The notes beneath the pieces were generated by a model. That model did not search any database. It saw only the letters and a list, made by a program, of their open reading frames with translations, and was not told where the DNA came from. Shown here one piece after another: positions 1 through 64,000 of a stretch of 64,000 nucleotides of DNA. Source of the DNA: Thermodesulfobacteriota bacterium. GTDB lineage: Bacteria; Desulfobacterota; BSN033; UBA1163. The DNA is taken from assembly GCA_041947025.1 (NCBI GenBank), contig JBHGBJ010000006.1, positions 5,995-69,994 of the forward strand. The letters run 5' to 3'. The position numbers and the translations under genes are program-made. Position 1 is the first letter of the stretch; the number at the start of each line of letters is the position of its first letter.

Positions 1-607
1 GGATGGAGATAAAGTCCGATTCCCTCAGGACGGTATCGAAGCCTTTCAGTTCAATTCCCTCAGGAGCCTTTTCAAGATAGGGATCGAAGGCGATCACCCG
101 GACGCCAAAAACAGAAATTCTTCTTGCGACTTCGAGACCGATCTTTCCACATCCGATCAAGCCCAATGTTTTCCCCTTGGTTCTGTAGATGGGAATCCCC
201 AATCGAAAATCCCACTGGCCGGCCTTCACCTTCTTATCAAAAAAGGCAGTCTTTCGGATCAATCCGAGGATCATCGAGAGGGCCTGGTTTGTAACCTCAT
301 CGATACAGTAGTCCGGCACATTGGCAACGACAATTCCTAAGTCCGTAGCTGCCTTGAGATCGACCGAGTCGACCCCGACCCCGTAACGAGAGATCGCCTT
401 ACATTTCGGAAGATTTTCAAGAACCCTCCGGGTCAAGAGCGCATACTGATTTATAAGCCCGTCCGCATCCCGGCATGCTGAGATCAGGTCTTTCTCCTCC
501 TGCAGCTGTGCCAGTATGATCTCAGCACCTATACGGCCAAGCTCCTCCTTCTCTTCTTCGATGGAGCCATGATCGCAATCGGTGATCACCACCCGATATT
601 GTCCCAT
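1..607 (-). CDS. D-isomer-specific 2-hydroxyacid dehydrogenase (NAD-binding; CtBP/PGDH-like); 5' part only, 3' end off window
   Basis: Minus-strand translation from ATG at 607 (RBS GGAGAGGAGAGG upstream) gives MGQYRVVITDCDHGSIEEEKEELGRIGAEII...GLIGCGKIGLEVARR...VIAFDPY, the typical catalytic/NAD-binding architecture of D-2-hydroxyacid dehydrogenases. Not in ORF track because truncated by window edge. Confidence 0.7.
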   Translation of the reverse strand, partial: MGQYRVVITDCDHGSIEEEKEELGRIGAEIILAQLQEEKDLISACRDADGLINQYALLTRRVLENLPKCKAISRYGVGVDSVDLKAATDLGIVVANVPDYCIDEVTNQALSMILGLIRKTAFFDKKVKAGQWDFRLGIPIYRTKGKTLGLIGCGKIGLEVARRISVFGVRVIAFDPYLEKAPEGIELKGFDTVLRESDFISI

Positions 608-629
608 CCTCTCCTCTCCTCTCTTATCT

Positions 630-1664
630 TTAAGGGATCAGAATCACCTTGGCCGCTTGAAGGTTCTCCAAAAGATGAAAGGCCTCTTCCCACTTTTCAA
701 GGGGAAGCTTGTGGGTGATCAGCTTTTCCGCAGGAAGGAGTCCTTTCGAGATGAGGCCGATCGTCTTCTCCCATGCCGTCCAACTACTGGAGTAACAGAA
801 GTCATAACGAAGGGCTTTGAAAATACCCCGATCGTAAGGGATCGGAACCTCTTCCTTTCCTGAAATTCCAATCGCACAGATCCTGCCCAATCTCCTCACG
901 ATCTCGAAAGCCTGGTAGATGGCCTTTCCGCCTCCTGAGGTCTCGATCAGGATGTCCACTCCTAAGCCATCCGTCATCTCCAAGACTTTCTGTACAGGAT
1001 CCACTTGATCGACATTGATGGTGAAATCGGCTCCCAGTTCCCTTGCTTTTTCAAACCGCACTCCCTCATCCGAGCTCCTTCCGGATACCCCGACCATTCT
1101 CACTCCGGCCGCCTTCGCGATGGCAAGGGAGATGAGGCCAATGGGACCGGGTCCGGTGATGAGGACGGACTCTCCTGCCTGGAGTTGGGCGCGTTCGAGG
1201 ACCGAGGTGACGCAGATCGCAATGGGTTCAATCACGGCACCCACCTCAAAGGGAATATTGGCCGGAAGACGATGGAGGAGTCGGGCAGGACCTGCGACAT
1301 ATTTTGTGTAGGCGCCGTTGATCCCGATGCCATAGGCCCTTTTCTGCTCGCAGACCTGGGGAAAGCCACTCTGACAGGTATAACAGAGGCCGCAGGATCC
1401 GGTGCGGGTCTCGGTCACGATCCGGTCACCCCTCTTCCATCCCTTCACCTCTTTTCCAACATCGATAACGATGCCAGAGAATTCGTGGCCCAGGACGACA
1501 GGAGGCCAGTAAGGATGACTGTCGTGATAGATATGAAGGTCGCTTCCACAGACCGAGACAGCCTTCACCTCGATCAAGACTTCGTCTTCCTTGATTTTGG
1601 GTTCGGGAACCTCCCGAATTTCAATCAACCCCTTTCCCTTTGCGTACTTTACGACGGCTTTCAT
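630..1664 (-). CDS. Zn-dependent alcohol dehydrogenase, MDR family (sorbitol/L-idonate/threonine dehydrogenase-like)
   Basis: MKAVVKYAKGKGLIEIREVPEP...GHEFSGIVIDVG...TGSCGLCYTCQSG...LITGPGPIGL: catalytic Zn GHE, structural Zn Cys cluster, GxGxxG Rossmann. Start moved to ATG 1664 (GGAGG RBS); ORF-track 5' extension to 1877 has no support. Confidence 0.8.
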   Translation of the reverse strand: MKAVVKYAKGKGLIEIREVPEPKIKEDEVLIEVKAVSVCGSDLHIYHDSHPYWPPVVLGHEFSGIVIDVGKEVKGWKRGDRIVTETRTGSCGLCYTCQSGFPQVCEQKRAYGIGINGAYTKYVAGPARLLHRLPANIPFEVGAVIEPIAICVTSVLERAQLQAGESVLITGPGPIGLISLAIAKAAGVRMVGVSGRSSDEGVRFEKARELGADFTINVDQVDPVQKVLEMTDGLGVDILIETSGGGKAIYQAFEIVRRLGRICAIGISGKEEVPIPYDRGIFKALRYDFCYSSSWTAWEKTIGLISKGLLPAEKLITHKLPLEKWEEAFHLLENLQAAKVILIP

Positions 1665-1752
1665 TTTTAAACCTCCGGATGGTAACGCCCTCGTTGACTG
1701 GGAGCGTTTGTAGGGTATCCATACCTTCACACGCCGGCACTCAATGCCGACG

Positions 1753-3033
1753 CTATAGTTTCTTCTGATGCGATAGGATGGGAAGTATTTCCCCGCCTCT
1801 TTGAAGCACTGCCACCTTTGCCCGGGAGCCCATGAGTGAGAAGGCGATCTCCAATGCCTCTTGCGGGCCACGGGCATAAATGAAACCTAATCTCTCGGTC
1901 TCCTTTTTCCCTATTCCCCGTGAAACCATGATTCCCCGCGCCCTTTCCTTGATCACCCTCCCCACGTGGACGAGATGGGCAGCTACCGTTAACTTGTTAA
2001 CAAGACCCTTCTGGAGTTTTTCTTCAGCCTCTCTGAAGGTTTGGTATCCAAATTCGAGGACTTCCGGATGACTGGGAGAGATCCCCTCCGGACAAGTGGT
2101 CACGAGGATCACCACGCCTCCCTGCTTGACTGCCAATTCGGCCGCATAAATCCCTTTGGCTGCCAGCCATAGCTCTGAGTCATAGGGATGGGAATCGGCG
2201 ATGACAATATCCGCCTCCTGAGGGAGTGCAGATTGATAAATCTGACGGGAGCGGATTGCACCGGCCCGATAGGCACGGATGGGGTTTCCTGCTACCACTT
2301 CGATCAGCCTGCCGGACCCATCCTGAATCGTATTGACGATCCACTTTAAGCCAACTTTCTCGGCGACCCTTTCGATCTCCTCTTTCACAGGGTTTTCAAT
2401 CTTTCCCAATATTTCCCGCCCGGGAAACTGTGCGCTGAGCCAATGGGTCCTTCCTGTCGTCTCCTCGCCACAGATTCCAGGCTGAATAATATTTCCTCCT
2501 CCGCTGAATCCGGAGACCCGATGGGGAACGATCTGCCCCACGCCAATAATGAAACTGGCCTCTTCGACCATTCGATTGACAAAGATGGGAGTGCCTCTCT
2601 CTGTCTCTCCCCATTTCATCAACTGGGAGGAATCCCACCAGTGGTGATTGGAGATGGAGTATCGTTTGGGAATTTCCTCTCCGAATTTTCTCCCGATCTC
2701 CTCTTCCGTCATCGGCCGATGGGTTCCGAGGGCCACGAGAATCTTGATGTGGCTCGGTTCGATGCCGGCTCCGCCCAATTCCCTTAATAATCGAGGAAGA
2801 ATCTTCTGGACAGGAGTAGTCCTCGTATAGTCATCCACCGCAATCAATATGGTCTCATGCTTTTTAAGCAGGAAAGGCAAAGGGTCGGAGCCGAGGGGAT
2901 GGGCAAAAGCCTTTTCGACGATCTGCTCCTCATCTTCTTCAGCGTCAACGGAGGTTGGAGAAAAGATTCCGAGGAGGTTCTTTTCCGGGATCTCCATTGG
3001 TATTATTTCAGGATAGGGAAACGAGATACGCAT
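1753..3033 (-). CDS. LarA-family nickel-pincer-dependent alpha-hydroxyacid racemase/epimerase (DUF2088 N-domain)
   Basis: MRISFPYPEIIPMEIPEKNLLG...LIAVDDYTRTTP...ILVALGTHRPMTEEE...VPHRVSGFSGGGN matches the LarA N-terminal (DUF2088) signature and length (~425 aa). ORF-track start 3057 is a TTG without RBS; ATG at 3033 aligns with LarA N-termini (start uncertain). Confidence 0.7.
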   Translation of the reverse strand: MRISFPYPEIIPMEIPEKNLLGIFSPTSVDAEEDEEQIVEKAFAHPLGSDPLPFLLKKHETILIAVDDYTRTTPVQKILPRLLRELGGAGIEPSHIKILVALGTHRPMTEEEIGRKFGEEIPKRYSISNHHWWDSSQLMKWGETERGTPIFVNRMVEEASFIIGVGQIVPHRVSGFSGGGNIIQPGICGEETTGRTHWLSAQFPGREILGKIENPVKEEIERVAEKVGLKWIVNTIQDGSGRLIEVVAGNPIRAYRAGAIRSRQIYQSALPQEADIVIADSHPYDSELWLAAKGIYAAELAVKQGGVVILVTTCPEGISPSHPEVLEFGYQTFREAEEKLQKGLVNKLTVAAHLVHVGRVIKERARGIMVSRGIGKKETERLGFIYARGPQEALEIAFSLMGSRAKVAVLQRGGEILPILSHQKKL

Positions 3034-3142
3034 AATAACTCGATGATCATTGGTCAATGGTCAGAATTCAATGTTATTCTTCGTTTCTTACTGCTTTCGG
3101 CTCACTGCTTACTGATGACTGATCGCTGATTACTGGTTACTA

Positions 3143-3793
3143 TTATTTACCTCGTGCTTCCCGGATGGCCTTAAGAAAAGCGCGGGTGTTCTCGGTGATC
3201 ACATGAAACTTCTTTTCCTTGAGGGCTTTCTTATCGACCAACTCTCCTCCCACACCAAGAGCGGCTACTCCAGCCTTGACAAAGTCGCCTGCATTCTGGA
3301 GATTGACTCCTCCTGTAGGAACGAGAAGAATCTGTGGAAGAGGGGCCCGGACCGCCTTGATATATTCCGGCCCTCCTAATTGAGCAGCAGGAAAAACCTT
3401 GACCATGTCCGCTCCTGCATTCCAGGCGGTCAGGATCTCAGTAGGGGTCATCGCTCCCGGAATGACCACGACGCCATAGCGGTGTGCGAGGCGGATGAGA
3501 TCCAGATTGAGAGTAGGACTCACAATGAATTGGGCGCCGGCGAGGAGTGCAGCCCTTCCTGTCTCAGGATCGAGGACAGTTCCTGCACCCATGACAATCT
3601 CATCCTTATATTTCTGAGTCAGCTCCTTTATCACGTCAATGGCCCCTTGAACACTCATTGTGATTTCGATAAAGGTCACCCCTCCCGTTTTAACCGCATC
3701 CGCCACATCCATCGCTTCCTGAGCAGTGGAGACCCGAATGACAGGGATCAATCCTTCGGAGATCATCCGGTTGAACACTTCCCGTTTTTCCAT
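3143..3793 (-). CDS. eda: 2-dehydro-3-deoxyphosphogluconate / 4-hydroxy-2-oxoglutarate aldolase
   Basis: 216 aa; ...[33 protein letters not shown]...VMGAGTVLD...GAQFIVSP... typical KDPG aldolase motifs incl. Schiff-base Lys region (MVKVFPA). Confidence 0.85.
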
Positions 3794-3873
3794 GCGACCC
3801 TCCTGTTTCTTTCCTTTTCGATTACCGTTTCACGATTTAGAAATCGCAAACTGCAAATCGCAAATCGTCAGAG

Positions 3874-4860
3874 CTATCTCGATATCCTTAACCCCACTCC
3901 CTTGAGCTGGGCCTCGACCTCTTCCAAGGTGGACCAGTTGAAGTCCGTGGGCACGGTGTGCTTAAGGGCGGCAAAGGCGTTTCCGTACTGGACGCCTTTT
4001 TGAACGTCTTTTTCCTTCAGCCAGGCATAGAGAAATCCGGCAGTAAAGGAGTCTCCTGCCCCCACCCTGTCCACAATCTCAACGTCGTACTTCCTGTCTT
4101 TGAAAATCTTTCCATCCTGGTAGGCAATGGCTGTCCAGTTGTTCCTCCAAACCGAAAGGTCTTCTCTTAGCGTGATCGCTACTACTTTCAATTTGAAGGT
4201 CTGGGCAAGCTTCGTCGCTGCAGCCTCATAGTCTTTCTCCTTGATTCCAAAAACCACATTGGTATCTTCCTCGGTTGTGATCAGGATGTCAACGTCGGCC
4301 ATCATCGGTTCTTGAATCTTCTTGGCCTCAGCGGGCGTCCAGAGTTTCTTACGGTAATTAAGGTCGTAAGAGACGCTGCATCCTGCTTCTTTCGCTGCCT
4401 TTAGGGCTTGCGCGGTGACCTCTGCTGCCGATGAGCTCAGGGCAGGGGTGATGCCGCTCATATGGAAATGCTTTGACCCGGCGAAGACCCTTGTCCAATC
4501 GACCTCACCGGGTTTGATCATGCTGATCGAGGAACCCGCCCTGTCATAGAGGACACTCGAAGCACGGGGCGATGCGCCGAGCTCTAAGAAGTAGAGGCCA
4601 GCCCTTCCTTGGTCAGACCAGACAATGTGGGAGCAATCGACTCCAAGCCCCCGGGCACGGTCACGGATAAAATAACCAAGAGGATTCTTAGGGAGCTTAG
4701 AAACCCAGGCACTCTTCAGTCCCAAACGGCTCACGCCAACAGCCACATTGAGTTCGGCTCCGCCAGCACTGACATCGAGACTATGAGTCTGCTCCAACCT
4801 CAAAAAATGAGGAGGTGAAAGCCTTACCATTGCTTCTCCAAAAGTGACAACGTCGTACAT
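3874..4860 (-). CDS. kdgK: 2-dehydro-3-deoxygluconokinase (PfkB family sugar kinase)
   Basis: 328 aa; N-terminal VVTFGEAMVRL, C-terminal DRVGAGDSFTAGFLYA (PfkB signature 2); immediately downstream of KduD-like/IclR and upstream of eda. Confidence 0.8.
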   Translation of the reverse strand: MYDVVTFGEAMVRLSPPHFLRLEQTHSLDVSAGGAELNVAVGVSRLGLKSAWVSKLPKNPLGYFIRDRARGLGVDCSHIVWSDQGRAGLYFLELGASPRASSVLYDRAGSSISMIKPGEVDWTRVFAGSKHFHMSGITPALSSSAAEVTAQALKAAKEAGCSVSYDLNYRKKLWTPAEAKKIQEPMMADVDILITTEEDTNVVFGIKEKDYEAAATKLAQTFKLKVVAITLREDLSVWRNNWTAIAYQDGKIFKDRKYDVEIVDRVGAGDSFTAGFLYAWLKEKDVQKGVQYGNAFAALKHTVPTDFNWSTLEEVEAQLKGVGLRISR

Positions 4861-4861
4861 C

Positions 4862-5524
4862 TTATTCTCCTTTTCTCAGTTCTATACGCATCCCTTTTTC
4901 TGCGGATGCATAGGCCGCGTAAATCACCTCCACCACATCCCTTGCCAAATCGATTCCGGAAACAGGCTCCCGGTCCAATAGAACCGCATCGATGAAATCC
5001 TCCAATTCCTGAGGAAACCCTTTCATCCAGTCATCGTCGGGGCTGGGAAAGTTCCAGCCCGCCTTCGTTTCGAGCCTCTCCGCGATATATTCCTCTCCAA
5101 AGATAGGAGGTTCGGGTGCATAAACCTCCAAAACGTCGTGAGGATTGATCTTGACATATACCACCGAATTCGATAGGAAGACGCTGAGGAGATTTCTCAC
5201 CCCTCCCAAAACGGTGTCCGAAGCGAAGACGGTTGCGTTTGAACCGTCTTCGCCAGCCTCTGCAGCATCGATGGAGAACTTCCCATGGAGATCGGTCGGG
5301 ACACACAGATCGACAATATCGATGTCAGGCCGCTCAAGGATGCGGCGATAGTCGTCATAGGAGTGTGGGATATTGAATTTCTTTGCGAAGGACTCGGCAT
5401 TCTCTTTCTTTTGAGATGCCACCTCAACGACATCCACCTTTAAGCCTCTCAGCTTCGAAAGATTGCTGAGGTGAAGGCTGGCAGCAACTTTCGAACCGAC
5501 GATTCCAAGCCTCACTTTATCCAT
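4862..5524 (-). CDS. Gfo/Idh/MocA-like oxidoreductase, apparently internally deleted (220 aa)
   Basis: N-terminus MDKVRLGIVGSKVAASLHLSNLSKLRGLKVDVVEVASQ...IVDLCVPTDLH is a Gfo/Idh/MocA Rossmann start; C-terminus ...ARDVVEVIYAAYASAEKGMRIEL is the typical family ending; ~120 aa of the usual middle (EKP.. catalytic region) is missing. Confidence 0.45.
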   Translation of the reverse strand: MDKVRLGIVGSKVAASLHLSNLSKLRGLKVDVVEVASQKKENAESFAKKFNIPHSYDDYRRILERPDIDIVDLCVPTDLHGKFSIDAAEAGEDGSNATVFASDTVLGGVRNLLSVFLSNSVVYVKINPHDVLEVYAPEPPIFGEEYIAERLETKAGWNFPSPDDDWMKGFPQELEDFIDAVLLDREPVSGIDLARDVVEVIYAAYASAEKGMRIELRKGE

Positions 5525-5828
5525 CTCTCTTGGACCCCTTCTCTCCGATCACTTCATATACCTGAACCGTGCTCTCGGTATAGAGGGCCTTGATCTTAGG
5601 TGAGAGGGTTTTATGGTCTGGTGAATCCCTCCAAGCAGCAGCCGTCTCGAGGGATTGAAACCGGATCACCATCTGGTAAACAGATCCTTTCCCCTGTTCT
5701 TTGAGGAGCGACACCGAGACGAATCCAGGCTGTCTTGACATGGCCACACTATAAACTTCTTTAAACAGGGCTTCAAACTCCTTCTCCTTGCCAGGAATGA
5801 CATTATAGGTAACATGCCTTTCGATCAT
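5517..5828 (-). CDS. antibiotic-biosynthesis-monooxygenase (ABM/Dabb) domain protein
   Basis: 103 aa; MIERHVTYNVIPGKEKEFEALFKEV...FVSVSLLKEQ...YQMVIRFQSLETAAAWRDSPDHK: ferredoxin-like ABM fold pattern. Overlaps downstream gene start by 8 bp. Confidence 0.55.
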   Translation of the reverse strand: MIERHVTYNVIPGKEKEFEALFKEVYSVAMSRQPGFVSVSLLKEQGKGSVYQMVIRFQSLETAAAWRDSPDHKTLSPKIKALYTESTVQVYEVIGEKGSKRDG

Positions 5829-5903
5829 TATCTAAGTCTCCTTCCCCCCTCACCTTTCCCCTCTCCCCACTGGGGAGAGGGAAGGGTGAGGGGAAATTTC
5901 GCT

Positions 5904-7010
5904 TCATATTTTCTCCAAAATGGCTGGTCGAACAAATGAAATCCCCTCAACGATCATGGAAAGTGTAGGGTAGAGAATTGGATGTGTAATCATCACCGGT
6001 CCTCTCGGGGTGGCGAGGATCGTATCCTCCGATTTCGTTCCTGTGATTGAGGGGTTCCAGGTGAAGGCCTGATTCTCCTGGATGACATCAGGGGTTTTCA
6101 AATGGGTCCGGTAATCCCTACCCGTATACCCGATTGAACCGCCCTGGTGATGGAGTTTCCATTCCTCTGGATATCCCTTTTCTTGATAAGCATCGATCCC
6201 TTTCTGGAAGACCTCCCTTGCGGGCATTCCAGGACGGGTGTGAGCCATAAAGGTGCAATCAATCCAGACATTCGCTTCGTACTTTCTACTCAGTTCTTCG
6301 GGTATCTTCCCGAAGTGGACAAATCGAGTGAGTGAGACGATAAGACCCCACTTCCGGGCGTTGACAGAAACCATGAGATACTTCTCAACCCTTCTTTCCG
6401 TGGGAATGGGGTGGCGAAAATTAGAGACACGATCATCCGCGGCAGCCATCAAGGTAATGGGATCGATTCTGTCTTTCCAGATCTCATTACAGAGCCTTCC
6501 CACAACTTCTGATTCCTTTTCTCCTATCTTCGTTTCAATCAGTGTCTTCTCCAGCGCCCGAGAGACCTTCTCTCCCAACCAGCGATATCGCTCCTGTTCT
6601 TCGGGTGTTAAGGAGTAACGGAGCTTCGCAATCCCTTCCGTCGATAGGACCGCGTCTTTGAACGGGACATCACATCCCAAAGGTCCATCTCCCGCAAGTT
6701 CTTTAACCACGGAGGCTTCTTGTTCTTCATACCAGGGATAGGTTTTGATGATAAAATCCTGTTTCTCCAAACCCTCTTCTTCGATCATGCGAGGGGTTTC
6801 GATATTGTTTGAGATGACAAATTTGGAATCCTTTGTAATGAGAAGGGAGGTGGCCCCAAGCTCTGTAGTAATTCCAACAAGATTGAGGCCACCGCAGGTC
6901 ATCCATGAAAAGTTGGCCTGGCGCTTAAGAAGAAGAGCTTTCAGGCCCGTTGTCTTGAGAAACTCTCTTACTCTCCGTTCCTTTTCCCTGATCTCGTCGG
7001 CGATTGCCAT
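5904..7010 (-). CDS. M24-family metallopeptidase (creatinase/prolidase-type N-domain + pita-bread domain)
   Basis: Start set to ATG 7010 (RBS GGAGAAGGAGAGAGG); MAIADEIREKERRVREFLKTTGLKALLL... (creatinase_N-like), C-terminal HHQGGSIGY...E-rich metal-ligand region typical of M24. Confidence 0.6.
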   Translation of the reverse strand: MAIADEIREKERRVREFLKTTGLKALLLKRQANFSWMTCGGLNLVGITTELGATSLLITKDSKFVISNNIETPRMIEEEGLEKQDFIIKTYPWYEEQEASVVKELAGDGPLGCDVPFKDAVLSTEGIAKLRYSLTPEEQERYRWLGEKVSRALEKTLIETKIGEKESEVVGRLCNEIWKDRIDPITLMAAADDRVSNFRHPIPTERRVEKYLMVSVNARKWGLIVSLTRFVHFGKIPEELSRKYEANVWIDCTFMAHTRPGMPAREVFQKGIDAYQEKGYPEEWKLHHQGGSIGYTGRDYRTHLKTPDVIQENQAFTWNPSITGTKSEDTILATPRGPVMITHPILYPTLSMIVEGISFVRPAILEKI

Positions 7011-7024
7011 CCTCTCTCCTTCTC

Positions 7025-8008
7025 CTATTGTGCAAGCACATCCGGCCAGGTCGTCACCGACCATTGTGTTTTGAACAACTCGTCGACAGCCGGTTTAGCC
7101 TTCTCTCTGAAGGAATTAGCGTCCGGAATGATTACCTGCATCAGTTTTCGTTGGAGATCCACCAGAATGGCGGCCTCGCCTGTCTTGATCTTGTTGTTGG
7201 CCCACTCCTCCGCCTGTTTACCGGCCTTGGCGATAAGATCCTGATCTGCCTTGGATAGCTTGTCGAAGAAAGGCTTGTAGATCAGGATTCCCCCGGTCTG
7301 CACAAGATGATTGGTGATGATTAAATGACTTTGTACCTCGTTAAGTTTGAAGGATTGGATCTGTGGCAGGTCGCCTTCGGAGGCATCAGCCTTACCCGAC
7401 TTGAGCGAGTTATAGAGTTCGGGCAAAGGAACCCCAACGGGGTCGGTGCCGATCGCCTTCCAGACAGCCATCCAAGTAGGTATATTGGGTAGCCGGAGTT
7501 TCAAGTTATAAGCATCGGCAGGCGTGTAGAGAGGTTTCTTCGATGTCGTCTGCCGCAGCCCCCGGTAGATGGTCGCCAGGTGCTTTAGGTCGTTTTTCTC
7601 TAATTGTGCCAGCGCCTCCTTGCCGAGTTTCCCATTCCAAACCCGCATGTAATGTTCGAAGTCTTTCATCACGTAGGGGCCGGTGAAGAAATAGTACGGA
7701 GGGGCGTAATCCTGCAGGAACCAGGTTCCGTTGGACTGCATCTCGATCTCCCCAGCCCTGTTCGCCTTACAAATGGCCTCTTCTGATTTGGTGCCTGCGT
7801 CGATTAGCACCTCGAACCGGCCGCCACTCCCCTTCTCAACTGCTTCCTTGAACCTCTCCGCCGCATCAACAAGAATATTGCCTTTTGGAAATGGGCTGGC
7901 GATACGAATCGTTTTTTCAGCTGAGATTACATTGGCTCCACCAACGAAGATGAAGCACAAGAATGCAATTATTGAGAGAACAATAGCCAATTTTGGAGTT
8001 CTCATCAT
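7025..8008 (-). CDS. TRAP transporter substrate-binding protein, DctP family (solitary)
   Basis: 327 aa with signal peptide (MMRTPKLAIVLSIIAFLCFIFVGGANV), DctP-like body; no dctQM immediately adjacent (sits next to tctCBA). Confidence 0.7.
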   Translation of the reverse strand: MMRTPKLAIVLSIIAFLCFIFVGGANVISAEKTIRIASPFPKGNILVDAAERFKEAVEKGSGGRFEVLIDAGTKSEEAICKANRAGEIEMQSNGTWFLQDYAPPYYFFTGPYVMKDFEHYMRVWNGKLGKEALAQLEKNDLKHLATIYRGLRQTTSKKPLYTPADAYNLKLRLPNIPTWMAVWKAIGTDPVGVPLPELYNSLKSGKADASEGDLPQIQSFKLNEVQSHLIITNHLVQTGGILIYKPFFDKLSKADQDLIAKAGKQAEEWANNKIKTGEAAILVDLQRKLMQVIIPDANSFREKAKPAVDELFKTQWSVTTWPDVLAQ

Positions 8009-8090
8009 CTTACCCTCCTTTCTAAGAGATTGTTTCCTCCGTATTTAATCCGGGGTCCCAAGGGCGCGCTTAGAGGTCTTAGAAAACGCG

Positions 8091-9041
8091 TCATTTTTTG
8101 ATCTCCCTGACCAGTTTGCCATAATACTCATCGTCACTGTCCATCAACTTCCCAAAAGCCTCTGGGCCAAGGTATGAGAGGTTTACAACCATGTCCTTTG
8201 CATTTTTCTGAAATACCGGATCATCCATTCCTTTTTTGAAGGCATCATGAAGTTTTTTAATCACATCCGGTGGAGTGCCTTTGGATGAGGCTAATCCCCT
8301 CCATTGCCCCATGGTAAAATCCACCCCCTGTTCCTTCACGGTTAGAACATCAGGGAAAAGCTCAAATCGCTTTTCGGCGAAGAGAGCGATGATCTTCAAC
8401 TTCCCTGCCTTCACATGCTCGATCCCTTCGGGTGGTGAGACTGTGACAGCATTGACATGGCCTCCGAGGAGGGCGGTTACGGACGGACCTCCGCCAGAAA
8501 ATGGGATATGGTTGAATTTCACACCGGCTGTCTTTTCAAAAGCAAGGGCGATCAGATGAACTCCTCCGCCCGCACCTGAGTTCCCCACGGTGATCATCTC
8601 AGGGTTCTTTTTGGCATAATCCAAAAACTCCTTGAGACTTTTCCATGGGGCATCCGCCCTCACCAGAAACATCCCTGGGTCCTTCACCACATTGATGACG
8701 GGATCAAAACTCTTGTAGGTGAAGGAAGTCTTCACCTGATGCGGAAGTATGGTGAGGGGCGTAATCGCAGAAACAAGGGTGTAACCATCTGGTTTTGCCT
8801 GAGCAACTTCGGTATATCCTACCGCTCCTGCTCCCCCTGGCTTGTTCACCACAACCACTGCCTTTCCAAGGTATTTTCCTGTTGTCGCAGCCAGAGCCCG
8901 AAAGATCAGGTCTGTTGCGCCTCCTGCTGCCCAGGGGATGATGATCTGGACTTCCTTGGCCGGGAACTCAGCGGCCTGGATTGACACGCTCCCTGAGAAA
9001 ATTAGAATTGCAAATAATCCGATGATCGTTTTTTTCAACAT
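8091..9041 (-). CDS. tctC: tripartite tricarboxylate transporter substrate-binding protein (Bug/TctC family)
   Basis: 316 aa, signal peptide, ...IIIPWAAGGATDLIFRALAA...KPGGAGAVGY... TctC hallmark. Confidence 0.8.
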   Translation of the reverse strand: MLKKTIIGLFAILIFSGSVSIQAAEFPAKEVQIIIPWAAGGATDLIFRALAATTGKYLGKAVVVVNKPGGAGAVGYTEVAQAKPDGYTLVSAITPLTILPHQVKTSFTYKSFDPVINVVKDPGMFLVRADAPWKSLKEFLDYAKKNPEMITVGNSGAGGGVHLIALAFEKTAGVKFNHIPFSGGGPSVTALLGGHVNAVTVSPPEGIEHVKAGKLKIIALFAEKRFELFPDVLTVKEQGVDFTMGQWRGLASSKGTPPDVIKKLHDAFKKGMDDPVFQKNAKDMVVNLSYLGPEAFGKLMDSDDEYYGKLVREIKK

Positions 9042-9128
9042 GGTGTTCCCTCCTTTCTTAACTTTGAACCATGAACGATGAATGACAAGCCTTAATCCCT
9101 CCTTTACTGTCTTACTCCGAACTCCGAA

Positions 9129-10640
9129 CTAAAACCTCCCTCCTTTCTTAGATGTTTTGATAATGATTCGAACCAATGGGATGAGTAGAAAGATGACAGT
9201 CGCAAGAAGAAAGACCATGGAGACAGGTCGATTGATAAAGATCCCAAAGTCGCCGTGGGAGATCATCAGGGATTGACGGAAGGCCACCTCCAATTTCGGG
9301 CCGAGGACTAATGCCAAGAGTAGTGGAGCAGCCTCGTAAGCCCATTTTCTCATCAAAAATCCGAGACCCCCGAAGAGAAGCATCATCCAGATATCGAAAA
9401 CGGAATTATTCACGGTGTACATCCCCGTGATGCAGAAAAGGATGACGAGAGGCAAGAGGATCTTCTTGGGAATTCTCAGGATGTTGGCAAAGAGAGGAAC
9501 AAAGGGAAGATTAAGAATCAGGAGGATAAAGTTGCCGATATACATGCTGGCGATCACGCCCCAGAAGAGTTCTGGGTGTTGCCCAATTAACAACGGACCA
9601 GGATTGACTCCGTGGATGAGAAGGGCACCCAGAAGAATAGCCGTTGGAGGAGCGAAAGGGATTCCAAGGACAAAGAGGGGAATGAAGGCAGATTGGCAGG
9701 CAGAGTTATTGGCCGATTCAGGACCGGCCACTCCCTCTATCGCCCCTTTGCCAAATTCCTCCGGCTTCTTGGAAATCTTTCTTTCAACCATATAAGAGGA
9801 GTAGGTTGCAATGACAGGAGCAGGCCCCGGTATAAGACCGATCCCGAATCCGATTCCCGAACCTCTCAGAATGGGGCCGATGGATCTCCTGACATCCTGA
9901 AGGGTAGGATAAAGTTCTCTCAAACGGGGTACGAGAACATGTTGTTCCAACATCTCCAATGGCTGATCGACATTGAGTAAGACTTCTCCAATCCCGAAGA
10001 GTCCGATGGCCACAGCCACGAATTCAATCCCTCCCAAAAGCGAGATGGAGCCAAAGGTCAACCGGGCATCTCCGGTCACCGGATCGATTCCGATGGTCCC
10101 GATGATCAAACCGATGACTGCCATCATGAGGGATTTGGTGAGGGATGTCCCTGTGACATTACTCAAGACAATAAACCCAAAGACCATCAGAGAAAAATAT
10201 TCCGGGGGACCAAAGGCGAGTGCTGCCTCTGCCAAGGGCGGGGCCAAGAAAACCAATCCAAATATTCCAATCGTTCCTGCGATGAAAGAACCAATAGCAC
10301 AGGTGGCAAGGGCCGGGCCGGCCCTTCCTTTCTGGGCCATTTGATAGCCATCGATGCAGGTAATCACCGAAGCGGTTTCGCCAGGGACGTTGAGGAGAAT
10401 AGAGGTTGTAGAGCCCCCATACATCGCCCCGTAATAGATTCCAGCAAGCATGATGATCGCAGAGGTGGGATTGAGACCAAAGGTGGCTGGGATGAGGAGG
10501 GCGATCCCGGCGATCGGCCCGAGCCCAGGGAGAACGCCGATCAATGTCCCGACAATGGCGCCAATCAAGCAATAGAGAAGGTTCTGAATCGTCGTAGCGA
10601 TCCCAAAACCGTTGAGAAGATGCTGAAATGATTCAAACAT
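9129..10640 (-). CDS. tctA: tripartite tricarboxylate transporter large permease
   Basis: ~503 aa polytopic membrane protein; MFESFQHLLNGFGIATTIQNLLYCLIGAIVGTLIGVLPGLGP... TctA signature. Start set to ATG 10640, 26 bp after tctB stop; ORF-track extension would overlap tctB. Confidence 0.85.
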   Translation of the reverse strand: MFESFQHLLNGFGIATTIQNLLYCLIGAIVGTLIGVLPGLGPIAGIALLIPATFGLNPTSAIIMLAGIYYGAMYGGSTTSILLNVPGETASVITCIDGYQMAQKGRAGPALATCAIGSFIAGTIGIFGLVFLAPPLAEAALAFGPPEYFSLMVFGFIVLSNVTGTSLTKSLMMAVIGLIIGTIGIDPVTGDARLTFGSISLLGGIEFVAVAIGLFGIGEVLLNVDQPLEMLEQHVLVPRLRELYPTLQDVRRSIGPILRGSGIGFGIGLIPGPAPVIATYSSYMVERKISKKPEEFGKGAIEGVAGPESANNSACQSAFIPLFVLGIPFAPPTAILLGALLIHGVNPGPLLIGQHPELFWGVIASMYIGNFILLILNLPFVPLFANILRIPKKILLPLVILFCITGMYTVNNSVFDIWMMLLFGGLGFLMRKWAYEAAPLLLALVLGPKLEVAFRQSLMISHGDFGIFINRPVSMVFLLATVIFLLIPLVRIIIKTSKKGGRF

Positions 10641-10666
10641 CGATCTATTCTCACCCACAAAACATT

Positions 10667-11134
10667 CTAAATCCCAATCCACCCCTTGGGGAGAGGAATT
10701 TTGAGCCACTGAACGAATAGAAAATAACAAGCCAAGGCGGTCAGAAGGGACAGAAGAAGATTGAAGGACCATCGCTTCGTCCCAAGGATTCTCAGGAGGC
10801 CGACCATGAGAAGAAAGGAGACGACCGGGTATCCCAGACGGTTTAAAAAGAGGGTCGCCAATACCATCATTCCGAAAAAGAGAATCATCTGTTTTGTGGA
10901 TCCAGAAATCTCTGGGATGGGAACTTTTTTCTCAACCCTCTTCTTGTCGAGGGAGAGCTGAAGCAAAAAGATCCCGGACAAAACCATCAGGAGCATGCCG
11001 AGAATGAGAGGAAAGAAGCCGGTCCCCGATTTACGGAATGTTCCAATGGGCATTCTTAGAGAGAGAAGGGTTGTAATCGCTCCAAAGACAAGGACCACAA
11101 CTCCCCCAATCATTTCGTCCCTTTTCAATTGCAT
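10667..11134 (-). CDS. tctB: tripartite tricarboxylate transporter small permease
   Basis: 155 aa, 4 predicted TM helices, positioned immediately upstream of tctA. Confidence 0.65.
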   Translation of the reverse strand: MQLKRDEMIGGVVVLVFGAITTLLSLRMPIGTFRKSGTGFFPLILGMLLMVLSGIFLLQLSLDKKRVEKKVPIPEISGSTKQMILFFGMMVLATLFLNRLGYPVVSFLLMVGLLRILGTKRWSFNLLLSLLTALACYFLFVQWLKIPLPKGWIGI

Positions 11135-11183
11135 TCCCTTTCAGGTTGTAACTGCTAACTGATCATTGCCAATCGATTATTTT

Positions 11184-11927
11184 TCAGTCCATCCATGCTC
11201 CACCGTTTACATCAAGGATCTCACCGGTGATAAAGGAAGCTTCTTCAGAGACCAAAAAGAGTACAGCATTGGCGACGTCTTGCGGATTTCCGAGGCGGCC
11301 GAGAGGAATGGAGGCAATGATTTCCCTTCTCCTCTCCTCTGACCACTGGGCACTCATCTCTGTTTCAATGGCATGAGGGGATACCGCATTGACGTTGATC
11401 CCATTTCGAGCCAATTGTCGTGCAAGAGTTTTAGTCAAAGCATCCACGCCAGCCTTCGAGGGTCCATATCCAGGAGCTGAGGTGATATCTCCCATCTTTC
11501 CCGCAATCGAAGATACATTGACAATCTTCCCATAACCTTGCTGCTTCATGATCCCTGCCACAGCCTTACAACAGTTAAACGTCCCTTTCAGATTTACTTC
11601 GATGACCCGATCCCAATCCTCTTCTGTCACGGTATCGATCGTCCCCCTTCTGATGATCCCGGCATTGTTGACGAGAATGTCAACGCGACCAAAGGTTTTT
11701 TGAACCTGGTTCACCATGGCCGTCACTTCAACACTTTTTGTGATATCACAAGGGATGATGATCGCTCCCCTGGTGTCTTTGGCGCCGCTCCCAGCGGCCT
11801 CCAATGATCCTATATCCACATCGACGAGGGCGACCTTTGCCCCTTCCCTCATGAAGACGAGTGCGATGGCTCGTCCAATACCCTTTGCAGCTCCGGTGAC
11901 GATGGCCGCTCGATCCTTTAATCTCAT
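11184..11927 (-). CDS. SDR-family oxidoreductase (KduD / 2-deoxy-D-gluconate 3-dehydrogenase-like)
   Basis: Start at ATG 11927 (GGAG RBS); MRLKDRAAIVTGAAKGIGRAIA (TGxxxGxG), NNAG, catalytic YxxxK (YGPSKAG). Confidence 0.8.
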   Translation of the reverse strand: MRLKDRAAIVTGAAKGIGRAIALVFMREGAKVALVDVDIGSLEAAGSGAKDTRGAIIIPCDITKSVEVTAMVNQVQKTFGRVDILVNNAGIIRRGTIDTVTEEDWDRVIEVNLKGTFNCCKAVAGIMKQQGYGKIVNVSSIAGKMGDITSAPGYGPSKAGVDALTKTLARQLARNGINVNAVSPHAIETEMSAQWSEERRREIIASIPLGRLGNPQDVANAVLFLVSEEASFITGEILDVNGGAWMD

Positions 11928-11978
11928 TGGTTTACTCCAAACCATCAACTTTGGACAATGAACGATGAACTCTAAATT

Positions 11979-12830
11979 CTAAACTCTCAACTCTAAACCC
12001 CCGGGCTTGTGTCCGTTCCTTTTTCGAAATCCAAGCCTCTGGGAGATTTTGGACGCAGTCTCCATAACCTCCTTCTTTAAAGATTCTTGAATGATCTTTT
12101 TCGTCACTCGAAAAGCCGGGCCGGAAATGCTAATAGCAGCCACCACTCGGGAAGCCTCATTAAAAATGGGAGCAGCCACGCATCGGATCCCTCTTTCATT
12201 CTCCTCGTCATCGATAGCAAATCCTTGTTTCCTTACAAACCTTAGGTGTTCTCTCAATTGGACGGGGTCGGTCATGGTGTTTTCAGTTCTTCTCATGAGA
12301 TTTTTCCCCTCCAAGAACTGGTCGAGGACCTCATCGGAGAAATCGGCCAAAAGCACCTTCCCTACGGCACAACTGTGGATTGGGTTCCGAAGGCCAACCC
12401 GGGAGGCCATCCTTAAGCCCCCTGGGTTTTGATCGACCTCGACTTTATCAATGTAAACCACCTCATCTCGATCCATGACAACCATATGGACGGTCTCATT
12501 CGTTCGTTTGACAAGATCCCTGAGAAAGGGCTCGGCCTCTTTTCGGAGGTCGAGTTGGCCGAGAAGAAGGTTTCCGAGTTCGACCAGCTTAAAGCCCAAA
12601 AAATAATCCCTGGTCTTAGAGTCTTGTCTCACATAACCGAAGTGGAGGAGGGAGGAGAGGAGACGATGGATCGTGCCCTTGGGGAGATTGACTCTGGAAG
12701 AGAGTTCGCGGATGCTTATCCCTTGGGGACTCTGTCCAAGGATGTCGAGGATCTGGGATGCCCTTTCAATCGTCTGAACAAGATTTTGAGACTTAGAATT
12801 TCGAACCTGATTTCTGTCCGTATTATTCAT
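11979..12830 (-). CDS. IclR-family transcriptional regulator (KdgR-like)
   Basis: N-terminal wHTH (LVQTIERASQILDILG...GISIRELSSRVNLPKGTIHRLL) + C-terminal IclR effector domain; located inside sugar-acid island. Confidence 0.8.
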   Translation of the reverse strand: MNNTDRNQVRNSKSQNLVQTIERASQILDILGQSPQGISIRELSSRVNLPKGTIHRLLSSLLHFGYVRQDSKTRDYFLGFKLVELGNLLLGQLDLRKEAEPFLRDLVKRTNETVHMVVMDRDEVVYIDKVEVDQNPGGLRMASRVGLRNPIHSCAVGKVLLADFSDEVLDQFLEGKNLMRRTENTMTDPVQLREHLRFVRKQGFAIDDEENERGIRCVAAPIFNEASRVVAAISISGPAFRVTKKIIQESLKKEVMETASKISQRLGFRKRNGHKPGGLELRV

Positions 12831-12871
12831 TCGCCACTTTCCCATGCAAGAGGATCTTTAACAAGTTAACC

Positions 12872-14158
12872 TCACTCAATCCCAAATGTCAGATTCGGGA
12901 GCCATAAAGCGAGATCCGGCCAGAAAATAACCAAGAGCACCACCACGATAACAGACAGCATAAACAGCCAACCTTCCTTGACAAAATCCCAGAGAGAGCA
13001 TTTGAAGATCGTACAGACAATATAAAGGACCGCTCCCTCCGGCGGGGTCAATAATCCGACGGTGAGAGTCAGTACCATAATGATCCCGAAGTGCACCAGA
13101 TCGACATGGACTTGCTCGGCGATCGGAGTAAGAATTGAGGTCAACATCAGGATTAACACAGTCGAGTCCATCGCCGTCCCGGCAAAGAGTAAAAATCCGA
13201 TAATGATCAGCATGACCATCCAAGGAATATTGGAAATCCCCAGCATGAACTCGGCCATCCTTTGCGGTATTTGATCCCAGATAATGCCGTAACTGAAGGT
13301 TGCCGACAACGCGATCAGGATCATGACCATCCCGATATCGACTACAGTGTTCTCCAGGGTTTGAAGCAATCCTTTCCAGGAGAAGCGTTTATAGACGACC
13401 ACTCCCACCACAACGGCATAGACACACGCGAAAGCACCTGCTTCGGACGGAGTAAACATGCCGAACCTTAATCCGGCAATCAGAATGACCGGGAAAAGAA
13501 AAGCCCAGATGCAATCGACGAAAGTTCTCGCCACCTCTTTGAAAGGTGCCCTTTTTTCTCTCTCTGGAAGATAACCTTTTTGCCTGGCCCTCAAGCCAAC
13601 CGCAACCATCAAGAATATCGTCATTAAAATACCGGGAATCATCCCAGCAGCAAATAACCGTCCGATAGAAACTTCGGCGATGCTGCCATATAAAACCAAT
13701 CCGATACCAGGGGGGATCATCGTCGTGATGAGTGAGCTGCAACCAATGACAGCCGCCGAGAACCCTCCGGAATATCCCTTCTTGATCATGCCCGGCCCCA
13801 GCACGCGCGAGAGCATCGCGGCGTCACCGATCGCCGAACTCGTAATCCCGCCCAGAGATGCAGCGATCACCATGTTGCTCTGTGCCATCCCGGCGCGCAT
13901 ATGTCCCGTGAGAACCGACGCCAGCTTCATGACCCGTTCGGTAATACCGGTCTCGTTAAGCAAGTTGCCGGCGAAAATGAACAATGGAATTGCCAGGAGA
14001 AGAAAATTTTGTGTTTGAGAAAGCACTTGCTGAACAGGCATGGTCAATGGCAAGGTTGGATGTAGAAGAAAGAAGGCCACTCCGGAGATACCAAAGGCAA
14101 AGGGGACAGGCATTCCCATTAACATAAAGAGAAAAAAGAGAATTGTTACTAAGGTCAC
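12872..14158 (-). CDS. dctM: TRAP transporter large permease
   Basis: Polytopic membrane protein, DctM pattern; start set to GTG 14158, 7 nt after GGGAGG (ORF-track TTG 14173 lies inside the RBS). Confidence 0.85.
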   Translation of the reverse strand: MTLVTILFFLFMLMGMPVPFAFGISGVAFFLLHPTLPLTMPVQQVLSQTQNFLLLAIPLFIFAGNLLNETGITERVMKLASVLTGHMRAGMAQSNMVIAASLGGITSSAIGDAAMLSRVLGPGMIKKGYSGGFSAAVIGCSSLITTMIPPGIGLVLYGSIAEVSIGRLFAAGMIPGILMTIFLMVAVGLRARQKGYLPEREKRAPFKEVARTFVDCIWAFLFPVILIAGLRFGMFTPSEAGAFACVYAVVVGVVVYKRFSWKGLLQTLENTVVDIGMVMILIALSATFSYGIIWDQIPQRMAEFMLGISNIPWMVMLIIIGFLLFAGTAMDSTVLILMLTSILTPIAEQVHVDLVHFGIIMVLTLTVGLLTPPEGAVLYIVCTIFKCSLWDFVKEGWLFMLSVIVVVLLVIFWPDLALWLPNLTFGIE

Positions 14159-14198
14159 TCTATAACCTCCCAACTGTCCGCACGAATGGGTATTCTAT

Positions 14199-14717
14199 TC
14201 AGATGATTTCACCGCTGACGCCTTCTGCACGTGTCTCGATGGATTCACCCGTCGATATCGCTCGCACGAAAGTCTTGATTTTCAAAACCGCGGTGATCAA
14301 CATTAGAGCACAACCAAACGGCACACTCAGCGTAACCCACGTATAACTGAAACCCGGGATCCCCTGAAAGCTTCTCAACCGCGTCGTGTAGGAAAGCCAT
14401 GAGCCATATCCGATCATGCCTACTAAGAAGAGAGCAATGATCGAATAATTAATAAGTTTGAGATAGAGCTGCGCTTTCTGTGAGAGTTTACCCGTAATCA
14501 CTTCGATGCAGAATAGTCTATCCAATCGCATCGCGGCATCGGCGCCTAAGAAAACCGTCCAGGCAAAGAGAAATGTTGCCACATCCATGGCCCAATTTAT
14601 GGGGTGATATAAAAAACGTCCTACAGCCGCAGCAAATACCAATAACGAAAGAATTCCCAACGCACATTGGGCGATGAGTATCTCTTTCTTACAGATAAAC
14701 TCGTACATTTTCTTCAT
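14199..14717 (-). CDS. dctQ: TRAP transporter small permease
   Basis: 172 aa, 4 TM, directly upstream of dctM. Confidence 0.75.
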   Translation of the reverse strand: MKKMYEFICKKEILIAQCALGILSLLVFAAAVGRFLYHPINWAMDVATFLFAWTVFLGADAAMRLDRLFCIEVITGKLSQKAQLYLKLINYSIIALFLVGMIGYGSWLSYTTRLRSFQGIPGFSYTWVTLSVPFGCALMLITAVLKIKTFVRAISTGESIETRAEGVSGEII

Positions 14718-14751
14718 GGGCCAGGACCTCCACCCACTGCAATCCCGAAAT

Positions 14752-14790
14752 CCCTGTCCCTGCCGCCTGCTTCCGGCAGGCAGGGAAGTT
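14752..14790. repeat. REP-like GC-rich palindromic element (CCTGCC..CCGGCAGGCAGG) between dctP and dctQ
   Basis: tccctgtccctgccgcctgcttccggcaggcagggaag; member of a family recurring at 30967, 34399, 34463, 42638, 55366, 61815. Confidence 0.6.
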
Positions 14791-14850
14791 GGTGCTTCTG
14801 GGCTTGAACTGATCCCACCTCCGGAGATGGGACCAGTTCATGCACTATTC

Positions 14851-15861
14851 CTACTTCTTCCCAATTTCATCAAAGATCTTTTTCTTTACATCGGCAATCT
14901 TCAAAACCTCATAAGCCTTTTCTCCAGCCTTTTTGAAAGCGGCTATATTAACATTGTCTGTCACGATCATCCCTCTCTTCGTTGTCAGTTCCGCTTTCAC
15001 TTCTTTCTCAAGCTTATCCATGATGAGCTTTGAAGTCTCGATGCCGGCTTTTTCGCATTCCTCAACAAGAATGTTTTGATAGTTTGCGGGCAATGCGTTA
15101 AACCATTTCGAGCTGATGACTTCATAATTAACAAGCATGATATGATGTGTCTCGCTCACATACTTAAGAACCTCATAGAAGCGTCCGGCAGGAATGTTGT
15201 TATAGACCAGCTCAACTCCATCCATCGCTTTTTGCTGAAGAGCCGGGTACATATCTCCAAAAGCCATCGCCACAGGGGTTGCGCCGAGAGCGCGTACAGA
15301 CTCCTGCCAAATGGGCGCAGGAGGCGTCCTGATTCGAAGACCCTTTAAGTCTTCGGGGGTCCGGATTGGCTTATTCGTAAAGAAATGTCTGTAGCCCTGG
15401 ACCCAGGTGAAAGATAGAACTTTTATACCATGTTTATTAGCCAGCTCGTCATGAAAACGTATGATTGTTGGCGCCTTTTTGACTTTTGCCACTTCCGCAA
15501 GATTCTCAACAAAATAAGGGCCATTCAGGCAATCTACCCCTTTGACATACATTCCCATGCGGGCCGAGTCGGTATTCTGTCCAATATTTGCGCCCGCCTT
15601 TATCTGCTCGAGGATGTCTTCTTCAACGCCAAGCTGAGCACTGTGAAAGACCTCAATTTTAAGACCGCCCTTTGTCTTCTGATCAACCGCTTTTGCCCAA
15701 TTCAGAAATCCCTGGTGATAAGGTTCTTTTTGACCCAACACGTGGTTAAATTTTAAAACAAACTTCTGCTGTCCAGAGGCCGGTGCTCCATAAGAGGCTA
15801 TTGCTAGGAGTAAAACCGTGAAAACAGCTACTGTAAGGGAAAATTTCTTTGAACGTTTCAT
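14851..15861 (-). CDS. dctP: TRAP transporter substrate-binding protein
   Basis: Start at ATG 15861 (RBS AAGGAGGG, 6-nt spacer); signal peptide MKRSKKFSLTVAVFTVLLLAIASYGAPASG; DctP-family body. Confidence 0.8.
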   Translation of the reverse strand: MKRSKKFSLTVAVFTVLLLAIASYGAPASGQQKFVLKFNHVLGQKEPYHQGFLNWAKAVDQKTKGGLKIEVFHSAQLGVEEDILEQIKAGANIGQNTDSARMGMYVKGVDCLNGPYFVENLAEVAKVKKAPTIIRFHDELANKHGIKVLSFTWVQGYRHFFTNKPIRTPEDLKGLRIRTPPAPIWQESVRALGATPVAMAFGDMYPALQQKAMDGVELVYNNIPAGRFYEVLKYVSETHHIMLVNYEVISSKWFNALPANYQNILVEECEKAGIETSKLIMDKLEKEVKAELTTKRGMIVTDNVNIAAFKKAGEKAYEVLKIADVKKKIFDEIGKK

Positions 15862-15948
15862 ACAGACCCTCCTTTTCATCCTTGTTTCGTATTTCTCTAA
15901 CCTTGAAATTCAACTCGGAACTCATCACCTTCAGTTCTTAACTCCCCA

Positions 15949-15983
15949 CTCCGAACTCCGAACTCCGAACTCCGAACTCCGAA
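15949..15983. repeat. heptanucleotide microsatellite (CTCCGAA)x5, ~90-120 nt upstream of dctP start
   Basis: ctccgaactccgaactccgaactccgaactccgaa; 2-copy version at 9114-9127 upstream of tctC, inverted copies at 48088-48132. Confidence 0.8.
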
Positions 15984-16324
15984 CTGAAAATCACCTCCTT
16001 TCTTAAGGATTTTCCTGATCATTTAAAACAAAATGATTCGCTTCTTTGTTCTTTTGAGCCTAAAACAGGCATTCCGTATTACGAAACGCCGTTTCCTATT
16101 TTATTAAATCCAAAAAAAAAGTCAAGTGTTTTATTTTAGGGCTCTGAAGAACTATTCATTGCTCTGTGATTAGAGATTTTCGAAAAAGATCGGAAATCTC
16201 TCCGTTGGTTTTCTTATTGACGGCGAACCGTTCATCTGCTATGAAGAAAAGTATCGCCTTGCTTCGATCAAAAGATAGATGGCTTTCATCGAGCAGAATG
16301 AAAATAGGCTAATGGAAGGAGGCA

Positions 16325-17176
16325 ATGATGAAAAAGAAATTAAACCGATTTGATCTTCAGAATATGAAGGAATCCGGCAAGAAAGCGGTTTGGATTACCG
16401 CTTATGATTACTGGATGGCGCAGTTTGCGGAGAAGGCGGACATGGATATGATTCTGGTGGGCGATTCTCTGGGGATGTGCGTCTATGGCTATGAAGGCAC
16501 CGTTCCCGTGACCATGGACCAGTGCATTGGTCATTCTGAGGCGGTTCGCCGGGGTGCTCCCAATACGTTTATCATTGGGGATATGCCCTTTCTTTCCTAT
16601 CAGGTCAACATTGACGATGCGGTTCGAAATGCGGGCCGATTCTTTAAAGAGGCTAGAGTGGATGCGATTAAGCTCGAAGGAGGTCAGAGGGTCTGTCCGC
16701 AGATCAAGGCGATTTCGGATGGGGGCATGTTGGTGATGGGGCACATCGGCCTGACGCCACAGAGCTCAGGCCAGCTTGGCGGTTTCAAGGCCCAGGGAAG
16801 AACCGCCGAGTCAGCGATCGGATTGATTGAGGATGCGAGGGCGGTCCAGAGTGCCGGGGCTTTTTCCCTCCTTGTAGAAGCTGTGCCCCCAGAGATCTGT
16901 AAAATCATCCGAGATGATTTAACCATCCCGGTTTACGGTATCGGTGCCGGAGTGGATGTGGATGGCCAAGTCATGATTTGCAGTGACATTCTCGGCATTT
17001 TCCAGGCCTTTACTCCAAAATTTGTAAAAAAGTATGCGGATTTGGGAGATCAAACATTGAAAGCCATGGAGGCTTATGTCGGCGATGTGAGGGCGGGGAG
17101 GTTTCCAGGGGCTCAGCACACTTATAACATGATCGAAGGCGAACTTCCGAAACTGAGGGCTGCCCTGAAGAAGTAA
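16325..17176 (+). CDS. panB: 3-methyl-2-oxobutanoate hydroxymethyltransferase (ketopantoate hydroxymethyltransferase)
   Basis: 283 aa; AVWITAYDY...ILVGDSLGM...GAPN...IKLEGG...GHIGLTPQS...IGAG conserved PanB blocks; RBS GGAAGGAGG (second ATG 16328 may be the true start). Confidence 0.85.
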   Translation: MMKKKLNRFDLQNMKESGKKAVWITAYDYWMAQFAEKADMDMILVGDSLGMCVYGYEGTVPVTMDQCIGHSEAVRRGAPNTFIIGDMPFLSYQVNIDDAVRNAGRFFKEARVDAIKLEGGQRVCPQIKAISDGGMLVMGHIGLTPQSSGQLGGFKAQGRTAESAIGLIEDARAVQSAGAFSLLVEAVPPEICKIIRDDLTIPVYGIGAGVDVDGQVMICSDILGIFQAFTPKFVKKYADLGDQTLKAMEAYVGDVRAGRFPGAQHTYNMIEGELPKLRAALKK

Positions 17177-17248
17177 GCTCCGTTAGAAAAGAGAATCTTT
17201 GACATCGCTCTCAATCAATGAGGTTTCTATCGGGGCAAAGGAAAAACG

Positions 17249-18514
17249 ATGAGTCTGAGAGGTCGTCTGAGAATCGAGCCATCGGTCATTGAGGAGATCA
17301 ACCGCTTTCTCCTCGACCCGGAGAATCCTGTCGTTAACGCACTCTTGCAAGTTGTCGCCAAGTATGGAACTCCGGAGGAGATCAATTCCCGGGCCCGGAA
17401 GGCACGGGATCTTACCAACCTGTTGGGAAGACTGCGAGAAATCGGGTCTCCTTATGTAAGAGATTTAGAGTGGATCGTGGCTGAGAGAGAGAGGAGATCT
17501 TTTGTCTCAATTTCTGATTTCCGAAAGAAGATTCTTGGAAAACGCATGGACGCGATCCCCTTCGATGAAGGGAAGGCCGTGACTCTGGAAATCAGCGCTC
17601 TTCAATACTTTCCATGGTTGATCGCGGAGGCCCATCATGCGATCGAGCACCAAGAAGTCATGCCGGCAAGATATATCCGAGTCCGTAAGATGAAGGAGCA
17701 AGAAAGAGATCAAGGAGATATTCTGGCTGTGGCCGCAGCCATGGAGATCATCGGTGCAACTTACGTGGAAACCTTGGATACCAAAGGAACAGACGGATCG
17801 AACGTCCATCTGGGCGGCCCGGAAACCATCACAGGATATTTCGGAGGAATCGGACAGCCGAATGAGCATGCCCTTCAATGGGTCGATGAATATCTTTACT
17901 ATTATACGCAATACGGAATACGGCAGGTTCTCAACATCAACCCGGGGACGGTGTTTCTGGGTTACCTTCTCCACAGATTAGGTATCGATATGGAGTTCAA
18001 GATTTCTGTCTTTATGGGAAATGATAATCCTTATTCGGTTTTATGGACATTGATTGCAGCCAAGCTCTTTTCGCGGGAAGATGGCTCCTCACCGCTGGTT
18101 GGGTTCAATCTGAGCAATTCCGTCGATGGCCAGACTCTGACTTTATCCGGCGAAATTCGCCGAAAGCTCGGATTCGAAGAGGAAGTCCGGATCGAACATC
18201 ACATCACCGAGACATGGAAAAGTATCGTGCGACAGCCCTATAACCGGCGAGGGGATCTATTCGAAGTGGCCTCCCGAATGCCCAACATCTCAGCCAAGCA
18301 CGAAGGGGGCGATCCAGAAATTGAGCAGACAAGGGAACATCCATCGGACATCTTGGACTATTTTCGGGATAAGGAGGAGATCTTATCTTCCGGAGATATG
18401 CCACACCTGGAAAAAAATTATATGGACAAACACGATGCGGTCAACCGAACCGCCAGGGCATTGACAGAAAGAGGTGTGTCTTTTGTAGCTGCCTGGAATT
18501 TACATAGCCGATAG
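17249..18514 (+). CDS. hypothetical protein (421 aa, no family recognised)
   Basis: Long uninterrupted ORF, soluble, no Cys motifs, no Rossmann/P-loop; sits between panB and a BKACE gene. Confidence 0.5.
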   Translation: MSLRGRLRIEPSVIEEINRFLLDPENPVVNALLQVVAKYGTPEEINSRARKARDLTNLLGRLREIGSPYVRDLEWIVAERERRSFVSISDFRKKILGKRMDAIPFDEGKAVTLEISALQYFPWLIAEAHHAIEHQEVMPARYIRVRKMKEQERDQGDILAVAAAMEIIGATYVETLDTKGTDGSNVHLGGPETITGYFGGIGQPNEHALQWVDEYLYYYTQYGIRQVLNINPGTVFLGYLLHRLGIDMEFKISVFMGNDNPYSVLWTLIAAKLFSREDGSSPLVGFNLSNSVDGQTLTLSGEIRRKLGFEEEVRIEHHITETWKSIVRQPYNRRGDLFEVASRMPNISAKHEGGDPEIEQTREHPSDILDYFRDKEEILSSGDMPHLEKNYMDKHDAVNRTARALTERGVSFVAAWNLHSR

Positions 18515-18541
18515 AATACGGAAACGGATCGTATGCATCCT

Positions 18542-19378
18542 TCATCGAAGAGTTTTTAGGCCGAGGATCTGCCGTGCCTCTCGGGCGGTAGCCACCTGCC
18601 TTCCAAGACGCTCGGTCAAATCCGTAGCCATCTCTACCATCTGAGCATTGCTCGAAGCCAGGACTCCTTTTTTCAGATAGATATTATCCTCGAAACCGAC
18701 CCGAATATTTCCGCCCAAGAGAATACCCATGGTGATCATTGGAAGCTGATCCTTTCCGACACCAAGAACGCTCCACTCTGCGTTCGAGGGGAGCTTACTC
18801 TTCATAAAAAGGAGGTTTTCAGGTGAGGCTTCTATGCCCCATTTGACCCCCATACAGAGCTGGAAATAAGGGGGAGAGTCGATCAGTCCTCTTTGTATGA
18901 GATCCCTGGCTTCATAAATATGGCCGACATCAAAGGCCTCGATTTCCGGTTTGACGCCGTTTTCCTGCATGCATTTTGCCGCGACCTCGGCCCAGTCCGG
19001 AGGGTTGACAAAGGCACGATCCTGAAAGTTGATAGAGCCCAAGTCAAAAGAACAGAGATCGGGTTTGAGCGATATGGGCTGGAGACGCTCAGCGTTGGCT
19101 TCTGGTCCATCGAGAAACAGGCCGCTGGTCGTCAAATTGACGATCATATCGCATTGCTGCCGAATGCCATCCAATATTTCTTTGAACCATTGGATCTTAA
19201 AATCGGGTTGACCGGTTTTCGGATCCCTCAGGTGGATATGGGCGATTGCTGCCCCTGCCCGGTGGGAATCCAGAGCGGCCTGAATGATCTCTTTTGTCGA
19301 GTACGGAACAGCAGGGTTCATCTCCTTGGTTGGCCGAGACCCTGTTAAAGCAGCGGTGATGATAATCTTTTCTCCCAT
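18542..19378 (-). CDS. beta-keto acid cleavage enzyme (BKACE / DUF849; 3-keto-5-aminohexanoate cleavage enzyme family)
   Basis: 278 aa; [52 protein letters not shown]... is the hallmark BKACE N-terminus (TIM-barrel Zn enzyme). Confidence 0.75.
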
Positions 19379-19480
19379 AAAACCTCCCTCAGCTCTCGCT
19401 TGGGTAAGCTACAGCAAAGTGGTATGGACATCAGAGAGACATGCCTGCCAGCAGGATAGACTGGGCAGAGGCAATTGCAT

Positions 19481-19987
19481 TTATCGAAACTCAACGAACT
19501 CCTCAAGGGGTTTGCGGTAGTTCTGCGGCGACTCTGCAGGATACCCGACCGGGAGAAGAGAGACCACCCGGATCGCCTCAGGAAGTTGAAAGAGTTTTTG
19601 AATAGCTGTCTCAGCCCCTGTCCCCCAAACACCGATCCAGCCCACCCCCAAACCGAGGCTATGTCCAGCCAGGGCCATATTCTGTGTGGCAGCAGCTCCC
19701 GCCTCAATCCCATGGAGGGGATCGATCCTGCGATCCACGCAGACCAGGATGACTGTGGGTGCTTCGTTGATTCCCAGATGAAGGACATTCTCCCTGGACG
19801 CCTTATCCAGTTTATTTTTTAAATCGGGATCTTTGATGACGATAAATTTCCAAGGTTGAAGATTACTGAATGAAGGGGCCCACCTTCCTGCATCGAGAAT
19901 CATCTGGAGCCTCTCCTGACCGATCGGGTCAGGTTTAAATTTCCGGATCGTCCTTCGATTCTTAATCGCGTTTAACACTTCATTCAT
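19481..19987 (-). CDS. nitroreductase-family protein
   Basis: 168 aa; ...AIKNRRTIRKFKPDPI...APSFSNLQPWKFIVIKD... classic nitroreductase N-terminus. Confidence 0.7.
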   Translation of the reverse strand: MNEVLNAIKNRRTIRKFKPDPIGQERLQMILDAGRWAPSFSNLQPWKFIVIKDPDLKNKLDKASRENVLHLGINEAPTVILVCVDRRIDPLHGIEAGAAATQNMALAGHSLGLGVGWIGVWGTGAETAIQKLFQLPEAIRVVSLLPVGYPAESPQNYRKPLEEFVEFR

Positions 19988-20121
19988 GGGTCGGTCCTTT
20001 CCATCGAAAATTGGTCATAGCATAGTGAACTTTTAAAGAGATGTCAATGATCAGATAAGCCATATGGTTGGATCGTTGAGTTCGTTCGTTCCGCCGAACG
20101 ATCAAAGCGATCCAAACGATA

Positions 20122-21045
20122 TTAACGTTTTTCAGATAAGAATCGATCGAGCCCCCTTCGAGAGGGCAGGGAAGGCTGGGCGCCGAGTTTCGTTGTGGCA
20201 AGGGCTCCTGCCGCACTCGCAAATTTGAGAATTTCCCGGATGGGCTTTCCATCCGCAAGGCCGCAGGCAAGGGCTCCCATGAAGGCATCTCCTGCCGCAG
20301 TCGTATCCACCGCATTTACTTGAAAGGCCTTCATCCGAATTGACTCCGTTCTATTCTTAAAGAAAAGTCCTCTCGGTCCTAAGGTGATGACCACATTCTT
20401 TGCCCCTCTATCCAGCAATCGATCAACGATCTTTTCAATATCTTTTTCCTTTCTCATTCTTAATCCTGACAGGCGTTGGGCCTCCTCTTCGTTAGGGACG
20501 AGGAAATCGACCCATGAAAGAATATCGGATGAAAGGGGAATGGAGGGAGATGGATTGAGAAGGGTAAGGGCCCCTTTCTGTTTGGCCCTTTTCAAACCCT
20601 CCCTGACGGTTCGGATGGGGATCTCCAATTGGGTGACGAAAACTCTAATCTCTTTCCAGAAGGGATCAAATCTTTTCAAATCTTTCTGAGAAAGGCCGCG
20701 ATTTGCTCCCGGGGAGACGATGATCCGATTCTCCCCTTTGGGATTCAATTCAATCAGTGCCAAACCGGTTGGAAGTTTCTTGTCTTTAAGAATCCATCTC
20801 TGATCGAGTCCGTTCCTTATTAAATACTGATAATAAGATTGACCGTAGTGATCATCCCCCAGCTTTGTGATGAAATTTACCTTCCCACCCTGGCGCTTTG
20901 ATGCGATGGCCTGGTTGGCCCCTTTTCCTCCGAAGGCGGTGACGAGATTCTCACCCAAGATCGTTTCACCGGGAAGGTGAAAACGCGGGATTTTAAGAAT
21001 GAGATCGATATTCGAACTGCCAAGAACGAGAATTTTTTTAGCCAT
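20122..21045 (-). CDS. rbsK: ribokinase (PfkB family)
   Basis: 307 aa; KILVLGSSNIDLI...GGKGANQA...C-terminal DTTAAGDAFMGAL (PfkB signature). Confidence 0.8.
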   Translation of the reverse strand: MAKKILVLGSSNIDLILKIPRFHLPGETILGENLVTAFGGKGANQAIASKRQGGKVNFITKLGDDHYGQSYYQYLIRNGLDQRWILKDKKLPTGLALIELNPKGENRIIVSPGANRGLSQKDLKRFDPFWKEIRVFVTQLEIPIRTVREGLKRAKQKGALTLLNPSPSIPLSSDILSWVDFLVPNEEEAQRLSGLRMRKEKDIEKIVDRLLDRGAKNVVITLGPRGLFFKNRTESIRMKAFQVNAVDTTAAGDAFMGALACGLADGKPIREILKFASAAGALATTKLGAQPSLPSRRGLDRFLSEKR

Positions 21046-21143
21046 GAGTCAGCTGAACCAGAGTTTTTTTAGATACCCCGTCCGTAATCCCCCTTGGCCC
21101 CCCTTTATAGAAAGGGAAGGGTGTGTGGGGGGATTTTTGAACT

Positions 21144-22088
21144 TCAACGAAGCCTTGATATAAAAAGATCCAGGAACTTCTCTGCATCCACTGCCAAGCA
21201 TACCTCAATCTTTGGACCGTCGTTTACCTCTGAAACACGGCCATAATGTTTCCCCTCTTGGGTTTGCACGCTAAGGGACAGGCTTTCCTTTTTTACGAGG
21301 CTGGGATCGATCACCGCACCTATGGCAAGTGGGTCGTGGAGGTAGACCCGTTCGGAACCCCTCGAGAACCGATGCGTGGTGGGATCATAACCAATTGCCT
21401 CGATCAGAAACTGTGAAAACGGGTTCTTGATCGGTATCAACCTTTCTTCGATCACCGGAGGGGTGAGAAAGACCTGATGGGTGACATCGAGGGGAACGAG
21501 TGAAATCGGCAATCCGGAATCAAAGACCATTTTGGCTGCGAGGGGATCGACAAAGACATTAAACTCAGCATAAGAAGTGATGTTTCCTTTCGTGCGAACC
21601 GCGCCCCCCATGATCACCACTTCCTTCAATTTTCTCATTCCTTCAGGGTCTTCTTGAAGTCCCAAGGCGAGATTAGTAAGGGGACCCGTGGCAACTAAAG
21701 TCAATTGATGGGGGTGTTGAAGGGCCATCTTTGTGATCAGTTCTTGTGCAGGGCCAGGATAGATCTGCCACCATCTCTCCTTTCCCTTTCGATCTATCCT
21801 CGCGCCGCCCAACCCGTCTTTCCCGTGGACAGAATGGGCGTAAACGGACTTCCCTGTAAGAGGACGGTCTGCCCCTTGGGCAATCAGAGGTTTTGGCCGA
21901 GGCTGGATCAAGTAGAGGATTTTCTGGATGTTTTCAAAAACCTGGCCTAAAGGAACATTCCCATCGACCCCTGTAACAGCCATCACTTCCAATTCGGACG
22001 AATGGAAAGCAAAGATCAGGGCCAGGGCGTCATCGACCCCGACGTCACAATCGATGATCACCTTTTTCCTCATGATCTCCTGAGCCAT
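21144..22088 (-). CDS. inosine-uridine-preferring nucleoside hydrolase
   Basis: KKVIIDCDVGVDDALAL (DxDxxxDD Ca-binding motif) ... typical IU-NH; alternative start ATG 22073. Confidence 0.8.
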   Translation of the reverse strand: MAQEIMRKKVIIDCDVGVDDALALIFAFHSSELEVMAVTGVDGNVPLGQVFENIQKILYLIQPRPKPLIAQGADRPLTGKSVYAHSVHGKDGLGGARIDRKGKERWWQIYPGPAQELITKMALQHPHQLTLVATGPLTNLALGLQEDPEGMRKLKEVVIMGGAVRTKGNITSYAEFNVFVDPLAAKMVFDSGLPISLVPLDVTHQVFLTPPVIEERLIPIKNPFSQFLIEAIGYDPTTHRFSRGSERVYLHDPLAIGAVIDPSLVKKESLSLSVQTQEGKHYGRVSEVNDGPKIEVCLAVDAEKFLDLFISRLR

Positions 22089-22261
22089 GTCGATCCCTCT
22101 CTTAACTTCTATCGGAATTTGATCACTTCGTCAACATGAAAAGAGAGATCCCTGAAACACTCGAGATCTCTGTAATCCAGAGAGCGGGTGGCAGTCTTCC
22201 AGCTGTCCCAAGAATTAATGGAAAAAACTGGATCCTGTCCGTTATAGTGTGAAAGACTGAA

Positions 22262-23644
22262 ATGGGTGACAATCAACAGACAAACAAGCGATTGACGTTA
22301 TTGATGACAACTTCGGGGGCATTCGTGGTTCCCTTTATGGGGTCCTCTGTCAACATCGCACTTCCTTCGATTGGAAAGGAATTTGCGATGGACGCGATCA
22401 TGCTGAGCTGGGTCACGACCTCTTATATTTTAGCGTCGGCTGCCTTCCAGGTCCCTGCCGGCAGGATCGCGGATATCTTTGGGAGGAAGAAGGTTTTTCT
22501 CTGGGGGTTTGTCATCCATACCTTTTTCTCCCTTCTCTGCGTAATCTCCCGCGATTCCATTTCCTTCATTGTCTTCAGGTTTCTTCAAGGGGTTGGGGGC
22601 TCGATGACCTTCAGCACGGGGACAGCCATTCTCATGTCCGTCTTTCCGGTTGAGGAGAGAGGAAAGGTTCTTGGGGTGAATGTGGCGGCAGTTTATGTCG
22701 GGCTCTCGTGCGGCCCTTTCGTCGGAGGCGTCTTAACCTATTCCCTTGGATGGAGAAGTATTTTTCTTATTACGGTGCCCATTGGGTTTCTGATCATCCT
22801 GTTCACGCTCTTAAAGATAAAAGGCGAGTGGGTCGAGGCCAAGGGGGAATCTTTCGATCTGACCGGATCGATTCTCTTCATCATCACCCTTACTGCAATC
22901 ATTTACGGTTTTTCCTTACTCCCGGGACCAAAGGGAAGCCTCCTCATCCTCTTCGGAGCTGTCATGCTTCCTCTATTCGTGAAGTGGGAGATCAGGTCAA
23001 AGGCATCGATCTTCAATATCGATCTTTTTAGAAGGAACAGGGTCTTTGCCTTTTCCAACATCGCTGCTTTCATCAATTATGGTGCGACCTTTGCGGTCAC
23101 CTTTCTCTTAAGCCTCTACCTCCAATACGTTAAAGGGTTGAATCCTCAGGGGGCAGGTCTGATACTGATCGCTCAGCCAATCTTTCAAGCAGTCTTTTCA
23201 CCCTTTGCGGGCAAGCTCTCGGATAGGATCGAACCGGGAAAAGTGGCATCAACTGGAATGGCCATCACTGCAGTCGGTCTCTTTCTGTTTATCTTTCTAA
23301 GGGAAAAGACAGCCATCTCCTTCATCATTGCCAACTTGGCATTCATGGGTATCGGTTTCTCCCTCTTCTCCTCTCCAAACACGAATGCCGTGATGAGTTC
23401 GATTGAAAAGAAGTATTATGGAGTCGCCTCAGGAACGCTTGGAACGATGCGGACCGTAGGGATGATGTTCAGCATGGGAATGGTGATGCTGGTTTTTTCC
23501 CTATACATAGGACGAACTCAAATTACACCTTCTTCCTACCCGCTCTTTGTAAAAAGCATGAAGGCCATATTTATCTTTTCCACTGCCCTCTGCGTAGCAG
23601 GTATTTTTGCCTCTCTTTCAAGGGGCCGAGTGCGCCGAGGATAA
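22262..23644 (+). CDS. MFS transporter (14-TMS DHA2-like)
   Basis: 460 aa polytopic; GRIADIFGRKKVF MFS motif A region. Confidence 0.8.
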   Translation: MGDNQQTNKRLTLLMTTSGAFVVPFMGSSVNIALPSIGKEFAMDAIMLSWVTTSYILASAAFQVPAGRIADIFGRKKVFLWGFVIHTFFSLLCVISRDSISFIVFRFLQGVGGSMTFSTGTAILMSVFPVEERGKVLGVNVAAVYVGLSCGPFVGGVLTYSLGWRSIFLITVPIGFLIILFTLLKIKGEWVEAKGESFDLTGSILFIITLTAIIYGFSLLPGPKGSLLILFGAVMLPLFVKWEIRSKASIFNIDLFRRNRVFAFSNIAAFINYGATFAVTFLLSLYLQYVKGLNPQGAGLILIAQPIFQAVFSPFAGKLSDRIEPGKVASTGMAITAVGLFLFIFLREKTAISFIIANLAFMGIGFSLFSSPNTNAVMSSIEKKYYGVASGTLGTMRTVGMMFSMGMVMLVFSLYIGRTQITPSSYPLFVKSMKAIFIFSTALCVAGIFASLSRGRVRRG

Positions 23645-23755
23645 GGGAACCCTAAAATAGATATTGAAAGGTGCAACAGAGCGTTGGTCTGGAATGTTTA
23701 AAATGGACTTGTTAATGATTTTATTCCGCTTCAAAAACTTTTGGGGGGATGAGAG

Positions 23756-25612
23756 ATGGAGAAACATATTGCTTGGTTGGATGCAGAAGAAAAAGAATTA
23801 GAGAAACAAGTGTTAGGGGAATATTCGAGCGATCAAGTTCGAAAGCATCTTGAATATTTAACAACCCTGACTCGCCGTGCTGGAACAGAGGATGAACTGA
23901 AGGCGGCCAAATATATTAAGAACAAACTTGAAGAGTACGGGGTTGATGGGAGAATTCATGAAATCGATGCTTACATCAGTCTTCCCGGAGAAGCAGAGCT
24001 TGAGATTCTGTCCCCGGTTCAAAGATCGATTCCCTGCTTGCCACGTACTTTTATACCCTCAACCCCTCCGAACGGCATAGAGGCTGAGCTGATTTTGGTA
24101 CCGGGCAGCGGATCAAAGGAGAATGATCAAGGAATCGATTTAAGGGGTAAGATTGTTTTGGTCGAGCTGGGATACAGAGAAGGCCGGATCGATTCATTGC
24201 GTATAGCTGAGGAAAGAGGCGCGGCGGGTCAGATTCAGGTCACTGGAAAAGCGCTCCACATACATGAGGTGAAAGATACAACATTTTCTGGGCTTTCGAA
24301 TCAGGTTTATCCGGCTGAAAAATCCCGTCTCATCAACATCGGACAAATCCGTTATACATGGGGGAACCCTACCCCGGATACGATGGATAAAATCCCCAGT
24401 ATCCCTGTCATATCGATTTCGAATGAAGATGGAAGGGATCTCACAGATTTAACCAGGAAGGGTCCCGTCGTAGTGAGGTTAAAGGCTGATGTGTGGCGTG
24501 GTTATAAAAAGATACGACTTCCTATGGGCGATATTAAAGGGACTAAGAACCCCGAAAAATATATCCTTTTGGGAGGCCATTTTTGTAGCTGGTTTACCGG
24601 AGCGGTGGACAACGCCGCGGCAAGCTCTCTGATATTGGAAATGGCCAGAATCTTCTCTAAGAATCGGAAGCATCTTTCCAGGAGCATCAAGTTCGCTTGG
24701 TGGTCTGGGCACGAGCAAGGGACGTATGCAAGCTCAACCTGGTATTTGGACAATTTCTGGGAAGATATTCGGGACCATGCGGTGGCCTTTGTGGTGATGG
24801 ATGCCATTGGAAGACTGGGCTCATCGGGTTTTGAATCGAGAAACACTGAAGACGTAAGGAAATTTCACGAGAGAGTGATCAAAGAGGTTTTAGGAATAGA
24901 GGTGAAAAGCAATCGGGTTTCCAAGATCGGGGATCAGAGCTTTTGGGGGATGGGAATTCCATCCACGGCAGGAAACACAACTTTTACGGATGAGCAAAGT
25001 GCAGCCATGGGAGGGAATCCCCATTGGTACAGTCACACGATAGAAGACACCCTGGATAAAGTGGATATGCAACTCGTGTCCATTCCTTTTAAGATCAATG
25101 CTACTTCCGTCTTGAGACTCTGCAACAACCCGGTTTTACCTTTCGAATTTGTGACGATGGCAGAGATATTTGAGAAGAGATTGGATGATTTGCAAAAAGC
25201 TGGTGGATCATTCCTGGATTTGACTCCGTTGATAAATCAGACGGAGGAATTAGAAAAGAGGGCAAAGGCCTTGAATAAGGGAATCGCAAAGAATCTTTCA
25301 GCTTTTGTAAATAAGAGGACAGGTGGAAGAAGCAAAAGCAAGTTTGAAGAGATAAACGCATGTCTGATGGGACTTAGCCGAATTCTTATCCCCGCACTTT
25401 CCTCGAAAGCGGGAAAATATGGACAAGATCCCATTTTTAGCAGATACAAGCTGATTCCAACGCTTCAGCCAATGGAAGAGCTGAATTCGATGGACAGAGA
25501 GGGTGAAGAATGTAAGGCTTTAATGACCTCTCTGTTGAGGGAGCGTAACAAGTTGTCAGACGCTCTAAACTTGGCTAATCACATTCTGGATAGCACCTTG
25601 AGCAGAATATGA
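23756..25612 (+). CDS. M28-family peptidase with PA domain (transferrin-receptor-like aminopeptidase)
   Basis: 618 aa; N-terminal region + PA-like insert + M28 metal-ligand blocks (HxD...D...EE...H pattern: GGHFCSW..., ...WWSGHEQGTYASS...). Confidence 0.65.
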   Translation: MEKHIAWLDAEEKELEKQVLGEYSSDQVRKHLEYLTTLTRRAGTEDELKAAKYIKNKLEEYGVDGRIHEIDAYISLPGEAELEILSPVQRSIPCLPRTFIPSTPPNGIEAELILVPGSGSKENDQGIDLRGKIVLVELGYREGRIDSLRIAEERGAAGQIQVTGKALHIHEVKDTTFSGLSNQVYPAEKSRLINIGQIRYTWGNPTPDTMDKIPSIPVISISNEDGRDLTDLTRKGPVVVRLKADVWRGYKKIRLPMGDIKGTKNPEKYILLGGHFCSWFTGAVDNAAASSLILEMARIFSKNRKHLSRSIKFAWWSGHEQGTYASSTWYLDNFWEDIRDHAVAFVVMDAIGRLGSSGFESRNTEDVRKFHERVIKEVLGIEVKSNRVSKIGDQSFWGMGIPSTAGNTTFTDEQSAAMGGNPHWYSHTIEDTLDKVDMQLVSIPFKINATSVLRLCNNPVLPFEFVTMAEIFEKRLDDLQKAGGSFLDLTPLINQTEELEKRAKALNKGIAKNLSAFVNKRTGGRSKSKFEEINACLMGLSRILIPALSSKAGKYGQDPIFSRYKLIPTLQPMEELNSMDREGEECKALMTSLLRERNKLSDALNLANHILDSTLSRI

Positions 25613-25653
25613 AATATCGAAACGGTCCGGTCGAGAATCAAGGGGACGAAGCA

Positions 25654-27753
25654 TTACTTATTTTTTTCCGTCCTTTTCTCCGGCCCTTTGGGTTCCTTCG
25701 CTCTCTCTATTCTTTTCTCCACGGGTTGGTCTTCCACAGGGCTTTGAGTCTCTTTTTCAACCGATTGGCGTTCCTTAAACGTTTCAACCGGTTTCTCCTG
25801 GGATCTTGATTTTTCTGTCCCTCTTTCCTGAGGCTGGAATTCTCTCTGTTTCTCTATTCCCTTTTCAGTCGGTCTGGACTGTTGACGGGTCTCTATTCCT
25901 CTTTCAGGGGTTCTCAATTCCTTCGGTTTTTGTGTTCCCTTCTCGTTTTGAGTTCCCTTCTCGGGAGGTTTGGTCTCCCGAGTTCTTTCCACTGTTCTCT
26001 CTTGAGGCTGAGACACTTTCTCTTTCGTTTTCTCAGCGGGACTGGGTTCCTTAGGTTTCTCTACGACCTTCTCCGTCGGCTTGATTTCTCTATTTTTTTC
26101 GACTCGCTCCGGTTGACGAGACCTTTCAATTGTTCTTTCTGAGGGTTTAAATTGTTTGGTCGTCTCGCCCCTCTTTTCCAATTCCTTTGACACCTGAGAT
26201 TTCTCGATGGTCTTCCCCACGGGGCTTGATTTTTCAGCCTTTGTCTCCGGCCGTTTCATCTCTCCGGGTTTCTGTACTTCTTTCTGGATCGGGCTGCGCT
26301 CTCCGGCCTTTTCAAATTCTCTCTGGACGGGTTTGCCCTCTTTGACCTTCAACGTCATTTCTCTTGGCGGCGACTCGGGCTTGAGAACCGAGGCGTTTCT
26401 CTCCTTGACGAGGGGACGTTTCTCCTTTGTTTCTCTAACCCGTATCTCTTTGATGGGCTCAGGGGGTCTTTTTGCCGGCGGAACCTCCTTGACCACTGGC
26501 ATCCTCGTTGTCCTTTCCGGTCTTATATCCGGCCCTACAATACTTATTCTTTCCTTGCGAAATGGATTTTCCCTGACATGGACATCCACGTGCTTGCCAG
26601 TCACGAACGTGTCGTTGTGAACGACTGTCACCGAATTTTTCACATTGACGTTCTTATACACAATCTTATTCACCTGGATATTTGTAATATTGACGCTGGT
26701 TATGTTGACACTGTGCGGGCCATAGTGGCCGCGGCCGTAGTAAATCTCTCTCGGGGCGAGGGGGATCCAGGCAACATATGTCGGAGTCCGAACCCAAGCC
26801 ACAAATCCGGGGCCCCAAAAGACAGCCCCTCGGGAGGGTGGAACCCAGCACCATCCGATCGTGGCGACAAAGGCCCACCTCCCATAGTGATAAGGCACCC
26901 AACCCCAGGGCTCGTAAGAGACCCAGACATAATCGCCAGCCATCCATACCCATCTTCCCATTCGATAAGGGGCCCACCCGGCAGAGGCAACAACCTTCGG
27001 TGTCCATACATAACCGTATCCGCTCGTATAGACCCACTTCCCGTATTCATCAAAGTCGGCGGAGTAAGCACTGAGCTCTTCAGGCAGGTGACGAACGGGT
27101 GGTCTCCATGCGGCAAGTTTCCCGTCCCTCTCACGGTTCCATCTTTCCCATTGATCAGGAGGTCCGAGTGGAGAAAGCTCCGCATAAGCCTCCTCATCGA
27201 GAGAGAGTGCGTAACCTGACTTCACTGTTCTCATTCCTCTCTTGGCCTCCACATCGACTGAACCTTTGAGCACGGAGATCTGATTCAGGCCATCGTCGGA
27301 GAGATCCACCATGAATATGGAAGGATCATAGGCTCGTATCGAAGAGATGGAAGTATCGATTTGGAGGATACTGTCTGTCTGACCTCTAAAATTGGCGTAG
27401 AGATGCCCTTCGTTTAGATAGAACTGTAAGGAATCTTTATCGAGGGTGATGATTTCGAGAGCGGATTCTTCATCAAGCCTTAGGTATGTCCCGTCTCTTA
27501 ACTGAAGCTCGAGTTTTCCTTCCTGCGGGATCCAAATCCGGTCGCCTTCCCGAAGCGGCATGTTGATTGAGGCAGGAACCCAGTCTTCTGTATCCTCTGT
27601 CCTGATCTGAACATCTCCCGAAATAAGACTGACACGCAATTCTCCAAGATCTTGTGAGTAAGAATGGGCGGGGAGAAGAAAAAGAGCTGATATGATTATG
27701 AAGAGCTTAAAGGCTTTCATTTCTTGGTCCTCCTTATTCTGAGTTACTGTCAA
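25654..27753 (-). CDS. secreted FecR-domain protein with W/Y/G-rich repeat region and ~300-aa K/E/P/R-rich low-complexity C-terminal tail
   Basis: Signal peptide (MKAFKLFIIISALFLLPAHSYSQ), FecR-like beta-sandwich segment (LISGDVQIRTEDTEDW...REGDRIWIP...LRDGTYLRLDEESALEI), then GRW/WV repeats (YRMGRWVWMAGDYVW...YHYGRWAFV), then EK/PE repeats to the C-terminus; DNA 25654-26600 shows degenerate periodic repeats. Confidence 0.6.
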   Translation of the reverse strand: MTVTQNKEDQEMKAFKLFIIISALFLLPAHSYSQDLGELRVSLISGDVQIRTEDTEDWVPASINMPLREGDRIWIPQEGKLELQLRDGTYLRLDEESALEIITLDKDSLQFYLNEGHLYANFRGQTDSILQIDTSISSIRAYDPSIFMVDLSDDGLNQISVLKGSVDVEAKRGMRTVKSGYALSLDEEAYAELSPLGPPDQWERWNRERDGKLAAWRPPVRHLPEELSAYSADFDEYGKWVYTSGYGYVWTPKVVASAGWAPYRMGRWVWMAGDYVWVSYEPWGWVPYHYGRWAFVATIGWCWVPPSRGAVFWGPGFVAWVRTPTYVAWIPLAPREIYYGRGHYGPHSVNITSVNITNIQVNKIVYKNVNVKNSVTVVHNDTFVTGKHVDVHVRENPFRKERISIVGPDIRPERTTRMPVVKEVPPAKRPPEPIKEIRVRETKEKRPLVKERNASVLKPESPPREMTLKVKEGKPVQREFEKAGERSPIQKEVQKPGEMKRPETKAEKSSPVGKTIEKSQVSKELEKRGETTKQFKPSERTIERSRQPERVEKNREIKPTEKVVEKPKEPSPAEKTKEKVSQPQERTVERTRETKPPEKGTQNEKGTQKPKELRTPERGIETRQQSRPTEKGIEKQREFQPQERGTEKSRSQEKPVETFKERQSVEKETQSPVEDQPVEKRIERAKEPKGPEKRTEKNK

Positions 27754-28082
27754 TTCTTAGACGGAAAGCAAATTCTCTTTATTCATCCCAGAGGGACATC
27801 CATGGCTTTGAGAGCAAGAAATATGCCTGGAAGATTTGAATGGAGGCAATTCTGTAACCCTTCGAACCTCAATACCAAATTCGAGTTTTGCGGGAGCTTC
27901 AAGATTGGAATGAGTTCTTACTAATGACAAATTGTCGGGCTTCAGAACATTTTTCGTCTGCGGGAGCTTTGAAGATCAAGATGATACGGGGGCACGAACA
28001 AGCATGAACTCAGTTTGATACAAGAGGTAATCAGTGCAGATTCTTGCCCGAAAAGTTTATAGCCCAGCCACAATCATTCCCC

Positions 28083-28502
28083 TCAACTTGTTTCAGATTT
28101 CTTTTTGGTCTTGTTCTCCATAGGAAAATTGGCCGCCTCCCATTCTGGGAATCCTCCTTTGAGTGCAAAGACCCTGGGATAACCTTTTTCTATGAATTGG
28201 CGTGCCACCCAGGCACTTGTCTCTTCACTCGGTCAGGAGCAATAGAATACAAGGGTCTTGCTTTTCGGATATTGCTTCAACCATGATCCGATTTCCTCGG
28301 GGTTTTTCCAGGTAGCTCCCGGAATCTTTTTTTCGCTGGCGTTCCATTCGTCATCTATTCGTACATCGAGAATGATCACATTAGGATCGCCGAGCATGGT
28401 TTTGAGCTCCTCTTTACTGATTCTAGGTGACTCTTGGGAGAAGGCGACTGTCGAAAGGAGTTGCATCAGAATCAGAATCGATCCGAATATAACCGTTTTC
28501 AT
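28083..28502 (-). CDS. periplasmic single-domain rhodanese (sulfurtransferase) with in-frame TGA at the catalytic position; candidate selenoprotein (Sec at 28233-28235)
   Basis: ORF 28233..28550 ends ...KTLVFYCS-TGA, but translation continues in the same frame PSEETSAWVARQFIEKGYPRVFALKGGFPEWEAANFP..., the conserved rhodanese C-terminal half. The TGA sits exactly 17 residues before the conserved GY, as the catalytic Cys does in GlpE/PspE. Signal peptide MKTVIFGSILILMQLLSTVAFSQ; start ATG 28502 after AGGTGG. Confidence 0.5.
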
Positions 28503-28702
28503 TTTTCCACCTCGTATGTTTAAATAACCGATAAGTATTTTACCAACCACATCTTGATAAGCAAATACTGTGGAGGCCGTATTTTTAGGGAAATATCGCT
28601 GTATTTCTTGCGGGGAGTGGTCGATTACAGTTTGAATTGTTTACATCGTGGGGTGGGATCTGAAAGTCACCAGGAACAATACGACTATATCGATACTCCT
28701 AA

Positions 28703-29719
28703 TTACTGTGCTGCCGCACCCCGGGCACGCTGTACTCGCGCCGAGGTAAGCGGATGTGTGGAGACGTAGGCATAGGCCCCCATCTCCTTTTCATCTCTCT
28801 TTGCAAGCCTTTCCATGATCGAGGCAAAGGCATTCGGGGAGTAGCCTTTCTTCTTGAGGAGTCCGAAGGCATATTCATCGGCTGCGGTTTCGAACTCACG
28901 AGAATACTTGGTCTGGGCCAATAACACCGGAACGCTGGCAACAGCAACGCTCAGTGATGCAGCATCAGAGGTCACGGCGGCGACCACGGCCCCAACAACT
29001 GAATTCTGTAACACGCTCCTCATCATATGGCGAAGCTCCACATGCCCGATCTCATGGGCCAATATCGCCAGCACTTCTTCTGTGGTCTGTGCAGCTTTCA
29101 CCATATCATCTGTGATGATAATGATGCCGCCAGGAAGAGCAAGGGCGTTCGGGCCGAAAACCGGTCCTGAGCGGAATTCCAGGCGGTAATAATCCCTTAA
29201 TGGCAAATCGCTGCGAAGCCTGTCAAACCCGTCGATTATTGCTTTCTGCGTATCATAATCGAGCCTTGTTCGGCGAAACCATCCTCTTTCATCCAACCAG
29301 GTCAGGGCCTGTCTGCCCAAGGACTGTTCCGTCTCCATCGGGATACGGGCGGCAATCCGTTCTGCTGCGGCCGGCAGACCGAAGAAATAAGCGGCCAACA
29401 GGGTGCAAAAAATGATCACAACACAGACCAGTGCGATACCCCAGCGCTCCTCGAGCCAGGCCACCGGGCCTTCGGAGGGGCTTTCCTGGGGGAGCGAGTC
29501 CAGAAAAGCAGAGTCCGGGCACGCAAATTGTCCGCCATCTGGAAGAGCGATGAAACGGTCGGACGACCCAATTCTCGGAGAAACCTTGAGTCCCAAGGTT
29601 GAATAACGCTTGGAAATAGGACCGGAAGTGAGCATCGCTTCCTCGTCCCCGAGATCCATTCTCGCCGGCAGGTCGATCGGCTGCCGACCGTCGAAGTAAT
29701 GGCCATCAATGGTAATCAT
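28703..29719 (-). CDS. M48-family zinc metallopeptidase (HtpX-like)
   Basis: HEIGHVELRH (HExxH) + downstream Glu (EFETAADEYA); one TM segment; start overlaps upstream DUF898 gene by 4 bp. Confidence 0.75.
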   Translation of the reverse strand: MITIDGHYFDGRQPIDLPARMDLGDEEAMLTSGPISKRYSTLGLKVSPRIGSSDRFIALPDGGQFACPDSAFLDSLPQESPSEGPVAWLEERWGIALVCVVIIFCTLLAAYFFGLPAAAERIAARIPMETEQSLGRQALTWLDERGWFRRTRLDYDTQKAIIDGFDRLRSDLPLRDYYRLEFRSGPVFGPNALALPGGIIIITDDMVKAAQTTEEVLAILAHEIGHVELRHMMRSVLQNSVVGAVVAAVTSDAASLSVAVASVPVLLAQTKYSREFETAADEYAFGLLKKKGYSPNAFASIMERLAKRDEKEMGAYAYVSTHPLTSARVQRARGAAAQ

Positions 29720-30963
29720 AGTGAAAGATCCACGTCAAAAAAGTCTACAGTTTCAGCTCCGATAGCTGTAACCGCACTCCTTTCGCCTCCCTGGAATTCA
29801 CTGAGTTCTCCTTCCTGCAGTCCCCGAAGGTTTTCTGCGCGGTATCTCAGCGTCCGCATAACCGCCCAGGGAATCAACAACCCTAATGAGACGGCGATCC
29901 CGAGGGCATTGGTCACGTAGAGTTTCAGTAAATCTCTGCAGCGCATGGTGGATTCAAAGCGGAGGGGCCCAAGCTGTGTATGATTCCAGACAAGATTACC
30001 GCTCCGCGCCCGGTTATAAGCGAATGCCAGCACATATCCGGCATACATCGGAACAGCCATGAGATGGGTGTAGATCCCCCATTTCTTTGTAGAGCCAAAC
30101 AGGATTCCCGCGAGTATCCCTGAGGGAATCAGTAGTGCAAGCAAGATCAGGCCGGAGACAAAATAGATCCTGAAGAATTGTCCGCCGGTGGCAGAAAAAG
30201 CCCCTTTTTTGCCGCCATAGGATGTATGTTCAACAATAAATTTTTTAAGTCGCTTGATCCACCAGGGATAGGAGAAACCGATCACGGCGAAGGGAATGCC
30301 AAGCATAAAAGGCTTTTCCGGCCAGATGGACATCATTCCAATGACAACGGCAAGAATGATGCCCCAGGCATAAAACACTTTCACGACGTCCAGGTAGCCG
30401 CCATCAAAATGGAACGTCATGTTCCGAAAGGCCGAATAACGGGCGTTGAACGCCGCCGAGCGGACGATCACCCAGGGGGAGACGACTAATCCTGCGGCTA
30501 AAATGTAGGGCAACAAAGAAGTGATCAAATGGCTTGCCGTGTAGTAAGCCAGGAATCCAATCGCTGCGATCACACGGCCCTTGAGGATCGGGATCGGTTG
30601 CCCCAAGAACTGGAAAGGTGTGCCTGCCAAGGTTGTGTGAGAATACAAATAGCGTTTCTTGCGCACCTTGGCCCATGCCGAAAAGATGCCGAAGGTCAGA
30701 AGGGTGAGGCAGAGGTTCACGATCCAAATCCGAAAATACTCCCGTGCTGAACCGTGGAACTCGAGTCTCATGCTAAATGTTTTGTGAGCCTCGTTATCTT
30801 CGCCTTGGGGTTGAAGCTTTTTTTCTGAGATTGCATCAATAATGGCCTTATGCCTTTCAGGATATCTCTCTTTATCAACATTGGCGGCCATCCACTCAAG
30901 GTGAGCTATGGGCAAAGGGCGGAGGGATTTGATGTATTCTTCAATGGTTTCTTCGCTAATCAT
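29716..30963 (-). CDS. DUF898 (YjgN-like) polytopic membrane protein
   Basis: 415 aa, ~8 TM segments with YjgN/DUF898-like pattern; translationally coupled (ATGA overlap) to the M48 peptidase gene. Confidence 0.6.
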   Translation of the reverse strand: MISEETIEEYIKSLRPLPIAHLEWMAANVDKERYPERHKAIIDAISEKKLQPQGEDNEAHKTFSMRLEFHGSAREYFRIWIVNLCLTLLTFGIFSAWAKVRKKRYLYSHTTLAGTPFQFLGQPIPILKGRVIAAIGFLAYYTASHLITSLLPYILAAGLVVSPWVIVRSAAFNARYSAFRNMTFHFDGGYLDVVKVFYAWGIILAVVIGMMSIWPEKPFMLGIPFAVIGFSYPWWIKRLKKFIVEHTSYGGKKGAFSATGGQFFRIYFVSGLILLALLIPSGILAGILFGSTKKWGIYTHLMAVPMYAGYVLAFAYNRARSGNLVWNHTQLGPLRFESTMRCRDLLKLYVTNALGIAVSLGLLIPWAVMRTLRYRAENLRGLQEGELSEFQGGERSAVTAIGAETVDFFDVDLSL

Positions 30964-30966
30964 CGG

Positions 30967-31009
30967 TCCCCGCCTGTCCCACCTGCCTACCGGCAGGCGG
31001 GACAGGGGC
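30967..31009. repeat. REP-like palindromic element
   Basis: ccccgcctgtcccacctgcctaccggcaggcgggacagggg: cctgcc/ggcagg stem around TACC loop with flanking secondary arms. Confidence 0.6.
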
Positions 31010-31045
31010 TAATCGAAAAAGGATTCAGAGGTTTTTCAATGTTCT

Positions 31046-32026
31046 TCACTGACTCTTGAAGAGGTTCCTGAATTGATCAAGGAGGACATACTGTTTTTGA
31101 GTCTCGCCCAAATATTTCTTGCCATCAAGAGGGGTGATGTCGATCTTCCTGTTCTTGGCCCACTCCAGAAATGCAGGGCTTCTGGCCGTCTTTAGCATCG
31201 CATCCTCCAGAATTTTGACCCGGTCGGGTGGAGTGTTAGGAGGTGCAACGAATCCCCTGACCGCAGCCATAACCGTCATGTTGTGGCCCAACTTACTGGG
31301 GAAAGGTACATCGGGAAAGACCGAATCCGGTGCATCCGAATAGACCAGAAGAGGACGAATTTTTCCCGCAGCCACCAGCGGCTGGGCGCTGTTGGTTGAG
31401 ATGATGGCAAAATCGATATGTTTTCCTGCAAGGCTGGAGAGAACCTCCCCTGAACCATCAAACGGAACCCAATTGGCCTTCATCCCCAATTTATCAACAG
31501 TGGCCAGGCCGCAGATATGGGAGGTGCTTCCTGGGGAGGGGACACCTCCGGACAGGGTCTTTTCCCTGGCAACCTTGAGGAATTCATCAAAGGTCTTCCA
31601 GTTGTCCGGATGGACCAAGAGAACCATATTGGTGATACAAAGGCCAAAGACATGGGTGAAGCCACTCGTTTTAAATTCAGTCTTAAAAAGGTACTCGTTC
31701 ATGATCGACTGGGGAATGCCATGATATAACAACGTATAGCCGTTCGGATCGGCTTTCCAAACCTTGGTCAATCCCATCTTCCCCCCGGCCCCCGGGAGGT
31801 TCTCAAGGATGATGTCCACCCCGAGGGTCTTACTGAGGTAGGGTGTAAACCCTCGTGGTTCCATATCGATTGATCCTCCTGCAGATTGTGGAACGATCAC
31901 TCTGACTGCCTTGGCGGGAAATTTTTCGGCAGCTTCCGTGCTTGCCATCCAAATACAAAGACAGAATGCCAGTGCCAGAATGATTGCACAACCTTTCCTC
32001 CCTCGTAACCCTTTTAGATTTTCCAT
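31046..32026 (-). CDS. Bug/TctC-family substrate-binding protein (orphan, no tctAB adjacent)
   Basis: 326 aa, signal peptide, ...VRVIVPQSAGGSIDMEPRGF...PGAGGKMG... TctC pattern. Confidence 0.75.
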   Translation of the reverse strand: MENLKGLRGRKGCAIILALAFCLCIWMASTEAAEKFPAKAVRVIVPQSAGGSIDMEPRGFTPYLSKTLGVDIILENLPGAGGKMGLTKVWKADPNGYTLLYHGIPQSIMNEYLFKTEFKTSGFTHVFGLCITNMVLLVHPDNWKTFDEFLKVAREKTLSGGVPSPGSTSHICGLATVDKLGMKANWVPFDGSGEVLSSLAGKHIDFAIISTNSAQPLVAAGKIRPLLVYSDAPDSVFPDVPFPSKLGHNMTVMAAVRGFVAPPNTPPDRVKILEDAMLKTARSPAFLEWAKNRKIDITPLDGKKYLGETQKQYVLLDQFRNLFKSQ

Positions 32027-32117
32027 CTCGTGCCTCCAGTCTGTTGATAGATTTCCTTGTCACCATTTTATATGGCTAACCCTCCCCAAAAGTCAACAGA
32101 ATTTTTGATCGTAGCGG

Positions 32118-32324
32118 TTAGGCACTCTTTTGATACTGGGAAGCGTGCCAATCTACAACCCCCCTGATCATCTTTTGGTAGGACATGCCATGCTTTTGTG
32201 CTTCTTTCTTAAAAAAGCCCACACTCGATTTTTTCAAGGAGATGGTTATCTTGATGTTTTCCCCTTTCAATACCAGTTGATCCGCCGGGGGAAGAAAATC
32301 TTCGATAACTCTCAATTCCCCCAT
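32118..32324 (-). CDS. BrnA-like (CopG/RHH type II antitoxin) protein, orphan
   Basis: 68 aa; ...KITISLKKSSVGFFKKEAQKHGMSYQKMIRGVVDWHASQYQ matches the BrnA pattern (ISIRL..S...LK..A...G.pYQ.lI...L); no DUF497/BrnT ORF upstream (only 33 bp to ligA stop). Confidence 0.5.
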   Translation of the reverse strand: MGELRVIEDFLPPADQLVLKGENIKITISLKKSSVGFFKKEAQKHGMSYQKMIRGVVDWHASQYQKSA

Positions 32325-32357
32325 CGGTTGGTCAGCATATTCTTGGAAGATCCAAAT

Positions 32358-34442
<2,085 letters not shown>

Positions 34443-34462
34443 TTATCCGGCTACTTCACATC

Positions 34463-34505
34463 AGGCAGGGAACGCATATATGCCTGCCTACCGGCGGGCA
34501 CGGGT
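34463..34505. repeat. REP-like palindromic element
   Basis: caggcagggaacgcatatatgcctgcctaccggcgggcacggg; also shares GGAACGCATA word with 36200-36227 palindrome. Confidence 0.55.
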
Positions 34506-34673
34506 TTCCCTACCGACCATTTGATCTCATTTTAGACATAGGAGAAGCTTTTGTCAAACAATGCAACCCGTATGGGAATGGGCACTAAATATGGTGTAAA
34601 TAAAGTCCAATCGGGGCAGATATTGGGCCACGGGGATGAAATCAAAAAAATTGAAATAAGTATAAAATTTTAC

Positions 34674-34702
34674 TTGACAAAATAAGGTTTTCGGTATAAA
34701 TA
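34674..34702 (+). promoter_or_regulatory. sigma70-type promoter of the dcw cluster (TTGACA-17 nt-TAAATA)
   Basis: ttgacaAAATAAGGTTTTCGGTAtaaata: consensus -35, 17-nt spacer, near-consensus -10, ~65 nt upstream of mraZ ATG. Confidence 0.55.
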
Positions 34703-34711
34703 ATCCGGAAA

Positions 34712-34736
34712 GTGGTAAAAAGTGGGAAAAGGTGGT
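34712..34736 (+). promoter_or_regulatory. putative MraZ operator: three GTGGN direct repeats at 10-bp periodicity
   Basis: aGTGGTaaaaaGTGGGaaaagGTGGTa directly downstream of the -10; E. coli/Bacillus MraZ binds three TGGGN repeats with 5-nt spacers at the mra promoter. Confidence 0.5.
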
Positions 34737-34767
34737 ATGGTTTCTCAAAACGAGGGGGGTTTAAAGG

Positions 34768-35208
34768 ATGTTCAGGGGCCGGTATGAGTATACCATAGAT
34801 TCCAAGGGCCGGATCAGCATTCCTTCAAGGTTCAGAGAAATCCTCAATGAAAGGTATGACAATCGTTTAGTCATCACCAATTTTGACCACTGCTTGGTTG
34901 CCCTCCCATTTGAAGAATGGTCCGCTTTAGAGCAGAAGGCAAGTTCCCTCTCCTTGGTGAAGAAGGAAGCCAGGACCTTTCTGAGGTTTTTTTATTCGAG
35001 CGGCATCGACTGTGTGATCGATAAGCACGGAAGGCTCCTTATCCCCCAGACGTTAAGGGATTATGCCAACCTTCAAAAGGATGTCGTGTTGGTGGGAGAG
35101 GGAAAAAAGATTGAGATCTGGGCCAAAGAGCGCTGGGATGAGGAATTCCGGAGATCCCAGGAGAGTTTTGAGCAGATCAGCGATACTCTGGCCACTCTCG
35201 GGCTTTAA
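34768..35208 (+). CDS. mraZ: transcriptional regulator MraZ
   Basis: 146 aa, MFRGRYEYTIDSKGRISIPSRFR... duplicated MraZ/SpoVT-AbrB fold. Confidence 0.9.
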   Translation: MFRGRYEYTIDSKGRISIPSRFREILNERYDNRLVITNFDHCLVALPFEEWSALEQKASSLSLVKKEARTFLRFFYSSGIDCVIDKHGRLLIPQTLRDYANLQKDVVLVGEGKKIEIWAKERWDEEFRRSQESFEQISDTLATLGL

Positions 35209-35264
35209 TACGACGACGAACGATAAACAATGAACGATGAACATTGGACGATAGACGATGAGCA

Positions 35265-36191
35265 ATGGACGATGGGCTGCGAACGAAGCACATTCCGGTT
35301 TTAGTCGAAGAGGTGATGACCTTCTTAAGATGCGAACCGGGTCGTACCTATGTGGATGCGACATTAGGGGGAGGCGGCCATGCCTTCGAGATTTTGAGAC
35401 GGACCGCTCCCAGTGGAATTCTGATCGGATTGGATTGGGACGAAGAGGCCATCTCCGAGGCGAGAAAGGCATTAGCGCCCTTTGGTGAGCGGGCTAAAAT
35501 ATTCCGCGAAAATTTTGTTCTTCTCCCTGAATTACTGAGGGAGATAAAGAGAGAGCCGGTCGATGGAATACTGCTCGATTTAGGGCTCTCTTCCTTTCAG
35601 TTGGAAAGGGAGGAGAGGGGATTCAGCTTTCAACGAGAGGGCCCATTGGATATGAGGATGGATCAGCGGCTGGATCAAACAGCGAGCTACCTTGCCAACC
35701 GCCTTTCTGCGGATGAGTTGAAAGAGATTCTCCAGCGCTACGGGGAAGAGAGATGGGCGAAGCGGATTGCCAAGGCGATCGTTCAGGAGAGAGGGCAGGG
35801 TTCTATCGAGACGACCCAACAATTGAGAAGGATCGTCCGTCAGGCCGTCCCGAGAAGATTTCACCCCCGAAAGATTGATGTGGCGACGAAGACCTTTCAG
35901 GCCTTCCGTATCAGGGTCAATGACGAGTTGGAAAATCTCAGAGGGATACTGGAGACCGGGTGGAAATGCTTAAAAAAGGGGGGAAGGATGTGCATCATCT
36001 CTTTTCACTCCCTTGAGGATCGGATGGTTAAAGAAAACTTCCGGAAACTGGAAGGGCGAGGAGCCGATGGGTCGAGCCCGGAAGCCGTGATGCGCGTCCT
36101 CACGAAAAAGCCCATCGTCTCTTCTGAGGAGGAGCAAAGAAGAAACCCGAGATCCCGGAGCGCCAAATTGAGGTGCGCGGAGAGATTGTGA
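35265..36191 (+). CDS. rsmH: 16S rRNA (cytosine1402-N4)-methyltransferase
   Basis: 308 aa; HIPVLVEEV...YVDATLGGGGHA...LLDLGLSS...RMD... canonical RsmH/MraW blocks. Confidence 0.9.
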   Translation: MDDGLRTKHIPVLVEEVMTFLRCEPGRTYVDATLGGGGHAFEILRRTAPSGILIGLDWDEEAISEARKALAPFGERAKIFRENFVLLPELLREIKREPVDGILLDLGLSSFQLEREERGFSFQREGPLDMRMDQRLDQTASYLANRLSADELKEILQRYGEERWAKRIAKAIVQERGQGSIETTQQLRRIVRQAVPRRFHPRKIDVATKTFQAFRIRVNDELENLRGILETGWKCLKKGGRMCIISFHSLEDRMVKENFRKLEGRGADGSSPEAVMRVLTKKPIVSSEEEQRRNPRSRSAKLRCAERL

Positions 36192-36199
36192 GGAAATCT

Positions 36200-36227
36200 C
36201 GTAGGGAACGCATAGATGCGTTCCCTA
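36200..36227. repeat. perfect 13-bp-stem palindrome (gtagggaacgcat AG atgcgttccctac) between rsmH and ftsL
   Basis: Exact reverse-complement arms separated by 2 nt, 9 nt after rsmH stop; no U-tract. Confidence 0.7.
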
Positions 36228-36246
36228 CTGTTAGAGGGCAAAGACC

Positions 36247-36522
36247 ATGACCAGGAGTGTGAGTCGAATATCCATCTTTATCCTCTTTCTGCTTATTTTA
36301 GTCGGTGGGTCCTTGTTCTATGTTTGGTCGAGAATTCAGGTCATCCAGCTTGGATACGAGATATCGAATGCCCTGAAGGCGGAGCGGGCACTCGTTGAGG
36401 CGAATAAACGCTTGCGAGTGGAGATCGCCACACTCAAATCCTACACCCGGATCGAAAAATTTGCAGTGGAGGAACTGAGAATGGCCAAACCCAAACCTGA
36501 TCAGGTGATCGTGATCCGATGA
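36247..36522 (+). CDS. ftsL: cell division protein FtsL
   Basis: 91 aa, single N-terminal TM (ISIFILFLLILVGGSLFYVW) + coiled-coil; position between rsmH and ftsI; stop overlaps ftsI start (ATGA). Confidence 0.7.
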   Translation: MTRSVSRISIFILFLLILVGGSLFYVWSRIQVIQLGYEISNALKAERALVEANKRLRVEIATLKSYTRIEKFAVEELRMAKPKPDQVIVIR

Positions 36523-38489
36523 AGCGGCAATCTATCAATTGGTTCAAAGTCAGGATCATTTTCATCTCGACTCTCCTCCTCTTTTCCTTCGGATTGATCG
36601 TAGGAAGAATGTTTCAGCTTCAGGTGCTGAAAAAGGAGCAGCTCTATAAACTGGCTGCTCAGCAGCAGTTGGTTCAAATCCCGTTCGTCCCAAAGCGGGG
36701 GATCATTTACGATCGGAATGAGAATGAGCTGGCGGTCAGCATCGAGGTCGATTCCGTTTACGCAGATCCTCTTCGGGTGGTTGACGCGAACAGGACAGCC
36801 CGGGATCTTGCTCCCATCCTCCAGATCGATCGGGGGGAATTGCGACAGAGGTTGAAGAACCGTCGGTCCTTTGAATGGGTTCAAAGAAAGATTTCTTCGA
36901 ATGAGGCCGAGAAGATCAAGGCCCTTCAGCTTCCGGGGATCCATTTCCTGAAAGAGAACCGAAGGTTCTATCCCAATTCCCAATTGGCTGCCCAAATCAT
37001 TGGCTTCGTTGGCCTCGATTCCAAGGGGCTTGAGGGACTCGAATTCCAATATAATACCCTTCTCAACGGAATAAACCATGTGTGGACAATGGGGAGAGAT
37101 GCCCGGGGTCGGGAGATCCTGATGGGCGATCCTTTGCCCGAGCCGGAGGATCACCACAAGAATCTCTTCTTGACGGTGGACAAAAACATCCAACATGTGG
37201 CTGAGACAGAGCTCAGCAAAGCCGTTCAAAAATGGGGGGCCAAGGGAGGAATGGTGATCGCCATGGATCCCCGGACCGGAAAGATCCTGGCCATGGCCTC
37301 TTACCCTTTTTTCAATCCAAACCAGTTTATCCAATATCAGCCAAAGTTTTGGAGGAATCGAGCGATCTCCGACGTCTTTGAGCCGGGCTCCCTTTTTAAG
37401 GTCTTTCTTGCAGCGGCCGCTTTGGAGGAAAAATTGGTGCGGCCTTCCGATTCTTTCTTTTGCGAAAACGGAGCCTATACGGTTTATGATCGAACCATCC
37501 ACGATCACTCCAAACATGGCTGGCTTACCTTTCAGCAGATCCTGAAGGTTTCGAGCAATATCGGGGCGTCGAAGGTCGGCGAGAAGATGGGGAAAGAGCG
37601 TTTCTACAAGTATATTTGTGGATTCGGATTTGGAGAAAAAACACGGGTCGACCTTCCGGGAGAAGGCAAAGGGATCGTCCATCACCCGCGATACTGGCCT
37701 CCGGTTGCCCTCGACACAATTTCTTTTGGCCAGGGAATTTCCGTGACGGGAATCCAATTGGCGGTTGCCCTTTCGGCCATTGCCAATGGTGGATTCCTGA
37801 TGAGGCCTTACGTCGTGGAGAAGATTACGAATGAGAAAGGTGAAATCACTCAGGCCTTTCAACCGGAGGTGGTTAGAAGGGTGATCTCAGAGGAAACGGC
37901 CCAGAAGGTAACTGCAATGCTCAAGACAACGACAGAAAAAGGAGGGACCGGAGAACAGGCTGTCCCCGCCGGATTTGAGGTGGCAGGAAAGACAGGGACG
38001 GCCCAGAAGGTGGAACCACTCGGGGGTTACTCCGACCATCGGTTTAACAGCGGGTTCATGGGATTTGCTCCTGCCAATGACCCCAGGCTCGTTCTCCTTG
38101 TTGTGATTGACGAACCGCGAGGCGAGTCGTACGGAGGAACCGTGGCTGCTCCAGTATTCAAGGCCATTATGGAAAAGGTTCTCCCCTATCTCAATGCGAT
38201 TCCTAAAGGGACGCTGATCGTAAAGAAGGAACCCGATTCTGTCCCTCATTCGGAGACCTTGGAAGCTGAAACCTTGAGAGAGGAGATCAGGGTAGGGAAA
38301 GGGCCAGAAAGGATCGTCATGCCAGACCTCACCGGGTTGTCCATGCGTAATGCATTGAATCGCATCGAAGGAAGAGGATTGATTATCAAGGTATCGGGTA
38401 TGGGAAAGGTCGTGGAGCAGGCCCCCAAAGCAGGAACGGTGATTGAAAAGGGGGATATCTGTTATTTGAAGTTTCAGTCACCGTCGTAA
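36519..38489 (+). CDS. ftsI: peptidoglycan D,D-transpeptidase FtsI (PBP3), with C-terminal PASTA domain
   Basis: 656 aa; SxxK (SLFK), SxN, KTG(T) (KTGTAQ) motifs; C-terminal PASTA-like (RIVMPDLTGLSMRNALNRIEGRGL). Confidence 0.9.
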   Translation: MKRQSINWFKVRIIFISTLLLFSFGLIVGRMFQLQVLKKEQLYKLAAQQQLVQIPFVPKRGIIYDRNENELAVSIEVDSVYADPLRVVDANRTARDLAPILQIDRGELRQRLKNRRSFEWVQRKISSNEAEKIKALQLPGIHFLKENRRFYPNSQLAAQIIGFVGLDSKGLEGLEFQYNTLLNGINHVWTMGRDARGREILMGDPLPEPEDHHKNLFLTVDKNIQHVAETELSKAVQKWGAKGGMVIAMDPRTGKILAMASYPFFNPNQFIQYQPKFWRNRAISDVFEPGSLFKVFLAAAALEEKLVRPSDSFFCENGAYTVYDRTIHDHSKHGWLTFQQILKVSSNIGASKVGEKMGKERFYKYICGFGFGEKTRVDLPGEGKGIVHHPRYWPPVALDTISFGQGISVTGIQLAVALSAIANGGFLMRPYVVEKITNEKGEITQAFQPEVVRRVISEETAQKVTAMLKTTTEKGGTGEQAVPAGFEVAGKTGTAQKVEPLGGYSDHRFNSGFMGFAPANDPRLVLLVVIDEPRGESYGGTVAAPVFKAIMEKVLPYLNAIPKGTLIVKKEPDSVPHSETLEAETLREEIRVGKGPERIVMPDLTGLSMRNALNRIEGRGLIIKVSGMGKVVEQAPKAGTVIEKGDICYLKFQSPS

Positions 38490-38540
38490 TCCCCCCTTCT
38501 CTCCCCTGTAGTAAAGGCGAGCTGGGAGGGATTAGCGGCC

Positions 38541-40082
38541 ATGATTGCAGCTATGGAATTAAAGAAATTATTAGAGGGCGTCGAGGTTAAAAAGGTTACG
38601 GGAGACCTCCACAAAGAGATCGAGGGAGTGGCTTACCATTCCAAACGGGTGAAGAAGGGTTTTCTGTTTGTGGCCATTCGGGGGATGGAGATGGATGGCC
38701 ATCGATTTGTCGGAGAGGCGGTCGAAAGAGGTGCGGATGGGGTTCTTTTGGAGGAAGATCGAGAGATTGCCGGGAGAACGGTCATCGTCTCCCCGAACAG
38801 CCGGCAGGCCCTGGCACAGGTTTCATCCAATTTTTACGGGAATCCATCATCCCGGCTGCGACTGATCGGCATCACCGGGACGAATGGGAAGACAACGATC
38901 ACCTATCTCTTGGAATCGATCTTCAAAAAGGCCGGATATTCCGTGGGTGTCATCGGGACCATCAATTACCGATACGGTCAGAAGCTGACCCTTGCATCCA
39001 ACACCACTCCGGAATCGTTGGATCTTCAGAGAATCCTGGGAGAGATGGCGCAGGAAAAGATTTCTCATGTCATCATGGAAGTTTCTTCCCACGGACTGGA
39101 CCTCGACCGGGTTTACGGATGTCAATTTGACGGGGCGATCTTCACGAATCTCACGACCGAACATCTTGATTATCACAAGACGATGGAGCAATACTTCGAG
39201 AGTAAAAAGAGGCTCTTCTCAGAGTCTTTGATGAAGAGCCTCAAGACCAGAAGGTTTGCAGTGACAAACCAGGATGACCCCAGGGGCGAGGAGATCGTTC
39301 AGGGGACCGACCTTCCTGTATTCCGTTACGGATTGAGCCCTTCCTGTGATATCTCTGCGGATCAGGTGAAGTCCACCTTCGACGGCCTTTCGTGCAGGGT
39401 GAAAACCCCGCGGGGCGAATTCTTCTGTCGATCGAAATTGATCGGCGAGCATAATGTTTACAATATCCTGGCCGCTGCCGCCGCAGGAATAGCGATGGAT
39501 ATCCCATTGGAGGCGGTCAGGGATGGGATCGGATCATTGGAAGGCGTGTCGGGAAGATTGGAAAAGATCGAGAACCTGAAAGGGCTTCACGTCATCGTGG
39601 ACTATGCACATACCCACGATGCCTTGGAGCGAGTCCTCGTGGGATTGAGGAATGTCTTGAGAAATTCGAATCAGGGCAACGGGAAGTTGGTCACGGTCTT
39701 CGGTTGCGGGGGGGACCGGGATCGGACGAAGCGGCCTTTGATGGGGAAGGTGGCTGCCAGATATAGTGATCTCAGCATTCTCACATCGGACAATCCAAGA
39801 ACGGAAGACCCTTTGGCGATCATGAATGAAGTGGAAAGGGGATTCAAATCCCTCTCTTTATTTGAGTGGCCCCGGGACGAAATCGCCTCGTGGAGATCCA
39901 AGAAGGGGTATCTGAAGATTCCGGACAGGAGAGAGGCCATCCGGGTTGCGATCGGGCTCGCTCAACCCTCCGACACGGTTCTCATCGCCGGCAAAGGCCA
40001 TGAGGATTATCAGATCATCGGAAAGCAGAAATTTCCTTTGGATGACCATGTCGAGGCTAAGAAGGCCCTGGAGGAAAAGTGA
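38541..40082 (+). CDS. murE: UDP-N-acetylmuramoyl-L-alanyl-D-glutamate--2,6-diaminopimelate ligase
   Basis: 513 aa; GITGTNGKTT P-loop; DNPR motif (SDNPRTEDP) indicating meso-DAP specificity. Confidence 0.9.
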   Translation: MIAAMELKKLLEGVEVKKVTGDLHKEIEGVAYHSKRVKKGFLFVAIRGMEMDGHRFVGEAVERGADGVLLEEDREIAGRTVIVSPNSRQALAQVSSNFYGNPSSRLRLIGITGTNGKTTITYLLESIFKKAGYSVGVIGTINYRYGQKLTLASNTTPESLDLQRILGEMAQEKISHVIMEVSSHGLDLDRVYGCQFDGAIFTNLTTEHLDYHKTMEQYFESKKRLFSESLMKSLKTRRFAVTNQDDPRGEEIVQGTDLPVFRYGLSPSCDISADQVKSTFDGLSCRVKTPRGEFFCRSKLIGEHNVYNILAAAAAGIAMDIPLEAVRDGIGSLEGVSGRLEKIENLKGLHVIVDYAHTHDALERVLVGLRNVLRNSNQGNGKLVTVFGCGGDRDRTKRPLMGKVAARYSDLSILTSDNPRTEDPLAIMNEVERGFKSLSLFEWPRDEIASWRSKKGYLKIPDRREAIRVAIGLAQPSDTVLIAGKGHEDYQIIGKQKFPLDDHVEAKKALEEK

Positions 40083-41479
40083 CCATTACCATTGAGGAGG
40101 TCTTGCGGGCAACCGGGGGAAGACTCCTTCAAGGAGAGGGGAGAGCCTTCTTTCAGGGGATTTCCACGGATTCAAGATCGGTGACCGAAGGGGAACTCTT
40201 CGTCGCCCTGAAGGGTCCCCGCTTCGACGGACACCATTTTGCCCTAAAGGCTCTTGAGAAGAGAGCAGGAGGCGTGCTGGTCGAAGAAGATCAGGCCAAG
40301 GATATCCGGTGGAATGGTTATCGACCCAAGGCGGTCATCGCTGTTAAGGACACCCTGAAAGCCTTAGGAGACATAGCCCGGGAGAAGAGGCAAAGATATC
40401 GCACCCCGGTCGTCGCGTTAACCGGGAGCAACGGAAAGACGACGACCAAGGAGATGGTCTCTGCCTGTCTCGAGACAACCTTCCCCGTTCTCAAGACAAA
40501 GGAGAATTTGAACAATCTCATCGGGCTTCCTCTCACCCTTCTAAAACTCACGGAGAAGGAGAGAGTGGTAGTCCTCGAAATGGGAATGAACGTTCCGGGT
40601 GAGGTCCGGAGGCTGACCGAGATTGCCGAACCCGACGTGGGATTGATCACCAATATCCACATCGTTCATCTCGAAGGAATGGGAAGTCTGGAAAGGGTGA
40701 AGGAGGAGAAGGGAGAACTCTTCCGAAAGATGCGAAGGGACGGAACAATTCTGGTCAATCAGAATGATCCCCATGTGATCGATCTGGCGAGTGAGTTTCC
40801 CGGCCAAAAGATCACCTACGGGGTTGAAAAATCCGCAGATGTGATGGCTAAGGGGATTCGACTCAAAGGACTGGAAGGGACTTCGTTTAAGCTGATCTTG
40901 GAGGGGGAAGAGAGCGAGGTTGTCCTTCCCCTATTGGGAAGACATTTCGTTCCCAATGCTCTGTCCGCGATTGCCGTGGCAAGCCTCTTCGGGATCGAGG
41001 TCGAGAAATCCAAAGAAGCACTCGAACATTTTCAGCCTTTCCACATGAGGATGGAGATGATCCGCCTTGAGGGTGGAAAGATCCTGATTGATGACACCTA
41101 TAATGCCAATCCCAGATCCATGGAAACGGCCCTGGAGACGCTGGCTGAGGCCAAGGGAAAGGGAAGGGCCATCGCCGTATTAGGCGACATGATGGAATTG
41201 GGAGATTTTAGGGAAGAGGCCCATCTGCAAATCGGGCAGAAGGTCAAGGAACTTTCGATCGATCTGCTTCTTGTCATGGGAGAAATGGCACCTCTCGTCG
41301 CGGGATCGGCGATCCGTCGTGGATTCGAGCCGAAGAAGGTCAGGATCGTGGAGGGCTATTCGGAGGCCATCTCCATTCTTAGAGAGGTGGCCCAGGAAGG
41401 AGACTGGATACTGATCAAGGGATCAAGGAGGATGGCGATGGAGAAGATCGTTGAGGGCTTGATCGAGAGGAGGGCTTAA
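40079..41479 (+). CDS. murF: UDP-N-acetylmuramoyl-tripeptide--D-alanyl-D-alanine ligase
   Basis: 466 aa; GTG start overlapping murE stop; [13 protein letters not shown]-loop. Confidence 0.9.
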
Positions 41480-41483
41480 AGGA

Positions 41484-42563
41484 ATGCTTTATCATCTCCT
41501 CTATCCTCTTCATGAGTATTTCTCCTTTCTCAATGTTTTTCGGTATATCACCTTCAGGACGATCTATTCGATTTTGACCGCCCTTCTGATCAGTTTCGTC
41601 GTCGGGCCTTGGCTGATCAAGAAGTTGAGGGCTTTTCAGATTCAACAGGTGGTGAGGGAGGATGTCCCCAGCCGGCACATGGTCAAGAATGGGACCCCCA
41701 CGATGGGAGGGAGCATGATCCTCGCTGCCGTCCTCATCCCGACCCTCTTCTGGTCTGACCTGACCAATCGCTATATCTGGGTCGTTTTGCTGACGACCTT
41801 GGGATTTGGGGTCCTGGGCTTTCTGGATGACTATAAGAAGCTCCTGGATAAGAAAGGAATCGGCCTCAAGGCCCGATACAAATTCCCCATCCAGGTCGCG
41901 ATGGGGCTTGTCACCAGCCTGGTCCTTTTTTATGGCTTTGATCACGACTCGAGACTGATCTTCCCGTTCTTTAAAAAGGTCATGCCGAATCTGGGGGATG
42001 GAGGATATGTCCTCTTTGCCATGCTTGTGATCGTTGGTTCTGCCAATGCGGTTAACCTGACGGATGGTCTGGACGGACTGGCGATCGGGCCTGTCCTCAT
42101 CGCCAGCGGGACCTTCATGCTTTTCTGTTACCTTGCAGGGAACTTCCGGTTCGCCGGTTATCTCCAGATTCCTTTCGTCCGAGGCAGTGGCGAATTGACG
42201 GTTCTGTGCGGAGCCTTGGTCGGTTCGGGCCTGGGTTTTCTCTGGTTCAATACCTATCCGGCCCAGATCTTTATGGGAGATGTCGGCTCTCTGGCCCTGG
42301 GAGCGGCATTGGGGACGATCGCGGTGATCATCAAGCAGGAGATCCTCCTGGTGATCGTCGGAGGAATCTTTGTCATCGAAGTGCTTTCGGTCATCATTCA
42401 AGTGATCTCCTATCAGTTGAGGAAAAAAAGGGTTTTCCGTATGGCACCCATTCATCACCATTTTGAATTGAAAGGTTGGGCCGAGCCGAAGATCATCGTC
42501 CGGTTCTGGATCATCGGCATCATCCTCGGATTGGTTGCGATCAGCACGCTGAAGCTGAGGTAA
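41484..42563 (+). CDS. mraY: phospho-N-acetylmuramoyl-pentapeptide-transferase
   Basis: 359 aa polytopic; ...K.GTPTMGG..., [13 protein letters not shown], ...[12 protein letters not shown] motifs. Confidence 0.9.
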
Positions 42564-42637
42564 ATTACCGGGGAATGGATTCGAGTGTTTGGGCGGGAAA
42601 GGGCAATGCGAGGAGATATTCAACGACAATTTCCAAA

Positions 42638-42658
42638 TCCCCTGCCTACCGGCAGGCA
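42638..42658. repeat. REP-like palindromic element (core copy) in mraY-murD spacer
   Basis: cccctgcctaccggcaggcac. Confidence 0.6.
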
Positions 42659-42719
42659 CCAAATTCAAAACAAATTCCAAATTCAAATTTCTGAATATCT
42701 AAACTCTTGAATTTGGTGG

Positions 42720-44162
42720 TTGGAATGTATTCGGTGCTCGGAGTTTGGAGCTTGGGATTTTCGCTACGGAGTTGAATTGAAATCGTCAACGAGTGTGTCA
42801 AAAGGGTTGGATCTCAGTGGCAGGAGAGTTCTGGTGGTGGGTTTGGCTCGGACCGGATTGGCAACGGTGAAGTTTCTCAGAACCAAGGGTTCGATCGTCA
42901 GCACGACAGAGATGATGCCAAAGGAACAGATGAAGGCTGCCGTCCAAGAATTGGAGGGAATCAATATTCCGATGGAATGGGGTGGCCATCGAGAAGAGAC
43001 TTTTCTCAGTCCCGATCTCATCGTGGTAAGCCCCGGGGTCGATTTGAACATTGGGCCGATCCAAAAGGCCCTGGGAAAAGGGATTCGCGTCATCAGCGAG
43101 ATCGAACTGGCTTACCACTTCATCCACATTCCCATCATTGCCGTCACAGGAACGAACGGAAAGACCACCACCACCTTATTGATTGGCGAAATGGTGAAGG
43201 AAGCAGGAACGAAAGTGGGGGTGGGAGGAAACGTCGGTGACCCGCTGATCCTGTTTGCAGAGGGGGGGGATCGATGGGAGGTTCTGGTGGTTGAGATCTC
43301 CAGCTTTCAATTGGAGGCGATCGAAGACTTTCGGCCCCGATTTTCAATTCTTCTCAACATCACCGAGGATCACTTGGATCGCTACCGGCGTTACGAAGAT
43401 TATATTGAGGCAAAGGTCCGGATCTTCATGAACCAGGATTCGGGTGATGTGGCGGTCCTCAATCAAGACGATCCCATGGTGAGGGCCAATCAAGCAAAGG
43501 TGAAGGCGAAGAAGCTCTTCTTCAGCTTGAAGGAGAGACTGGAGCAGGGTGCTTTTCTATCTGACCAAAGCATCGTCCTCAGGCTCGGGAAGAAAGAGGA
43601 GGATTACTCCTTAGCGAAGGCTTCCTTAAAAGGGATCCACAATGTGGAGAATATGATGGCGGCGATTACCGCTGCCAGAGCCTTCGGTTGTCCGAAGAAG
43701 CCGATCGAGACCGTTCTTTCCCGGTTTAAGGGGCTTGAGCATCGTGTTGAATTTGTGCGGGAGATCGAAGGCATCCGTTTCTACAATGACTCAAAGGGAA
43801 CCAATGTGGGCTCCGTGGTGAAATCTCTCCAGAGTTTTTCAGACCCCATCGTCTTGATAGCCGGAGGAAAGGATAAGATGGGGGATCTTTCCCCCCTCAA
43901 AGAATTGATCCGGGATCGGGTCAAGCAACTGATCCTCATCGGAGAGGCTAAGGAAAGAATGAATCGGGAGCTTGGAAGATACACGGATACGACCATTGCC
44001 AAGACCCTGGAAGAGGCCGTGACACTTGCTTATCAATCGGCGAAGAAGGGAGAAGTGGTTCTTCTTTCACCAGCCTGTTCGAGTTTCGATATGTTCAAAG
44101 ATTACAAGGAGAGAGGAAAGGTCTTTAAGGAAGCCGTATTTAGATTAGGAAAGAATGAATGA
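42720..44162 (+). CDS. murD: UDP-N-acetylmuramoylalanine--D-glutamate ligase
   Basis: GRRVLVVGLARTGLA, GTNGKTTTT P-loop. First ~25 codons of the ORF-track frame (MECIRCSEFGAW...) are probably not translated; GTG 42795 or TTG 42810 likely true start. Confidence 0.85.
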   Translation: MECIRCSEFGAWDFRYGVELKSSTSVSKGLDLSGRRVLVVGLARTGLATVKFLRTKGSIVSTTEMMPKEQMKAAVQELEGINIPMEWGGHREETFLSPDLIVVSPGVDLNIGPIQKALGKGIRVISEIELAYHFIHIPIIAVTGTNGKTTTTLLIGEMVKEAGTKVGVGGNVGDPLILFAEGGDRWEVLVVEISSFQLEAIEDFRPRFSILLNITEDHLDRYRRYEDYIEAKVRIFMNQDSGDVAVLNQDDPMVRANQAKVKAKKLFFSLKERLEQGAFLSDQSIVLRLGKKEEDYSLAKASLKGIHNVENMMAAITAARAFGCPKKPIETVLSRFKGLEHRVEFVREIEGIRFYNDSKGTNVGSVVKSLQSFSDPIVLIAGGKDKMGDLSPLKELIRDRVKQLILIGEAKERMNRELGRYTDTTIAKTLEEAVTLAYQSAKKGEVVLLSPACSSFDMFKDYKERGKVFKEAVFRLGKNE

Positions 44163-44403
44163 CAAATGTCAAAGCTCAAAGGAAGCTCGAAATCTAAATG
44201 TCAAAAAATTTGACATTTAGTCATTTGTCATGAATTTGACCGGAACGTGCCCCGCAAGCCCCGCCTTGTAGGCGGGGTAAAGGGGCACTATATGAACGAT
44301 GATACCTTTCCGGGAAGCCCCGGCCTGTGGCCGGGGAGCTTCACCTTTGAACTTTGGAATTCTGAGAGATTTTCTAATTTTCAGGTATCGGCGATGGGGC
44401 AGG

Positions 44404-45507
44404 ATGAGCAAAGGTAAACGAAGATTCGACTATATTCTATTAATCGTAACCCTTGCCTTAATTGGAGTCGGGATTGTGATGGTCTACAGCACGAGTGCGA
44501 TCCTGGCCGGAGACCGTTTTCAGGATCCGTACTACTTCTTAAAGAGGCAAGCCCTCTATGCAGGGATTGGTTTCGTCCTGATGATCCTGATGATGTTCTT
44601 CCCTTACGAGGTTCTGAAACGATTCGCCTACCCGATCCTGATCCTTTCCATCCTCTCCTTGATTGCCGTCCTGATCCCGGGGATTGGCCACAAAGCGGGA
44701 GGGTCCATGCGCTGGCTGAAGATTCAATTCTTCTCCTTTCAGCCTTCGGAATTTGCCAAGTTAGGTTTGATCATCTTTTTGGCCTACTTTTTAACCAAGA
44801 AGGAGGAGAAGATTCGAAGCTTCTCGTTTGGTTTTCTTCCGACCATCCTTCTCTCCGGTGTGGTCATCGCCCTGGTGGTGAAAGAGCCCGATTTTGGAGC
44901 CGCCCTCTTCCTGACCGTGGTGGTTTTTCTCCTTCTTTTCGTCAGCGGTGCCAGGTTGATCTACGTCGCCGGCGCTCTTCTGATCGCCGCCCCTGTTGCC
45001 TATTATTTCATCATGAATGCGGGGTACCGGTACAAAAGGCTGATGAGCTTTATCCGGCCCTGGGAGGACCCTACGGGGACCAGTTTCCAGATCATTCAAT
45101 CCTTTCTCTCCTTCGGCTCGGGAGGCCTCTTCGGATTAGGGCTGGGAGAAGGAAGGCAGAAACTCTTCTTTCTTCCTGCTCCCCATACGGATTTCATCTT
45201 TTCCATCATCGGAGAGGAGTTGGGATTGGTCGGGGCGATGATCGTGGTGCTCCTTTTCTTCATTTTGACCTTAAGAGGGGTTCAGATCGCCCTTTCCGTT
45301 GAGGATCGGTTTGGGGCTTATCTGGCACTCGGAATTACGCTGATGATCTCTCTGCAGGCGGTCATCAATATGACGGTGGTCTTAGGACTCCTTCCCACAA
45401 AAGGGTTAACCCTTCCTCTGGTCAGTTACGGGGGGACGTCCTTGGTTGCGAACCTGGTTGGGGTCGGGATTCTTCTTCACCTCTCGACCCAGATGGATCG
45501 GAGATGA
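44404..45507 (+). CDS. ftsW: peptidoglycan glycosyltransferase FtsW (SEDS family)
   Basis: Start at ATG 44404 (MSKGKRRFDYILLIVTLALIGVGIVMVYS); 10 TM SEDS pattern; ORF-track N-extension covers the murD-ftsW hairpin spacer. Confidence 0.85.
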   Translation: MSKGKRRFDYILLIVTLALIGVGIVMVYSTSAILAGDRFQDPYYFLKRQALYAGIGFVLMILMMFFPYEVLKRFAYPILILSILSLIAVLIPGIGHKAGGSMRWLKIQFFSFQPSEFAKLGLIIFLAYFLTKKEEKIRSFSFGFLPTILLSGVVIALVVKEPDFGAALFLTVVVFLLLFVSGARLIYVAGALLIAAPVAYYFIMNAGYRYKRLMSFIRPWEDPTGTSFQIIQSFLSFGSGGLFGLGLGEGRQKLFFLPAPHTDFIFSIIGEELGLVGAMIVVLLFFILTLRGVQIALSVEDRFGAYLALGITLMISLQAVINMTVVLGLLPTKGLTLPLVSYGGTSLVANLVGVGILLHLSTQMDRR

Positions 45508-46610
45508 GATTGGTGATTGCAGGAGGCGGTACAGGAGGACATCTTTTCCCGGGAATTGCGATCGCAGAGGCCTTCGCAGAAAGAGAGCCGGGGAACGAGG
45601 TCCTTTTCATCGGGACAGAGAGGGGGATCGAAGCGAGGGTCTTGGCGGAAGGAAAATTTCCCTTGAGAACGATCCGAGCGATGCCTCTCAAAGGAAGATC
45701 TTTTCTTGAGAAGGTAAAAGCCCTCGGGTCCATTCCAGCGGCCGTAGCAGAGGCGTACTCCATCTTAAAGAACTTCCAGCCTCAACTGGTATTGGGCGTA
45801 GGAGGATATGCCTCTGGGCCGACCCTCGTGGCGGCCTCTCTTTTGGGGACGAAAAGGGCAATCCACGAACAGAATGTGATACCGGGGATGACCAATCGTA
45901 TCTTAAAGTGGTTCAGTCAACGGATCTTCGTCTCCTTCGAAGAAACCCAGGAGTACTTTCCTGAGAAGAAGACGATCGTGACAGGAAATCCGATCCGGAG
46001 AGACATTCTCCAACCGGGTGCCGAGGTTAAAGGGACGGAGAAGAAAAAGGGGGATCGATTCACTCTCCTTATCTTCGGAGGGAGCGCAGGGGCCCATCGG
46101 ATCAATCAGGCGATGGTGGAGGCCCTGGATTACCTCCAAGAGATGAAGCTCTATCTGAAATTCTTTCACCAGACAGGGAGAGAGGATGTGGATTGGGTTT
46201 CCAAAGGATATCAAGAGAAAGGCTTTGATGCGGTGGTGATGCCTTTTATTAAAGACATGGCGACCCACTATCAAATGACCGATCTGGTCGTCTGCAGATC
46301 AGGGGCAAGCACGGTTTCGGAATTGGCAATCTGCGGGAAGGCGGCCATTCTGATCCCCTATCCCCATGCGGCCCATAACCATCAGGTGATCAACGCCCAG
46401 AAATTGGTCGACCTTGGCGCAACGCGCATGATACGGGATGAGGAATTGAACGGCTCCCTGCTCGCTCAGACGATTCATCACCTTTATAATCATCCAGAAG
46501 AACGAGCCCGGATGGAAGCGCAGATTCGGCTGGTGGGTAGGCCCAGGGCGGCCCAAGAGATTGTAGAACATTGCTATGCGCTCATTAGAAATAAGGAAAT
46601 GTCTGTTTAG
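45504..46610 (+). CDS. murG: undecaprenyldiphospho-muramoylpentapeptide beta-N-acetylglucosaminyltransferase
   Basis: 368 aa; MRLVIAGGGTGGHLFPGIAIAEA... canonical MurG N-terminus; overlaps ftsW stop. Confidence 0.9.
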   Translation: MRLVIAGGGTGGHLFPGIAIAEAFAEREPGNEVLFIGTERGIEARVLAEGKFPLRTIRAMPLKGRSFLEKVKALGSIPAAVAEAYSILKNFQPQLVLGVGGYASGPTLVAASLLGTKRAIHEQNVIPGMTNRILKWFSQRIFVSFEETQEYFPEKKTIVTGNPIRRDILQPGAEVKGTEKKKGDRFTLLIFGGSAGAHRINQAMVEALDYLQEMKLYLKFFHQTGREDVDWVSKGYQEKGFDAVVMPFIKDMATHYQMTDLVVCRSGASTVSELAICGKAAILIPYPHAAHNHQVINAQKLVDLGATRMIRDEELNGSLLAQTIHHLYNHPEERARMEAQIRLVGRPRAAQEIVEHCYALIRNKEMSV

Positions 46611-46709
46611 TCTATTTAGTCTTTTTCGTCTATCTCGTTAACTTAACAAACCAGATAGGCCAGAAGAACCAGACAGACTAGACAAACCAGATAGACCAGA
46701 AAGACGAGA

Positions 46710-48080
46710 ATGTATCGAAAAGGAAAGATTCAGCATATTCATTTTGTGGGCATCGGCGGGATCGGCATGAGTGGCATTGCCGAGGTTCTCCTCAACCTGG
46801 GCTACCACATCACGGGCTCGGATATCAAGGAAACCGAAGTGACCCGAAGGCTGCAAACGCTCGGATGTGAGATCTTCTACGGCCATCGGAAGGAGAATGT
46901 GAAGGAGGTCGATGTGGTCGTGGTCTCCTCTGCGATTCGTCACGAGAATCCGGAGGTGAAAACGGCTGAGGAGAGGCTTATTCCGGTGATCCCGCGGGCG
47001 GAGATGCTTGCGGAGCTGATGCGGATGAAAGTCGGGGTCGCGATTGCGGGCACCCATGGAAAGACGACGACCACTTCCCTTATCGCCACCGTTCTGGGAG
47101 CCGGCGGGCTCGACCCGACCGTGGTGATCGGAGGGAGACTGAACAGCATCGGAAGTAATGCCAGGCTTGGCCAGGGAGATTTCTTGGTGGCTGAGGCTGA
47201 CGAAAGCGACGGCTCTTTCGTCAAACTGATGCCCACCATTGCTGTCGTCACGAATATCGACCCCGAACACCTCGATTACTATCCAGGGATTGAGGAGATC
47301 AAAGAGACCTTTCTCAGTTTCTTAAATAAGATTCCCTTTTTTGGCCTGGCCGTACTCTGCCTGGATCATCCCAATATCCAGAGCCTCATCCCGAGGCTGA
47401 AGAAACGATTCACCACTTATGGATTGACATCCCAGGCGGATTTCCAGGCCAAGGAGATCGAGTTCGAAGGTCTTTCCACGAGCTTTGACGTCCTTCATAA
47501 GAATCGGGAGATCGGCAGATTGAAGCTTCGGATGCCCGGACTCCATAACGTCTATAATTCCTTGGCCACCGTCGCCACAGCCTTTGAGCTGGATATCCCC
47601 TTCCGGGTGATTCAGGAAACGCTCCGTGATTTCAGCGGGATTCAGAGAAGGTTCCAGATCAAAGGAGAGAAGAAGGAGATCCTCATCGTCGATGACTATG
47701 GCCATCATCCGATAGAAATCATGGCAACACTGAAGGCGGCGCGGAGCGGCTGGAAGAGAAGGGTTGTCGTGGTTTTCCAGCCGCACCGTTACTCCCGGAC
47801 CAAGGCCCTTTTCCAAGATTTTCTAACGGCCTTTTACGATGCCGACGTTCTCATCCTCACCGATATCTATCCGGCAGGAGAGGATCGGATCGAAGGAGTA
47901 GAGGCCCGCTCGCTCTTTGAAGGCCTTCGAGAATACGGCCATAAGAATGTGACCTATCTGCCGAATAAGAAGGAGATTGTGGATCATCTCCTTCGAATCC
48001 TTGCCCCGGGAGATCTGGTGATCACCTTGGGAGCCGGTGACATCTGGCAGGTGGCTGATGAGCTGGTGCAACGTTTATGA
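46710..48080 (+). CDS. murC: UDP-N-acetylmuramate--L-alanine ligase
   Basis: 456 aa; [29 protein letters not shown]-loop. Confidence 0.9.
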
Positions 48081-48087
48081 ATTCGGA

Positions 48088-48211
48088 GTTCGGAATGCGG
48101 TATCCCAAATTCGGAATTCGGAGTTCGGAATGCGGAGTGAAAGATTTATATTCCGCATTCTGCGTTCCGCAATCCGCATTTGATAAATTCCGCACTCTGC
48201 ATTCCGCAATA
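48088..48211. repeat. 124-bp imperfect inverted repeat built from TTCGGAAT(G)CGG / CCGCATTCCGAA words (murC-murB spacer)
   Basis: attcggagttcggaatgcggtatcccaaattcggaattcggagttcggaatgcggagtg ... tattccgcattctgcgttccgcaatccgcatttgataaattccgcactctgcattccgcaat. Confidence 0.7.
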
Positions 48212-48213
48212 GA

Positions 48214-49122
48214 ATGATGACAAGGGATTACAAAAAAATGGCCATGGGTTTGATTCATGGAAGAGTTCTTTTCGATGCACCCATGAGGCGGTTCACCTCG
48301 ATGAAGGTGGGCGGTCCTGCGGACAGCCTCCTCTTTCCAAAGGATGTTGCGGAGCTGAGAAGGGTGGCCCGTTATGCCAGGAGGGAGAGGATCCCCGTCT
48401 TGATCTTGGGAAAAGGGACAAACCTGGTCGTGCGGGACAAAGGGGTCCGCGGGTGGGTGATCAGTCTCGCTCAAGGAATGAAAGAGGTTCGGTTGAATGG
48501 AGATGTGGTTGAAGCCGGAGCGGGTCTTTCTCTCCAACGACTGGTCCGGTTTTCAATCGAGAAGGGCCTGACGGGGCTCGAACCCTTCTTCGGCATTCCG
48601 GGGACCGTGGGTGGCGGATTGGCAATGAATGCCGGTGCATGGGGTGCTGAATTGAAGGATATTCTCCTTTCGATCACCTTCATGAATGGGGAGGGAGAAA
48701 TCGTGGAGAGGCCGCGGAAAAAGTTGAGATTCTATTATCGGAGGCTGGCGATCCCATCTTCCTGGATCATTCTCAAAGGACGGTTTCAGTTGAAAAAGGG
48801 AAGAGGAGAGGAGATCCGTGCGCGGATCAAATCATATTCAGAGATGAGAAAGAGAACCCAGCCATTGGATTACCCCAGTGCGGGCTCCATCTTCAAAAAT
48901 CCTCCGGAAGGCCCTGCGGGAAAATGGATTGAGGAAGCGGGACTGAAAGGGTTTAGAATAGGACAGGCCATGGTTTCGGATCGCCATGCCAATTTCATCA
49001 TCAATCTGGGTACGGCCAAGGCCCGCGATGTGATCCATTTGATGGAGTGGGTGGAGAAGAAGGTCTATGAAGAGAAAGGCATCTCCCTTGAAAGGGAGGT
49101 CAGAGTGGTGGGCGAGGCCTGA
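48214..49122 (+). CDS. murB: UDP-N-acetylenolpyruvoylglucosamine reductase
   Basis: 302 aa; FAD-binding PCMH domain (KVGGPADSLLFP...LILGKGTNLVV) and C-terminal MurB domain. Confidence 0.85.
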   Translation: MMTRDYKKMAMGLIHGRVLFDAPMRRFTSMKVGGPADSLLFPKDVAELRRVARYARRERIPVLILGKGTNLVVRDKGVRGWVISLAQGMKEVRLNGDVVEAGAGLSLQRLVRFSIEKGLTGLEPFFGIPGTVGGGLAMNAGAWGAELKDILLSITFMNGEGEIVERPRKKLRFYYRRLAIPSSWIILKGRFQLKKGRGEEIRARIKSYSEMRKRTQPLDYPSAGSIFKNPPEGPAGKWIEEAGLKGFRIGQAMVSDRHANFIINLGTAKARDVIHLMEWVEKKVYEEKGISLEREVRVVGEA

Positions 49123-49150
49123 TACGGAATAAGGGGTTGGCGATCAGTCC

Positions 49151-50083
49151 ATGAATGATCAGTCTCTCAAGAAAAAGAAGATCGGAGTATTAATGGGGGG
49201 CCTCTCCCGGGAGAGAGAGATCTCTCTGAAGACGGGAAAGGCGATCCTGAGAGCTCTTGCCGAAAAGGGATATACGGTTTGCTCCATCGATGTGGATCAA
49301 AACGTTGCCGAGACCTTGATCAAGAAGAGGATCGAATATGCCTTTGTGGCCCTCCATGGACGGTTCGGGGAAGACGGGACTGTTCAGGGAATGCTGGAAT
49401 TAATGAGGGTCCCCTATACCGGATCGGGCGTTTTGGCAAGCGCTTTGGCGATTCATAAGATCATGTCCAAGAAGATCCTTCTTTGCGAAACGATACCCAC
49501 TCCTCCCTTTGAGGTCGTTCAGCGACGGGACCTCGAAAAAGGTTCTCTGAGAAAGATCTCATTACCTCTTCCCCTTGTGATCAAACCCGCAAGGGAGGGT
49601 TCGACGATCGGTATCTCGATTGTACGGACGGAAGAAGACCTGGTCCCTTCCTTAAGAGAGGCGGGCAAATATGACGAAGAGATACTGGTGGAGAAATTTG
49701 TGAAAGGCAAGGAGATCACCGTAGGGATTCTCGAAGACATTCCGCTACCCGTGATCGAGATCGTTCCGAAAGGCGGTTTTTACGATTACCACTCCAAATA
49801 TACAAAAGGGGAGACCCAATATATTATCCCTGCCCGGATTCCGAGAGAAAAGTATCTCCATGCGCAGGAAATGAGCCTCAAGGCCTTTCACGCTCTGGGT
49901 TGTTCGGGTTGTGCGAGAGTGGATTTGATGACCGACGAGAATGACGATTCATTTGTGATCGATATCAACACCATGCCAGGGATGACGGAGACGAGCCTCC
50001 TTCCGAAGGCAGCCAATCATGTCGGGATTTCATTTGAAGACTTAGTCGAGAGGATACTCTTGGGAGCGTCCCTGAAAGCGTGA
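49151..50083 (+). CDS. ddl: D-alanine--D-alanine ligase
   Basis: 310 aa; KIGVLMGGLSREREISLKTG, HGRFGEDGTVQG, ATP-grasp C-terminal. Confidence 0.9.
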   Translation: MNDQSLKKKKIGVLMGGLSREREISLKTGKAILRALAEKGYTVCSIDVDQNVAETLIKKRIEYAFVALHGRFGEDGTVQGMLELMRVPYTGSGVLASALAIHKIMSKKILLCETIPTPPFEVVQRRDLEKGSLRKISLPLPLVIKPAREGSTIGISIVRTEEDLVPSLREAGKYDEEILVEKFVKGKEITVGILEDIPLPVIEIVPKGGFYDYHSKYTKGETQYIIPARIPREKYLHAQEMSLKAFHALGCSGCARVDLMTDENDDSFVIDINTMPGMTETSLLPKAANHVGISFEDLVERILLGASLKA

Positions 50084-50149
50084 AGAGGAATCCCCATTCT
50101 CTCCCTCCGTTTCTAAGGGGGGGTAGGGAGGGGTTAGGCCATTCGTGAT

Positions 50150-50977
50150 ATGGAAGAGATCGCTGTAATCGATCAAGAAAGATTTCTTCGACCCCGGAAA
50201 AAGAGGGAGACGAGAGGGGGAGAAAAATTTCAGAATATTTTGAGGAAAACGGTTCGTATCGCTTTCCAACTCCTGCTCCTCTCCTTCTTCTTCTTCATCG
50301 GTTATCGTGTCTATGTCCATCTTTTAGAAGATCCGTGGTTTCGAGTGAACGAGGTTGAGGTGGAGGGAAACCAAAAAATTTCGCGAGAAACCGTCCTATC
50401 CCTTATCCGGCTCGAGGGTATGCCAAACCTCTTCACCCTCAAGCTGAAAGAAGTGACCAAGCGGTTAGAGGGGCACCCATGGATTGAGCAGGTGAAGGCA
50501 AGAAAGGTTTTCCCCAATAAGATCCGGATCGAGATCGAGGAGAGAAGGCCGATCGCCATCCTTCAATTGGAGGAGCCTTATTATATCGACACCAAAGGGG
50601 TGATCTTTTCTCAAGTGGAAGGCGAAGATACATTTGACTATCCCTTCCTCACGGGATTGACCCTTCGGTCTCTGGAAAAAGATCCCGCGGAGGCGAAGCG
50701 CCTCATCACCAAAGCCCTGGAATTCTTAAGAATGATCCATAAAGAACAGGCCTTTCCCGCAGAGGAGATTTCCGAGATCCATATGGAGAAGGCTTTCGGC
50801 CTTCAGTGTTTCACAAAGGCCGAGGGAATAGAATTGAGAATGGGGTGGGGACAGTTCGGAGAGAAGCTGAGAAGATTGTCCATCATCTGGTCGGACCTTA
50901 AGAAAAGGGGAGTCTCCGTGATTTCGATCGACTGCAGTGATTTGAAGAGGATGGTCGTCAAAAAATCCCCGTCATAG
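50150..50977 (+). CDS. ftsQ: cell division protein FtsQ (POTRA + beta domain)
   Basis: 275 aa; N-terminal TM (IAFQLLLLSFFFFIGY), POTRA segment (FRVNEVEVEGNQKISRETVLSL...), position between ddl and ftsA. Confidence 0.75.
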   Translation: MEEIAVIDQERFLRPRKKRETRGGEKFQNILRKTVRIAFQLLLLSFFFFIGYRVYVHLLEDPWFRVNEVEVEGNQKISRETVLSLIRLEGMPNLFTLKLKEVTKRLEGHPWIEQVKARKVFPNKIRIEIEERRPIAILQLEEPYYIDTKGVIFSQVEGEDTFDYPFLTGLTLRSLEKDPAEAKRLITKALEFLRMIHKEQAFPAEEISEIHMEKAFGLQCFTKAEGIELRMGWGQFGEKLRRLSIIWSDLKKRGVSVISIDCSDLKRMVVKKSPS

Positions 50978-51004
50978 AAGGACGGGGGAGGAGGTGATTA
51001 CGAG

Positions 51005-52231
51005 GTGAGTAAGAAAGATCCGTATGTGGTCGGATTGGACATCGGGACCACAAAAATCTGCACTGTGGTTGGCGAAGTGGAAAACGGCCAGTGCGACATC
51101 ATCGGTCTTGGGACCCATCCTTCAAAGGGGCTGCGAAAGGGCGTGGTCGTCAATATCGAGAGCACGGTCCAATCGATCAAGAAGGCGATCGAAGAAGCGG
51201 AGCTAATGGCAGGGTGTCACATCACCTCCGTCTATGCAGGGATCGCCGGCGGACATATCAAGGGGATTAACAGCCATGGAGTGATCGCAGTTAAGAATCG
51301 AGAAATCGGTCCCAACGAAGTGAAGCGGGTGATCGATGCTGCGAGCGCCGTTGCCATTCCCATGGATCGCGAGGTCATCCATATCATCCCTCAGGAATTC
51401 ATCGTGGATGATCAGGACGGAATCAAGGATCCCGTGGGAATGTCAGGGGTCAGATTGGAGGGAAGGGTCCACATTGTCACGGGCGCGATTACCTCTGCCC
51501 AAAACATCGTCAAATGTGCGAATCGGGCAGGGCTGGATGTGGATGACATTGTTTTGGAACAATTGGGCTCGAGCGAAGCGGTCTTGACTCCCGAAGAGAG
51601 GGACTTGGGAGCGGCCATCATCGACATCGGAGGGGGGACGACGGACCTGATCATCTTTTCCAATGGCTCGATCAAACACACGTCTGTCTTCTCCTTAGCC
51701 GGGAACCACGTTACGAGCGATATCTCGATGGGGCTTCGGACACCCCTGGAGGAGGCGGAGAAGATCAAGATACGCTATGGATGTGCACTCACCTCACTGG
51801 TCCGAAAGGACGAGACGATCGAGGTTCCCAGTGTTGGAGGAAGGGGCCCTCGCGTCCTATCCAGACAGACCCTGGCAGAGATCGTTGAACCCCGGGTCGA
51901 GGAGATCCTGACCTTGGTGCACAACGAGGTGCAAAGGATGGGATACGGGAATCTGATTGCCTCCGGCATCATCCTCACCGGCGGAAGCGTCATCATGGAA
52001 GGCGTGCCTGAGTTGGCCGAACAGATTTTTAACGTCCCTGTCCGAAGGGGGACCCCGATCGGTATCGGGGGGCTGGTCGATTTAGTCAATAGCCCCATTT
52101 ATGCGACAGGGGTGGGCCTGGTCCTCTACGGAAGCAAGAGCAAGGCGCAGAGTCGTTTTAAGGTGGGACAGGGAAACATCTTCACCAAGGTCACCCACCG
52201 GATGAAAGAATGGATCGGTGAATTTTTTTAA
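51005..52231 (+). CDS. ftsA: cell division protein FtsA
   Basis: GTG start after GGAGGAGGTGA; VVGLDIGTTKICTVVGEV... actin-like ATPase, 408 aa. Confidence 0.9.
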   Translation: MSKKDPYVVGLDIGTTKICTVVGEVENGQCDIIGLGTHPSKGLRKGVVVNIESTVQSIKKAIEEAELMAGCHITSVYAGIAGGHIKGINSHGVIAVKNREIGPNEVKRVIDAASAVAIPMDREVIHIIPQEFIVDDQDGIKDPVGMSGVRLEGRVHIVTGAITSAQNIVKCANRAGLDVDDIVLEQLGSSEAVLTPEERDLGAAIIDIGGGTTDLIIFSNGSIKHTSVFSLAGNHVTSDISMGLRTPLEEAEKIKIRYGCALTSLVRKDETIEVPSVGGRGPRVLSRQTLAEIVEPRVEEILTLVHNEVQRMGYGNLIASGIILTGGSVIMEGVPELAEQIFNVPVRRGTPIGIGGLVDLVNSPIYATGVGLVLYGSKSKAQSRFKVGQGNIFTKVTHRMKEWIGEFF

Positions 52232-52338
52232 AAAACAAACGTTCGACGTTAGGATCGTTTAGATGGTTTTGATGGTTTAACAGGATATACGATCTAAACA
52301 AACCAAACGAACTAAACTTTTTCAAGGAGGAGGGTCAT

Positions 52339-53502
52339 ATGATCGAATTCGACGAGAACAAGAATTTGGCCGCCAAGGTCAAGATCATCGGTATCGGAGG
52401 AGGAGGGAATAACGCTCTGAATACGATGATTTCGAGTAACCTCTCTGGAGTCGAGTTCATTGCGGCCAATACCGATGCTCAGGCGCTGGCGGCAAACCTG
52501 GCTCCCATCAAACTGCAGTTAGGAGCCTCACTGACAAAAGGATTGGGAGCCGGGGCCAATCCTGAGGTGGGGAGGAAGGCCGCCCTGGAGGATGTGGAGA
52601 AGATTCGGGAGGTCCTGATGGGCGCGGACATGGTCTTCATCACGGCCGGATTAGGAGGCGGAACAGGCACGGGCGGAGGACCGGTGATCGCCGAAGTGGC
52701 TCGAGAGATGGGTGCCCTTACGGTCGCCATCGTGACCAAGCCTTTCCACTTTGAAGGAAAGAAACGGATGAAACAGGCAGACGAGGGGTTGTCCAATCTG
52801 AAGATGACCGCAGATGCCCTGATCACCATTCCGAATCAACGGCTTCTGAGCGTCAGCGGAAAGACCATGACCTTGCTGGAGGCCTTTAAGAAGGCGGATG
52901 AGATTCTCTATCATGCAGCCAAAGGGATCTCGGACATCATCGTCGGCCATGGGATCATCAATCTGGACTTTGCGGATGTCCGGACCGTCATGGCTGAAAC
53001 GGGTATGGCGTTGATGGGAACGGGGATCGCTGCCGGTGAAAACCGGTCGGTGGAGGCGGCCCAAAGAGCGATATCGAGCCCCCTCTTGGAAGATATCACC
53101 ATCGAAGGGGCCCGGGGCCTTCTCATTAACATTACCGGAGGCCAGAGCATGACGCTCAATGAGATCAATGAAGCCACCACCCTCATCCAAAAGGAAGCCC
53201 ATGAGGAAGCCAATATCATATGGGGTATGGTGATCGACGAAATGATGACAGAGGAGATCCGGGTTACAGTGATCGCGACAGGATTCGGAAAGGCAGAGGA
53301 GAAGAGTGCGTCGCGGTTCAAGAAAGTGGCACCGATTTCCTTCAGCGTGAGAGAGAATAAAGACGTCCCCACCTTCATGAGGAAGGTGAAGGTCAATGAG
53401 CGATTTGACGAGTTGAAATTGAAAGAGCCACTCCCGGAATTCACAATGGAGGATGAAGATCGTTTCGACATTCCAACGTTTCTAAGGAAACAGGCCGACT
53501 GA
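52339..53502 (+). CDS. ftsZ: cell division GTPase FtsZ
   Basis: KIIGIGGGGNNALN, GGGTGTG tubulin signature, conserved C-terminal peptide DIPTFLRK. Confidence 0.95.
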   Translation: MIEFDENKNLAAKVKIIGIGGGGNNALNTMISSNLSGVEFIAANTDAQALAANLAPIKLQLGASLTKGLGAGANPEVGRKAALEDVEKIREVLMGADMVFITAGLGGGTGTGGGPVIAEVAREMGALTVAIVTKPFHFEGKKRMKQADEGLSNLKMTADALITIPNQRLLSVSGKTMTLLEAFKKADEILYHAAKGISDIIVGHGIINLDFADVRTVMAETGMALMGTGIAAGENRSVEAAQRAISSPLLEDITIEGARGLLINITGGQSMTLNEINEATTLIQKEAHEEANIIWGMVIDEMMTEEIRVTVIATGFGKAEEKSASRFKKVAPISFSVRENKDVPTFMRKVKVNERFDELKLKEPLPEFTMEDEDRFDIPTFLRKQAD

Positions 53503-53645
53503 AAGAGCAAGTAATCAGTGGAGTGTGGTCAGCGATCAGCAAGAAACAGTAAGATTATCTACGAGGAGTGAAATTTGTTATAATGGATCGTAGATCTCTT
53601 TTGACAACCGGGAACTGATTACTGACAACTGCTTACTGATAACTT

Positions 53646-55355
53646 ATGACTTCCTGGAAACTGATTCAGAAGGCCAAACGCATTCTCGAGAAAGAGAGAG
53701 GAGCTGTTCAAAAACCCTGGGGCGGGAAAAAAACAATATGTCTTATCTACCCCAACACCTACCATGTGGGAATGTCCAACCTGGGATTTCAGACCGTTTA
53801 TCGACGTCTGAACTCGGAAGACGATATCGTCTGTGAAAGAGCCTTCCTTCTCGATCCCGATGACCTTCGAGAGTATCACAATACCCAGACCCCTCTTTTT
53901 TCACTGGAGTCCCAGAAGCCTCTTTCTGACTTTGATATCTTAGCCTTCTCGATCTCCTTTGAGAACGATTTTCCGAACATTCTCACCCTATTAGACTTAG
54001 CCCACATCCCAATCGAGAGCCGGCTTCGTGAGGAAGCTCACCCGCTGGTGATTGGAGGAGGCGTTGCGACCTTCATAAACCCGGAGCCGATCAGCGAATT
54101 TTTTGACCTCTTTGTCATCGGCGAAGGTGAGGAGGTGATCGGGGAATTCTTAGAGATCTACCGTAACTCCTATTCAGATATTGGGAAAAGAGGGAAGGGC
54201 GCTTTCTTGAGAAAGGTGGGAAAGTTGGAAGGGATTTATGTTCCGAAGTCTTATCATGTGACTTACACCGAGGATGGAAAGATTGAGGCGATGACCCCCG
54301 AAACAGGATTTCCCGGACGGGTCAAGAGGAGGTGGGTTAAGGAGATCGATCGATTTCCAACCCGTTCCATTCTCTTCACCCGGGAGACCGAGTTTAAGGA
54401 GATGGCCTTGGTTGAAGTGAACCGGGGCTGTCCCCGAGGGTGCCGCTTCTGTGCAGCCTGCTTTGTCTACCATCCTTTTCGAAACAGAAGCCTTTCCTTC
54501 CTTGAGAATTTGTCAAAAGAGGGTCTGTCCGAGGAAGACCGAATCGGCCTGACCGGAACAGCAGTGTCCGACTATCCCAATCTTCTCCCCTTATGTCAGG
54601 CCATTCTTTCCCGGGAGGGAAGGATCTCTCTTTCTTCCTTAAGGGTGGATGCCATCACTCCTTCTTTGGTTCAATGTCTGAAAGGGGGCGGGGATCGGAC
54701 CGTGGCGATTGCGCCTGAAGCAGGCTCTGAAAGGCTTCGAAAAGTATTGAAGAAGCCTTATACGGATGAGGAGGTATTGAAAGCGGTCGATACATTGACT
54801 GAGAATGGTCTCTGTCAAATCAAATGCTATTTTCTTATCGGTCTTCCGTCTGAAACCGATGAAGATGTGAGAGCCATTCCCGCTCTTGTCAAAAAGATTC
54901 GTCATCGGATTGTCTCAAATCGAAAGAAGGAGCAGAATCGATGGAAGCTGGTCGTGAGTGTCAATCCCTTTATCCCCAAGCCTGCCACTCCTTTTCAATG
55001 GGCTCCCCTGGAGGATGTGGCTCAATTGAAGAGAAAGTTGAAGGTCATTCAGAGGGAGCTTAAAGGTGAGAAGGGGATAGAGATGATCCACGATCTTCCC
55101 AAATGGGCCTACATTCAGGCTTTGCTTTCAAGGGGAGATCGGAAGGTTGCAAAAATATTGATCGCAACTCATCATTACGAAGGGGATTGGGGCCGGGCCC
55201 TCCGGGAGACGAATATCAACCCTGACTTTTATGTCAATCGAAAGAGGGACCTGAATGAAGTCTTCCCCTGGGATTTCATCGACCATGGAATTTCCAAAGA
55301 AAGGTTGAAGCAAGAGTACCTCAAGGCGATGGAAGAAGCAGGAGTGACCCGATGA
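53646..55355 (+). CDS. B12-binding-domain radical SAM protein
   Basis: 569 aa; N-terminal cobalamin-binding-like domain, radical SAM Cys triad (CPRGCRFCAAC). Confidence 0.75.
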   Translation: MTSWKLIQKAKRILEKERGAVQKPWGGKKTICLIYPNTYHVGMSNLGFQTVYRRLNSEDDIVCERAFLLDPDDLREYHNTQTPLFSLESQKPLSDFDILAFSISFENDFPNILTLLDLAHIPIESRLREEAHPLVIGGGVATFINPEPISEFFDLFVIGEGEEVIGEFLEIYRNSYSDIGKRGKGAFLRKVGKLEGIYVPKSYHVTYTEDGKIEAMTPETGFPGRVKRRWVKEIDRFPTRSILFTRETEFKEMALVEVNRGCPRGCRFCAACFVYHPFRNRSLSFLENLSKEGLSEEDRIGLTGTAVSDYPNLLPLCQAILSREGRISLSSLRVDAITPSLVQCLKGGGDRTVAIAPEAGSERLRKVLKKPYTDEEVLKAVDTLTENGLCQIKCYFLIGLPSETDEDVRAIPALVKKIRHRIVSNRKKEQNRWKLVVSVNPFIPKPATPFQWAPLEDVAQLKRKLKVIQRELKGEKGIEMIHDLPKWAYIQALLSRGDRKVAKILIATHHYEGDWGRALRETNINPDFYVNRKRDLNEVFPWDFIDHGISKERLKQEYLKAMEEAGVTR

Positions 55356-55365
55356 CGGGAGCTCA

Positions 55366-55449
55366 AGGCTGAAAGCTCCCGCCTACGCTGAAGCTGCGGC
55401 GGGCAGGCAAAGCTGAAAGCTCCTGCCTGTCCGGTAGGCAGGGGGGATG
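55366..55449. repeat. tandem pair of REP-like palindromic elements
   Basis: ggctgaaagctcccgcctacgctgaagctgcggcgggcaggcaaa + gctgaaagctcctgcctgtccggtaggcaggggggatga. Confidence 0.6.
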
Positions 55450-55492
55450 AAGGGGGATTTGAGACGGATCACAAACACGAAAGGAGTTGGAA

Positions 55493-56200
55493 ATGAAAAT
55501 CGAAAAAGTATCTTTTCAAAGTGAAGGTCAGAAGGTTGCAGGCGTTTTGCATCTTCCTGATGTTTGGAGTCGTGCGTGTGTGATCGCCTCTCATGGCCTT
55601 CTTTCGAGCAAGGATAGCGAGAAGTATATTGCCCTGGGTGCCCGGCTTTCCGAGGAAGGGTTTTCGATGCTTCGCTTCGATTTCAGAGGAATCGGCGAAA
55701 GTGAGGGAAGGGTCCAAGACGATACGGTCAGCAGAAGAATTACCGATTTAGGATCGGCGGTCGATTATGTGAGGTCACGGCCTGGTCTTGGAAATCGGGT
55801 GGGTCTTGTGGGATCGAGTCTTGGGGGCTATGTCTCTCTGATCAAAGCCTCGGCGGATAAAGAGATCAGAGCCACAGTGACCTGGGCCACCCCTTTTCAC
55901 CTGGATGATCTCAAGTCAAACCAAGGGACCGGGGGCTACGAACTGCCCGCAGAGCCATTCTTTGAGGATCTTCCGAAGCATCGGCTCCTTCCTCTGCTTC
56001 CGAAAGTCTCAAATTGCATGGTCATTCACGGAGAGGAAGATGAGCTTGTGCCCGTAGATCAGGCCTGGGAAATCTTCCATAGCGTGACTGAGCCCAAGGA
56101 GATTCATATCCTTGAGGGCGCTGACCATCGTTTAACGGATCCCAAACATCGCCAACGGGCCATGGAACTGACAGCGGAATGGTTTAAGAAATATATGTGA
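55493..56200 (+). CDS. alpha/beta-hydrolase (dienelactone hydrolase/BAAT-like)
   Basis: Start ATG 55493 after AAGGAG; nucleophile elbow GSSLGG, C-terminal His (EGADHRL). Confidence 0.65.
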   Translation: MKIEKVSFQSEGQKVAGVLHLPDVWSRACVIASHGLLSSKDSEKYIALGARLSEEGFSMLRFDFRGIGESEGRVQDDTVSRRITDLGSAVDYVRSRPGLGNRVGLVGSSLGGYVSLIKASADKEIRATVTWATPFHLDDLKSNQGTGGYELPAEPFFEDLPKHRLLPLLPKVSNCMVIHGEEDELVPVDQAWEIFHSVTEPKEIHILEGADHRLTDPKHRQRAMELTAEWFKKYM

Positions 56201-56325
56201 AGTTTAGCGAAATGATCTCGGATATCTTGTCTTTCTCAATACGAGTTGAATCCGACCGGACTTGAACTGTCATAGTTCAGTTTGCCAAAGTTGCCTTCAT
56301 TCTCCCTTCCAGTTACCATAATATC

Positions 56326-57366
56326 ATGGATAGCATTACCCATACGCTGACGGGTGTGGTTGTTGCGAAGGCCATAAAGGATGAGAAGGTCGGGAATTGG
56401 GGGACGGTTGCTGGTTTGACGATGGGATTCTTTCCCGATACCGATTTTGTCCTTGGCCTTTTCAACCGTCAATTCTATCTCCAGTATCACCGGGATTTCA
56501 CGCATTCCTTGTTATTAATCCCTTTCTATGCACTTTTTTTCAGTTGGCTCTTTGTTAAAATTTCAAGGCGGCCCTTTTTCTGGAGTTTTTATAAGATCTG
56601 TCTCTCCGTTCTGGTCAGTCACGTCATCCTCGACCTTCTCACCTCTTATGGGACGATGATTCTTTCCCCTCTTTCCGACCACCGGTTTTCATGGGATCTT
56701 GTTTTTATCGTCGATCTGATCTTCTCCGGAATCATCGTTTTCCCATTGTTGATTAGTCTTTTCCTAAGAAGAAAAGCTCCCTGGATCTGCCGTGGCTCCT
56801 TGATAGGAATTTCGCTTTATATCTTTTTCACCTGGATACTGCACCATCAGGCCATTCATCTCGCAAAGACCTTCGCACACAATTTGGACCAAGAAGTCAT
56901 TCAAGTGGCTTCCTTGCCTCAACCCATATCCCCTTTTCGATGGGCCAACTATGTCGAGACCAAGGACAAGATCTACCAAGGGGTTGTCGATCTCAAAGGG
57001 GAATACTCTCAACTTCTCGGAACGCTGACATTGCCTCTCTCCAAACTTCCTTTTTTCAAGAGATATGAAAGGTATAGACGATTGGATGATCTCCTTCAGC
57101 CTCCTGAAAAACTTGTGTATCGGTCCTGGCAAAGATCCGACGGGTCTCCCTGGGTGAAAAAGGCACTGGCTACGAATGGCGTGAAATTTTATTACTGGTT
57201 TGCCCGCTTTCCAGTGGTGATGTCAGTGGAATCCGGAGATGGAAGGCACCGGGTGGAGTTTACAGACGTCCGTTTTTTCTTTCCGAACGTTCGCGTCCCA
57301 TTCGCATACTATGTGGAATTTGATGACTCGGGAAATATTCGCTCAGAAGGGTTTGCGGAGAATTAA
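56326..57366 (+). CDS. membrane-bound metal-dependent hydrolase (DUF457/YdjM-like) with C-terminal extension
   Basis: MDSITHTLTGVVVAKAI... N-terminal His-rich start typical of DUF457, 5-6 TM, ~150-aa soluble C-terminal domain. Confidence 0.5.
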   Translation: MDSITHTLTGVVVAKAIKDEKVGNWGTVAGLTMGFFPDTDFVLGLFNRQFYLQYHRDFTHSLLLIPFYALFFSWLFVKISRRPFFWSFYKICLSVLVSHVILDLLTSYGTMILSPLSDHRFSWDLVFIVDLIFSGIIVFPLLISLFLRRKAPWICRGSLIGISLYIFFTWILHHQAIHLAKTFAHNLDQEVIQVASLPQPISPFRWANYVETKDKIYQGVVDLKGEYSQLLGTLTLPLSKLPFFKRYERYRRLDDLLQPPEKLVYRSWQRSDGSPWVKKALATNGVKFYYWFARFPVVMSVESGDGRHRVEFTDVRFFFPNVRVPFAYYVEFDDSGNIRSEGFAEN

Positions 57367-57379
57367 ATAAAGTATTAGA

Positions 57380-58435
57380 TTAGCTGGTTGGTTTGATATT
57401 CTTTATCTTCCAGCCGCCAGGTTCTTTATTTAAAGTGACATCCAGAACCGTTTCACTCTGCTGGGTTGGGCCCCCTCCCTTTGAAGAGTACACAACAACC
57501 CATGCAACCTTGGCCCCAGCGGTATCGGCCGAAATCGAGTGCTCCCTCAGGGTGTAGGAAAGGTTGATATAGGTGAAATTCTCCCAATTCCTGAGCGTCT
57601 CTTTTTTCTTCCCTTCCCGGTCTTTAAAACCCGCCGAATAACACGACATGAATAGATCGATATTTTTTCTTAAATTTGCCTGACGAATGTTTTCTAAGAG
57701 GTTCTTTATGTTTTCGATCTCTTTATCATCGGATGCGGGTGTTTTAGGGACCACTGGAGCCGGAGGGGGAGAAGGAGGATGCGTTATCTTTGGTTCAGGA
57801 CGCGCCGCAGGTTCGGTGGGAGCGGCGGGACGAGAGGGGAGAGAACTGACCACTTTCTTAGGAATAGGCTTGCTTGGAGCAGACTTTTTGGGTGTAAAAT
57901 GAGAGTAGGCAGACCAGAGGAGGTACCCTCCGATGATGATCACAACAATAAAACCGATCTTCTGGTAGGTTAAGCTTGGAATCCTTATCTGAATCTTTTC
58001 GGAACGGCGGGGCTCCTTTCTTCTTTCTCCGGAAGATAGATCAGGAGAATCCGGTTCATCGGTTGAGGGTTCAGGGTGGCCCTTCTTCATCTCTTCCAAA
58101 AACTCTGGCTCAGGTTCTTCTCTCTTGACCCGTTTGACAGGTTCAGGCTCCCTCCTTGGAGGTGGCGGAGAAGAGCGCCGCTCAGGGGCGGCTTTAGGTT
58201 TAGGGGGAGGCGCAGTTGGGAATTTTTCCTCGAAGTCGAATAGATTTGATGTTTCGATCTCCACTTTTCCGGCTTTAGGCTCCTCGACAGGAGGAATTTC
58301 CTTATCGGTTTTAGGTTGGGGGAATGCCTCAAGTTCCTCTTTCTCGGAAGAAGTCTTTTCAACCAAAGAAGAACCGCATCGAATGCACTCGGTGCTCTTT
58401 TCGTAGAGTAGTTTACACTTTGGGCAGATTAACAA
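57380..58435 (-). CDS. zinc-ribbon / Pro-rich linker / single-TM / periplasmic NTF2-like (DUF4440-type) domain protein
   Basis: MLICPKCKLLYEKSTECIRCGSSL (4-Cys ribbon), ~140-aa P/E/K-rich linker, TM (IGFIVVIIIGGYLLWSAY), P/A-rich spacer, C-terminal ~110-aa domain (NIKNLLENIRQANLRKNIDLFMSCYSAGFKD...) paralogous to 60089..60847. Confidence 0.5.
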   Translation of the reverse strand: MLICPKCKLLYEKSTECIRCGSSLVEKTSSEKEELEAFPQPKTDKEIPPVEEPKAGKVEIETSNLFDFEEKFPTAPPPKPKAAPERRSSPPPPRREPEPVKRVKREEPEPEFLEEMKKGHPEPSTDEPDSPDLSSGERRKEPRRSEKIQIRIPSLTYQKIGFIVVIIIGGYLLWSAYSHFTPKKSAPSKPIPKKVVSSLPSRPAAPTEPAARPEPKITHPPSPPPAPVVPKTPASDDKEIENIKNLLENIRQANLRKNIDLFMSCYSAGFKDREGKKKETLRNWENFTYINLSYTLREHSISADTAGAKVAWVVVYSSKGGGPTQQSETVLDVTLNKEPGGWKIKNIKPTS

Positions 58436-58455
58436 TTTTTATCCCCCACAACAGA

Positions 58456-59385
58456 TCACATGGGATTTGGTTTTGCCGGAGTACTGGGAGGAGGGGAGTC
58501 ATCAGCCAATGTGGTTGCCTGCTTGCTCACCCATACTTCTTTTCCATCTTGCAGTCGAACGCGCAACCAATCCCCTCTTTCTTCAAGAAGTCCTAAGGAA
58601 GTCCCTTTCTTGATGCTGCCAACATTCCTGTAATTTGTTCCTGGCCCATCACGCAGATTTGCATAAGACCATACGATCTGAATGGAACGAAGAGCAGGCG
58701 TTGTCTTAACAACAGGATTTGCCGGAGGAACTGGAGTTGTTTCAGGTTGATCTGCCGGCAGTTTTGCTGACTCCTTCGGTGGTGTAGGCGGAGAAGACGG
58801 GACAGGAGCAGGTGAAGTTCGGTAGTATTCGGGAGGGGTTTTGGAGACAATCACCTTCACCGATTCTTCAATCACCATTTGTATCGCCTTCTCCAGAGGT
58901 GCGGCCTTTCCCTCCATATTCTGGGAGATAATCTTGCGGCCGGTCTTTATGTCGCTCACGCTCAACAGGAGCGCAATATGGGATGGGCTCTTTAGGAGGA
59001 GTCCTTTTCCCTGCTCGAATTGAGTGATGGTCCCTCCAATTAAGAGATGGGCGCCTTTCATCGATTGTTTTGAACCATTCCGGGACAACTGCATCTGGAT
59101 CGTAAAACGGTTGGTTGCCAGTAAGGCGTTACCTAACATCTCTGCCATGCTCTCTTCGGTCTGGCCACTATTCTTAACATTAGATGACTTATCAATGAAT
59201 TTCGTTATCACAACTTTTACTTTGGGCCCCTTATAGTCCTTCTTCTGGGGAGAGGGTTCCGACGAAGAGACAGTCTTGTCGGTGGGATGAATCACCTCTT
59301 TCACCGCTGCGCAACCGATCAATATAGGCAAGATCATAAGGAATACGATAACTTTAACGAATGAATTCTTTGGTCTGTACGTCAT
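58456..59385 (-). CDS. lipoprotein with CsgG/LpoB-like N-domain and C-terminal bacterial SH3 domain
   Basis: Lipobox (LILPILIGC), KVKVVITKFIDKSSNVKNSGQTEESMAEMLGNALLATNRFTIQ (CsgG/LpoB-like), Pro-rich linker, C-terminal SH3b-like (IQIVWSYANLRDGPGTNYRNVGSIKKGTSLGLLEERGDWLRVRLQDGKEVWV). Confidence 0.5.
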   Translation of the reverse strand: MTYRPKNSFVKVIVFLMILPILIGCAAVKEVIHPTDKTVSSSEPSPQKKDYKGPKVKVVITKFIDKSSNVKNSGQTEESMAEMLGNALLATNRFTIQMQLSRNGSKQSMKGAHLLIGGTITQFEQGKGLLLKSPSHIALLLSVSDIKTGRKIISQNMEGKAAPLEKAIQMVIEESVKVIVSKTPPEYYRTSPAPVPSSPPTPPKESAKLPADQPETTPVPPANPVVKTTPALRSIQIVWSYANLRDGPGTNYRNVGSIKKGTSLGLLEERGDWLRVRLQDGKEVWVSKQATTLADDSPPPSTPAKPNPM

Positions 59386-59630
59386 AGGGTTTCTCTTCTT
59401 TCTTTATCGTGACCAAAGAAAAAGAAGCAAAAGTAGTGCCAAAATTTGACAAACCTTTAATTGTTTGGATTTATTTAGTTTTTAGTGAAATGCAGAATTC
59501 GATGCTGCCTTCCATGTTAGGAAAATGGTCCTTTCCTATGACAATTTGGGTAACCGAAGGAATCTCACTCACATTTCTGTCACTGAGAATTGAGGACGGT
59601 TCTGCTCATTCGAGATCGAAGGATGTCCGC

Positions 59631-60068
59631 TCAGATATTCCATTGAATTCCCTCTCTTGATTCGGGCCTTTTTGCTATTTCTGCCATATGATGGGCAATA
59701 CGCAAAATCACAGTGAACATTTCCAGTAGGAGCCTGCTGTAAAGGAGGGTTAAAAGAAATATGAGCGGGGCAACGAGGACGAGGGTAAGAATCCCTAGGC
59801 CTTTTGAGACATTGAATCCGAGGGCGACGCAGAGAAATGAAAGGAGTCCGGCATAGAGAATCGATAAACCGTAAATGAATTTGATCATTTTTGAAGCCAA
59901 ACCCTTGCTGAATGAGAGATCAAAGAGGTTTTGAAGAAAACCGGCCTTCTTCAATAGCCGCACGGCCAAAGATTTCTTCTTGATTGCGGTCTCTGTCAGA
60001 GATTCACCACACTGGATGCAAAGCTTCTTATCGTCTTCATTTAACGTGCCGCAATTCGTGCAATACAT
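59631..60068 (-). CDS. zinc-ribbon domain fused to small two/three-TM membrane domain
   Basis: MYCTNCGTLNEDDKKLCIQCGESL ribbon then hydrophobic segments (ILYAGLLSFLCVALGF, ILTLVLVAPLIFLLTLLY). Confidence 0.45.
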   Translation of the reverse strand: MYCTNCGTLNEDDKKLCIQCGESLTETAIKKKSLAVRLLKKAGFLQNLFDLSFSKGLASKMIKFIYGLSILYAGLLSFLCVALGFNVSKGLGILTLVLVAPLIFLLTLLYSRLLLEMFTVILRIAHHMAEIAKRPESREGIQWNI

Positions 60069-60088
60069 AAATGTCCTCCTCTAAACGC

Positions 60089-60847
60089 TCAACTTATGGG
60101 TTGGATATCTTTGATCTTCCAGTCCTCTCCTTCTTTCTTCAGTACGACATCCAAAACGGTTCTGTTGTCTTGCGGTTTTCCAGATCCTTTTTGAGAAATC
60201 TTCATCCGCCACTCCACCCTGATATGGGCGGAATCTCCTGATATGGCCTGTTCCTTCAAATCATAGGCAAGGTCGAGGTAATCAAACTTTTTCCAGTTTT
60301 CAAGGGTATCGAGCTTCTTCTTGTCCCTATCCTTAAAATCAAGAGTGTAACAGGACATAAAGAGATCGATGTTCTTCTTGAGATTTGCTTCCCGGATCCT
60401 TTCGAGAAGGGATTGTATCTTTTCAGTTTCTTTGGCTTCAAGCACCGGACCCGGGTTCGGTAAGGAAGGTGCCTCGGACTGGCGGGTTTGATCGTGGTTT
60501 TGCCAAAAGAAGTACCCGCCCACAATCACCAGGAGAATGGCCACGCTTGCCATGGCCCAAGGGAAGAGACGAGTTCTGAGAGGTTTTCTCCCGAATGATC
60601 GAAGAGCGGGTTGGGATGGAGCCTCCCGATCCAATAGGGAGCCACATTTTCTACAGTATCTTCCTACCCCGTAAGACTCTTGGCACCGTGGACAGAATAA
60701 GTTCCCTCCTTTCTTTCCCGATCGGGTTGATTCCGTTATGGGAAGCTCAAAAGTGGACCCCTCTTCACTCAAGAGGAAGCTTCCGCACTTTCTGCAAAAC
60801 TTTTTTCCTTCCTCGTATTCGATATTGCATTTCGGACAGACAAGCAT
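60089..60847 (-). CDS. double zinc-ribbon / single-TM / periplasmic NTF2-like domain protein (paralog of 57380..58435)
   Basis: Two CxxC...CxxCG ribbons (CPKCNIEYEEGKKFCRKCG; CPRCQESYGVGRYCRKCG), TM ([18 protein letters not shown]), C-terminal domain IQSLLERIREANLKKNIDLFMSCYTLDFKD... closely similar to the other paralog. Confidence 0.5.
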   Translation of the reverse strand: MLVCPKCNIEYEEGKKFCRKCGSFLLSEEGSTFELPITESTRSGKKGGNLFCPRCQESYGVGRYCRKCGSLLDREAPSQPALRSFGRKPLRTRLFPWAMASVAILLVIVGGYFFWQNHDQTRQSEAPSLPNPGPVLEAKETEKIQSLLERIREANLKKNIDLFMSCYTLDFKDRDKKKLDTLENWKKFDYLDLAYDLKEQAISGDSAHIRVEWRMKISQKGSGKPQDNRTVLDVVLKKEGEDWKIKDIQPIS

Positions 60848-60867
60848 CTTTTACCCCTTCCAGCCAG

Positions 60868-61644
60868 TCATTTGACTCCTAACTCCTCGCGTACCTTCTG
60901 CAAAATATCGGCCATTGTGGGGCCGGCCTGACCGTAAATCACGATATCCGCGGTGCTATCGTAAGGGGTTGGGTCACGGTTGATGATCACCAATTTAGCT
61001 CCGTTTCGTTTGGCCACCAAAGGCATCGAGGCTGCAGGCTGTACGACCAGAGATGAGCCGATGACGATGAATAGATCGCTTGTGGAGGATCGATGATAGG
61101 CCTCTTCGGTTTCCCTTTCCGGCATGGATTGACCAAAGGAGATGGTGGCAGGTTTTAGAGGTCCATGGCAGTCATCACAATAGGGGGCCCTCTCGCCCTT
61201 GCGCAATCTTTCCTGGATCTGATCGCGATCGTACCTCTTCCCGCAACTCAGGCAGGAAACAGCCATGGCTGTGCCATGAAGCTGGATCACCTTCTCTTCT
61301 GAATTTCCAGCCTTGAAGTGGAGGCCATCGATGTTCTGGGTGATGACGCAATCCAGTTTACCGAGTCTTTCCATCTCCGCAATGGCAAGATGGGCCAAGT
61401 TGGGTTGGGCCTTCTTCATGGGTTCGTACATCTCGGTTGCCATCTGCCAGTATTTCTCACGAGAGGTTTCACTCGCGAGAAAATTCTGGTAGTAGAAGTC
61501 TTCGGGATTATACCGATCCCACACCCCCCCCGGACTCCGGAAATCAGGAATCCCGGATTCCGTGCTGAGGCCTGCCCCTGAGAAGACCACTATTTTTTTT
61601 GAACTGAGTATGAACCGTGCAACGTCTTCGGCCTGCTTTGTCAT
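60868..61644 (-). CDS. cobB: NAD-dependent protein deacylase, Sir2 family
   Basis: GAGLSTESGIPDFR, QNIDGLH, Zn ribbon CLSCG...CDDCHG; 258 aa. Confidence 0.85.
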   Translation of the reverse strand: MTKQAEDVARFILSSKKIVVFSGAGLSTESGIPDFRSPGGVWDRYNPEDFYYQNFLASETSREKYWQMATEMYEPMKKAQPNLAHLAIAEMERLGKLDCVITQNIDGLHFKAGNSEEKVIQLHGTAMAVSCLSCGKRYDRDQIQERLRKGERAPYCDDCHGPLKPATISFGQSMPERETEEAYHRSSTSDLFIVIGSSLVVQPAASMPLVAKRNGAKLVIINRDPTPYDSTADIVIYGQAGPTMADILQKVREELGVK

Positions 61645-61814
61645 GTGACTCTCCTGGCTTAAAGTTTGTCCGGATATCAGGGTATCCGTTGGAGGGATAT
61701 CAGAATATCAGAACGCCAGGCTTAACAACCTCTTATTCTTGGACCTTTCCTGATATCTGATACCTCGTATCCCGCCTGTTGATTTCCTGGTATCCTGATT
61801 CCCTCTTCTGATTT

Positions 61815-61846
61815 CGCCTGCCTGCGCCTGCTCGCCGGCAGGTGCC
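61815..61846. repeat. REP-like palindromic element
   Basis: cgcctgcctgcgcctgctcgccggcaggtgcc. Confidence 0.5.
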
Positions 61847-61917
61847 TCGAATTCAGGAATCATATACCACAGGCTACTCTTCTGTTGCAAGGGAGATGTG
61901 GCATATGATAAAATTTT

Positions 61918-62949
61918 ATGATGAAATGCAACTTGATCAAGCAGGGATATCCCCAGGGGAGTTGTTACACGGAGACCGAGGGAGGGAAGTCTCTCGCGTG
62001 CGAAGCGACGCTCAAACAGACCGATGCTGGTCCCCTCAGGCTGATTTCAGCCATTCATCTTTCTCGTCCGGAAAATTACCTCTCTGTCTACCAATCAGGA
62101 TGTAACTTCTCCTGTCGAAAATGTCACTCTTGGACCTTTACGAAGGTCGCCAAAGGGGATTGGTGGTCACCGGCAGATGTGCTGAAGGCCTGTAAGGAGT
62201 ATGATCGGGAGGTCACCCTTCGAGAACCACGGAACAGAGCCACTTCTTTTCATGGCCACGATGCCTGCCGTTGTTGTGGGTCCTGTGTGATGTATGGAAG
62301 ACGATCCTCCCTCTGCCCCAAGGCCATCCAGAAGAAGGACATTCTTTTGAGCCCTCAGGGATGGGGGCCCGCTCGGAATATTGTGGCCTTCACAGGTGGG
62401 GATCTTACCTGTTGCCCGGACTATTATATTAAATGTACCCGTCTGATTAAGGCAGAGACCGATCTCTGGGTGCTGATCGAGACGAATGGCTACGGCCTCA
62501 CCCCTCAGAACCTCGACGCCTTGAAGGAGGCGGGAGTCGATTCCTTCTGGCTCGATATCAAGGCCTACGACGGGACAGATCATAAATGGTGGACCGGGTG
62601 TTTCAATCGAAACATTCTGAAACTACCGGAGGAGATTCTCAAAAGAGGTTTTGTCCTGGAAGTGCTCTCCCTCTATGTCCCGAACTTGGTGGAAACCCCT
62701 CAATTGAAAAAGATTGCCCAATTGATCTTTGATCTTGATCCGGACATCCCGTTCACGATTTTGGCCTTTTTCCCCGAATATCAGATGAAGCGATACAAGA
62801 GCCCCAAGATTTCTGAGATGGTGGGAGCCTTTCTCGAAGTTAAGAAGATCGGATTGCGAAATGTCAGACTTGGGAATGCCGGAATCTTTGCTTCCTCCGA
62901 GGAGGATCAGGTCTTTCTGAGAAAGAAGGTGGGGACGGGGAATTACTGA
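61918..62949 (+). CDS. radical SAM protein (CxxxCxxC, with additional Cys cluster)
   Basis: SGCNFSCRKCHSW radical SAM triad; second cluster CRCCGSC; ~340 aa; true start may be downstream of ORF-track ATG. Confidence 0.65.
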   Translation: MMKCNLIKQGYPQGSCYTETEGGKSLACEATLKQTDAGPLRLISAIHLSRPENYLSVYQSGCNFSCRKCHSWTFTKVAKGDWWSPADVLKACKEYDREVTLREPRNRATSFHGHDACRCCGSCVMYGRRSSLCPKAIQKKDILLSPQGWGPARNIVAFTGGDLTCCPDYYIKCTRLIKAETDLWVLIETNGYGLTPQNLDALKEAGVDSFWLDIKAYDGTDHKWWTGCFNRNILKLPEEILKRGFVLEVLSLYVPNLVETPQLKKIAQLIFDLDPDIPFTILAFFPEYQMKRYKSPKISEMVGAFLEVKKIGLRNVRLGNAGIFASSEEDQVFLRKKVGTGNY

Positions 62950-63062
62950 TTTTGGATTTCAGATTTCAAATGGCAGATTGAAGGAAGATGCGGAGATTTG
63001 ACCCGGAATTTTCAATCTTAAATCTGAAATCTCAGATCTGAAATTGAAGAGGAGGGATGAAA

Positions 63063-64000
63063 ATGGAACGGATTAAAAATTTTATCAACGGGGAGTGGAC
63101 GGATTCCAAGTCGAAAGAGACCTTTCAATCGATCAATCCTGCCAACAAAGACGAGGTGATCGGGCTCATTTCGAAATCGGTTCGAGAGGATGTGGATGAG
63201 GCGGTCAAAGCCGCAAGAGAGGCCTATGAAGGATGGCGGCTCTTTCCGGCCCCGCGCCGAGGTGAAATTCTTTTCAGGGCTGCAGAGATGCTTTTGAAGC
63301 ATAAGGAGGATTTGGGCAGGCTTGAAACTCGGGAGATGGGAAAGATCCTCTCGGAGGGGCTCGGTGATGTCCAGGAAGCCATCGATATGGGTTATTATAT
63401 GGCCGGAGAGGGAAGGAGGCTTTCCGGAGAGACCGTTCCCTCTGAACTTCCCAACAAGGATGCGAAATCTGTCCGAGTCCCTGTCGGTGTCTTTGCCCTG
63501 ATTACTCCGTGGAATTTTCCCATTGCCATTCCCGCATGGAAGGTCTTTCCGGCCCTGATCTGCGGCAACACGGTCGTTTTTAAACCCTCGAGCGAAACCT
63601 CGGTCTGCGCTGCAAAATTTGTGGAAATTCTTGTTGAGGCGGGCCTGCCCAAAGGGGTCTTGAATCTTGTCCATGGTCCAGGGGGAGAGGTGGGCGAATA
63701 CCTGGTGAGCCACCCCGGTGTGGATGCCGTCTCCTTTACGGGTTCCTTCGATGTGGGGAAGCGGCTTGAAGGAATCTGCGGGGGGATTCACCGGCCAATC
63801 GTCACGGAAATGGGAGGGAAAAATATCATCATCGTCATGGAAGATGCCGACCTCGAGCTGGCGATCGACGGAGCGATCTGGGGTGGCTTCGGGACGACCG
63901 GTCAGCGGTGCACCGCCGCCAGCCGTGTCTGCGTTCAACGGAAAATTCACGATGAGTTTACGGAAAGGTTCCGAACAACGGCCTCCGGCCTCAAGTTGGG
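63063..64000 (+). CDS. NAD(P)+ aldehyde dehydrogenase; N-terminal ~312 aa, continues past window
   Basis: Not in ORF track (no stop before window end). ATG 63063 6 nt after AGGAGGG; [12 protein letters not shown]...(ALDH N-term)...[11 protein letters not shown]...EMGGKN...CTAASR (catalytic Cys). The 63018..63950 minus ORF is its antisense shadow. Confidence 0.8.

What the first reader, a model, noticed from the sequence alone, without database searches (positions are those of the whole stretch)
25654..27753. Secreted FecR-domain protein with GRW-type aromatic repeats and a ~300-residue K/E/P-rich tail, no partner sigma factor
FecR-like domains normally sit in anti-sigma factors next to an ECF sigma gene, and none is nearby. 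Here the domain follows a cleavable signal peptide. Next comes a W/Y/G-rich segment (YRMGRWVW, YHYGRWAF motifs). The C-terminus is a long, highly charged repeat region (EKxxE/PExK periodicity, reminiscent of the TonB periplasm-spanning rod) reaching the C-terminus. The underlying DNA (25654-26600) shows degenerate periodic repeats, which may be prone to expansion or contraction.
Basis: partly seen in the sequence, partly recalled or inferred. Interest (0 to 1): 0.55.

Follow-up and report, generated by a model that had tools for sequence, protein, structure and literature searches.

The report
Exported FecR–DUF6600 protein, cationic tail
This is a real gene for an exported protein with a compact FecR-plus-aromatic-hairpin head and a long, disordered, positively charged tail; it belongs to a very large, already catalogued family of unknown function, is not an iron-signalling anti-sigma factor, and probably acts in the cell envelope.

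Summary
The gene is 25654-27720 on the minus strand. Its true start is the ATG at 27720, giving 688 aa. The product has a signal peptide, a FecR domain (PF04773), DUF6600 (PF20245) and a 288-residue E/K/P/R tail.

The "GRW repeats" are DUF6600, which holds at least three ~25-residue β-hairpin repeats. The tail is an array of about 16 degenerate 13-residue units (39-bp period in the DNA). It is predicted disordered and has a net charge of +21.

With a deep alignment, AlphaFold2 folds residues 24-410 as one compact unit (pLDDT 94). Only the FecR half resembles any solved structure.

The protein is not an oddity. The family has more than 14,000 clusters at 50% identity, in Desulfobacterota, Nitrospirota and Acidobacteriota. 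Members share this architecture and have no conserved neighbour and no partner sigma gene.

Tail sequences diverge freely. Tail presence, proline content and net positive charge are nearly universal.

The features that define FecR-type anti-sigma factors and TonB are absent.

A conserved ECF-type promoter motif lies upstream in the window's clade. σ54-type promoters are enriched upstream elsewhere in the family.

My best guess, which is inferred, is a periplasmic envelope protein made under alternative sigma factors. Its head would bind a partner and its polycationic tail would tether to anionic envelope polymers.

The parts
25654..27720 (-). Coding sequence of the FecR-DUF6600 protein (688 aa plus stop). 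It starts at ATG 27720, not at the upstream TTG 27753.
   Evidence: ORF listing. An AAGGAGG site lies 8 nt before the ATG. The translation is 100% identical over its full length to the 688-aa NCBI protein P0001.
27652..27720 (-). Signal peptide, aa 1-23 (MKAFKLFIIISALFLLPAHSYSQ), probably cleaved by signal peptidase I. There is no lipobox cysteine.
   Evidence: Read from the sequence. The n/h/c pattern is kept in the consensus of the homologues. No signal-peptide predictor was available.
27169..27639 (-). FecR-fold β-sandwich, aa 28-184. The Pfam FecR match covers aa 60-155 in 688-aa numbering.
27043..27153 (-). Two-helix connector between the FecR fold and DUF6600, aa 190-226.
   Evidence: AF2 secondary structure: helices at core residues 167-180 and 191-203.
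26749..27057 (-). DUF6600, aa 222-324. It consists of at least three ~25-residue Trp/Tyr/Gly-rich β-hairpin repeats with the pattern [WxPYxx]G[RK]Wxx....xxWx[PS].
   Evidence: Pfam PF20245, E=1.2e-28. Nine invariant Trp residues (plus P, G and V positions) across 136 homologues. Internal repeat by hhalign, E=3e-11. Paired strands in the AF2 model.
26491..26748 (-). C-terminal part of the folded head, aa 325-410. It is rich in V and N and ends in a conserved NPF...P segment.
   Evidence: AF2 pLDDT is 84-96. The stretch is conserved in family alignments A1 and A2.
26311..26490 (-). Proximal tail, aa 411-470. It is proline-rich and basic, and its sequence is still conserved within the clade (...KEIPxxKRPPEPIREI.VKE.KEKRPLV...).
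   Evidence: Consensus of alignment A1. Mean net charge of the first 60 tail residues is about +7 in homologues.
25657..26310 (-). Array of about 16 degenerate 13-residue units (about P-x-E-[KR]-x-[IVT]-E-[KR]-x-[KR]-E-x-[KQ]), aa 471-688. It is predicted disordered and net positive. The DNA period is 39 bp.
   Evidence: Protein autocorrelation z=6.9 at lag 13. Layout in 13-mers, and the same period in 79 of 115 close homologues. DNA lag-39 z=7.3. The charge-hydropathy test places the whole tail (aa 401-688) in the disordered region, with a proline about every 8 residues.
25928..25963 (+). The only recent tandem duplication, 18 bp x 2, encoding EKGTQN-EKGTQK.
   Evidence: Tandem Repeats Finder.
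27729..27735 (-). Ribosome-binding site AAGGAGG.
   Evidence: The GGAGG core is invariant in the alignment of seven upstream regions.
27757..27785 (-). Candidate ECF-type (σE-like) promoter, TGAATAAAGAGAATTTGCTTTCCGTCTAA. GAAT would be the -35 element and CGTCTAA the -10 element.
   Evidence: Two invariant blocks sit in an otherwise unconserved intergenic region in 7 of 7 clade members. Within 339 kb scanned, the motif occurs upstream of this gene only, apart from one intragenic chance hit. Reading it as an ECF promoter is an inference from remembered consensus sequences.
27813..27828 (-). σ54-like -24/-12 motif, AGGCATATTTCTTGCT. This is a weaker candidate.
   Evidence: Scores 20 of 23 on a TGGCACG-N4-TTGCW weighting. 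Similar motifs are enriched family-wide. Among the seven clade members it is kept only in the window and L005.
27889..27969 (-). Two exact 11-nt direct repeats, AAGCTCCCGCA on the gene strand, 70 nt apart. They could be a binding site for an enhancer-binding protein.
   Evidence: the repeat finder family D1. Coordinates confirmed. The functional reading is speculative.

Best explanation
**Shown.** The gene encodes a Sec-exported soluble protein with no membrane anchor and no lipobox. It belongs to the large uncharacterised FecR-DUF6600 family. The protein has two parts.
- A compact head of about 385 residues. A FecR-type β-sandwich is joined through two helices to an array of Trp/Tyr/Gly-rich β-hairpin repeats (DUF6600) and a further conserved β-rich segment.
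- A proline-rich, net-positive tail of about 290 residues, predicted disordered. In this clade it is built from about 16 degenerate 13-residue E/K/P units.

The gene stands alone and has no sigma or anti-sigma partner.

**Inferred.** In this clade the gene is transcribed from an ECF-type (σE-like) promoter. In many other clades it is transcribed from σ54 promoters, some driven by an adjacent histidine kinase and NtrC-type activator. That would make it an inducible envelope protein rather than a housekeeping one.

**Proposed mechanism (inferred, not shown).** The folded head is the specific binding module, for a protein or glycan partner in the envelope. The FecR fold plays that role in FecR/PupR and in LapA-type retention modules. 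The tail carries about +0.09 charge per residue. Its contour length is about 90-100 nm and its expected coil size about 15 nm. It would act as a flexible electrostatic tether or spacer binding anionic envelope polymers such as phospholipid head groups, LPS phosphates or peptidoglycan. Tail length would be tuned by gain and loss of 13-residue units.
For: **Identity and architecture.** Pfam matches. 100% identity to the NCBI protein named as a DUF6600 protein. 2,010 homologues at E<1e-5, of which the best 120 all carry FecR plus DUF6600. 14,249 representatives at 50% clustering with E<1e-3, and 2,188 with E<1e-30, aligned over the whole head.

**Tail.**
- It is placed in the disordered region by charge-hydropathy, with well-mixed charges and a proline about every 8 residues.
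- It is present in most representatives, with a median length of 238 aa.
- Its net charge is positive in 100% of close and 99% of distant homologues, median +20 in both groups, although E+K content differs more than twofold between them.
- The 13-residue period is present in 79 of 115 close homologues.
- Close homologues differ by 13- and 26-residue indels.

**Standalone gene.** No conserved neighbour was found across 84 loci.

**Regulation.**
- The ECF-type motif is conserved in 7 of 7 clade members.
- No σ70-type promoter match was found in 25400-28300.
- TGGC-N8-TGC occurs upstream in 36 of 89 family genes against 5% of random regions (odds ratio 12, p=2e-21). Most sites cluster 45-110 nt before the start codon.
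- In L062, L070 and L071 the order is histidine kinase, σ54 activator, σ54 promoter, then the gene.
- In L086 and L087 a DegP/HtrA-type protease gene lies divergently next to the gene.
Against: - No experiment or publication exists for any family member. A full-text search for 'DUF6600' returned no papers.
- Periplasmic location rests on a signal peptide read by eye.
- The ligand of the head is unknown. I could not inspect model coordinates, so I do not know whether the conserved Trp residues are buried or exposed.
- The promoter assignments are motif-based. Geobacter orthologues show neither motif, and the closest relative, L001, lacks the σ54 motif.
- Counts of positive tail charge come from related sequences and are not independent observations.
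- A polycationic tail would equally suit an extracellular role.
Confidence: 0.4

Rival explanations
1. The protein is a detached periplasmic accessory of an ECF-sigma or cell-surface-signalling pathway encoded elsewhere. The FecR-fold head would bind a membrane anti-sigma factor or the signalling domain of a TonB-dependent transducer, acting in trans as RseB acts on RseA. The gene's own ECF-type promoter would close a feedback loop.
For: The FecR fold is closest to the periplasmic domains of a putative anti-sigma factor (4m0h) and of PupR. An ECF-type promoter motif is conserved upstream in the clade. Regulators of ECF systems are typically members of their own regulon (established knowledge).
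Against: There is no sigma, anti-sigma or TonB-dependent transducer gene in the window (and Pfam scans of the neighbours and of other large ORFs in the window). Only 2 of 84 homologous loci have an ECF sigma within 6 kb. The STN-like subdomain that contacts transducers in PupR is absent, since only about 140 residues align. Many clades use σ54 promoters instead. This idea does not explain the long cationic tail.
Confidence: 0.15
2. The protein leaves the cell and acts as an extracellular matrix or adhesion protein. The aromatic hairpin array would bind polysaccharide. The polycationic tail would stick to anionic surfaces such as exopolysaccharide, extracellular DNA, clays or metal oxides in soil and sediment.
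For: Aromatic β-hairpin repeats and basic low-complexity tails are common in surface and cell-wall-binding proteins (general knowledge). The family is concentrated in soil and sediment phyla. The tail charge is conserved.
Against: No secretion-system genes or sorting signals are associated with it. The C-termini are not conserved. There is no conserved neighbour. The head is compact, and the DUF6600 half has no significant match to a carbohydrate-binding module.
Confidence: 0.15
3. The tail has no specific function. It would be a tolerated low-complexity extension produced by repeat drift, and only the head matters.
For: Tail sequence, length (0-426 aa) and repeat period vary widely across the family. 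About 9% of representatives have tails shorter than 80 aa. The repeats are degenerate at the DNA level.
Against: A tail is nearly universal across three phyla. Proline content (13-15%) and positive charge density are kept while E/K content changes more than twofold. The sign of the net charge is positive in 99-100% of cases. Some of the short forms may be partial genes at contig ends.
Confidence: 0.1

Closest known systems
FecR / PupR anti-sigma regulators (periplasmic cell-surface-signalling domain; PDB 6ovk/6ovm, 4m0h)
   Different: There is no cytoplasmic anti-sigma domain, no transmembrane anchor and no STN-like C-terminal subdomain. No adjacent fecI-type sigma or TonB-dependent transducer gene is present. 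DUF6600 and a cationic tail follow the fold instead.
Retention/anchoring module of giant RTX adhesins (LapA, MpIBP region I; PDB 5ix9; NCBIfam NF033682)
   Different: The score is far below the family cutoff (19 against 50 bits). No type 1 secretion genes are nearby. The extension here is a disordered charged tail, not Ig-like repeats.
TonB (and TolA) periplasm-spanning spacers
   Same: A long Pro/Glu/Lys-rich, non-globular periplasmic segment, long enough to span the periplasm.
   Different: There is no N-terminal membrane anchor, there are no (Glu-Pro)n/(Lys-Pro)n dipeptide runs, and there is no C-terminal TonB domain. The tail ends the protein. The repeat unit is 13 residues.
ZraP/ZraSR and CpxP/CpxAR envelope-stress modules
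   Same: The regulatory logic in some acidobacterial paralogues is a histidine kinase plus an NtrC-type σ54 activator next to a σ54-driven gene for a small-regulon periplasmic protein.
   Different: There is no sequence or fold similarity to ZraP, CpxP or Spy. The window's own copy has no adjacent two-component system.
Lysostaphin N-terminal 13-residue tandem repeats (Pfam PF25533)
   Same: Tandem 13-residue charged repeats in an exported protein. Some homologues give sub-threshold hits (20-29 bits).
   Different: The hits are below the cutoff of 60 bits. The repeats here are C-terminal and not attached to a peptidase. The resemblance is probably one of composition.
Single-layer β-hairpin repeat proteins (MORN repeats, CPAP TCP10/G-box, OspA)
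   Different: There is no significant structural or sequence match, and the motif differs (WxPYxxG[RK]W against the MORN YxGxW).
Leptospira lipoprotein LipL45 (NCBIfam NF033165)
   Same: An exported FecR-domain protein that has no sigma partner.
   Different: 24 bits against a cutoff of 350. There is no lipobox, no DUF6600 and no cationic tail in common.

Membership tests
FecR-DUF6600 family (Pfam PF04773 + PF20245; the NCBI record names it 'DUF6600 domain-containing protein') | DUF6600 domain above the Pfam gathering score | tested here: met
   99.6 bits against a cutoff of 27, E=1.2e-28, covering 3-101 of 102 profile positions.
FecR-DUF6600 family (Pfam PF04773 + PF20245; the NCBI record names it 'DUF6600 domain-containing protein') | FecR domain N-terminal to DUF6600, above the gathering score | tested here: met
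FecR-DUF6600 family (Pfam PF04773 + PF20245; the NCBI record names it 'DUF6600 domain-containing protein') | End-to-end alignment of the ~385-residue head with other members, followed by a low-complexity Pro-rich basic tail | tested here: met
   Among 120 close homologues (64-82% identity) and 150 representatives (down to 34%), most align over the whole head, query residues about 1-387.
FecR-type anti-sigma factor (cell-surface signalling) | N-terminal cytoplasmic anti-sigma domain that binds the ECF sigma | tested here: not met
   Only 5 residues precede the hydrophobic signal segment, and the FecR fold starts at about aa 28. Pfam reports no other N-terminal domain.
FecR-type anti-sigma factor (cell-surface signalling) | Single-pass transmembrane anchor | tested here: inconclusive
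   The only hydrophobic segment is the N-terminal 23 residues, which look like a cleavable signal peptide (A-H-S / S-Y-S sites). No predictor or experiment was available.
FecR-type anti-sigma factor (cell-surface signalling) | C-terminal STN-like subdomain that contacts the transducer's signalling domain | tested here: not met
FecR-type anti-sigma factor (cell-surface signalling) | Adjacent ECF sigma gene (fecI type) | tested here: not met
Only 2 of 84 homologous loci have one within 6 kb.
FecR-type anti-sigma factor (cell-surface signalling) | Adjacent TonB-dependent transducer gene | tested here: not met
   Pfam on the flanking genes and on the large ORFs of the window finds none. None appears in the gene tables of related loci.
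TonB | N-terminal membrane anchor, and C-terminal TonB domain (PF03544) | tested here: not met
   Pfam gives no TonB_C hit. The charged tail runs to the last residue.
TonB | Proline-rich spacer made of X-Pro dipeptide runs | tested here: not met
   The tail is 12% proline, spaced about every 8 residues within 13-residue units. It does not contain (EP)n or (KP)n runs.
LapA-type retention module (NF033682) | Score above the NCBIfam cutoff | tested here: not met
LipL45 (NF033165) | Score above the NCBIfam cutoff, and a lipoprotein signal | tested here: not met
   24.4 bits against a cutoff of 350. There is no cysteine in the signal peptide.

The most novel reading that the evidence does not exclude
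The FecR-DUF6600 family could be an unrecognised, widespread class of periplasmic intrinsically disordered envelope proteins in Desulfobacterota, Nitrospirota and Acidobacteriota. In this reading they are induced by alternative sigma factors (ECF or σ54 with a two-component system). The folded head docks on an envelope partner. The polycationic tail physically couples or spaces envelope layers. In the boldest version the tail threads through an outer-membrane pore while the FecR-fold head stays behind as a periplasmic plug, as in LapA-type retention modules, and so displays a cationic polymer on the cell surface.
Probability: 0.15. Interest if true: 0.65.

Novelty: new member of a known kind. 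Interest (0 to 1): 0.35.

Why it matters
The gene itself is an ordinary member of a catalogued domain-of-unknown-function family, so the window holds no singular discovery.

The family is very large, with more than 14,000 clusters at 50% identity. It is conserved across three environmentally dominant phyla and has not been studied at all.

This analysis gives the family a testable outline:
- A confidently modelled head, half of which (DUF6600) has no solved structural relative.
- A disordered tail whose conserved property is positive charge density rather than sequence.
- Probable control by alternative sigma factors.

It also shows that database names such as "iron dicitrate transport regulator FecR", given to some Geobacter members, are misleading. 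If the envelope-tether idea holds, the family would add a new kind of periplasmic disordered protein to envelope biology in poorly studied diderm phyla.

Tried and rejected
- **Shallow-alignment model.** AlphaFold2 with 30 sequences of 65-82% identity gave pLDDT 55 and a DUF6600 region that looked unstructured. A 136-sequence alignment that included 50%-cluster representatives replaced it and gave pLDDT 94.
- **Conserved gene neighbours.** All-against-all clustering of ORFs from 84 loci produced only antisense shadow ORFs inside the gene itself, plus lineage-specific synteny: rsmG-parAB, MscL, DUF4197, HtrA and an EF-G paralogue. The operon-partner idea was rejected.
- **Partner sigma.** None was found.
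- **σ54 activator or rpoN in the window.** No GAFTGA motif or RpoN-box motif was found.
- **Rfam.** No RNA family matched in the window.
- **Tandem Repeats Finder on the tail DNA.** Only an 18-bp x2 repeat was reported. Autocorrelation was needed to reveal the 39-bp period.
- **Pfam Lysostaphin_N hits in homologues.** These were below threshold and were treated as compositional.
- **Literature.** 'DUF6600' gave no papers. Combinations of FecR, Geobacter, RpoN, proline-rich and envelope stress gave nothing relevant.
- **AFDB Foldseek library.** It was unavailable.
- **ECF-type motif as a σ70 promoter.** A TATAAT-like box lies about 20 nt downstream of CGTCTAA in several relatives. It is deleted in the window and does not explain why CGTCTAA is invariant.
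- **Coiled-coil or single-α-helix reading of the E/K tail.** Rejected because prolines occur about every 8 residues and the longest stretch free of Pro and Gly is 16 residues.
Full report
**1. What is there**

The ORF 25654-27753(-) is real. An AAGGAGG site lies 8 nt before the ATG at 27720. The 688-aa product from that ATG is identical over its whole length to an NCBI MAG protein named [quoted passage not shown] (P0001). I therefore take 25654-27720 as the gene.

Pfam gives two matches above threshold:
- FecR, PF04773: E=2.9e-10, 40.9 bits against a cutoff of 24.
- DUF6600, PF20245: E=1.2e-28, 99.6 bits against a cutoff of 27.

NCBIfam gives only far-sub-threshold hits to LipL45, the LapA retention module and FecR.

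The N-terminus, MKAFKLFIIISALFLLPAHSYSQ, has the layout of a cleavable Sec signal peptide and no lipobox. This was read by eye.

Composition by segment:

| Segment | Composition |
|---|---|
| DUF6600 region | W 11%, Y 11%, G 12% |
| Tail, aa 401-688 | E 19%, K 16%, P 12%, R 11% |

**2. The aromatic repeats**

Across 136 homologues of 33-82% identity, most invariant columns lie in this segment: nine Trp residues, plus P, G and V positions.

I cut the family alignment into units of about 25 residues and compared them profile against profile:
- SAGWAPYRMGRWVWMAGDYVWVSYE against PWGWVPYHYGRWAFVATIGWCWVPP: 97% probability, E=3e-11.
- The preceding unit against the first of these: 80% probability.

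The domain therefore contains at least three β-hairpin repeats.

**3. The tail**

Residue autocorrelation shows a 13-residue period, with z=6.9 at lag 13 and 5.1 at lag 26 against shuffles. Written out in 13-mers, the unit is roughly P-x-E-[KR]-x-[IVT]-E-[KR]-x-[KR]-E-x-[KQ], in about 16 copies. The DNA has the matching 39-bp period: 44.6% identity at lag 39 against 31% for codon shuffles, z=7.3.

The DNA repeats are old. The longest exact repeat is 12 nt, and Tandem Repeats Finder sees only an 18-bp x2 duplication at 25928-25963.

Physical properties of the tail:
- 34 prolines, with a median spacing of 8 residues.
- No stretch free of Pro and Gly longer than 16 residues.
- Charges mixed so evenly that no 5-residue window exceeds ±2.
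- A position well inside the disordered region of the charge-hydropathy plot.

It is not a coiled coil or a single long helix. Its contour length is about 90-100 nm and its expected coil size about 15 nm.

**4. The family**

Family size:
- A word-indexed search with the head finds 2,010 proteins at E<1e-5. The best 120 all carry FecR plus DUF6600 and are 64-82% identical over the head.
- An exhaustive HMMER scan of 50%-identity representatives finds 14,249 at E<1e-3 and 2,188 at E<1e-30. Most of the listed hits align over the whole head, down to about 34% identity.

The best 80 loci come from these groups:
- Desulfobacterota: Desulfocapsaceae, Desulfurivibrio, Geobacteraceae, Syntrophorhabdaceae.
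- Nitrospirota: Thermodesulfovibrionia.
- Acidobacteriota above all: Bryobacterales, Terriglobia.

Cultured Geobacter species have orthologues. Some are annotated "FecR family protein" or even "iron dicitrate transport regulator FecR".

**5. Is the tail noise?**

Sequence, length and repeat period vary freely.

| Group | Tail length | Composition | 13-residue period |
|---|---|---|---|
| Close homologues | 18-304 aa, median about 230 | E 19, K 18, P 14, R 12 % | 79 of 115 |
| Distant representatives | median 238 aa, up to 426 | E 7, K 7, P 13.5, R 12 % | lost |

Bulk properties are nevertheless kept. Net charge is positive in 100% of close and 99% of distant homologues, with a median of +20 in both groups and about +0.09 per residue. 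Proline is 13-15% and hydrophobic residues about 9%. These counts come from related sequences and are not independent.

About 9% of representatives have tails shorter than 80 aa, and some of those may be partial genes. There is no conserved C-terminal motif. Close homologues differ from the window protein by indels of 13, 13, 26 and 27 residues. Unit gain and loss has therefore occurred, but on evolutionary time scales.

**6. Structure**

A shallow alignment gave a poor model, with pLDDT 55. A 136-sequence alignment gave pLDDT 94.4 and pTM 0.92 for aa 24-410. The elements, in core numbering, are:
- A β-sandwich, residues 5-161.
- Two helices, residues 167-203.
- Paired β-strands through DUF6600.
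- A further ordered segment running to about aa 410.

The high pTM indicates a single compact head.

**7. Context**

In the window the gene is monocistronic and sits among unrelated genes:
- It converges with an M28 peptidase gene.
- It lies downstream of a rhodanese gene.
- The remaining neighbours are unrelated, for example an MFS transporter, a nucleoside hydrolase and an M48 peptidase gene.

The dcw cluster starts at about 35 kb.

It finds one in only 2 of 84 homologous loci.

Clustering all ORFs of those loci gave no conserved neighbour. The apparent top clusters were antisense shadow ORFs inside the gene. Lineage-specific synteny does exist:
- rsmG-parAB, MscL, DUF4197, DUF481, and a divergent HtrA-type protease in close relatives.
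- An EF-G paralogue and MscL in Geobacter.

**8.

*ECF-type motif.* Aligning the upstream regions of the window and six clade members shows two invariant blocks in otherwise unconserved DNA: TGAA(T/C)AA...A.AA and TT(T/C)CGTCTAA. They lie at window 27757-27785(-). The arrangement GAAT-N17-CGTC(TAA) fits the general ECF/σE promoter pattern (GAAC-N16-17-CGT; E. coli rpoE P2 -10 element TCTAA). That pattern is from my own knowledge, and the assignment is an inference.

In 339 kb of clade sequence the motif occurs only upstream of this gene, apart from one intragenic chance match. No σ70-type promoter match is found in 25400-28300.

*σ54-like motif.* Just upstream, at 27813-27828, lies AGGCATATTTCTTGCT. 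Two exact 11-nt direct repeats follow at 27889-27899 and 27959-27969. Within the clade this σ54-like motif is shared only with L005.

Family-wide, TGGC-N8-TGC occurs in the sense orientation upstream of 36 of 89 genes. It occurs in 7% of antisense controls and 5% of random controls (odds ratio 12, p=2e-21). Most positions cluster 45-110 nt before the start codon, and the sites span all three phyla.

In the acidobacterial loci L062, L070 and L071, a paralogue is preceded on the same strand by a histidine kinase, then an NtrC-type σ54 activator, then a high-scoring σ54 motif.

Geobacter orthologues show neither motif. Regulation therefore differs by clade, but it repeatedly involves alternative sigma factors.

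**9. Interpretation**

*Shown:* the protein is exported. It has a two-part β-rich head and a predicted-disordered polycationic tail. It belongs to a very large family of standalone genes. It lacks every defining feature of FecR-type anti-sigma factors other than the fold itself, and every defining feature of TonB.

*Inferred:* it is periplasmic, it is expressed from ECF or σ54 promoters, and it has an envelope role. In that role the head would be the specific binder, and the tail would be a flexible electrostatic tether or spacer for anionic envelope polymers.

*Rivals:*
- A trans-acting accessory of an ECF or cell-surface-signalling pathway.
- An extracellular adhesin or matrix protein.
- A functionless tail.

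*Boldest reading not excluded:* a plug-and-thread arrangement like LapA retention modules.

**10. Novelty**

The gene is a new member of a catalogued but uncharacterised family. No paper in the library mentions DUF6600. Interest is moderate to low for this locus and higher for the family as a whole.

Noticed in passing
window 28083-28502 (-), with an in-frame TGA at 28233-28235: The rhodanese gene just upstream appears to stop at ...LVFYCS-TGA, but the frame continues for 49 more codons (PSEETSAWVARQFIEKGYPRVFALKGGFPEWE...). With the TGA read through, Pfam Rhodanese covers the whole profile (2-102 of 102, E=8.5e-16). The truncated ORF covers only 2-69 (E=1.1e-7). The TGA sits two residues after the active-site-like Cys (C-S-U). 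A GUGCC-UGGGU-GGCAC hairpin starts 16 nt downstream. This is a possible selenocysteine rhodanese. Alternatives are a sequencing error or a pseudogene.
   Followed up: partly
L062 7937-13049; also L070, L071 (and L051, L075, L077, L085): Some acidobacterial paralogues form a cassette. The order is a multi-TM histidine kinase, an NtrC-type σ54 activator, a strong σ54 promoter motif (TGGCATGGCATTTGCT) and then the FecR-DUF6600 gene. This resembles ZraSR-ZraP or CpxAR-CpxP logic.
   Followed up: partly
L010, L023, L024, L062, L070, L071: Two FecR-DUF6600 paralogues lie within about 6 kb of each other in several genomes, so the family is locally duplicated.
   Followed up: no
window 28703-30963 (-); L036, L041, L043, L052: An M48 peptidase with an N-terminal DUF7092 overlaps a DUF898 membrane-protein gene by 4 nt in the window. 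A homologue of the M48 gene also lies within 6 kb of the FecR-DUF6600 gene in four acidobacterial loci. The association is weak and may be chance.
   Followed up: no
L003, L087, L088, L090, L091: An mscL gene lies 2-4 kb from the FecR-DUF6600 gene, both in the window's clade and in Geobacter. In L086 and L087 a DegP/HtrA-type protease gene is the divergent neighbour. This may be residual synteny or a loose envelope-related neighbourhood.
   Followed up: no
window 36519-38489 (+): The FtsI-type penicillin-binding protein of the dcw cluster (rsmH at 35265, then murE, murF and murD) carries a C-terminal PASTA domain (E=3.7e-10). That domain is more familiar from Gram-positive PBPs and kinases.
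   Followed up: no
window 17249-18514 (+): A 421-aa ORF has no Pfam match at E<=1e-5.
   Followed up: no
L005, L086, L087, about 20 nt downstream of the CGTCTAA motif: A perfect TATAAT box (TAAAAT in L001) follows the ECF-type motif in several relatives and may be a second, σ70-type promoter. This stretch is deleted in the window, which shortens its 5' leader to about 30 nt.
   Followed up: partly

Follow-up and report, generated by a model that had tools for sequence, protein, structure and literature searches.

The in-frame TGA at codon 90 of a gene for a small rhodanese almost certainly encodes selenocysteine (Sec), as judged from the gene and its relatives. The gene has 139 codons and lies on the minus strand of a 64-kb stretch of DNA, here called the window, from a MAG that belongs to the Thermodesulfobacteriota according to the NCBI record of the deposited protein (P0001). 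We consider it very probable that the gene encodes a 139-residue exported rhodanese precursor of the NCBIfam family NF041203 and that UGA-90 is read as Sec; we propose that the mature protein serves in a periplasmic sulfur relay through a Cys/Sec pair. The features on which this reading is built, together with the neighbouring genes, are collected in Table 1.

Table 1. Features of the rhodanese gene and of its neighbourhood (window coordinates)
Feature	Coordinates	Strand	Basis or remark
Read-through CDS, 139 codons + stop	28083..28502	-	MKTV...LVFYCS-U-PSEETSAW...KSETS; coverage of NF041203 and PF00581
Shine-Dalgarno-like GAGGTGG, with the ATG at 28502 4 nt downstream	28507..28513	-	read from sequence
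Start codon ATG	28502-28500	-	
Predicted Sec-type signal peptide, residues 1-22	28437..28502	-	MK, hydrophobic core, AFS/QE; sequence pattern
Rhodanese domain, residues 30-124	28131..28415	-	Pfam PF00581, E = 8.5e-16; best solved relatives are rhodanese domains
TGC, Cys88, first residue of the CxU motif	28239..28241	-	invariant in family alignments
In-frame TGA, codon 90, predicted selenocysteine	28233..28235	-	TGA at the equivalent codon in 19 distinct homologues
SECIS-like element	28192..28228	-	lower helix 28228-28224/28196-28192, upper helix 28216-28212/28206-28202, loop UGGGU 28211-28207
True stop TGA	28083..28085	-	orthologue ends within a few codons of here
FecR/DUF6600 protein	25654-27753		
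M48 peptidase with DUF7092	28703-29719		
DUF898	29716-30963		
TctC	31046-32026		
LigA	32358-34433		followed by the dcw cluster

Reading frame, domain and family

The GenBank product (P0001, "rhodanese-like domain-containing protein") comprises the first 89 residues only. An earlier note on this DNA, made from the sequence alone, had observed that the open reading frame ends at the TGA of codon 90 and that the same frame then stays open; on the minus-strand sequence we confirmed that it runs for 49 more codons (PSEETSAWVARQFIEKGYPRVFALKGGFPEWEAANFPMENKTKKKSETS) before the true stop. The TGA codon is preceded by TGC (codon 88) and TCC (codon 89), and the motif Y-C-x-U is thus encoded by TAT TGC TCC TGA (28244-28233); the same motif is found in the orthologues. 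The GTG at 28550, given as the start in the list of open reading frames, was ruled out as the real start, because the orthologues begin at the same Met as the window gene (that of 28502) and have in-frame stops upstream of it. A promoter scan gave no match upstream of the rhodanese gene, and the terminator-like matches, both on the plus strand, were the complement of the hairpin described below and one intragenic site, with no others.

The continuation of the frame is, as the earlier note proposed, the missing C-terminal part of the rhodanese. Against the 102 positions of the Pfam profile PF00581, the TGA-stopped product matched positions 2-69 (33.2 bits), the 49-residue tail alone matched positions 74-102 (19.9 bits, E = 0.001), and the read-through product matched positions 2-102 (58.7 bits). 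The whole rhodanese domain is, therefore, covered by the read-through product only, while the product stopped at the TGA lacks the final third of the fold as well as the active-site loop.

That rhodanese-related sulfurtransferases are a reported selenoprotein family, as the earlier note stated, was borne out by the curated models. The window product scored 157.8 bits with C at codon 90, and 150.9 bits with X, against NF041203.1 (rhodanese_LYCAU, an equivalog model named "rhodanese-related (seleno)protein" with a cutoff of 115 bits), covering profile positions 5-126 of 126. The same cutoff was also exceeded by a Cys form, an Arg form, a UxU form and a fusion to a cytochrome, all of which are described below. 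The next best NCBIfam models stayed far below their cutoffs: ChrE (NF033833) with 55 bits for a cutoff of 120, TsoB with 36 for 805, and GlpE (NF001195) with 25.5 for 102. We thus rejected assignment of the protein to the ChrE chromate resistance rhodaneses on its score, and assignment to the GlpE-type thiosulfate sulfurtransferases on the score together with a 2-residue insertion in the loop region, where the register is ambiguous. TsoB (NF045694; motif UxxxxU, rhodanese/DsbD fusion-like) resembles the window protein in that Sec lies in the active-site region of its rhodanese domain, but the window protein has no DsbD part, carries another motif and would contain one Sec rather than two.

By sequence, then, the window gene is an ordinary member of the known, curated selenoprotein family NF041203. 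It shares with the family the single-domain architecture, the size, the Y-C-x-U motif and the existence of Cys homologues, and differs in reading FYCSU for LYCAU (F for L, S for A), which is nothing essential. The family, its CxU motif and its UxU variant are already in the literature: a rhodanese selenoprotein family with a CxU motif is listed in two reviews (PMC13188914 and PMC9312934), and the UxU variant has been known from Olavius symbionts since 2007 (PMC1976440).

Conservation of the TGA codon and of the stem-loop downstream

A first protein search returned 23 relatives with 69-100% identity, nearly all of them exactly 89 residues long and hence cut by the gene caller at the equivalent TGA codon. 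We looked at the DNA of relatives, taken from NCBI, ENA, JGI and Logan assemblies; scanning contigs with a single protein gave no match, and matches were obtained with an alignment as the query. TGA was found at the equivalent codon in 19 distinct homologues. Orthologues that end at this codon with unrelated sequence beyond it, the case that the earlier note had raised against its own proposal, were not what we saw: all 19 have an intact in-frame tail, with the consensus ...P[SN]EETSAW..GY..LKGG[FW].EW... after the TGA. These homologues are 44-88% identical to the window protein where the whole protein aligns; a copy from Sericytochromatia (L022) matches in part only, with about 38% identity. 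When the window gene was compared with six close orthologues, pN/pS (Nei-Gojobori) was 0.24-0.38 in the part before the TGA and 0.11-0.29 in the part that follows, indicating that the tail is under protein-level selection at least as strong as that on the head. A related copy of the gene, L007, is frameshifted.

The profile search yielded 1330 relatives and listed 120 of these; with those of the first search, 125 sequences could be classified by what they have at the Sec column. Among these listed matches, 70 end right after YCx, 27 are full length with Y-C-S-C, that is, with Cys at the Sec column, and 17 have "W" there. Six have Arg, Gln, Ser or Leu, and the remaining five either stop right after FY (3) or are frameshifted or divergent (2). 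At the DNA level, Cys forms (CSC) were seen in L019 and L033, and UxU forms (FY-TGA-x-TGA-P) in L031 and L032. In both of the "W" cases that we checked, L026 and L032, the codon is TGA in the DNA, which rules out a true Trp form there; the gene call of L026 also ran through the real stop, from which we conclude that genetic code 4 had been applied to it.

The earlier note had also drawn a GUGCC-UGGGU-GGCAC hairpin downstream of the UGA. We found it 17-31 nt past the UGA (28216-28202), where it is present in the minimum-free-energy fold and is conserved across orthologues. The 71-nt segment examined is no more stable than its shuffles (z-score 0.04), so the significance of the hairpin comes from its conservation across orthologues and not from energy. 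From 15 distinct TGA regions aligned without gaps (A2), RNAalifold predicted two 5-bp helices with an apical loop of 5 nt, matching the structure drawn by hand (Table 1). Helix cells were paired in 90.7% of cases, versus 31-45% when the 3' partners were slid by 1-3 columns. Four pairs showed changes on both sides, such as C-G to U-A (the L005 group) and U-A to C-G (L020 and L022), and the observed covariation score was reached by none of 500 shuffles, a result drawn from few independent events in related sequences. The second base of the loop is an invariant G, though its codon encodes W, R, G or S.

The upper helix is in register, with all five pairs, in 17 of the 19 TGA forms, and L014 and L022 have four of the five; a 6-bp hairpin in L020 is displaced by two nucleotides. 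The in-register upper helix is absent in both Cys forms examined (0/5 pairs in L033, 2/5 in L019), and pairing at its place in the canonical rhodanese L025 is likewise 2/5. The hairpin is kept in members with Arg (AGA; L027-29) or Gln (CAA; L030) at the Sec column, in which Sec may have been lost recently; recent ancestry or protein constraint could thus account for some of the hairpin's conservation. According to PMC1088965, bacterial SECIS elements are stem-loops that directly follow the UGA and have a G in a small apical loop; the conserved helices and the 5-nt loop with its invariant G agree with this description. Rfam returned only noise, both for the whole window at the gathering threshold and for the gene at E values up to 10. 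The conserved TGA, the constraint downstream of it, the existence of Cys forms and the SECIS-like stem-loop together support the candidate selenocysteine of the earlier note.

The CxU motif and the predicted role in the periplasm

Cys88 is invariant in three family alignments (A3, A4 and A5), being replaced only by TGA, in L031 and L032, and it is kept where position 90 is Arg, Gln, Ser or Leu. The motif of the family is CxU, with CxC in the Cys forms and UxU in some members. Which of the two positions corresponds to the catalytic Cys of other rhodaneses can be argued in two ways. The earlier note placed the TGA at the position of the catalytic Cys, counting 17 residues back from the conserved GY. 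Our count gave the same distance, and the spacing from Cys to GY in the canonical rhodanese L025 (IVLYCASGERS...GY) is also 17 residues; furthermore, an ungapped alignment with the best solved relative, 6mxv (E = 1.2e-21), puts the Cys of its YLYCGSGFRS on the Sec column. In an alignment to the family profile, on the other hand, the Cys of GlpE, PspE and L025 falls on Cys88 and is followed by a 2-residue gap, and L024, of the CRGPYC type, aligns ungapped with its first Cys on Cys88 (L025 and L024 come from fetched loci).

Structure points the same way as the profile alignment. The model used was that of the Cys homologue P0027, 40% identical to the window protein, for which AlphaFold gives a mean pLDDT of 79.5, with more than 90 for the domain. 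It matches solved rhodanese structures with a TM of about 0.6-0.8 and an rmsd of about 2 Å. In this model the central strand ends at TLVFY, followed by the loop C-S-C-D-S-E (pLDDT 83 for the loop block) and then by a helix, so that the first Cys would take the canonical place at the end of the strand, two residues before the Sec column. The spacing and the 6mxv alignment thus favour Sec90 as the counterpart of the catalytic Cys, in line with the earlier note, and the profile alignment, the P0027 model and the invariance of Cys88 favour Cys88; on this point the wording of the earlier note goes further than the evidence. Most likely, Cys88 and Sec90 work as a pair.

The N-terminus, MKTVIFGSILILMQLLSTVAFS followed by QE, is hydrophobic with an n-h-c layout, in agreement with the signal peptide and the periplasmic location proposed earlier, and the pattern is conserved in close orthologues. 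Distant members, including all Cys forms, have lipoboxes instead (LTGC, LLGC or FSGC). The presence of signal peptides or lipoboxes throughout suggests that the family is extracytoplasmic, and the window protein is accordingly predicted to be exported.

Gene neighbourhood was rejected as a clue to function in this genome. The neighbours of the close orthologues differ from those of the window gene (Table 1), and no psr or phs gene was found near the window rhodanese; since the neighbours are not conserved, its function here can be argued by analogy only. In two MAGs, L019 and L033, a Cys-form lipoprotein adjoins genes for a sigma-54 activator, a porin and a molybdoenzyme resembling PhsA/PsrA, which scores 586-600 bits with the PhsA model, below the cutoff of 694. 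The L033 operon also contains a 4Fe-4S subunit, NrfD and a chaperone; the open reading frames of L019, scanned as far as the molybdoenzyme, match those of L033 in size and order. This linkage to psr/phs-like genes was seen only in these two Cys forms. In L020 the rhodanese domain, in its Sec form, is fused to an octahaem cytochrome c.

Two kinds of characterized rhodanese invite comparison. GlpE and PspE, thiosulfate sulfurtransferases of E. coli, have the same fold of about 100 residues, in which the catalytic loop joins the central strand to a helix; in the window protein this loop is 2 residues longer, and it carries C88 and a predicted U90, hence Sec, in place of one Cys. PspE is also exported to the periplasm, the predicted location of the window protein. 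Sud of Wolinella succinogenes (1qxn), which is among the solved relatives detectable by sequence (E = 6e-6), is a periplasmic single-domain rhodanese that works with Psr, and it recalls the Cys-form members next to a Psr/Phs-like operon. It is, however, distant, has a single Cys and no Sec, and the window gene has no psr/phs neighbour.

The L019 and L033 operons, the L020 fusion and the relationship to Sud lead us to favour, by analogy, a relay of sulfane sulfur, and possibly of selenium, in the periplasm. In such a mechanism, SelB carrying Sec-tRNA(Sec) would bind the stem-loop that starts a few nt past the UGA, and UGA-90 would be decoded as Sec. The signal peptide would then direct the precursor across the inner membrane, leaving about 117 residues as the mature protein in the periplasm, with Cys88-Ser-Sec90 (CxU) in the active-site loop. 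The Cys/Sec pair could take sulfane sulfur, or selenium, from thiosulfate or polysulfide-type donors, and an intermediate persulfide, perselenide or selenenylsulfide would pass it to a periplasmic acceptor. The protein would thus be a Sec-enhanced sulfur relay of the Sud/PspE type, and not a housekeeping cytoplasmic sulfurtransferase. We infer Sec insertion itself, export, the identity of the nucleophile and the substrate.

Alternatively, Sec is inserted and the protein is no sulfurtransferase; with a reversible selenenylsulfide between Cys88 and Sec90, it would be a periplasmic thiol/selenol oxidoreductase. Such an enzyme might reduce polysulfide, selenite or disulfides of proteins, and the rhodanese fold would be a mere scaffold. 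The joint conservation of two chalcogen positions (as CxU, CxC or UxU), the view of CxU as a redox-type motif in the reviews, the loop that is longer than in GlpE-type enzymes, and the fusion in L020 to what is an electron-transfer module would all fit an oxidoreductase. However, the rhodanese fold and its loop-plus-helix geometry are intact in the P0027 model, and the retention of Cys88 next to Arg, Gln, Ser or Leu at position 90 fits a single-Cys persulfide carrier in which position 90 is an enhancer. We thus regard the oxidoreductase as a possible but less probable explanation than the sulfur relay.

Genetic code, Sec decoding and significance

TGA ends 29 of the 55 complete long open reading frames in the window, those of dcw-cluster genes included, and the extensions beyond it are short. 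As TGA is, therefore, an ordinary stop for about half of the window genes, the standard code applies. Of these 29 extensions only that of the rhodanese completes a domain, and we found no other candidate for TGA read-through in the window; the 79 codons that follow ligA in frame seem to be a small gene of their own. ARAGORN detected no tRNA or tRNA-Sec, either in the 64-kb window or in 11 related loci, no RNA gene of the window was found with Rfam, and no domains of selA, selB or selD products were seen among the 10 of about 55 window open reading frames that were scanned against Pfam.

If the TGA were a real stop, the gene would encode a truncated rhodanese or be a pseudogene, and the frame downstream would be a decaying remnant. 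The 89-residue GenBank annotation, the absence of Sec machinery from what was seen in the window and the frameshift in the related copy L007 are in line with this. A decaying remnant, however, is hard to reconcile with the recurrence of the TGA in 19 distinct sequences whose downstream frame is intact in every case, or with pN/pS values downstream that are as low as those upstream or lower, and the stopped product would miss the active-site loop and the end of the fold; we thus consider a true stop highly improbable. An assembly or sequencing error for TGC or TGT, or a reading of TGA as Trp or Gly (code 4 or 25), for which only the W at the Sec column of some database entries would speak, is the least credible of all, given that independent NCBI, ENA, JGI and Logan assemblies all have TGA, that the checked W entries are TGA mistranslated by a gene caller, and that TGA terminates so many other genes of the window with short extensions only.

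Selenocysteine at codon 90 being the preferred reading, the deposited 89-residue protein should be re-annotated as the precursor of a selenoprotein, 139 residues long and with Sec as residue 90. The same error affects dozens of metagenomic entries, which are either cut at the TGA or carry a spurious Trp from a code-4 call.

The Thermodesulfobacteriota are among the phyla richest in selenoproteins (PMC13188914), and the MAG is, by this analogy, likely to be Sec-competent; the rhodanese gene would itself be indirect evidence for Sec decoding in it. A more specific and more speculative form of the sulfur relay, to which we give rather little weight, is a periplasmic chalcogen relay in which a selenenylsulfide or perselenide of Cys88/Sec90 would hand S from polysulfide, or Se, directly to respiratory reductases. 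Candidate partners would be molybdoenzymes of the Psr/Phs type or multihaem cytochromes, as the octahaem fusion of L020 suggests. If this were true, the chalcogen relay would be a selenium-dependent part of sulfur or selenium respiration in Thermodesulfobacteriota.

Variation at the predicted selenocysteine column

Two family members (L031 and L032, DNA loci of relatives) carry TGA at both motif positions, that is, the UxU variant reported earlier from Olavius symbionts (PMC1976440). We found that the double TGA in each precedes the same SECIS-like hairpin as in other family members. At the column of codon 90, the predicted selenocysteine of the window rhodanese, arginine stands in place of Sec in five contigs, including L027-L029, and glutamine in L030; these Arg and Gln members retain Cys88 and the full SECIS-like hairpin.

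Among the matches listed, 17 homologous database proteins had Trp at this column (P0024, P0026, P0028, P0030-P0034, P0038 and others). The codon behind the Trp was TGA in both of the two cases checked at the DNA level. The gene call at one Trp locus, L026, also passes through a true stop, indicating that genetic code 4 was used on these short contigs.

Coordinates of features in the window and at the loci of relatives
Feature	Location	Strand	Remarks
FecR/DUF6600 protein gene	window 25654-27753	-	699 residues; downstream of rhodanese
Open frame after ligA TGA stop	window 32118-32357	-	79 codons; contains MGELRVIEDFLPPADQLVLKGENIKITISLKK
Run of 17 same-strand ORFs	window 34768-53502	+	putative dcw cluster, assigned by eye
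Four consecutive ORFs	window 57380-60847	-	zinc-ribbon-like N-termini in three of four
Zinc-ribbon-like ORF	window 57380-58435	-	LLICPKCKLL...
Lipoprotein-like ORF	window 58456-59385	-	among the zinc-ribbon-like ORFs
Zinc-ribbon-like ORF	window 59631-60068	-	MYCTNCGTLN...
Zinc-ribbon-like ORF	window 60089-60847	-	MLVCPKCNIE...
Two tandem Sec-rhodanese paralogues	L016 241-1290	+	FYCG-TGA, FYCA-TGA
Cys-form locus	L019 2466-11350		lipoprotein member, CSCDNEGTS
Cys-form locus	L033 717-11431		lipoprotein member, CSCDNEGTS
Read-through ORF	L020 about 1544-3157	+	537 residues; Desulfohalobiaceae MAG JAZKRN010000113.1
Trp-column gene	L026 506-970
Arg-form gene	L027 6001-6414		L027-L029 group; Sec column AGA
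Gln-form gene	L030 432-842		Sec column CAA
UxU family member	L031 2001-2450	+	FY-TGA-x-TGA-P
UxU family member	L032 456-860	+	FY-TGA-x-TGA-P

Other genes of the window

The N-terminus of the FecR/DUF6600 protein is signal-like, and its long C-terminal half is repetitive and K/E/P-rich. The frame that stays open past ligA does not look like read-through; an internal Met in it seems to begin a small gene of its own. By order and sizes, the 17-ORF run looks like a complete dcw division and cell-wall cluster, from mraZ to ftsZ, and the window would thus be chromosomal; many ORFs of this run stop at TGA. The zinc-ribbon-like ORFs share similar CxxC...CxxC N-termini.

Neighbourhoods of the relatives

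Both Cys-form genes (CSC at the motif) lie beside a sigma-54 activator, a porin (Porin_5/DUF3373) and a PhsA/PsrA-like molybdoenzyme. The L033 cluster further includes a 4Fe-4S subunit, NrfD, a TorD-like chaperone and a cation-efflux gene; beyond the molybdoenzyme, the L019 ORFs agree with these by size and order alone. The Arg-form gene is preceded by two FAD_binding_2/Succ_DH_flav_C genes with ferredoxins and followed by a trypsin-TPR gene; a trypsin-TPR gene also adjoins the UxU member L031.

Each tandem paralogue of L016 has its own TGA and its own hairpin. At the P0015 locus (JGI 3300075153), a close orthologue lies ~350 nt upstream of a PF24696 UGSC-domain gene; the UGSC-containing protein is, according to a review, another selenoprotein family.

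Fusion to an octahaem cytochrome

The L020 ORF, read through its TGA (motif TYCA-TGA-PQESSS), combines three parts: a signal peptide, a rhodanese domain scoring 135.8 bits on the NF041203 model, and an octahaem cytochrome c with eight CxxCH motifs. A relative, degenerate in appearance, is present in L023. Judged from its predicted product, L020 is a natural fusion of a Sec-rhodanese to an electron-transfer module.

Follow-up and report, generated by a model that had tools for sequence, protein, structure and literature searches.

Two conserved two-gene envelope modules, each centred on a zinc-ribbon/NTF2-fold paralog, in a Thermodesulfobacteriota genome

Two envelope modules fused in one cluster

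In the window, the whole 64-kb stretch of DNA that was analysed from an uncultured bacterium of sulfate-reducer type, the four genes at 57380-60847 represent two conserved envelope modules of two genes each, D-C and B-A, fused into one cluster. Each module is centred on one paralog of a bitopic inner-membrane protein containing one or more cytoplasmic zinc ribbons, a transmembrane (TM) helix and a periplasmic NTF2-fold domain. The modules probably connect the inner membrane with the cell wall and outer membrane, in a system undescribed so far. Pfam, NCBIfam, PADLOC, a PDB sequence search and the literature gave no specific match to a named system or curated family, in agreement with an earlier sequence-only reading of this DNA, whose four minus-strand open reading frames were all found:

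57380-58435, minus strand: gene A, 351 aa, TTG start
58456-59385, minus strand: gene B, 309 aa, lipoprotein
59631-60068, minus strand: gene C, 145 aa
60089-60847, minus strand: gene D, 252 aa
60868..61644, minus strand: Sir2/CobB NAD-dependent protein deacylase (PF02146, E=1.9e-49)

The D→C pair was found again in about 25 related loci and the B→A (B→NTF2) adjacency in about 15. The two modules are separate from each other in most genomes, and the 245-bp gap between C and B contains a conserved sigma-54 promoter, which rules out a single four-gene operon; the four-gene unit of the sequence-only reading is thus replaced by two two-gene modules. Where B→NTF2 and D-C are joined, at least three arrangements occur, among them one in another chromosomal neighbourhood (L004/L007). 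A functional link between these membrane and envelope genes, as first proposed, is supported by the persistence of the pairs as neighbours across several independent rearrangements, and also in a distant lineage.

The paralogs A and D

The following features were located in the two paralogs:

D, residues 4-24 and 52-71, minus strand: two cytoplasmic CxxC zinc ribbons
D, residues about 96-116, minus strand: TM helix
D, residues 136-252 (window 60092-60442), minus strand: periplasmic NTF2-fold domain
A, residues 4-21, minus strand: one cytoplasmic zinc ribbon
A, residues about 155-177, minus strand: TM helix
A, residues 235-351 (window 57383-57733), minus strand: NTF2-fold domain

The zinc ribbons are real: D matches Zn_Ribbon_1 (31.9 bits, cut-off 25) and DZR (30.9 bits, cut-off 27.3), and the single CxxC-x10-CxxC motif of A aligns with the conserved ribbons of its homologs. 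Artefacts of wrong start choice were ruled out by the ribbon cysteines, invariant or nearly so in the 25 homologs aligned, and by the A orthologs, which start with ML(I/V)C..C at the equivalent position (for example, MLICPKCKLLF...) and back the TTG start of A. The NCBI record for D (P0012) starts at an internal Met and, at 154 aa, cuts off the ribbons, which are kept in the full-length members of the 204 D homologs.

A and D are paralogs sharing a C-terminal domain (BLASTP 3e-49, about 60% identity across the last 113 residues), and the proposed NTF2-like fold of this domain was upheld in D by AlphaFold (pLDDT 93-97, residues 140-250) and Foldseek (probability 1.0, target TM 0.75 to NTF2/ketosteroid-isomerase-like structures); the Pfam DUF4440 and SnoaL_3 matches to it are below cut-off. 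The Pro-rich linkers that both proteins had been thought to share are present in A, which has a Pro/Glu/Lys-rich linker between ribbon and TM helix and a Pro/Ala-rich periplasmic spacer (~60 residues) before the NTF2 domain, whereas the linkers of D are short. The domain family is small (298 clusters among 1.84 billion proteins). The domain is C-terminal in every member, preceded by a TM helix in the members examined, and its core family has invariant polar residues (N155, N159, S165, C166 and E239) and three invariant Trp. In the wider family, MSCYS varies to MSVYS, MNAFS or NLYAP, the Cys being lost along with most of the polar motif. In the tree, NTF2 proteins linked to lipoproteins (A-type) and those linked to DUF4282 (D-type) form separate clades, and A falls among the proteins adjoining lipoprotein genes.

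The partner proteins B and C

The features of the two partners are:

B, Cys25, minus strand: signal peptide with lipobox LIGC
B, about residues 50-190, minus strand: CsgG/PelC-fold alpha/beta domain, followed by a Pro-rich linker
B, residues 233-293 (window 58507-58689), minus strand: SH3b domain (SH3_3, E=1.4e-12)
B, window 58459-58470, minus strand: Pro-rich tail ending KPNPM-COOH
C, window 59634-59648, minus strand: extreme C-terminal tail ...EGIQWNI-COOH

The lipobox and the SH3_3 match establish B as a lipoprotein with an SH3b domain, as predicted. Lacking an Asp at position +2, B is probably sent to the outer membrane; the sorting rules of this phylum may differ. Against Pfam CsgG, the window protein scores 17.2 bits, below the cut-off of 20.8, and its relatives match with E values of 1e-15 to 5e-36. 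The predicted N-terminal domain (pLDDT about 90) matches PelC in fold (target TM 0.65-0.73), with CsgG and FlgT as further matches; a model of LpoB gave no match to B. At the positions where we take the two membrane hairpins of CsgG to lie, the loops of B are just 10 and 2 residues long, leaving no room for pore hairpins. The term 'CsgG/LpoB-like' of the sequence-only reading therefore stands at the level of the fold (PelC/CsgG/FlgT) and fails for pore hairpins and for LpoB.

C is, as described before, a small zinc-ribbon membrane protein, with an N-terminal Zn_Ribbon_1 (PF13240, 26.9 bits), and it additionally contains DUF4282 (PF14110, 56.9 bits, cut-off 27), a domain that had been missed. 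DUF4282 comprises two TM helices with positive charge at both ends, and by the positive-inside tendency both ends of C are most likely cytoplasmic. The tail is kept in nearly all of 27 homologs, which terminate in IQWN(V/I)-COOH, and is absent from DUF4282 proteins whose neighbour is A-type.

Lipoprotein tails and the sigma-54 promoter

A P-x-P-M-COOH end is present in 118 of 120 B homologs, the two exceptions being fragments. In a distant NTF2 branch (about 25-35% domain identity), the gene order is reversed, three SH3b repeats replace the CsgG domain and, for about 40 of 52 NTF2 genes, the next gene encodes a 3xSH3b lipoprotein ending P-[KRE]-x-M-COOH; P0360 and P0388 (L046), the nearest relatives of the distant-branch query, are without an adjacent lipoprotein. 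NTF2-lipoprotein pairing and the terminal Met thus persist despite changed gene order and domain content. In tandem lipoprotein pairs, only the member beside the NTF2 gene carries the tail, and all lipoproteins with the tail contain between one and three SH3b domains. In loci with two pairs, one NTF2 paralog accompanies a PK[AV]M lipoprotein and the other a PE[AVI]M lipoprotein; the NTF2 proteins of PE partners have Lys, in TK(A/T/S)Y, where those of PK partners have Gln, in TQ(T/S)Y. This exchange, seen in a comparison of two clades, weakly supports a match between tail and NTF2 domain.

Three elements were found upstream of B:

59427-59441, minus strand: sigma-54 (-24/-12) element TGGCAC-N5-TTGC, 41 nt upstream of the B ATG
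about 59456-59474, minus strand: IHF-like AT-rich block, conserved columns in upstream alignments
about 59521-59550, minus strand: GGAC(C)ATTTT block with an imperfect inverted repeat, candidate enhancer-binding-protein site

The first is the sole perfect sigma-54 match within the window and recurs ahead of the lipoprotein ortholog at 13 related loci. The upstream blocks (59456-59550) come from alignments of the C-B gap and of 13 orthologous upstream regions, and their putative roles follow the usual layout of sigma-54 promoters.

Genomic neighbourhood

Sir2/CobB (NF001753, 259.7 bits, cut-off 243) is the upstream neighbour of D, 20 bp away, and probably shares a transcript with D and C. The closeness noted previously is thus real, but the adjacency is indistinguishable from lineage-wide conserved synteny: every window-lineage locus reads rSAM< Sir2> B> A> (YdjM<) hydrolase< rSAM< FtsZ< FtsA<, and the Sir2 linkage was not found in L004-type loci or in two annotated distant-branch loci. 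The adjacency to Sir2 and to the dcw cluster is lineage-wide synteny, with no sign that Sir2 is a module member. GC content is lower than in the dcw cluster, as had been remarked, by a modest difference only (0.43-0.50 vs 0.48-0.55). No curli, pel or flagellar genes are found near the cluster.

A tentative envelope bridge and its alternatives

Our preferred reading, put forward tentatively, is that a bitopic NTF2 protein and a tailed lipoprotein bridge the envelope by tail capture, and that D pairs with C. B would be an outer-membrane lipoprotein based on its PelC/CsgG-fold domain, bound to peptidoglycan via SH3b and projecting a Pro-rich tail with an invariant P-x-P-M and a free carboxylate. 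A would extend outward from the inner membrane on its roughly 60-residue Pro/Ala spacer, and its NTF2 cone would grip the C-terminal tail of B, in the way that PARC6/ARC6 hold PDV1/PDV2 in chloroplasts. The outcome would be an outer membrane-wall-inner membrane bridge, whose formation or breakage the zinc ribbon of A may report to the cytoplasm, with the B-A pair made only upon firing of a sigma-54 enhancer-binding activator. The trans-envelope arrangement suggested earlier fits the predicted topology, in which one TM helix joins zinc ribbons in the cytoplasm to an NTF2 domain on the outside, alongside an SH3b lipoprotein of outer-membrane type. Capture of the tail is suggested by analogy and co-occurrence, the structure predictions being of single chains. 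D would partner C, whose IQWN(V/I)-COOH tail and zinc ribbon, both probably cytoplasmic, would make it a membrane or cytoplasmic partner; the D-C pairing cannot use periplasmic tail capture unless the topology call is wrong.

The closest parallels are ARC6-PDV2 and PARC6-PDV1, in which, as in A, a bitopic inner-membrane protein ends in an NTF2-fold domain placed between the two membranes and, as proposed for B, the partner is outer-membrane-anchored with a conserved extreme C-terminus. The terminal residue is Gly in the PDV partners and Met in B, for which binding is proposed. In chloroplast division, the PDV1 tail goes into the NTF2 pocket of PARC6 (PMC9945983). There is no detectable sequence relationship between ARC6/PARC6 and A/D; the former have a stromal/cytoplasmic J-like/FtsZ-binding domain instead of zinc ribbons, and PDV1/PDV2 are tail-anchored membrane proteins, unlike the SH3b lipoprotein B. 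The intermembrane NTF2 domains of ARC6/PARC6 (5d9r, 5had) and the PARC6-PDV1 cocrystal (5u9o) are among the Foldseek matches, but they rank only 22nd-45th among many NTF2 structures (E about 1e-4), so the fold provides no specific link to them.

It is unlikely that the NTF2 domain is instead a periplasmic enzyme, like SnoaL, ketosteroid isomerase, scytalone dehydratase or LinA, acting on a lipid, a wall component or the lipoprotein C-terminus (for example, trimming or attaching the terminal Met), with the lipoprotein as substrate or positioning factor. Many top Foldseek matches are enzymes or enzyme-like NTF2 proteins, the polar residues and Trp are invariant in the core family, and the invariant C-terminal residue brings to mind Lpp, which an enzyme joins to peptidoglycan through its C-terminal Lys. 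However, the wider family has not kept the Cys or most of the polar motif, no Pfam enzyme family is above cut-off, and a TM helix, in most cases together with zinc ribbons, invariably tethers the domain, a better fit to a binding or sensor role.

The tail could alternatively be a ligand of B's own SH3b, since SH3 domains classically bind Pro-rich PxxP peptides, either in cis (autoinhibition) or between copies in a PelC/CsgG-like ring; the NTF2 protein would then recognise peptidoglycan, the folded lipoprotein or similar. The presence of SH3b in every tail-bearing lipoprotein agrees with this, as does the fact that the nearest folds to the B N-terminal domain (PelC, CsgG and FlgT) all form rings, and the NTF2 domain of Bd1075 (7o21, a Foldseek match) serves to localise that protein on the wall. 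We consider it improbable, as it leaves unexplained the invariant terminal residue with its free carboxylate, the restriction of the tail to the NTF2-adjacent tandem lipoprotein and the tracking of tail type with NTF2 paralog in two-pair loci.

A third suggestion concerns role and is compatible with bridging: B-A as an accessory of cell division or wall synthesis, with an LpoB-like outer-membrane activator and an inner-membrane partner, would give meaning to the position at the end of the dcw cluster, the same in every window-lineage locus. B has an LpoB/CsgG-superfamily fold and a domain of wall-binding type, and the Pro-rich bitopic design of A recalls ZipA, FtsN and RodZ. It is nonetheless doubtful: the entire neighbourhood is conserved, hence position alone is no proof; L004/L007-type loci lie elsewhere and no dcw genes are near the two annotated distant-branch loci; the pair and ftsZ are oppositely oriented, with three unrelated genes in between; and sigma-54 control favours conditional over housekeeping expression.

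That A and D are anti-sigma-like or regulated-proteolysis transducers seems quite unlikely. On this view, a cytoplasmic regulator held by the zinc ribbons would be released once the periplasmic domain senses a signal, or when a PDZ protease reads the lipoprotein C-terminus as DegS reads those of outer-membrane proteins. The topology is like that of single-pass anti-sigma factors, the anti-sigma sensor RsgI9 has an NTF2 domain (7sjy, Foldseek rank 4), and D has a weak NCBIfam anti-sigma match (E=0.013). This match lies in the TM/linker region, far under the 100-bit cut-off, and the 'anti-sigma-like' label of the sequence-only reading is not sustained: among the loci with examined neighbours, none has a gene for a sigma factor or another regulator next to the module, and at the N-terminus stands an ordinary CxxC...CxxC ribbon (PF13240/PF12773) instead of ZAS or RsgI_N. 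Finally, that these are four unrelated hypothetical membrane proteins, neighbours by vertical inheritance, is very improbable and largely refuted: the close relatives all belong to one Thermodesulfobacteriota lineage of metagenome-assembled genomes with extensive conserved synteny, but the pairs survive rearrangement, new neighbourhoods and a distant lineage with reversed order and altered domains, and their partner-specific C-terminal motifs are conserved.

Other related systems

As a lipoprotein and inner-membrane partner, B-A resembles RcsF-IgaA, NlpE-CpxA and LpoB-PBP1B, in which envelope state is sensed or controlled through contact between an outer-membrane lipoprotein, extended by a flexible Pro-rich linker, and the periplasmic part of an inner-membrane protein. 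The N-terminal domain of B shares its broad fold group with LpoB and CsgG, whereas the domains on both sides differ and B-A loci, unlike those systems, have no linked kinase, phosphorelay or penicillin-binding protein. CsgG (curli channel), PelC (Pel exopolysaccharide export) and FlgT (flagellar H-ring), which are lipoproteins or periplasmic, have the alpha/beta fold of B without its added SH3b domain or PxPM tail, and the short loops of B further set it apart from CsgG. TcaA/YvbJ-type proteins share with A and D an N-terminal CxxC zinc ribbon, a single TM helix and an outside domain. The likeness to D is limited to the 30-residue ribbon (NCBIfam TcaA, E=2e-4; 20 bits vs a cut-off of 550), the outside domains being unrelated; several D homologs are named 'YvbJ' by JGI.

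A cluster of two fused modules

The four minus-strand open reading frames reported in the sequence-only reading, here called A to D, were recovered at exactly the same positions. They are separated by 20 bp (D–C and B–A) and 245 bp (C–B), and a Sir2/CobB gene lies upstream of D.

Genes of the cluster and the upstream neighbour
57380–58435, minus strand: gene A, 351 aa, TTG start
58456–59385, minus strand: gene B, 309 aa, predicted lipoprotein
59631–60068, minus strand: gene C, 145 aa
60089–60847, minus strand: gene D, 252 aa
60868–61644, minus strand: Sir2/CobB (PF02146, NF001753), 258 aa, ending 20 bp before D

Homologs were detected for D (204) and B (125), the named ones all belonging to Thermodesulfobacteriota, Syntrophaceae or "delta proteobacterium" assemblies. 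Gene order was surveyed in 45 related loci, which were scanned with the domains of the window and whose ORFs were all clustered. Two modules were found.

Modules in the related loci
Module 1: zinc ribbon–TM–NTF2 followed by zinc ribbon–DUF4282 (like D–C); about 25 loci, usually in a neighbourhood of its own beside a phospholipase-D-type gene
Module 2: Sir2, CsgG–SH3 lipoprotein, zinc ribbon–TM–NTF2 (like B–A); about 15 loci

Module 2 is invariably found in the context rSAM< Sir2> B> A> (YdjM<) hydrolase< rSAM< FtsZ< FtsA<, and in many genomes the two modules are both present but apart. In the window and two related loci (L001 and L006), module 1 separates Sir2 from module 2, a merged order lipoprotein–NTF2–DUF4282 is present in three others (L013, L017 and L020), and L004, L005, L007 and L010 contain two lipoproteins–NTF2–DUF4282 in an unrelated neighbourhood that lacks Sir2. 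In a tree of the NTF2 domains, the lipoprotein-linked clade, which includes A, is set apart from the DUF4282-linked clade, which includes D. Taken with the recurrence of the modules in different places, this split identifies the four-gene cluster as two fused gene pairs, each containing one of the NTF2 paralogs.

The Sir2/CobB protein passes the NCBIfam subfamily model NF001753 (259.7 against a cut-off of 243) and matches PF02146 with E = 1.9e-49. Its possible co-transcription with D had been proposed, and Sir2, D and C are probably one unit; functional linkage, however, is indistinguishable from region-wide conservation, since the entire surrounding region is conserved, and adjacency to Sir2 or to the dcw (division and wall) cluster is therefore not readable in those terms. 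A PADLOC scan of the five proteins returned no defence system, and a Sir2-based defence island was rejected, the weak Sir2 matches (E ≥ 5.6e-4) being the only ones. Horizontal transfer was likewise rejected as the source of the lower GC content of the region, because orthologous clusters hold the identical chromosomal site in relatives.

A predicted sigma-54 promoter upstream of B

The gap between C and B, which is conserved in L001 and L006, contains a set of elements in the layout standard for sigma-54 promoters, that is, a −24/−12 element, an IHF-like block and an upstream activator site.

Predicted promoter elements in the C–B gap
59427–59441, minus strand: sigma-54 −24/−12 element TGGCAC-N5-TTGC, 41 nt before the ATG of B
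about 59456–59474, minus strand: IHF-like block GTAAATTCAAAnAATTA, conserved in 13 orthologous loci
about 59521–59550, minus strand: upstream GGACATTTT block, a possible activator site, conserved in 13 orthologous loci

The −24/−12 element is the sole perfect match in the window and precedes the lipoprotein ortholog at 13 loci. The predicted promoter argues for B–A as a separate, conditionally expressed unit, with Sir2–D–C probably forming the upstream one. A sigma-54 activator was sought among the neighbours and none was found; the response-regulator gene of the relatives is an LpxC fusion without an AAA+ sigma-54 activator domain. Scans for sigma-70 promoters (6 found, 4.4 expected from shuffles) and terminators (8 and 6.4, respectively) did not stand out above the shuffles. 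An Rfam scan of 57000–62000 gave nothing near any gathering score, by which a known RNA in the C–B gap was rejected.

The zinc ribbon–NTF2 proteins A and D

D contains two CxxC...CxxC zinc ribbons, a hydrophobic helix at about residues 96–116 and a C-terminal domain. A contains one ribbon, a long Pro/Glu/Lys-rich cytoplasmic linker, a helix at about residues 155–177, a Pro/Ala-rich spacer and a C-terminal domain like that of D, the two proteins being about 60% identical across the last 113 residues (3e-49). Paired CxxC motifs about 10–12 residues apart, together with Pfam matches, predict zinc binding by these ribbons: D scores 31.9 with Zn_Ribbon_1 (PF13240; cut-off 25) and 30.9 with DZR (PF12773; cut-off 27.3). 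The ribbon of A, CPKC-x10-CIRC, has no Pfam match at E ≤ 1, yet it aligns with the conserved second ribbon of the homologs. The cysteines are invariant or near-invariant in 25 homologs, so that the ribbons are real and not artefacts of wrong start choice. Orthologs of A start with ML(I/V)C..C at the equivalent site, where the start codon in L001 is ATG. In the public annotation of this genome, which was assembled from a metagenome, D begins at an internal Met, which leaves 154 aa (P0012, ACE144_04335) and removes both ribbons. The annotated B (293 aa) is likewise shortened, by 16 codons at its start relative to the longest ORF.

Most D-type orthologs are longer, at 402–410 aa (e.g., P0029, P0036 and P0069), owing to a charged, helical-looking cytoplasmic insert of about 150 residues that separates the ribbons from the TM helix (columns ~150–300 of alignment A1); the insert is missing from the D of the window and its closest relatives.

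The shared C-terminal domain was modelled with a pLDDT of 93–97 and contains helices H134–156, H160–165 and H174–187 and four long strands. Foldseek aligned it with 3rob, 3d9r and 3hx8 (probability 1.0, target TM ~0.75). The NTF2-like superfamily (SnoaL/DUF4440/ketosteroid-isomerase-like) has a cone-shaped α+β fold, with three helices packed on a curved anti-parallel sheet, and by its predicted fold the domain is a member that falls in no curated family. Against the Pfam gathering scores, D reached 15.9 of 25.2 bits for DUF4440 and 12.4 of 22 bits for SnoaL_3, and A reached 12.7 bits for SnoaL_3 and 12.2 bits for SnoaL_4, no family passing its cut-off for either protein.

The partner proteins B and C

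B begins with a signal peptide (...LPILIGC25AAV, lipobox LIGC, hydrophobic segment at residues 10–28) whose Cys25 is invariant in 27 homologs, and it is thus a predicted bacterial lipoprotein. Its C-terminal part is an SH3_3 domain (PF08239; residues 241–289, 48 bits against a gathering score of 27, E = 1.4e-12), and the B profile matches the solved SH3b domains 2krs and 8b2h. The N-terminal α/β domain, modelled at a pLDDT of about 90, is structurally closest to PelC (target TM 0.65–0.73), followed by CsgG and FlgT. The earlier description of B as CsgG/LpoB-like thus stands for the CsgG/PelC fold of the model, but B itself scores below threshold with the Pfam CsgG model (PF03783, 17.2 bits against 20.8, model positions 80–105 alone) and LpoB (PF13036) gives no match at E ≤ 1; identification as LpoB was rejected on the latter ground, one relative reaching 18.3 bits against 22.3. 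Relatives of B do pass the CsgG model (57.9–124 bits, positions 7–203). When the PDB was searched by sequence, both the B profile and a full-length relative of the CsgG type matched SH3b domains alone; only the Pfam profile and the fold reveal the CsgG/PelC relation.

The two loops at which we take the membrane hairpins of CsgG to lie are only 10 residues (E114–124 to E135–145) and 2 residues (E151–161 to H164) long in the B model. On that placement, B would have a CsgG fold and not be a pore, like the hairpin-free PelC, its closest structural match; the longer inserts of B relatives are polar or charged. A curli channel was rejected on the missing hairpins, the sub-threshold score and the missing curli context, as no csgE, csgF or csgA/B family was found among the neighbours in the window, L001, L002 and L004.

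C combines a zinc ribbon (Zn_Ribbon_1, 26.9 against 25 bits) with an almost complete DUF4282 domain (PF14110; residues 50–132, 56.9 against 27 bits). With two TM helices and most of the positive charge on the two termini, C probably has both ends in the cytoplasm. A literature search on DUF4282 returned no paper that mentions the family, which here gains its first consistent genomic partner, the NTF2 protein.

Conserved C-terminal tails

Both partner proteins end in conserved motifs that escaped the sequence-only reading and are additional to it. P-x-P-M-COOH terminates 118 of 120 B homologs (P0121–P0240), the two exceptions being fragments; the B of the window ends in KPNPM, at 58459–58470. 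In tandem lipoprotein pairs, the tail is confined to the copy adjoining the NTF2 gene, the other copy stopping shortly after the SH3 domain. Almost all C homologs end in (S/P)(K/R)D(G/S)IQWN(V/I), a tail found at 59634–59648 in the window and absent only in the L004/L007 type, in which the neighbouring NTF2 protein is A-type (lipoprotein-linked) and not D-type.

The wider NTF2 family and its distant branch

Searched exhaustively with a profile of just the NTF2 domain, 1.84 billion representatives yielded only 298 clusters. These define a small, sharply bounded family whose NTF2 fold is invariably C-terminal and preceded by a TM helix, usually with one or more zinc ribbons at the N-terminus, and most members have as neighbour a lipoprotein partner whose hallmark is a Pro-rich tail ending in P-x-x-M with a free carboxylate. 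Most of ten distant members scanned begin with zinc ribbons followed by a TM helix. In one variant, P0382, an AAA_22/STAND-type ATPase replaces the zinc ribbons before the TM helix and NTF2 domain, a layout that recalls ExeA/GspA with NTF2 in place of the wall-binding domain.

A distant branch, about 25–35% identical in the domain, was analysed in 80 metagenome loci (L046–L125). In about 40 of the 52 cases in which enough downstream sequence was available, the NTF2 gene is followed, in the same orientation, by one for a lipoprotein of 265–300 aa. This lipoprotein carries the SH3_3 repeat three times, lacks a CsgG domain and has a tail rich in Pro and Lys that ends in P-[KRE]-x-M. Relative to B–A, the two genes stand in the opposite order and the domain content is altered; an SH3b lipoprotein, a Pro-rich Met-terminated tail and adjacency to an NTF2 protein are kept across both branches, so that the lipoprotein–NTF2 pairing occurs in two distant lineages. 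The TGGCAC-N5-TTGC-type element was found in none of 69 distant-branch cases. Four loci carry two successive pairs, one lipoprotein ending in ...PK[AV]M and the other in ...PE[AVI]M, each with its own NTF2 paralog. The partners of PE tails read TK(A/T/S)Y in the alignment block corresponding to TQ(T/S)Y, with Lys in place of the Gln of the PK partners. This covariation fits a direct contact between tail and domain but is confounded by descent.

A lipoprotein neighbour is missing from P0360 and from P0388 (L046), its closest relative. As a homolog-search query P0360 gave 8 matches. In L126 (6001–10212, GCA_964428565.1), the gene for P0360 sits immediately upstream of genes for a Fur-family regulator and for zinc uptake (ZnuA/ZnuC/ZnuB), a single case and a possible hint regarding the zinc ribbons.

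A possible trans-envelope bridge

The cluster encodes a real, conserved and uncharacterised envelope module in which known folds appear in a new combination, and we rate it as belonging to the kind of system that pairs an outer-membrane lipoprotein with an inner-membrane partner. That it matches no named system agrees with our PADLOC, Rfam, PDB sequence and literature searches, the last returning no papers on zinc ribbon/NTF2-like transmembrane periplasmic proteins or on CsgG-like SH3 lipoproteins. To our knowledge, few connections between outer membrane, wall and inner membrane have been described in two-membrane bacteria, and Tol–Pal, Lpo–PBP, RcsF–IgaA and NlpE–Cpx are known almost entirely from Gammaproteobacteria.

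The reading that we favour, tentatively, is that B is bridged to A through capture of its tail by the NTF2 domain. In such a bridge, we infer, B would be tethered to the outer membrane and, through its SH3b domain, attached to the peptidoglycan, the NTF2 cone of A, extended on the Pro/Ala spacer, would capture the Met-terminated tail of B, and the zinc ribbon of A would form the cytoplasmic end. RcsF–IgaA, NlpE–CpxA and LpoB–PBP1B work comparably in bacteria. The chloroplast proteins PARC6 and ARC6 resemble this case both in the fold of the NTF2 domain and in the conserved tails of their partners; the PARC6–PDV1 tail-in-pocket contact parallels the proposed A–B contact and supplies a concrete structural hypothesis. 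The literature found on ARC6-type NTF2 domains was chloroplast work alone. A contact between D and C is more likely located in the membrane or cytoplasm, because the tail of C appears cytoplasmic.

A more doubtful proposal is a hitherto unrecognised trans-envelope signalling device, in which the NTF2 "receptor" of the inner membrane would read the free, Met-terminated tail of a lipoprotein bound to the wall and the outer membrane, and hence the spacing or integrity of the two membranes and the wall, and relay it to the cytoplasm via the zinc ribbons, with a second paralogous receptor coupled to the zinc-ribbon/DUF4282 protein. If true, this would represent a new input–output logic, distinct from Rcs, Cpx, sigma-E and Tol–Pal. 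An enzymatic NTF2 domain is unlikely: the Cys of "FMSCY" is replaced by V, A, T or L in the wider family and is not kept in the distant branch, which argues against a catalytic role. There is little probability, too, that the tail is a ligand of B's own SH3b domain. An accessory role in division or wall synthesis would be compatible with bridging but is in itself improbable, as the adjacency to the dcw cluster is by itself no evidence in a region conserved as a whole.

Signalling of the anti-sigma type, to which the topology had previously been likened, is quite improbable. No sigma factor gene was found in the window, the neighbour lists or the family maps of the related loci examined, and neither A nor D has an anti-sigma domain. 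The N-terminus matches generic zinc-ribbon models alone, with no ZAS HxxxCxxC, RsgI_N or similar, and the NCBIfam anti-sigma match (15.6 bits against 100) covers residues 74–125 of D, which are linker and TM helix. That the genes form no functional module at all is very improbable.

Genes neighbouring the modules

A YdjM-family membrane hydrolase gene (56326–57366, plus strand, 346 aa) is convergent with A and present in many related loci, although absent from some; the Pfam domain comprises residues 1–175, the remaining ~170 C-terminal residues having no match. Radical-SAM genes flank the region at 53646–55355 and 61918–62949 (both plus strand, 569 and 343 aa), and both belong to a neighbourhood between ftsZ and Sir2 that is conserved lineage-wide. 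Beyond the end of the window, three to four genes upstream of Sir2, relatives conserve a 455-aa fusion of a receiver domain with full-length LpxC, the lipid A deacetylase (L001 1541–2908, minus strand; family "8" in many related loci), an unusual arrangement that would subject lipid A synthesis to phosphorelay control. Family "55", which is unannotated, lies after the module in two neighbourhoods that are not related, at 9723–10943 and 13316–17149 of L004 and downstream of the NTF2 gene in L030; the family, whose members include a 406-aa protein without a Pfam match and a PA14/Big_7 protein of 1277 aa, is a candidate for an additional partner of the module.
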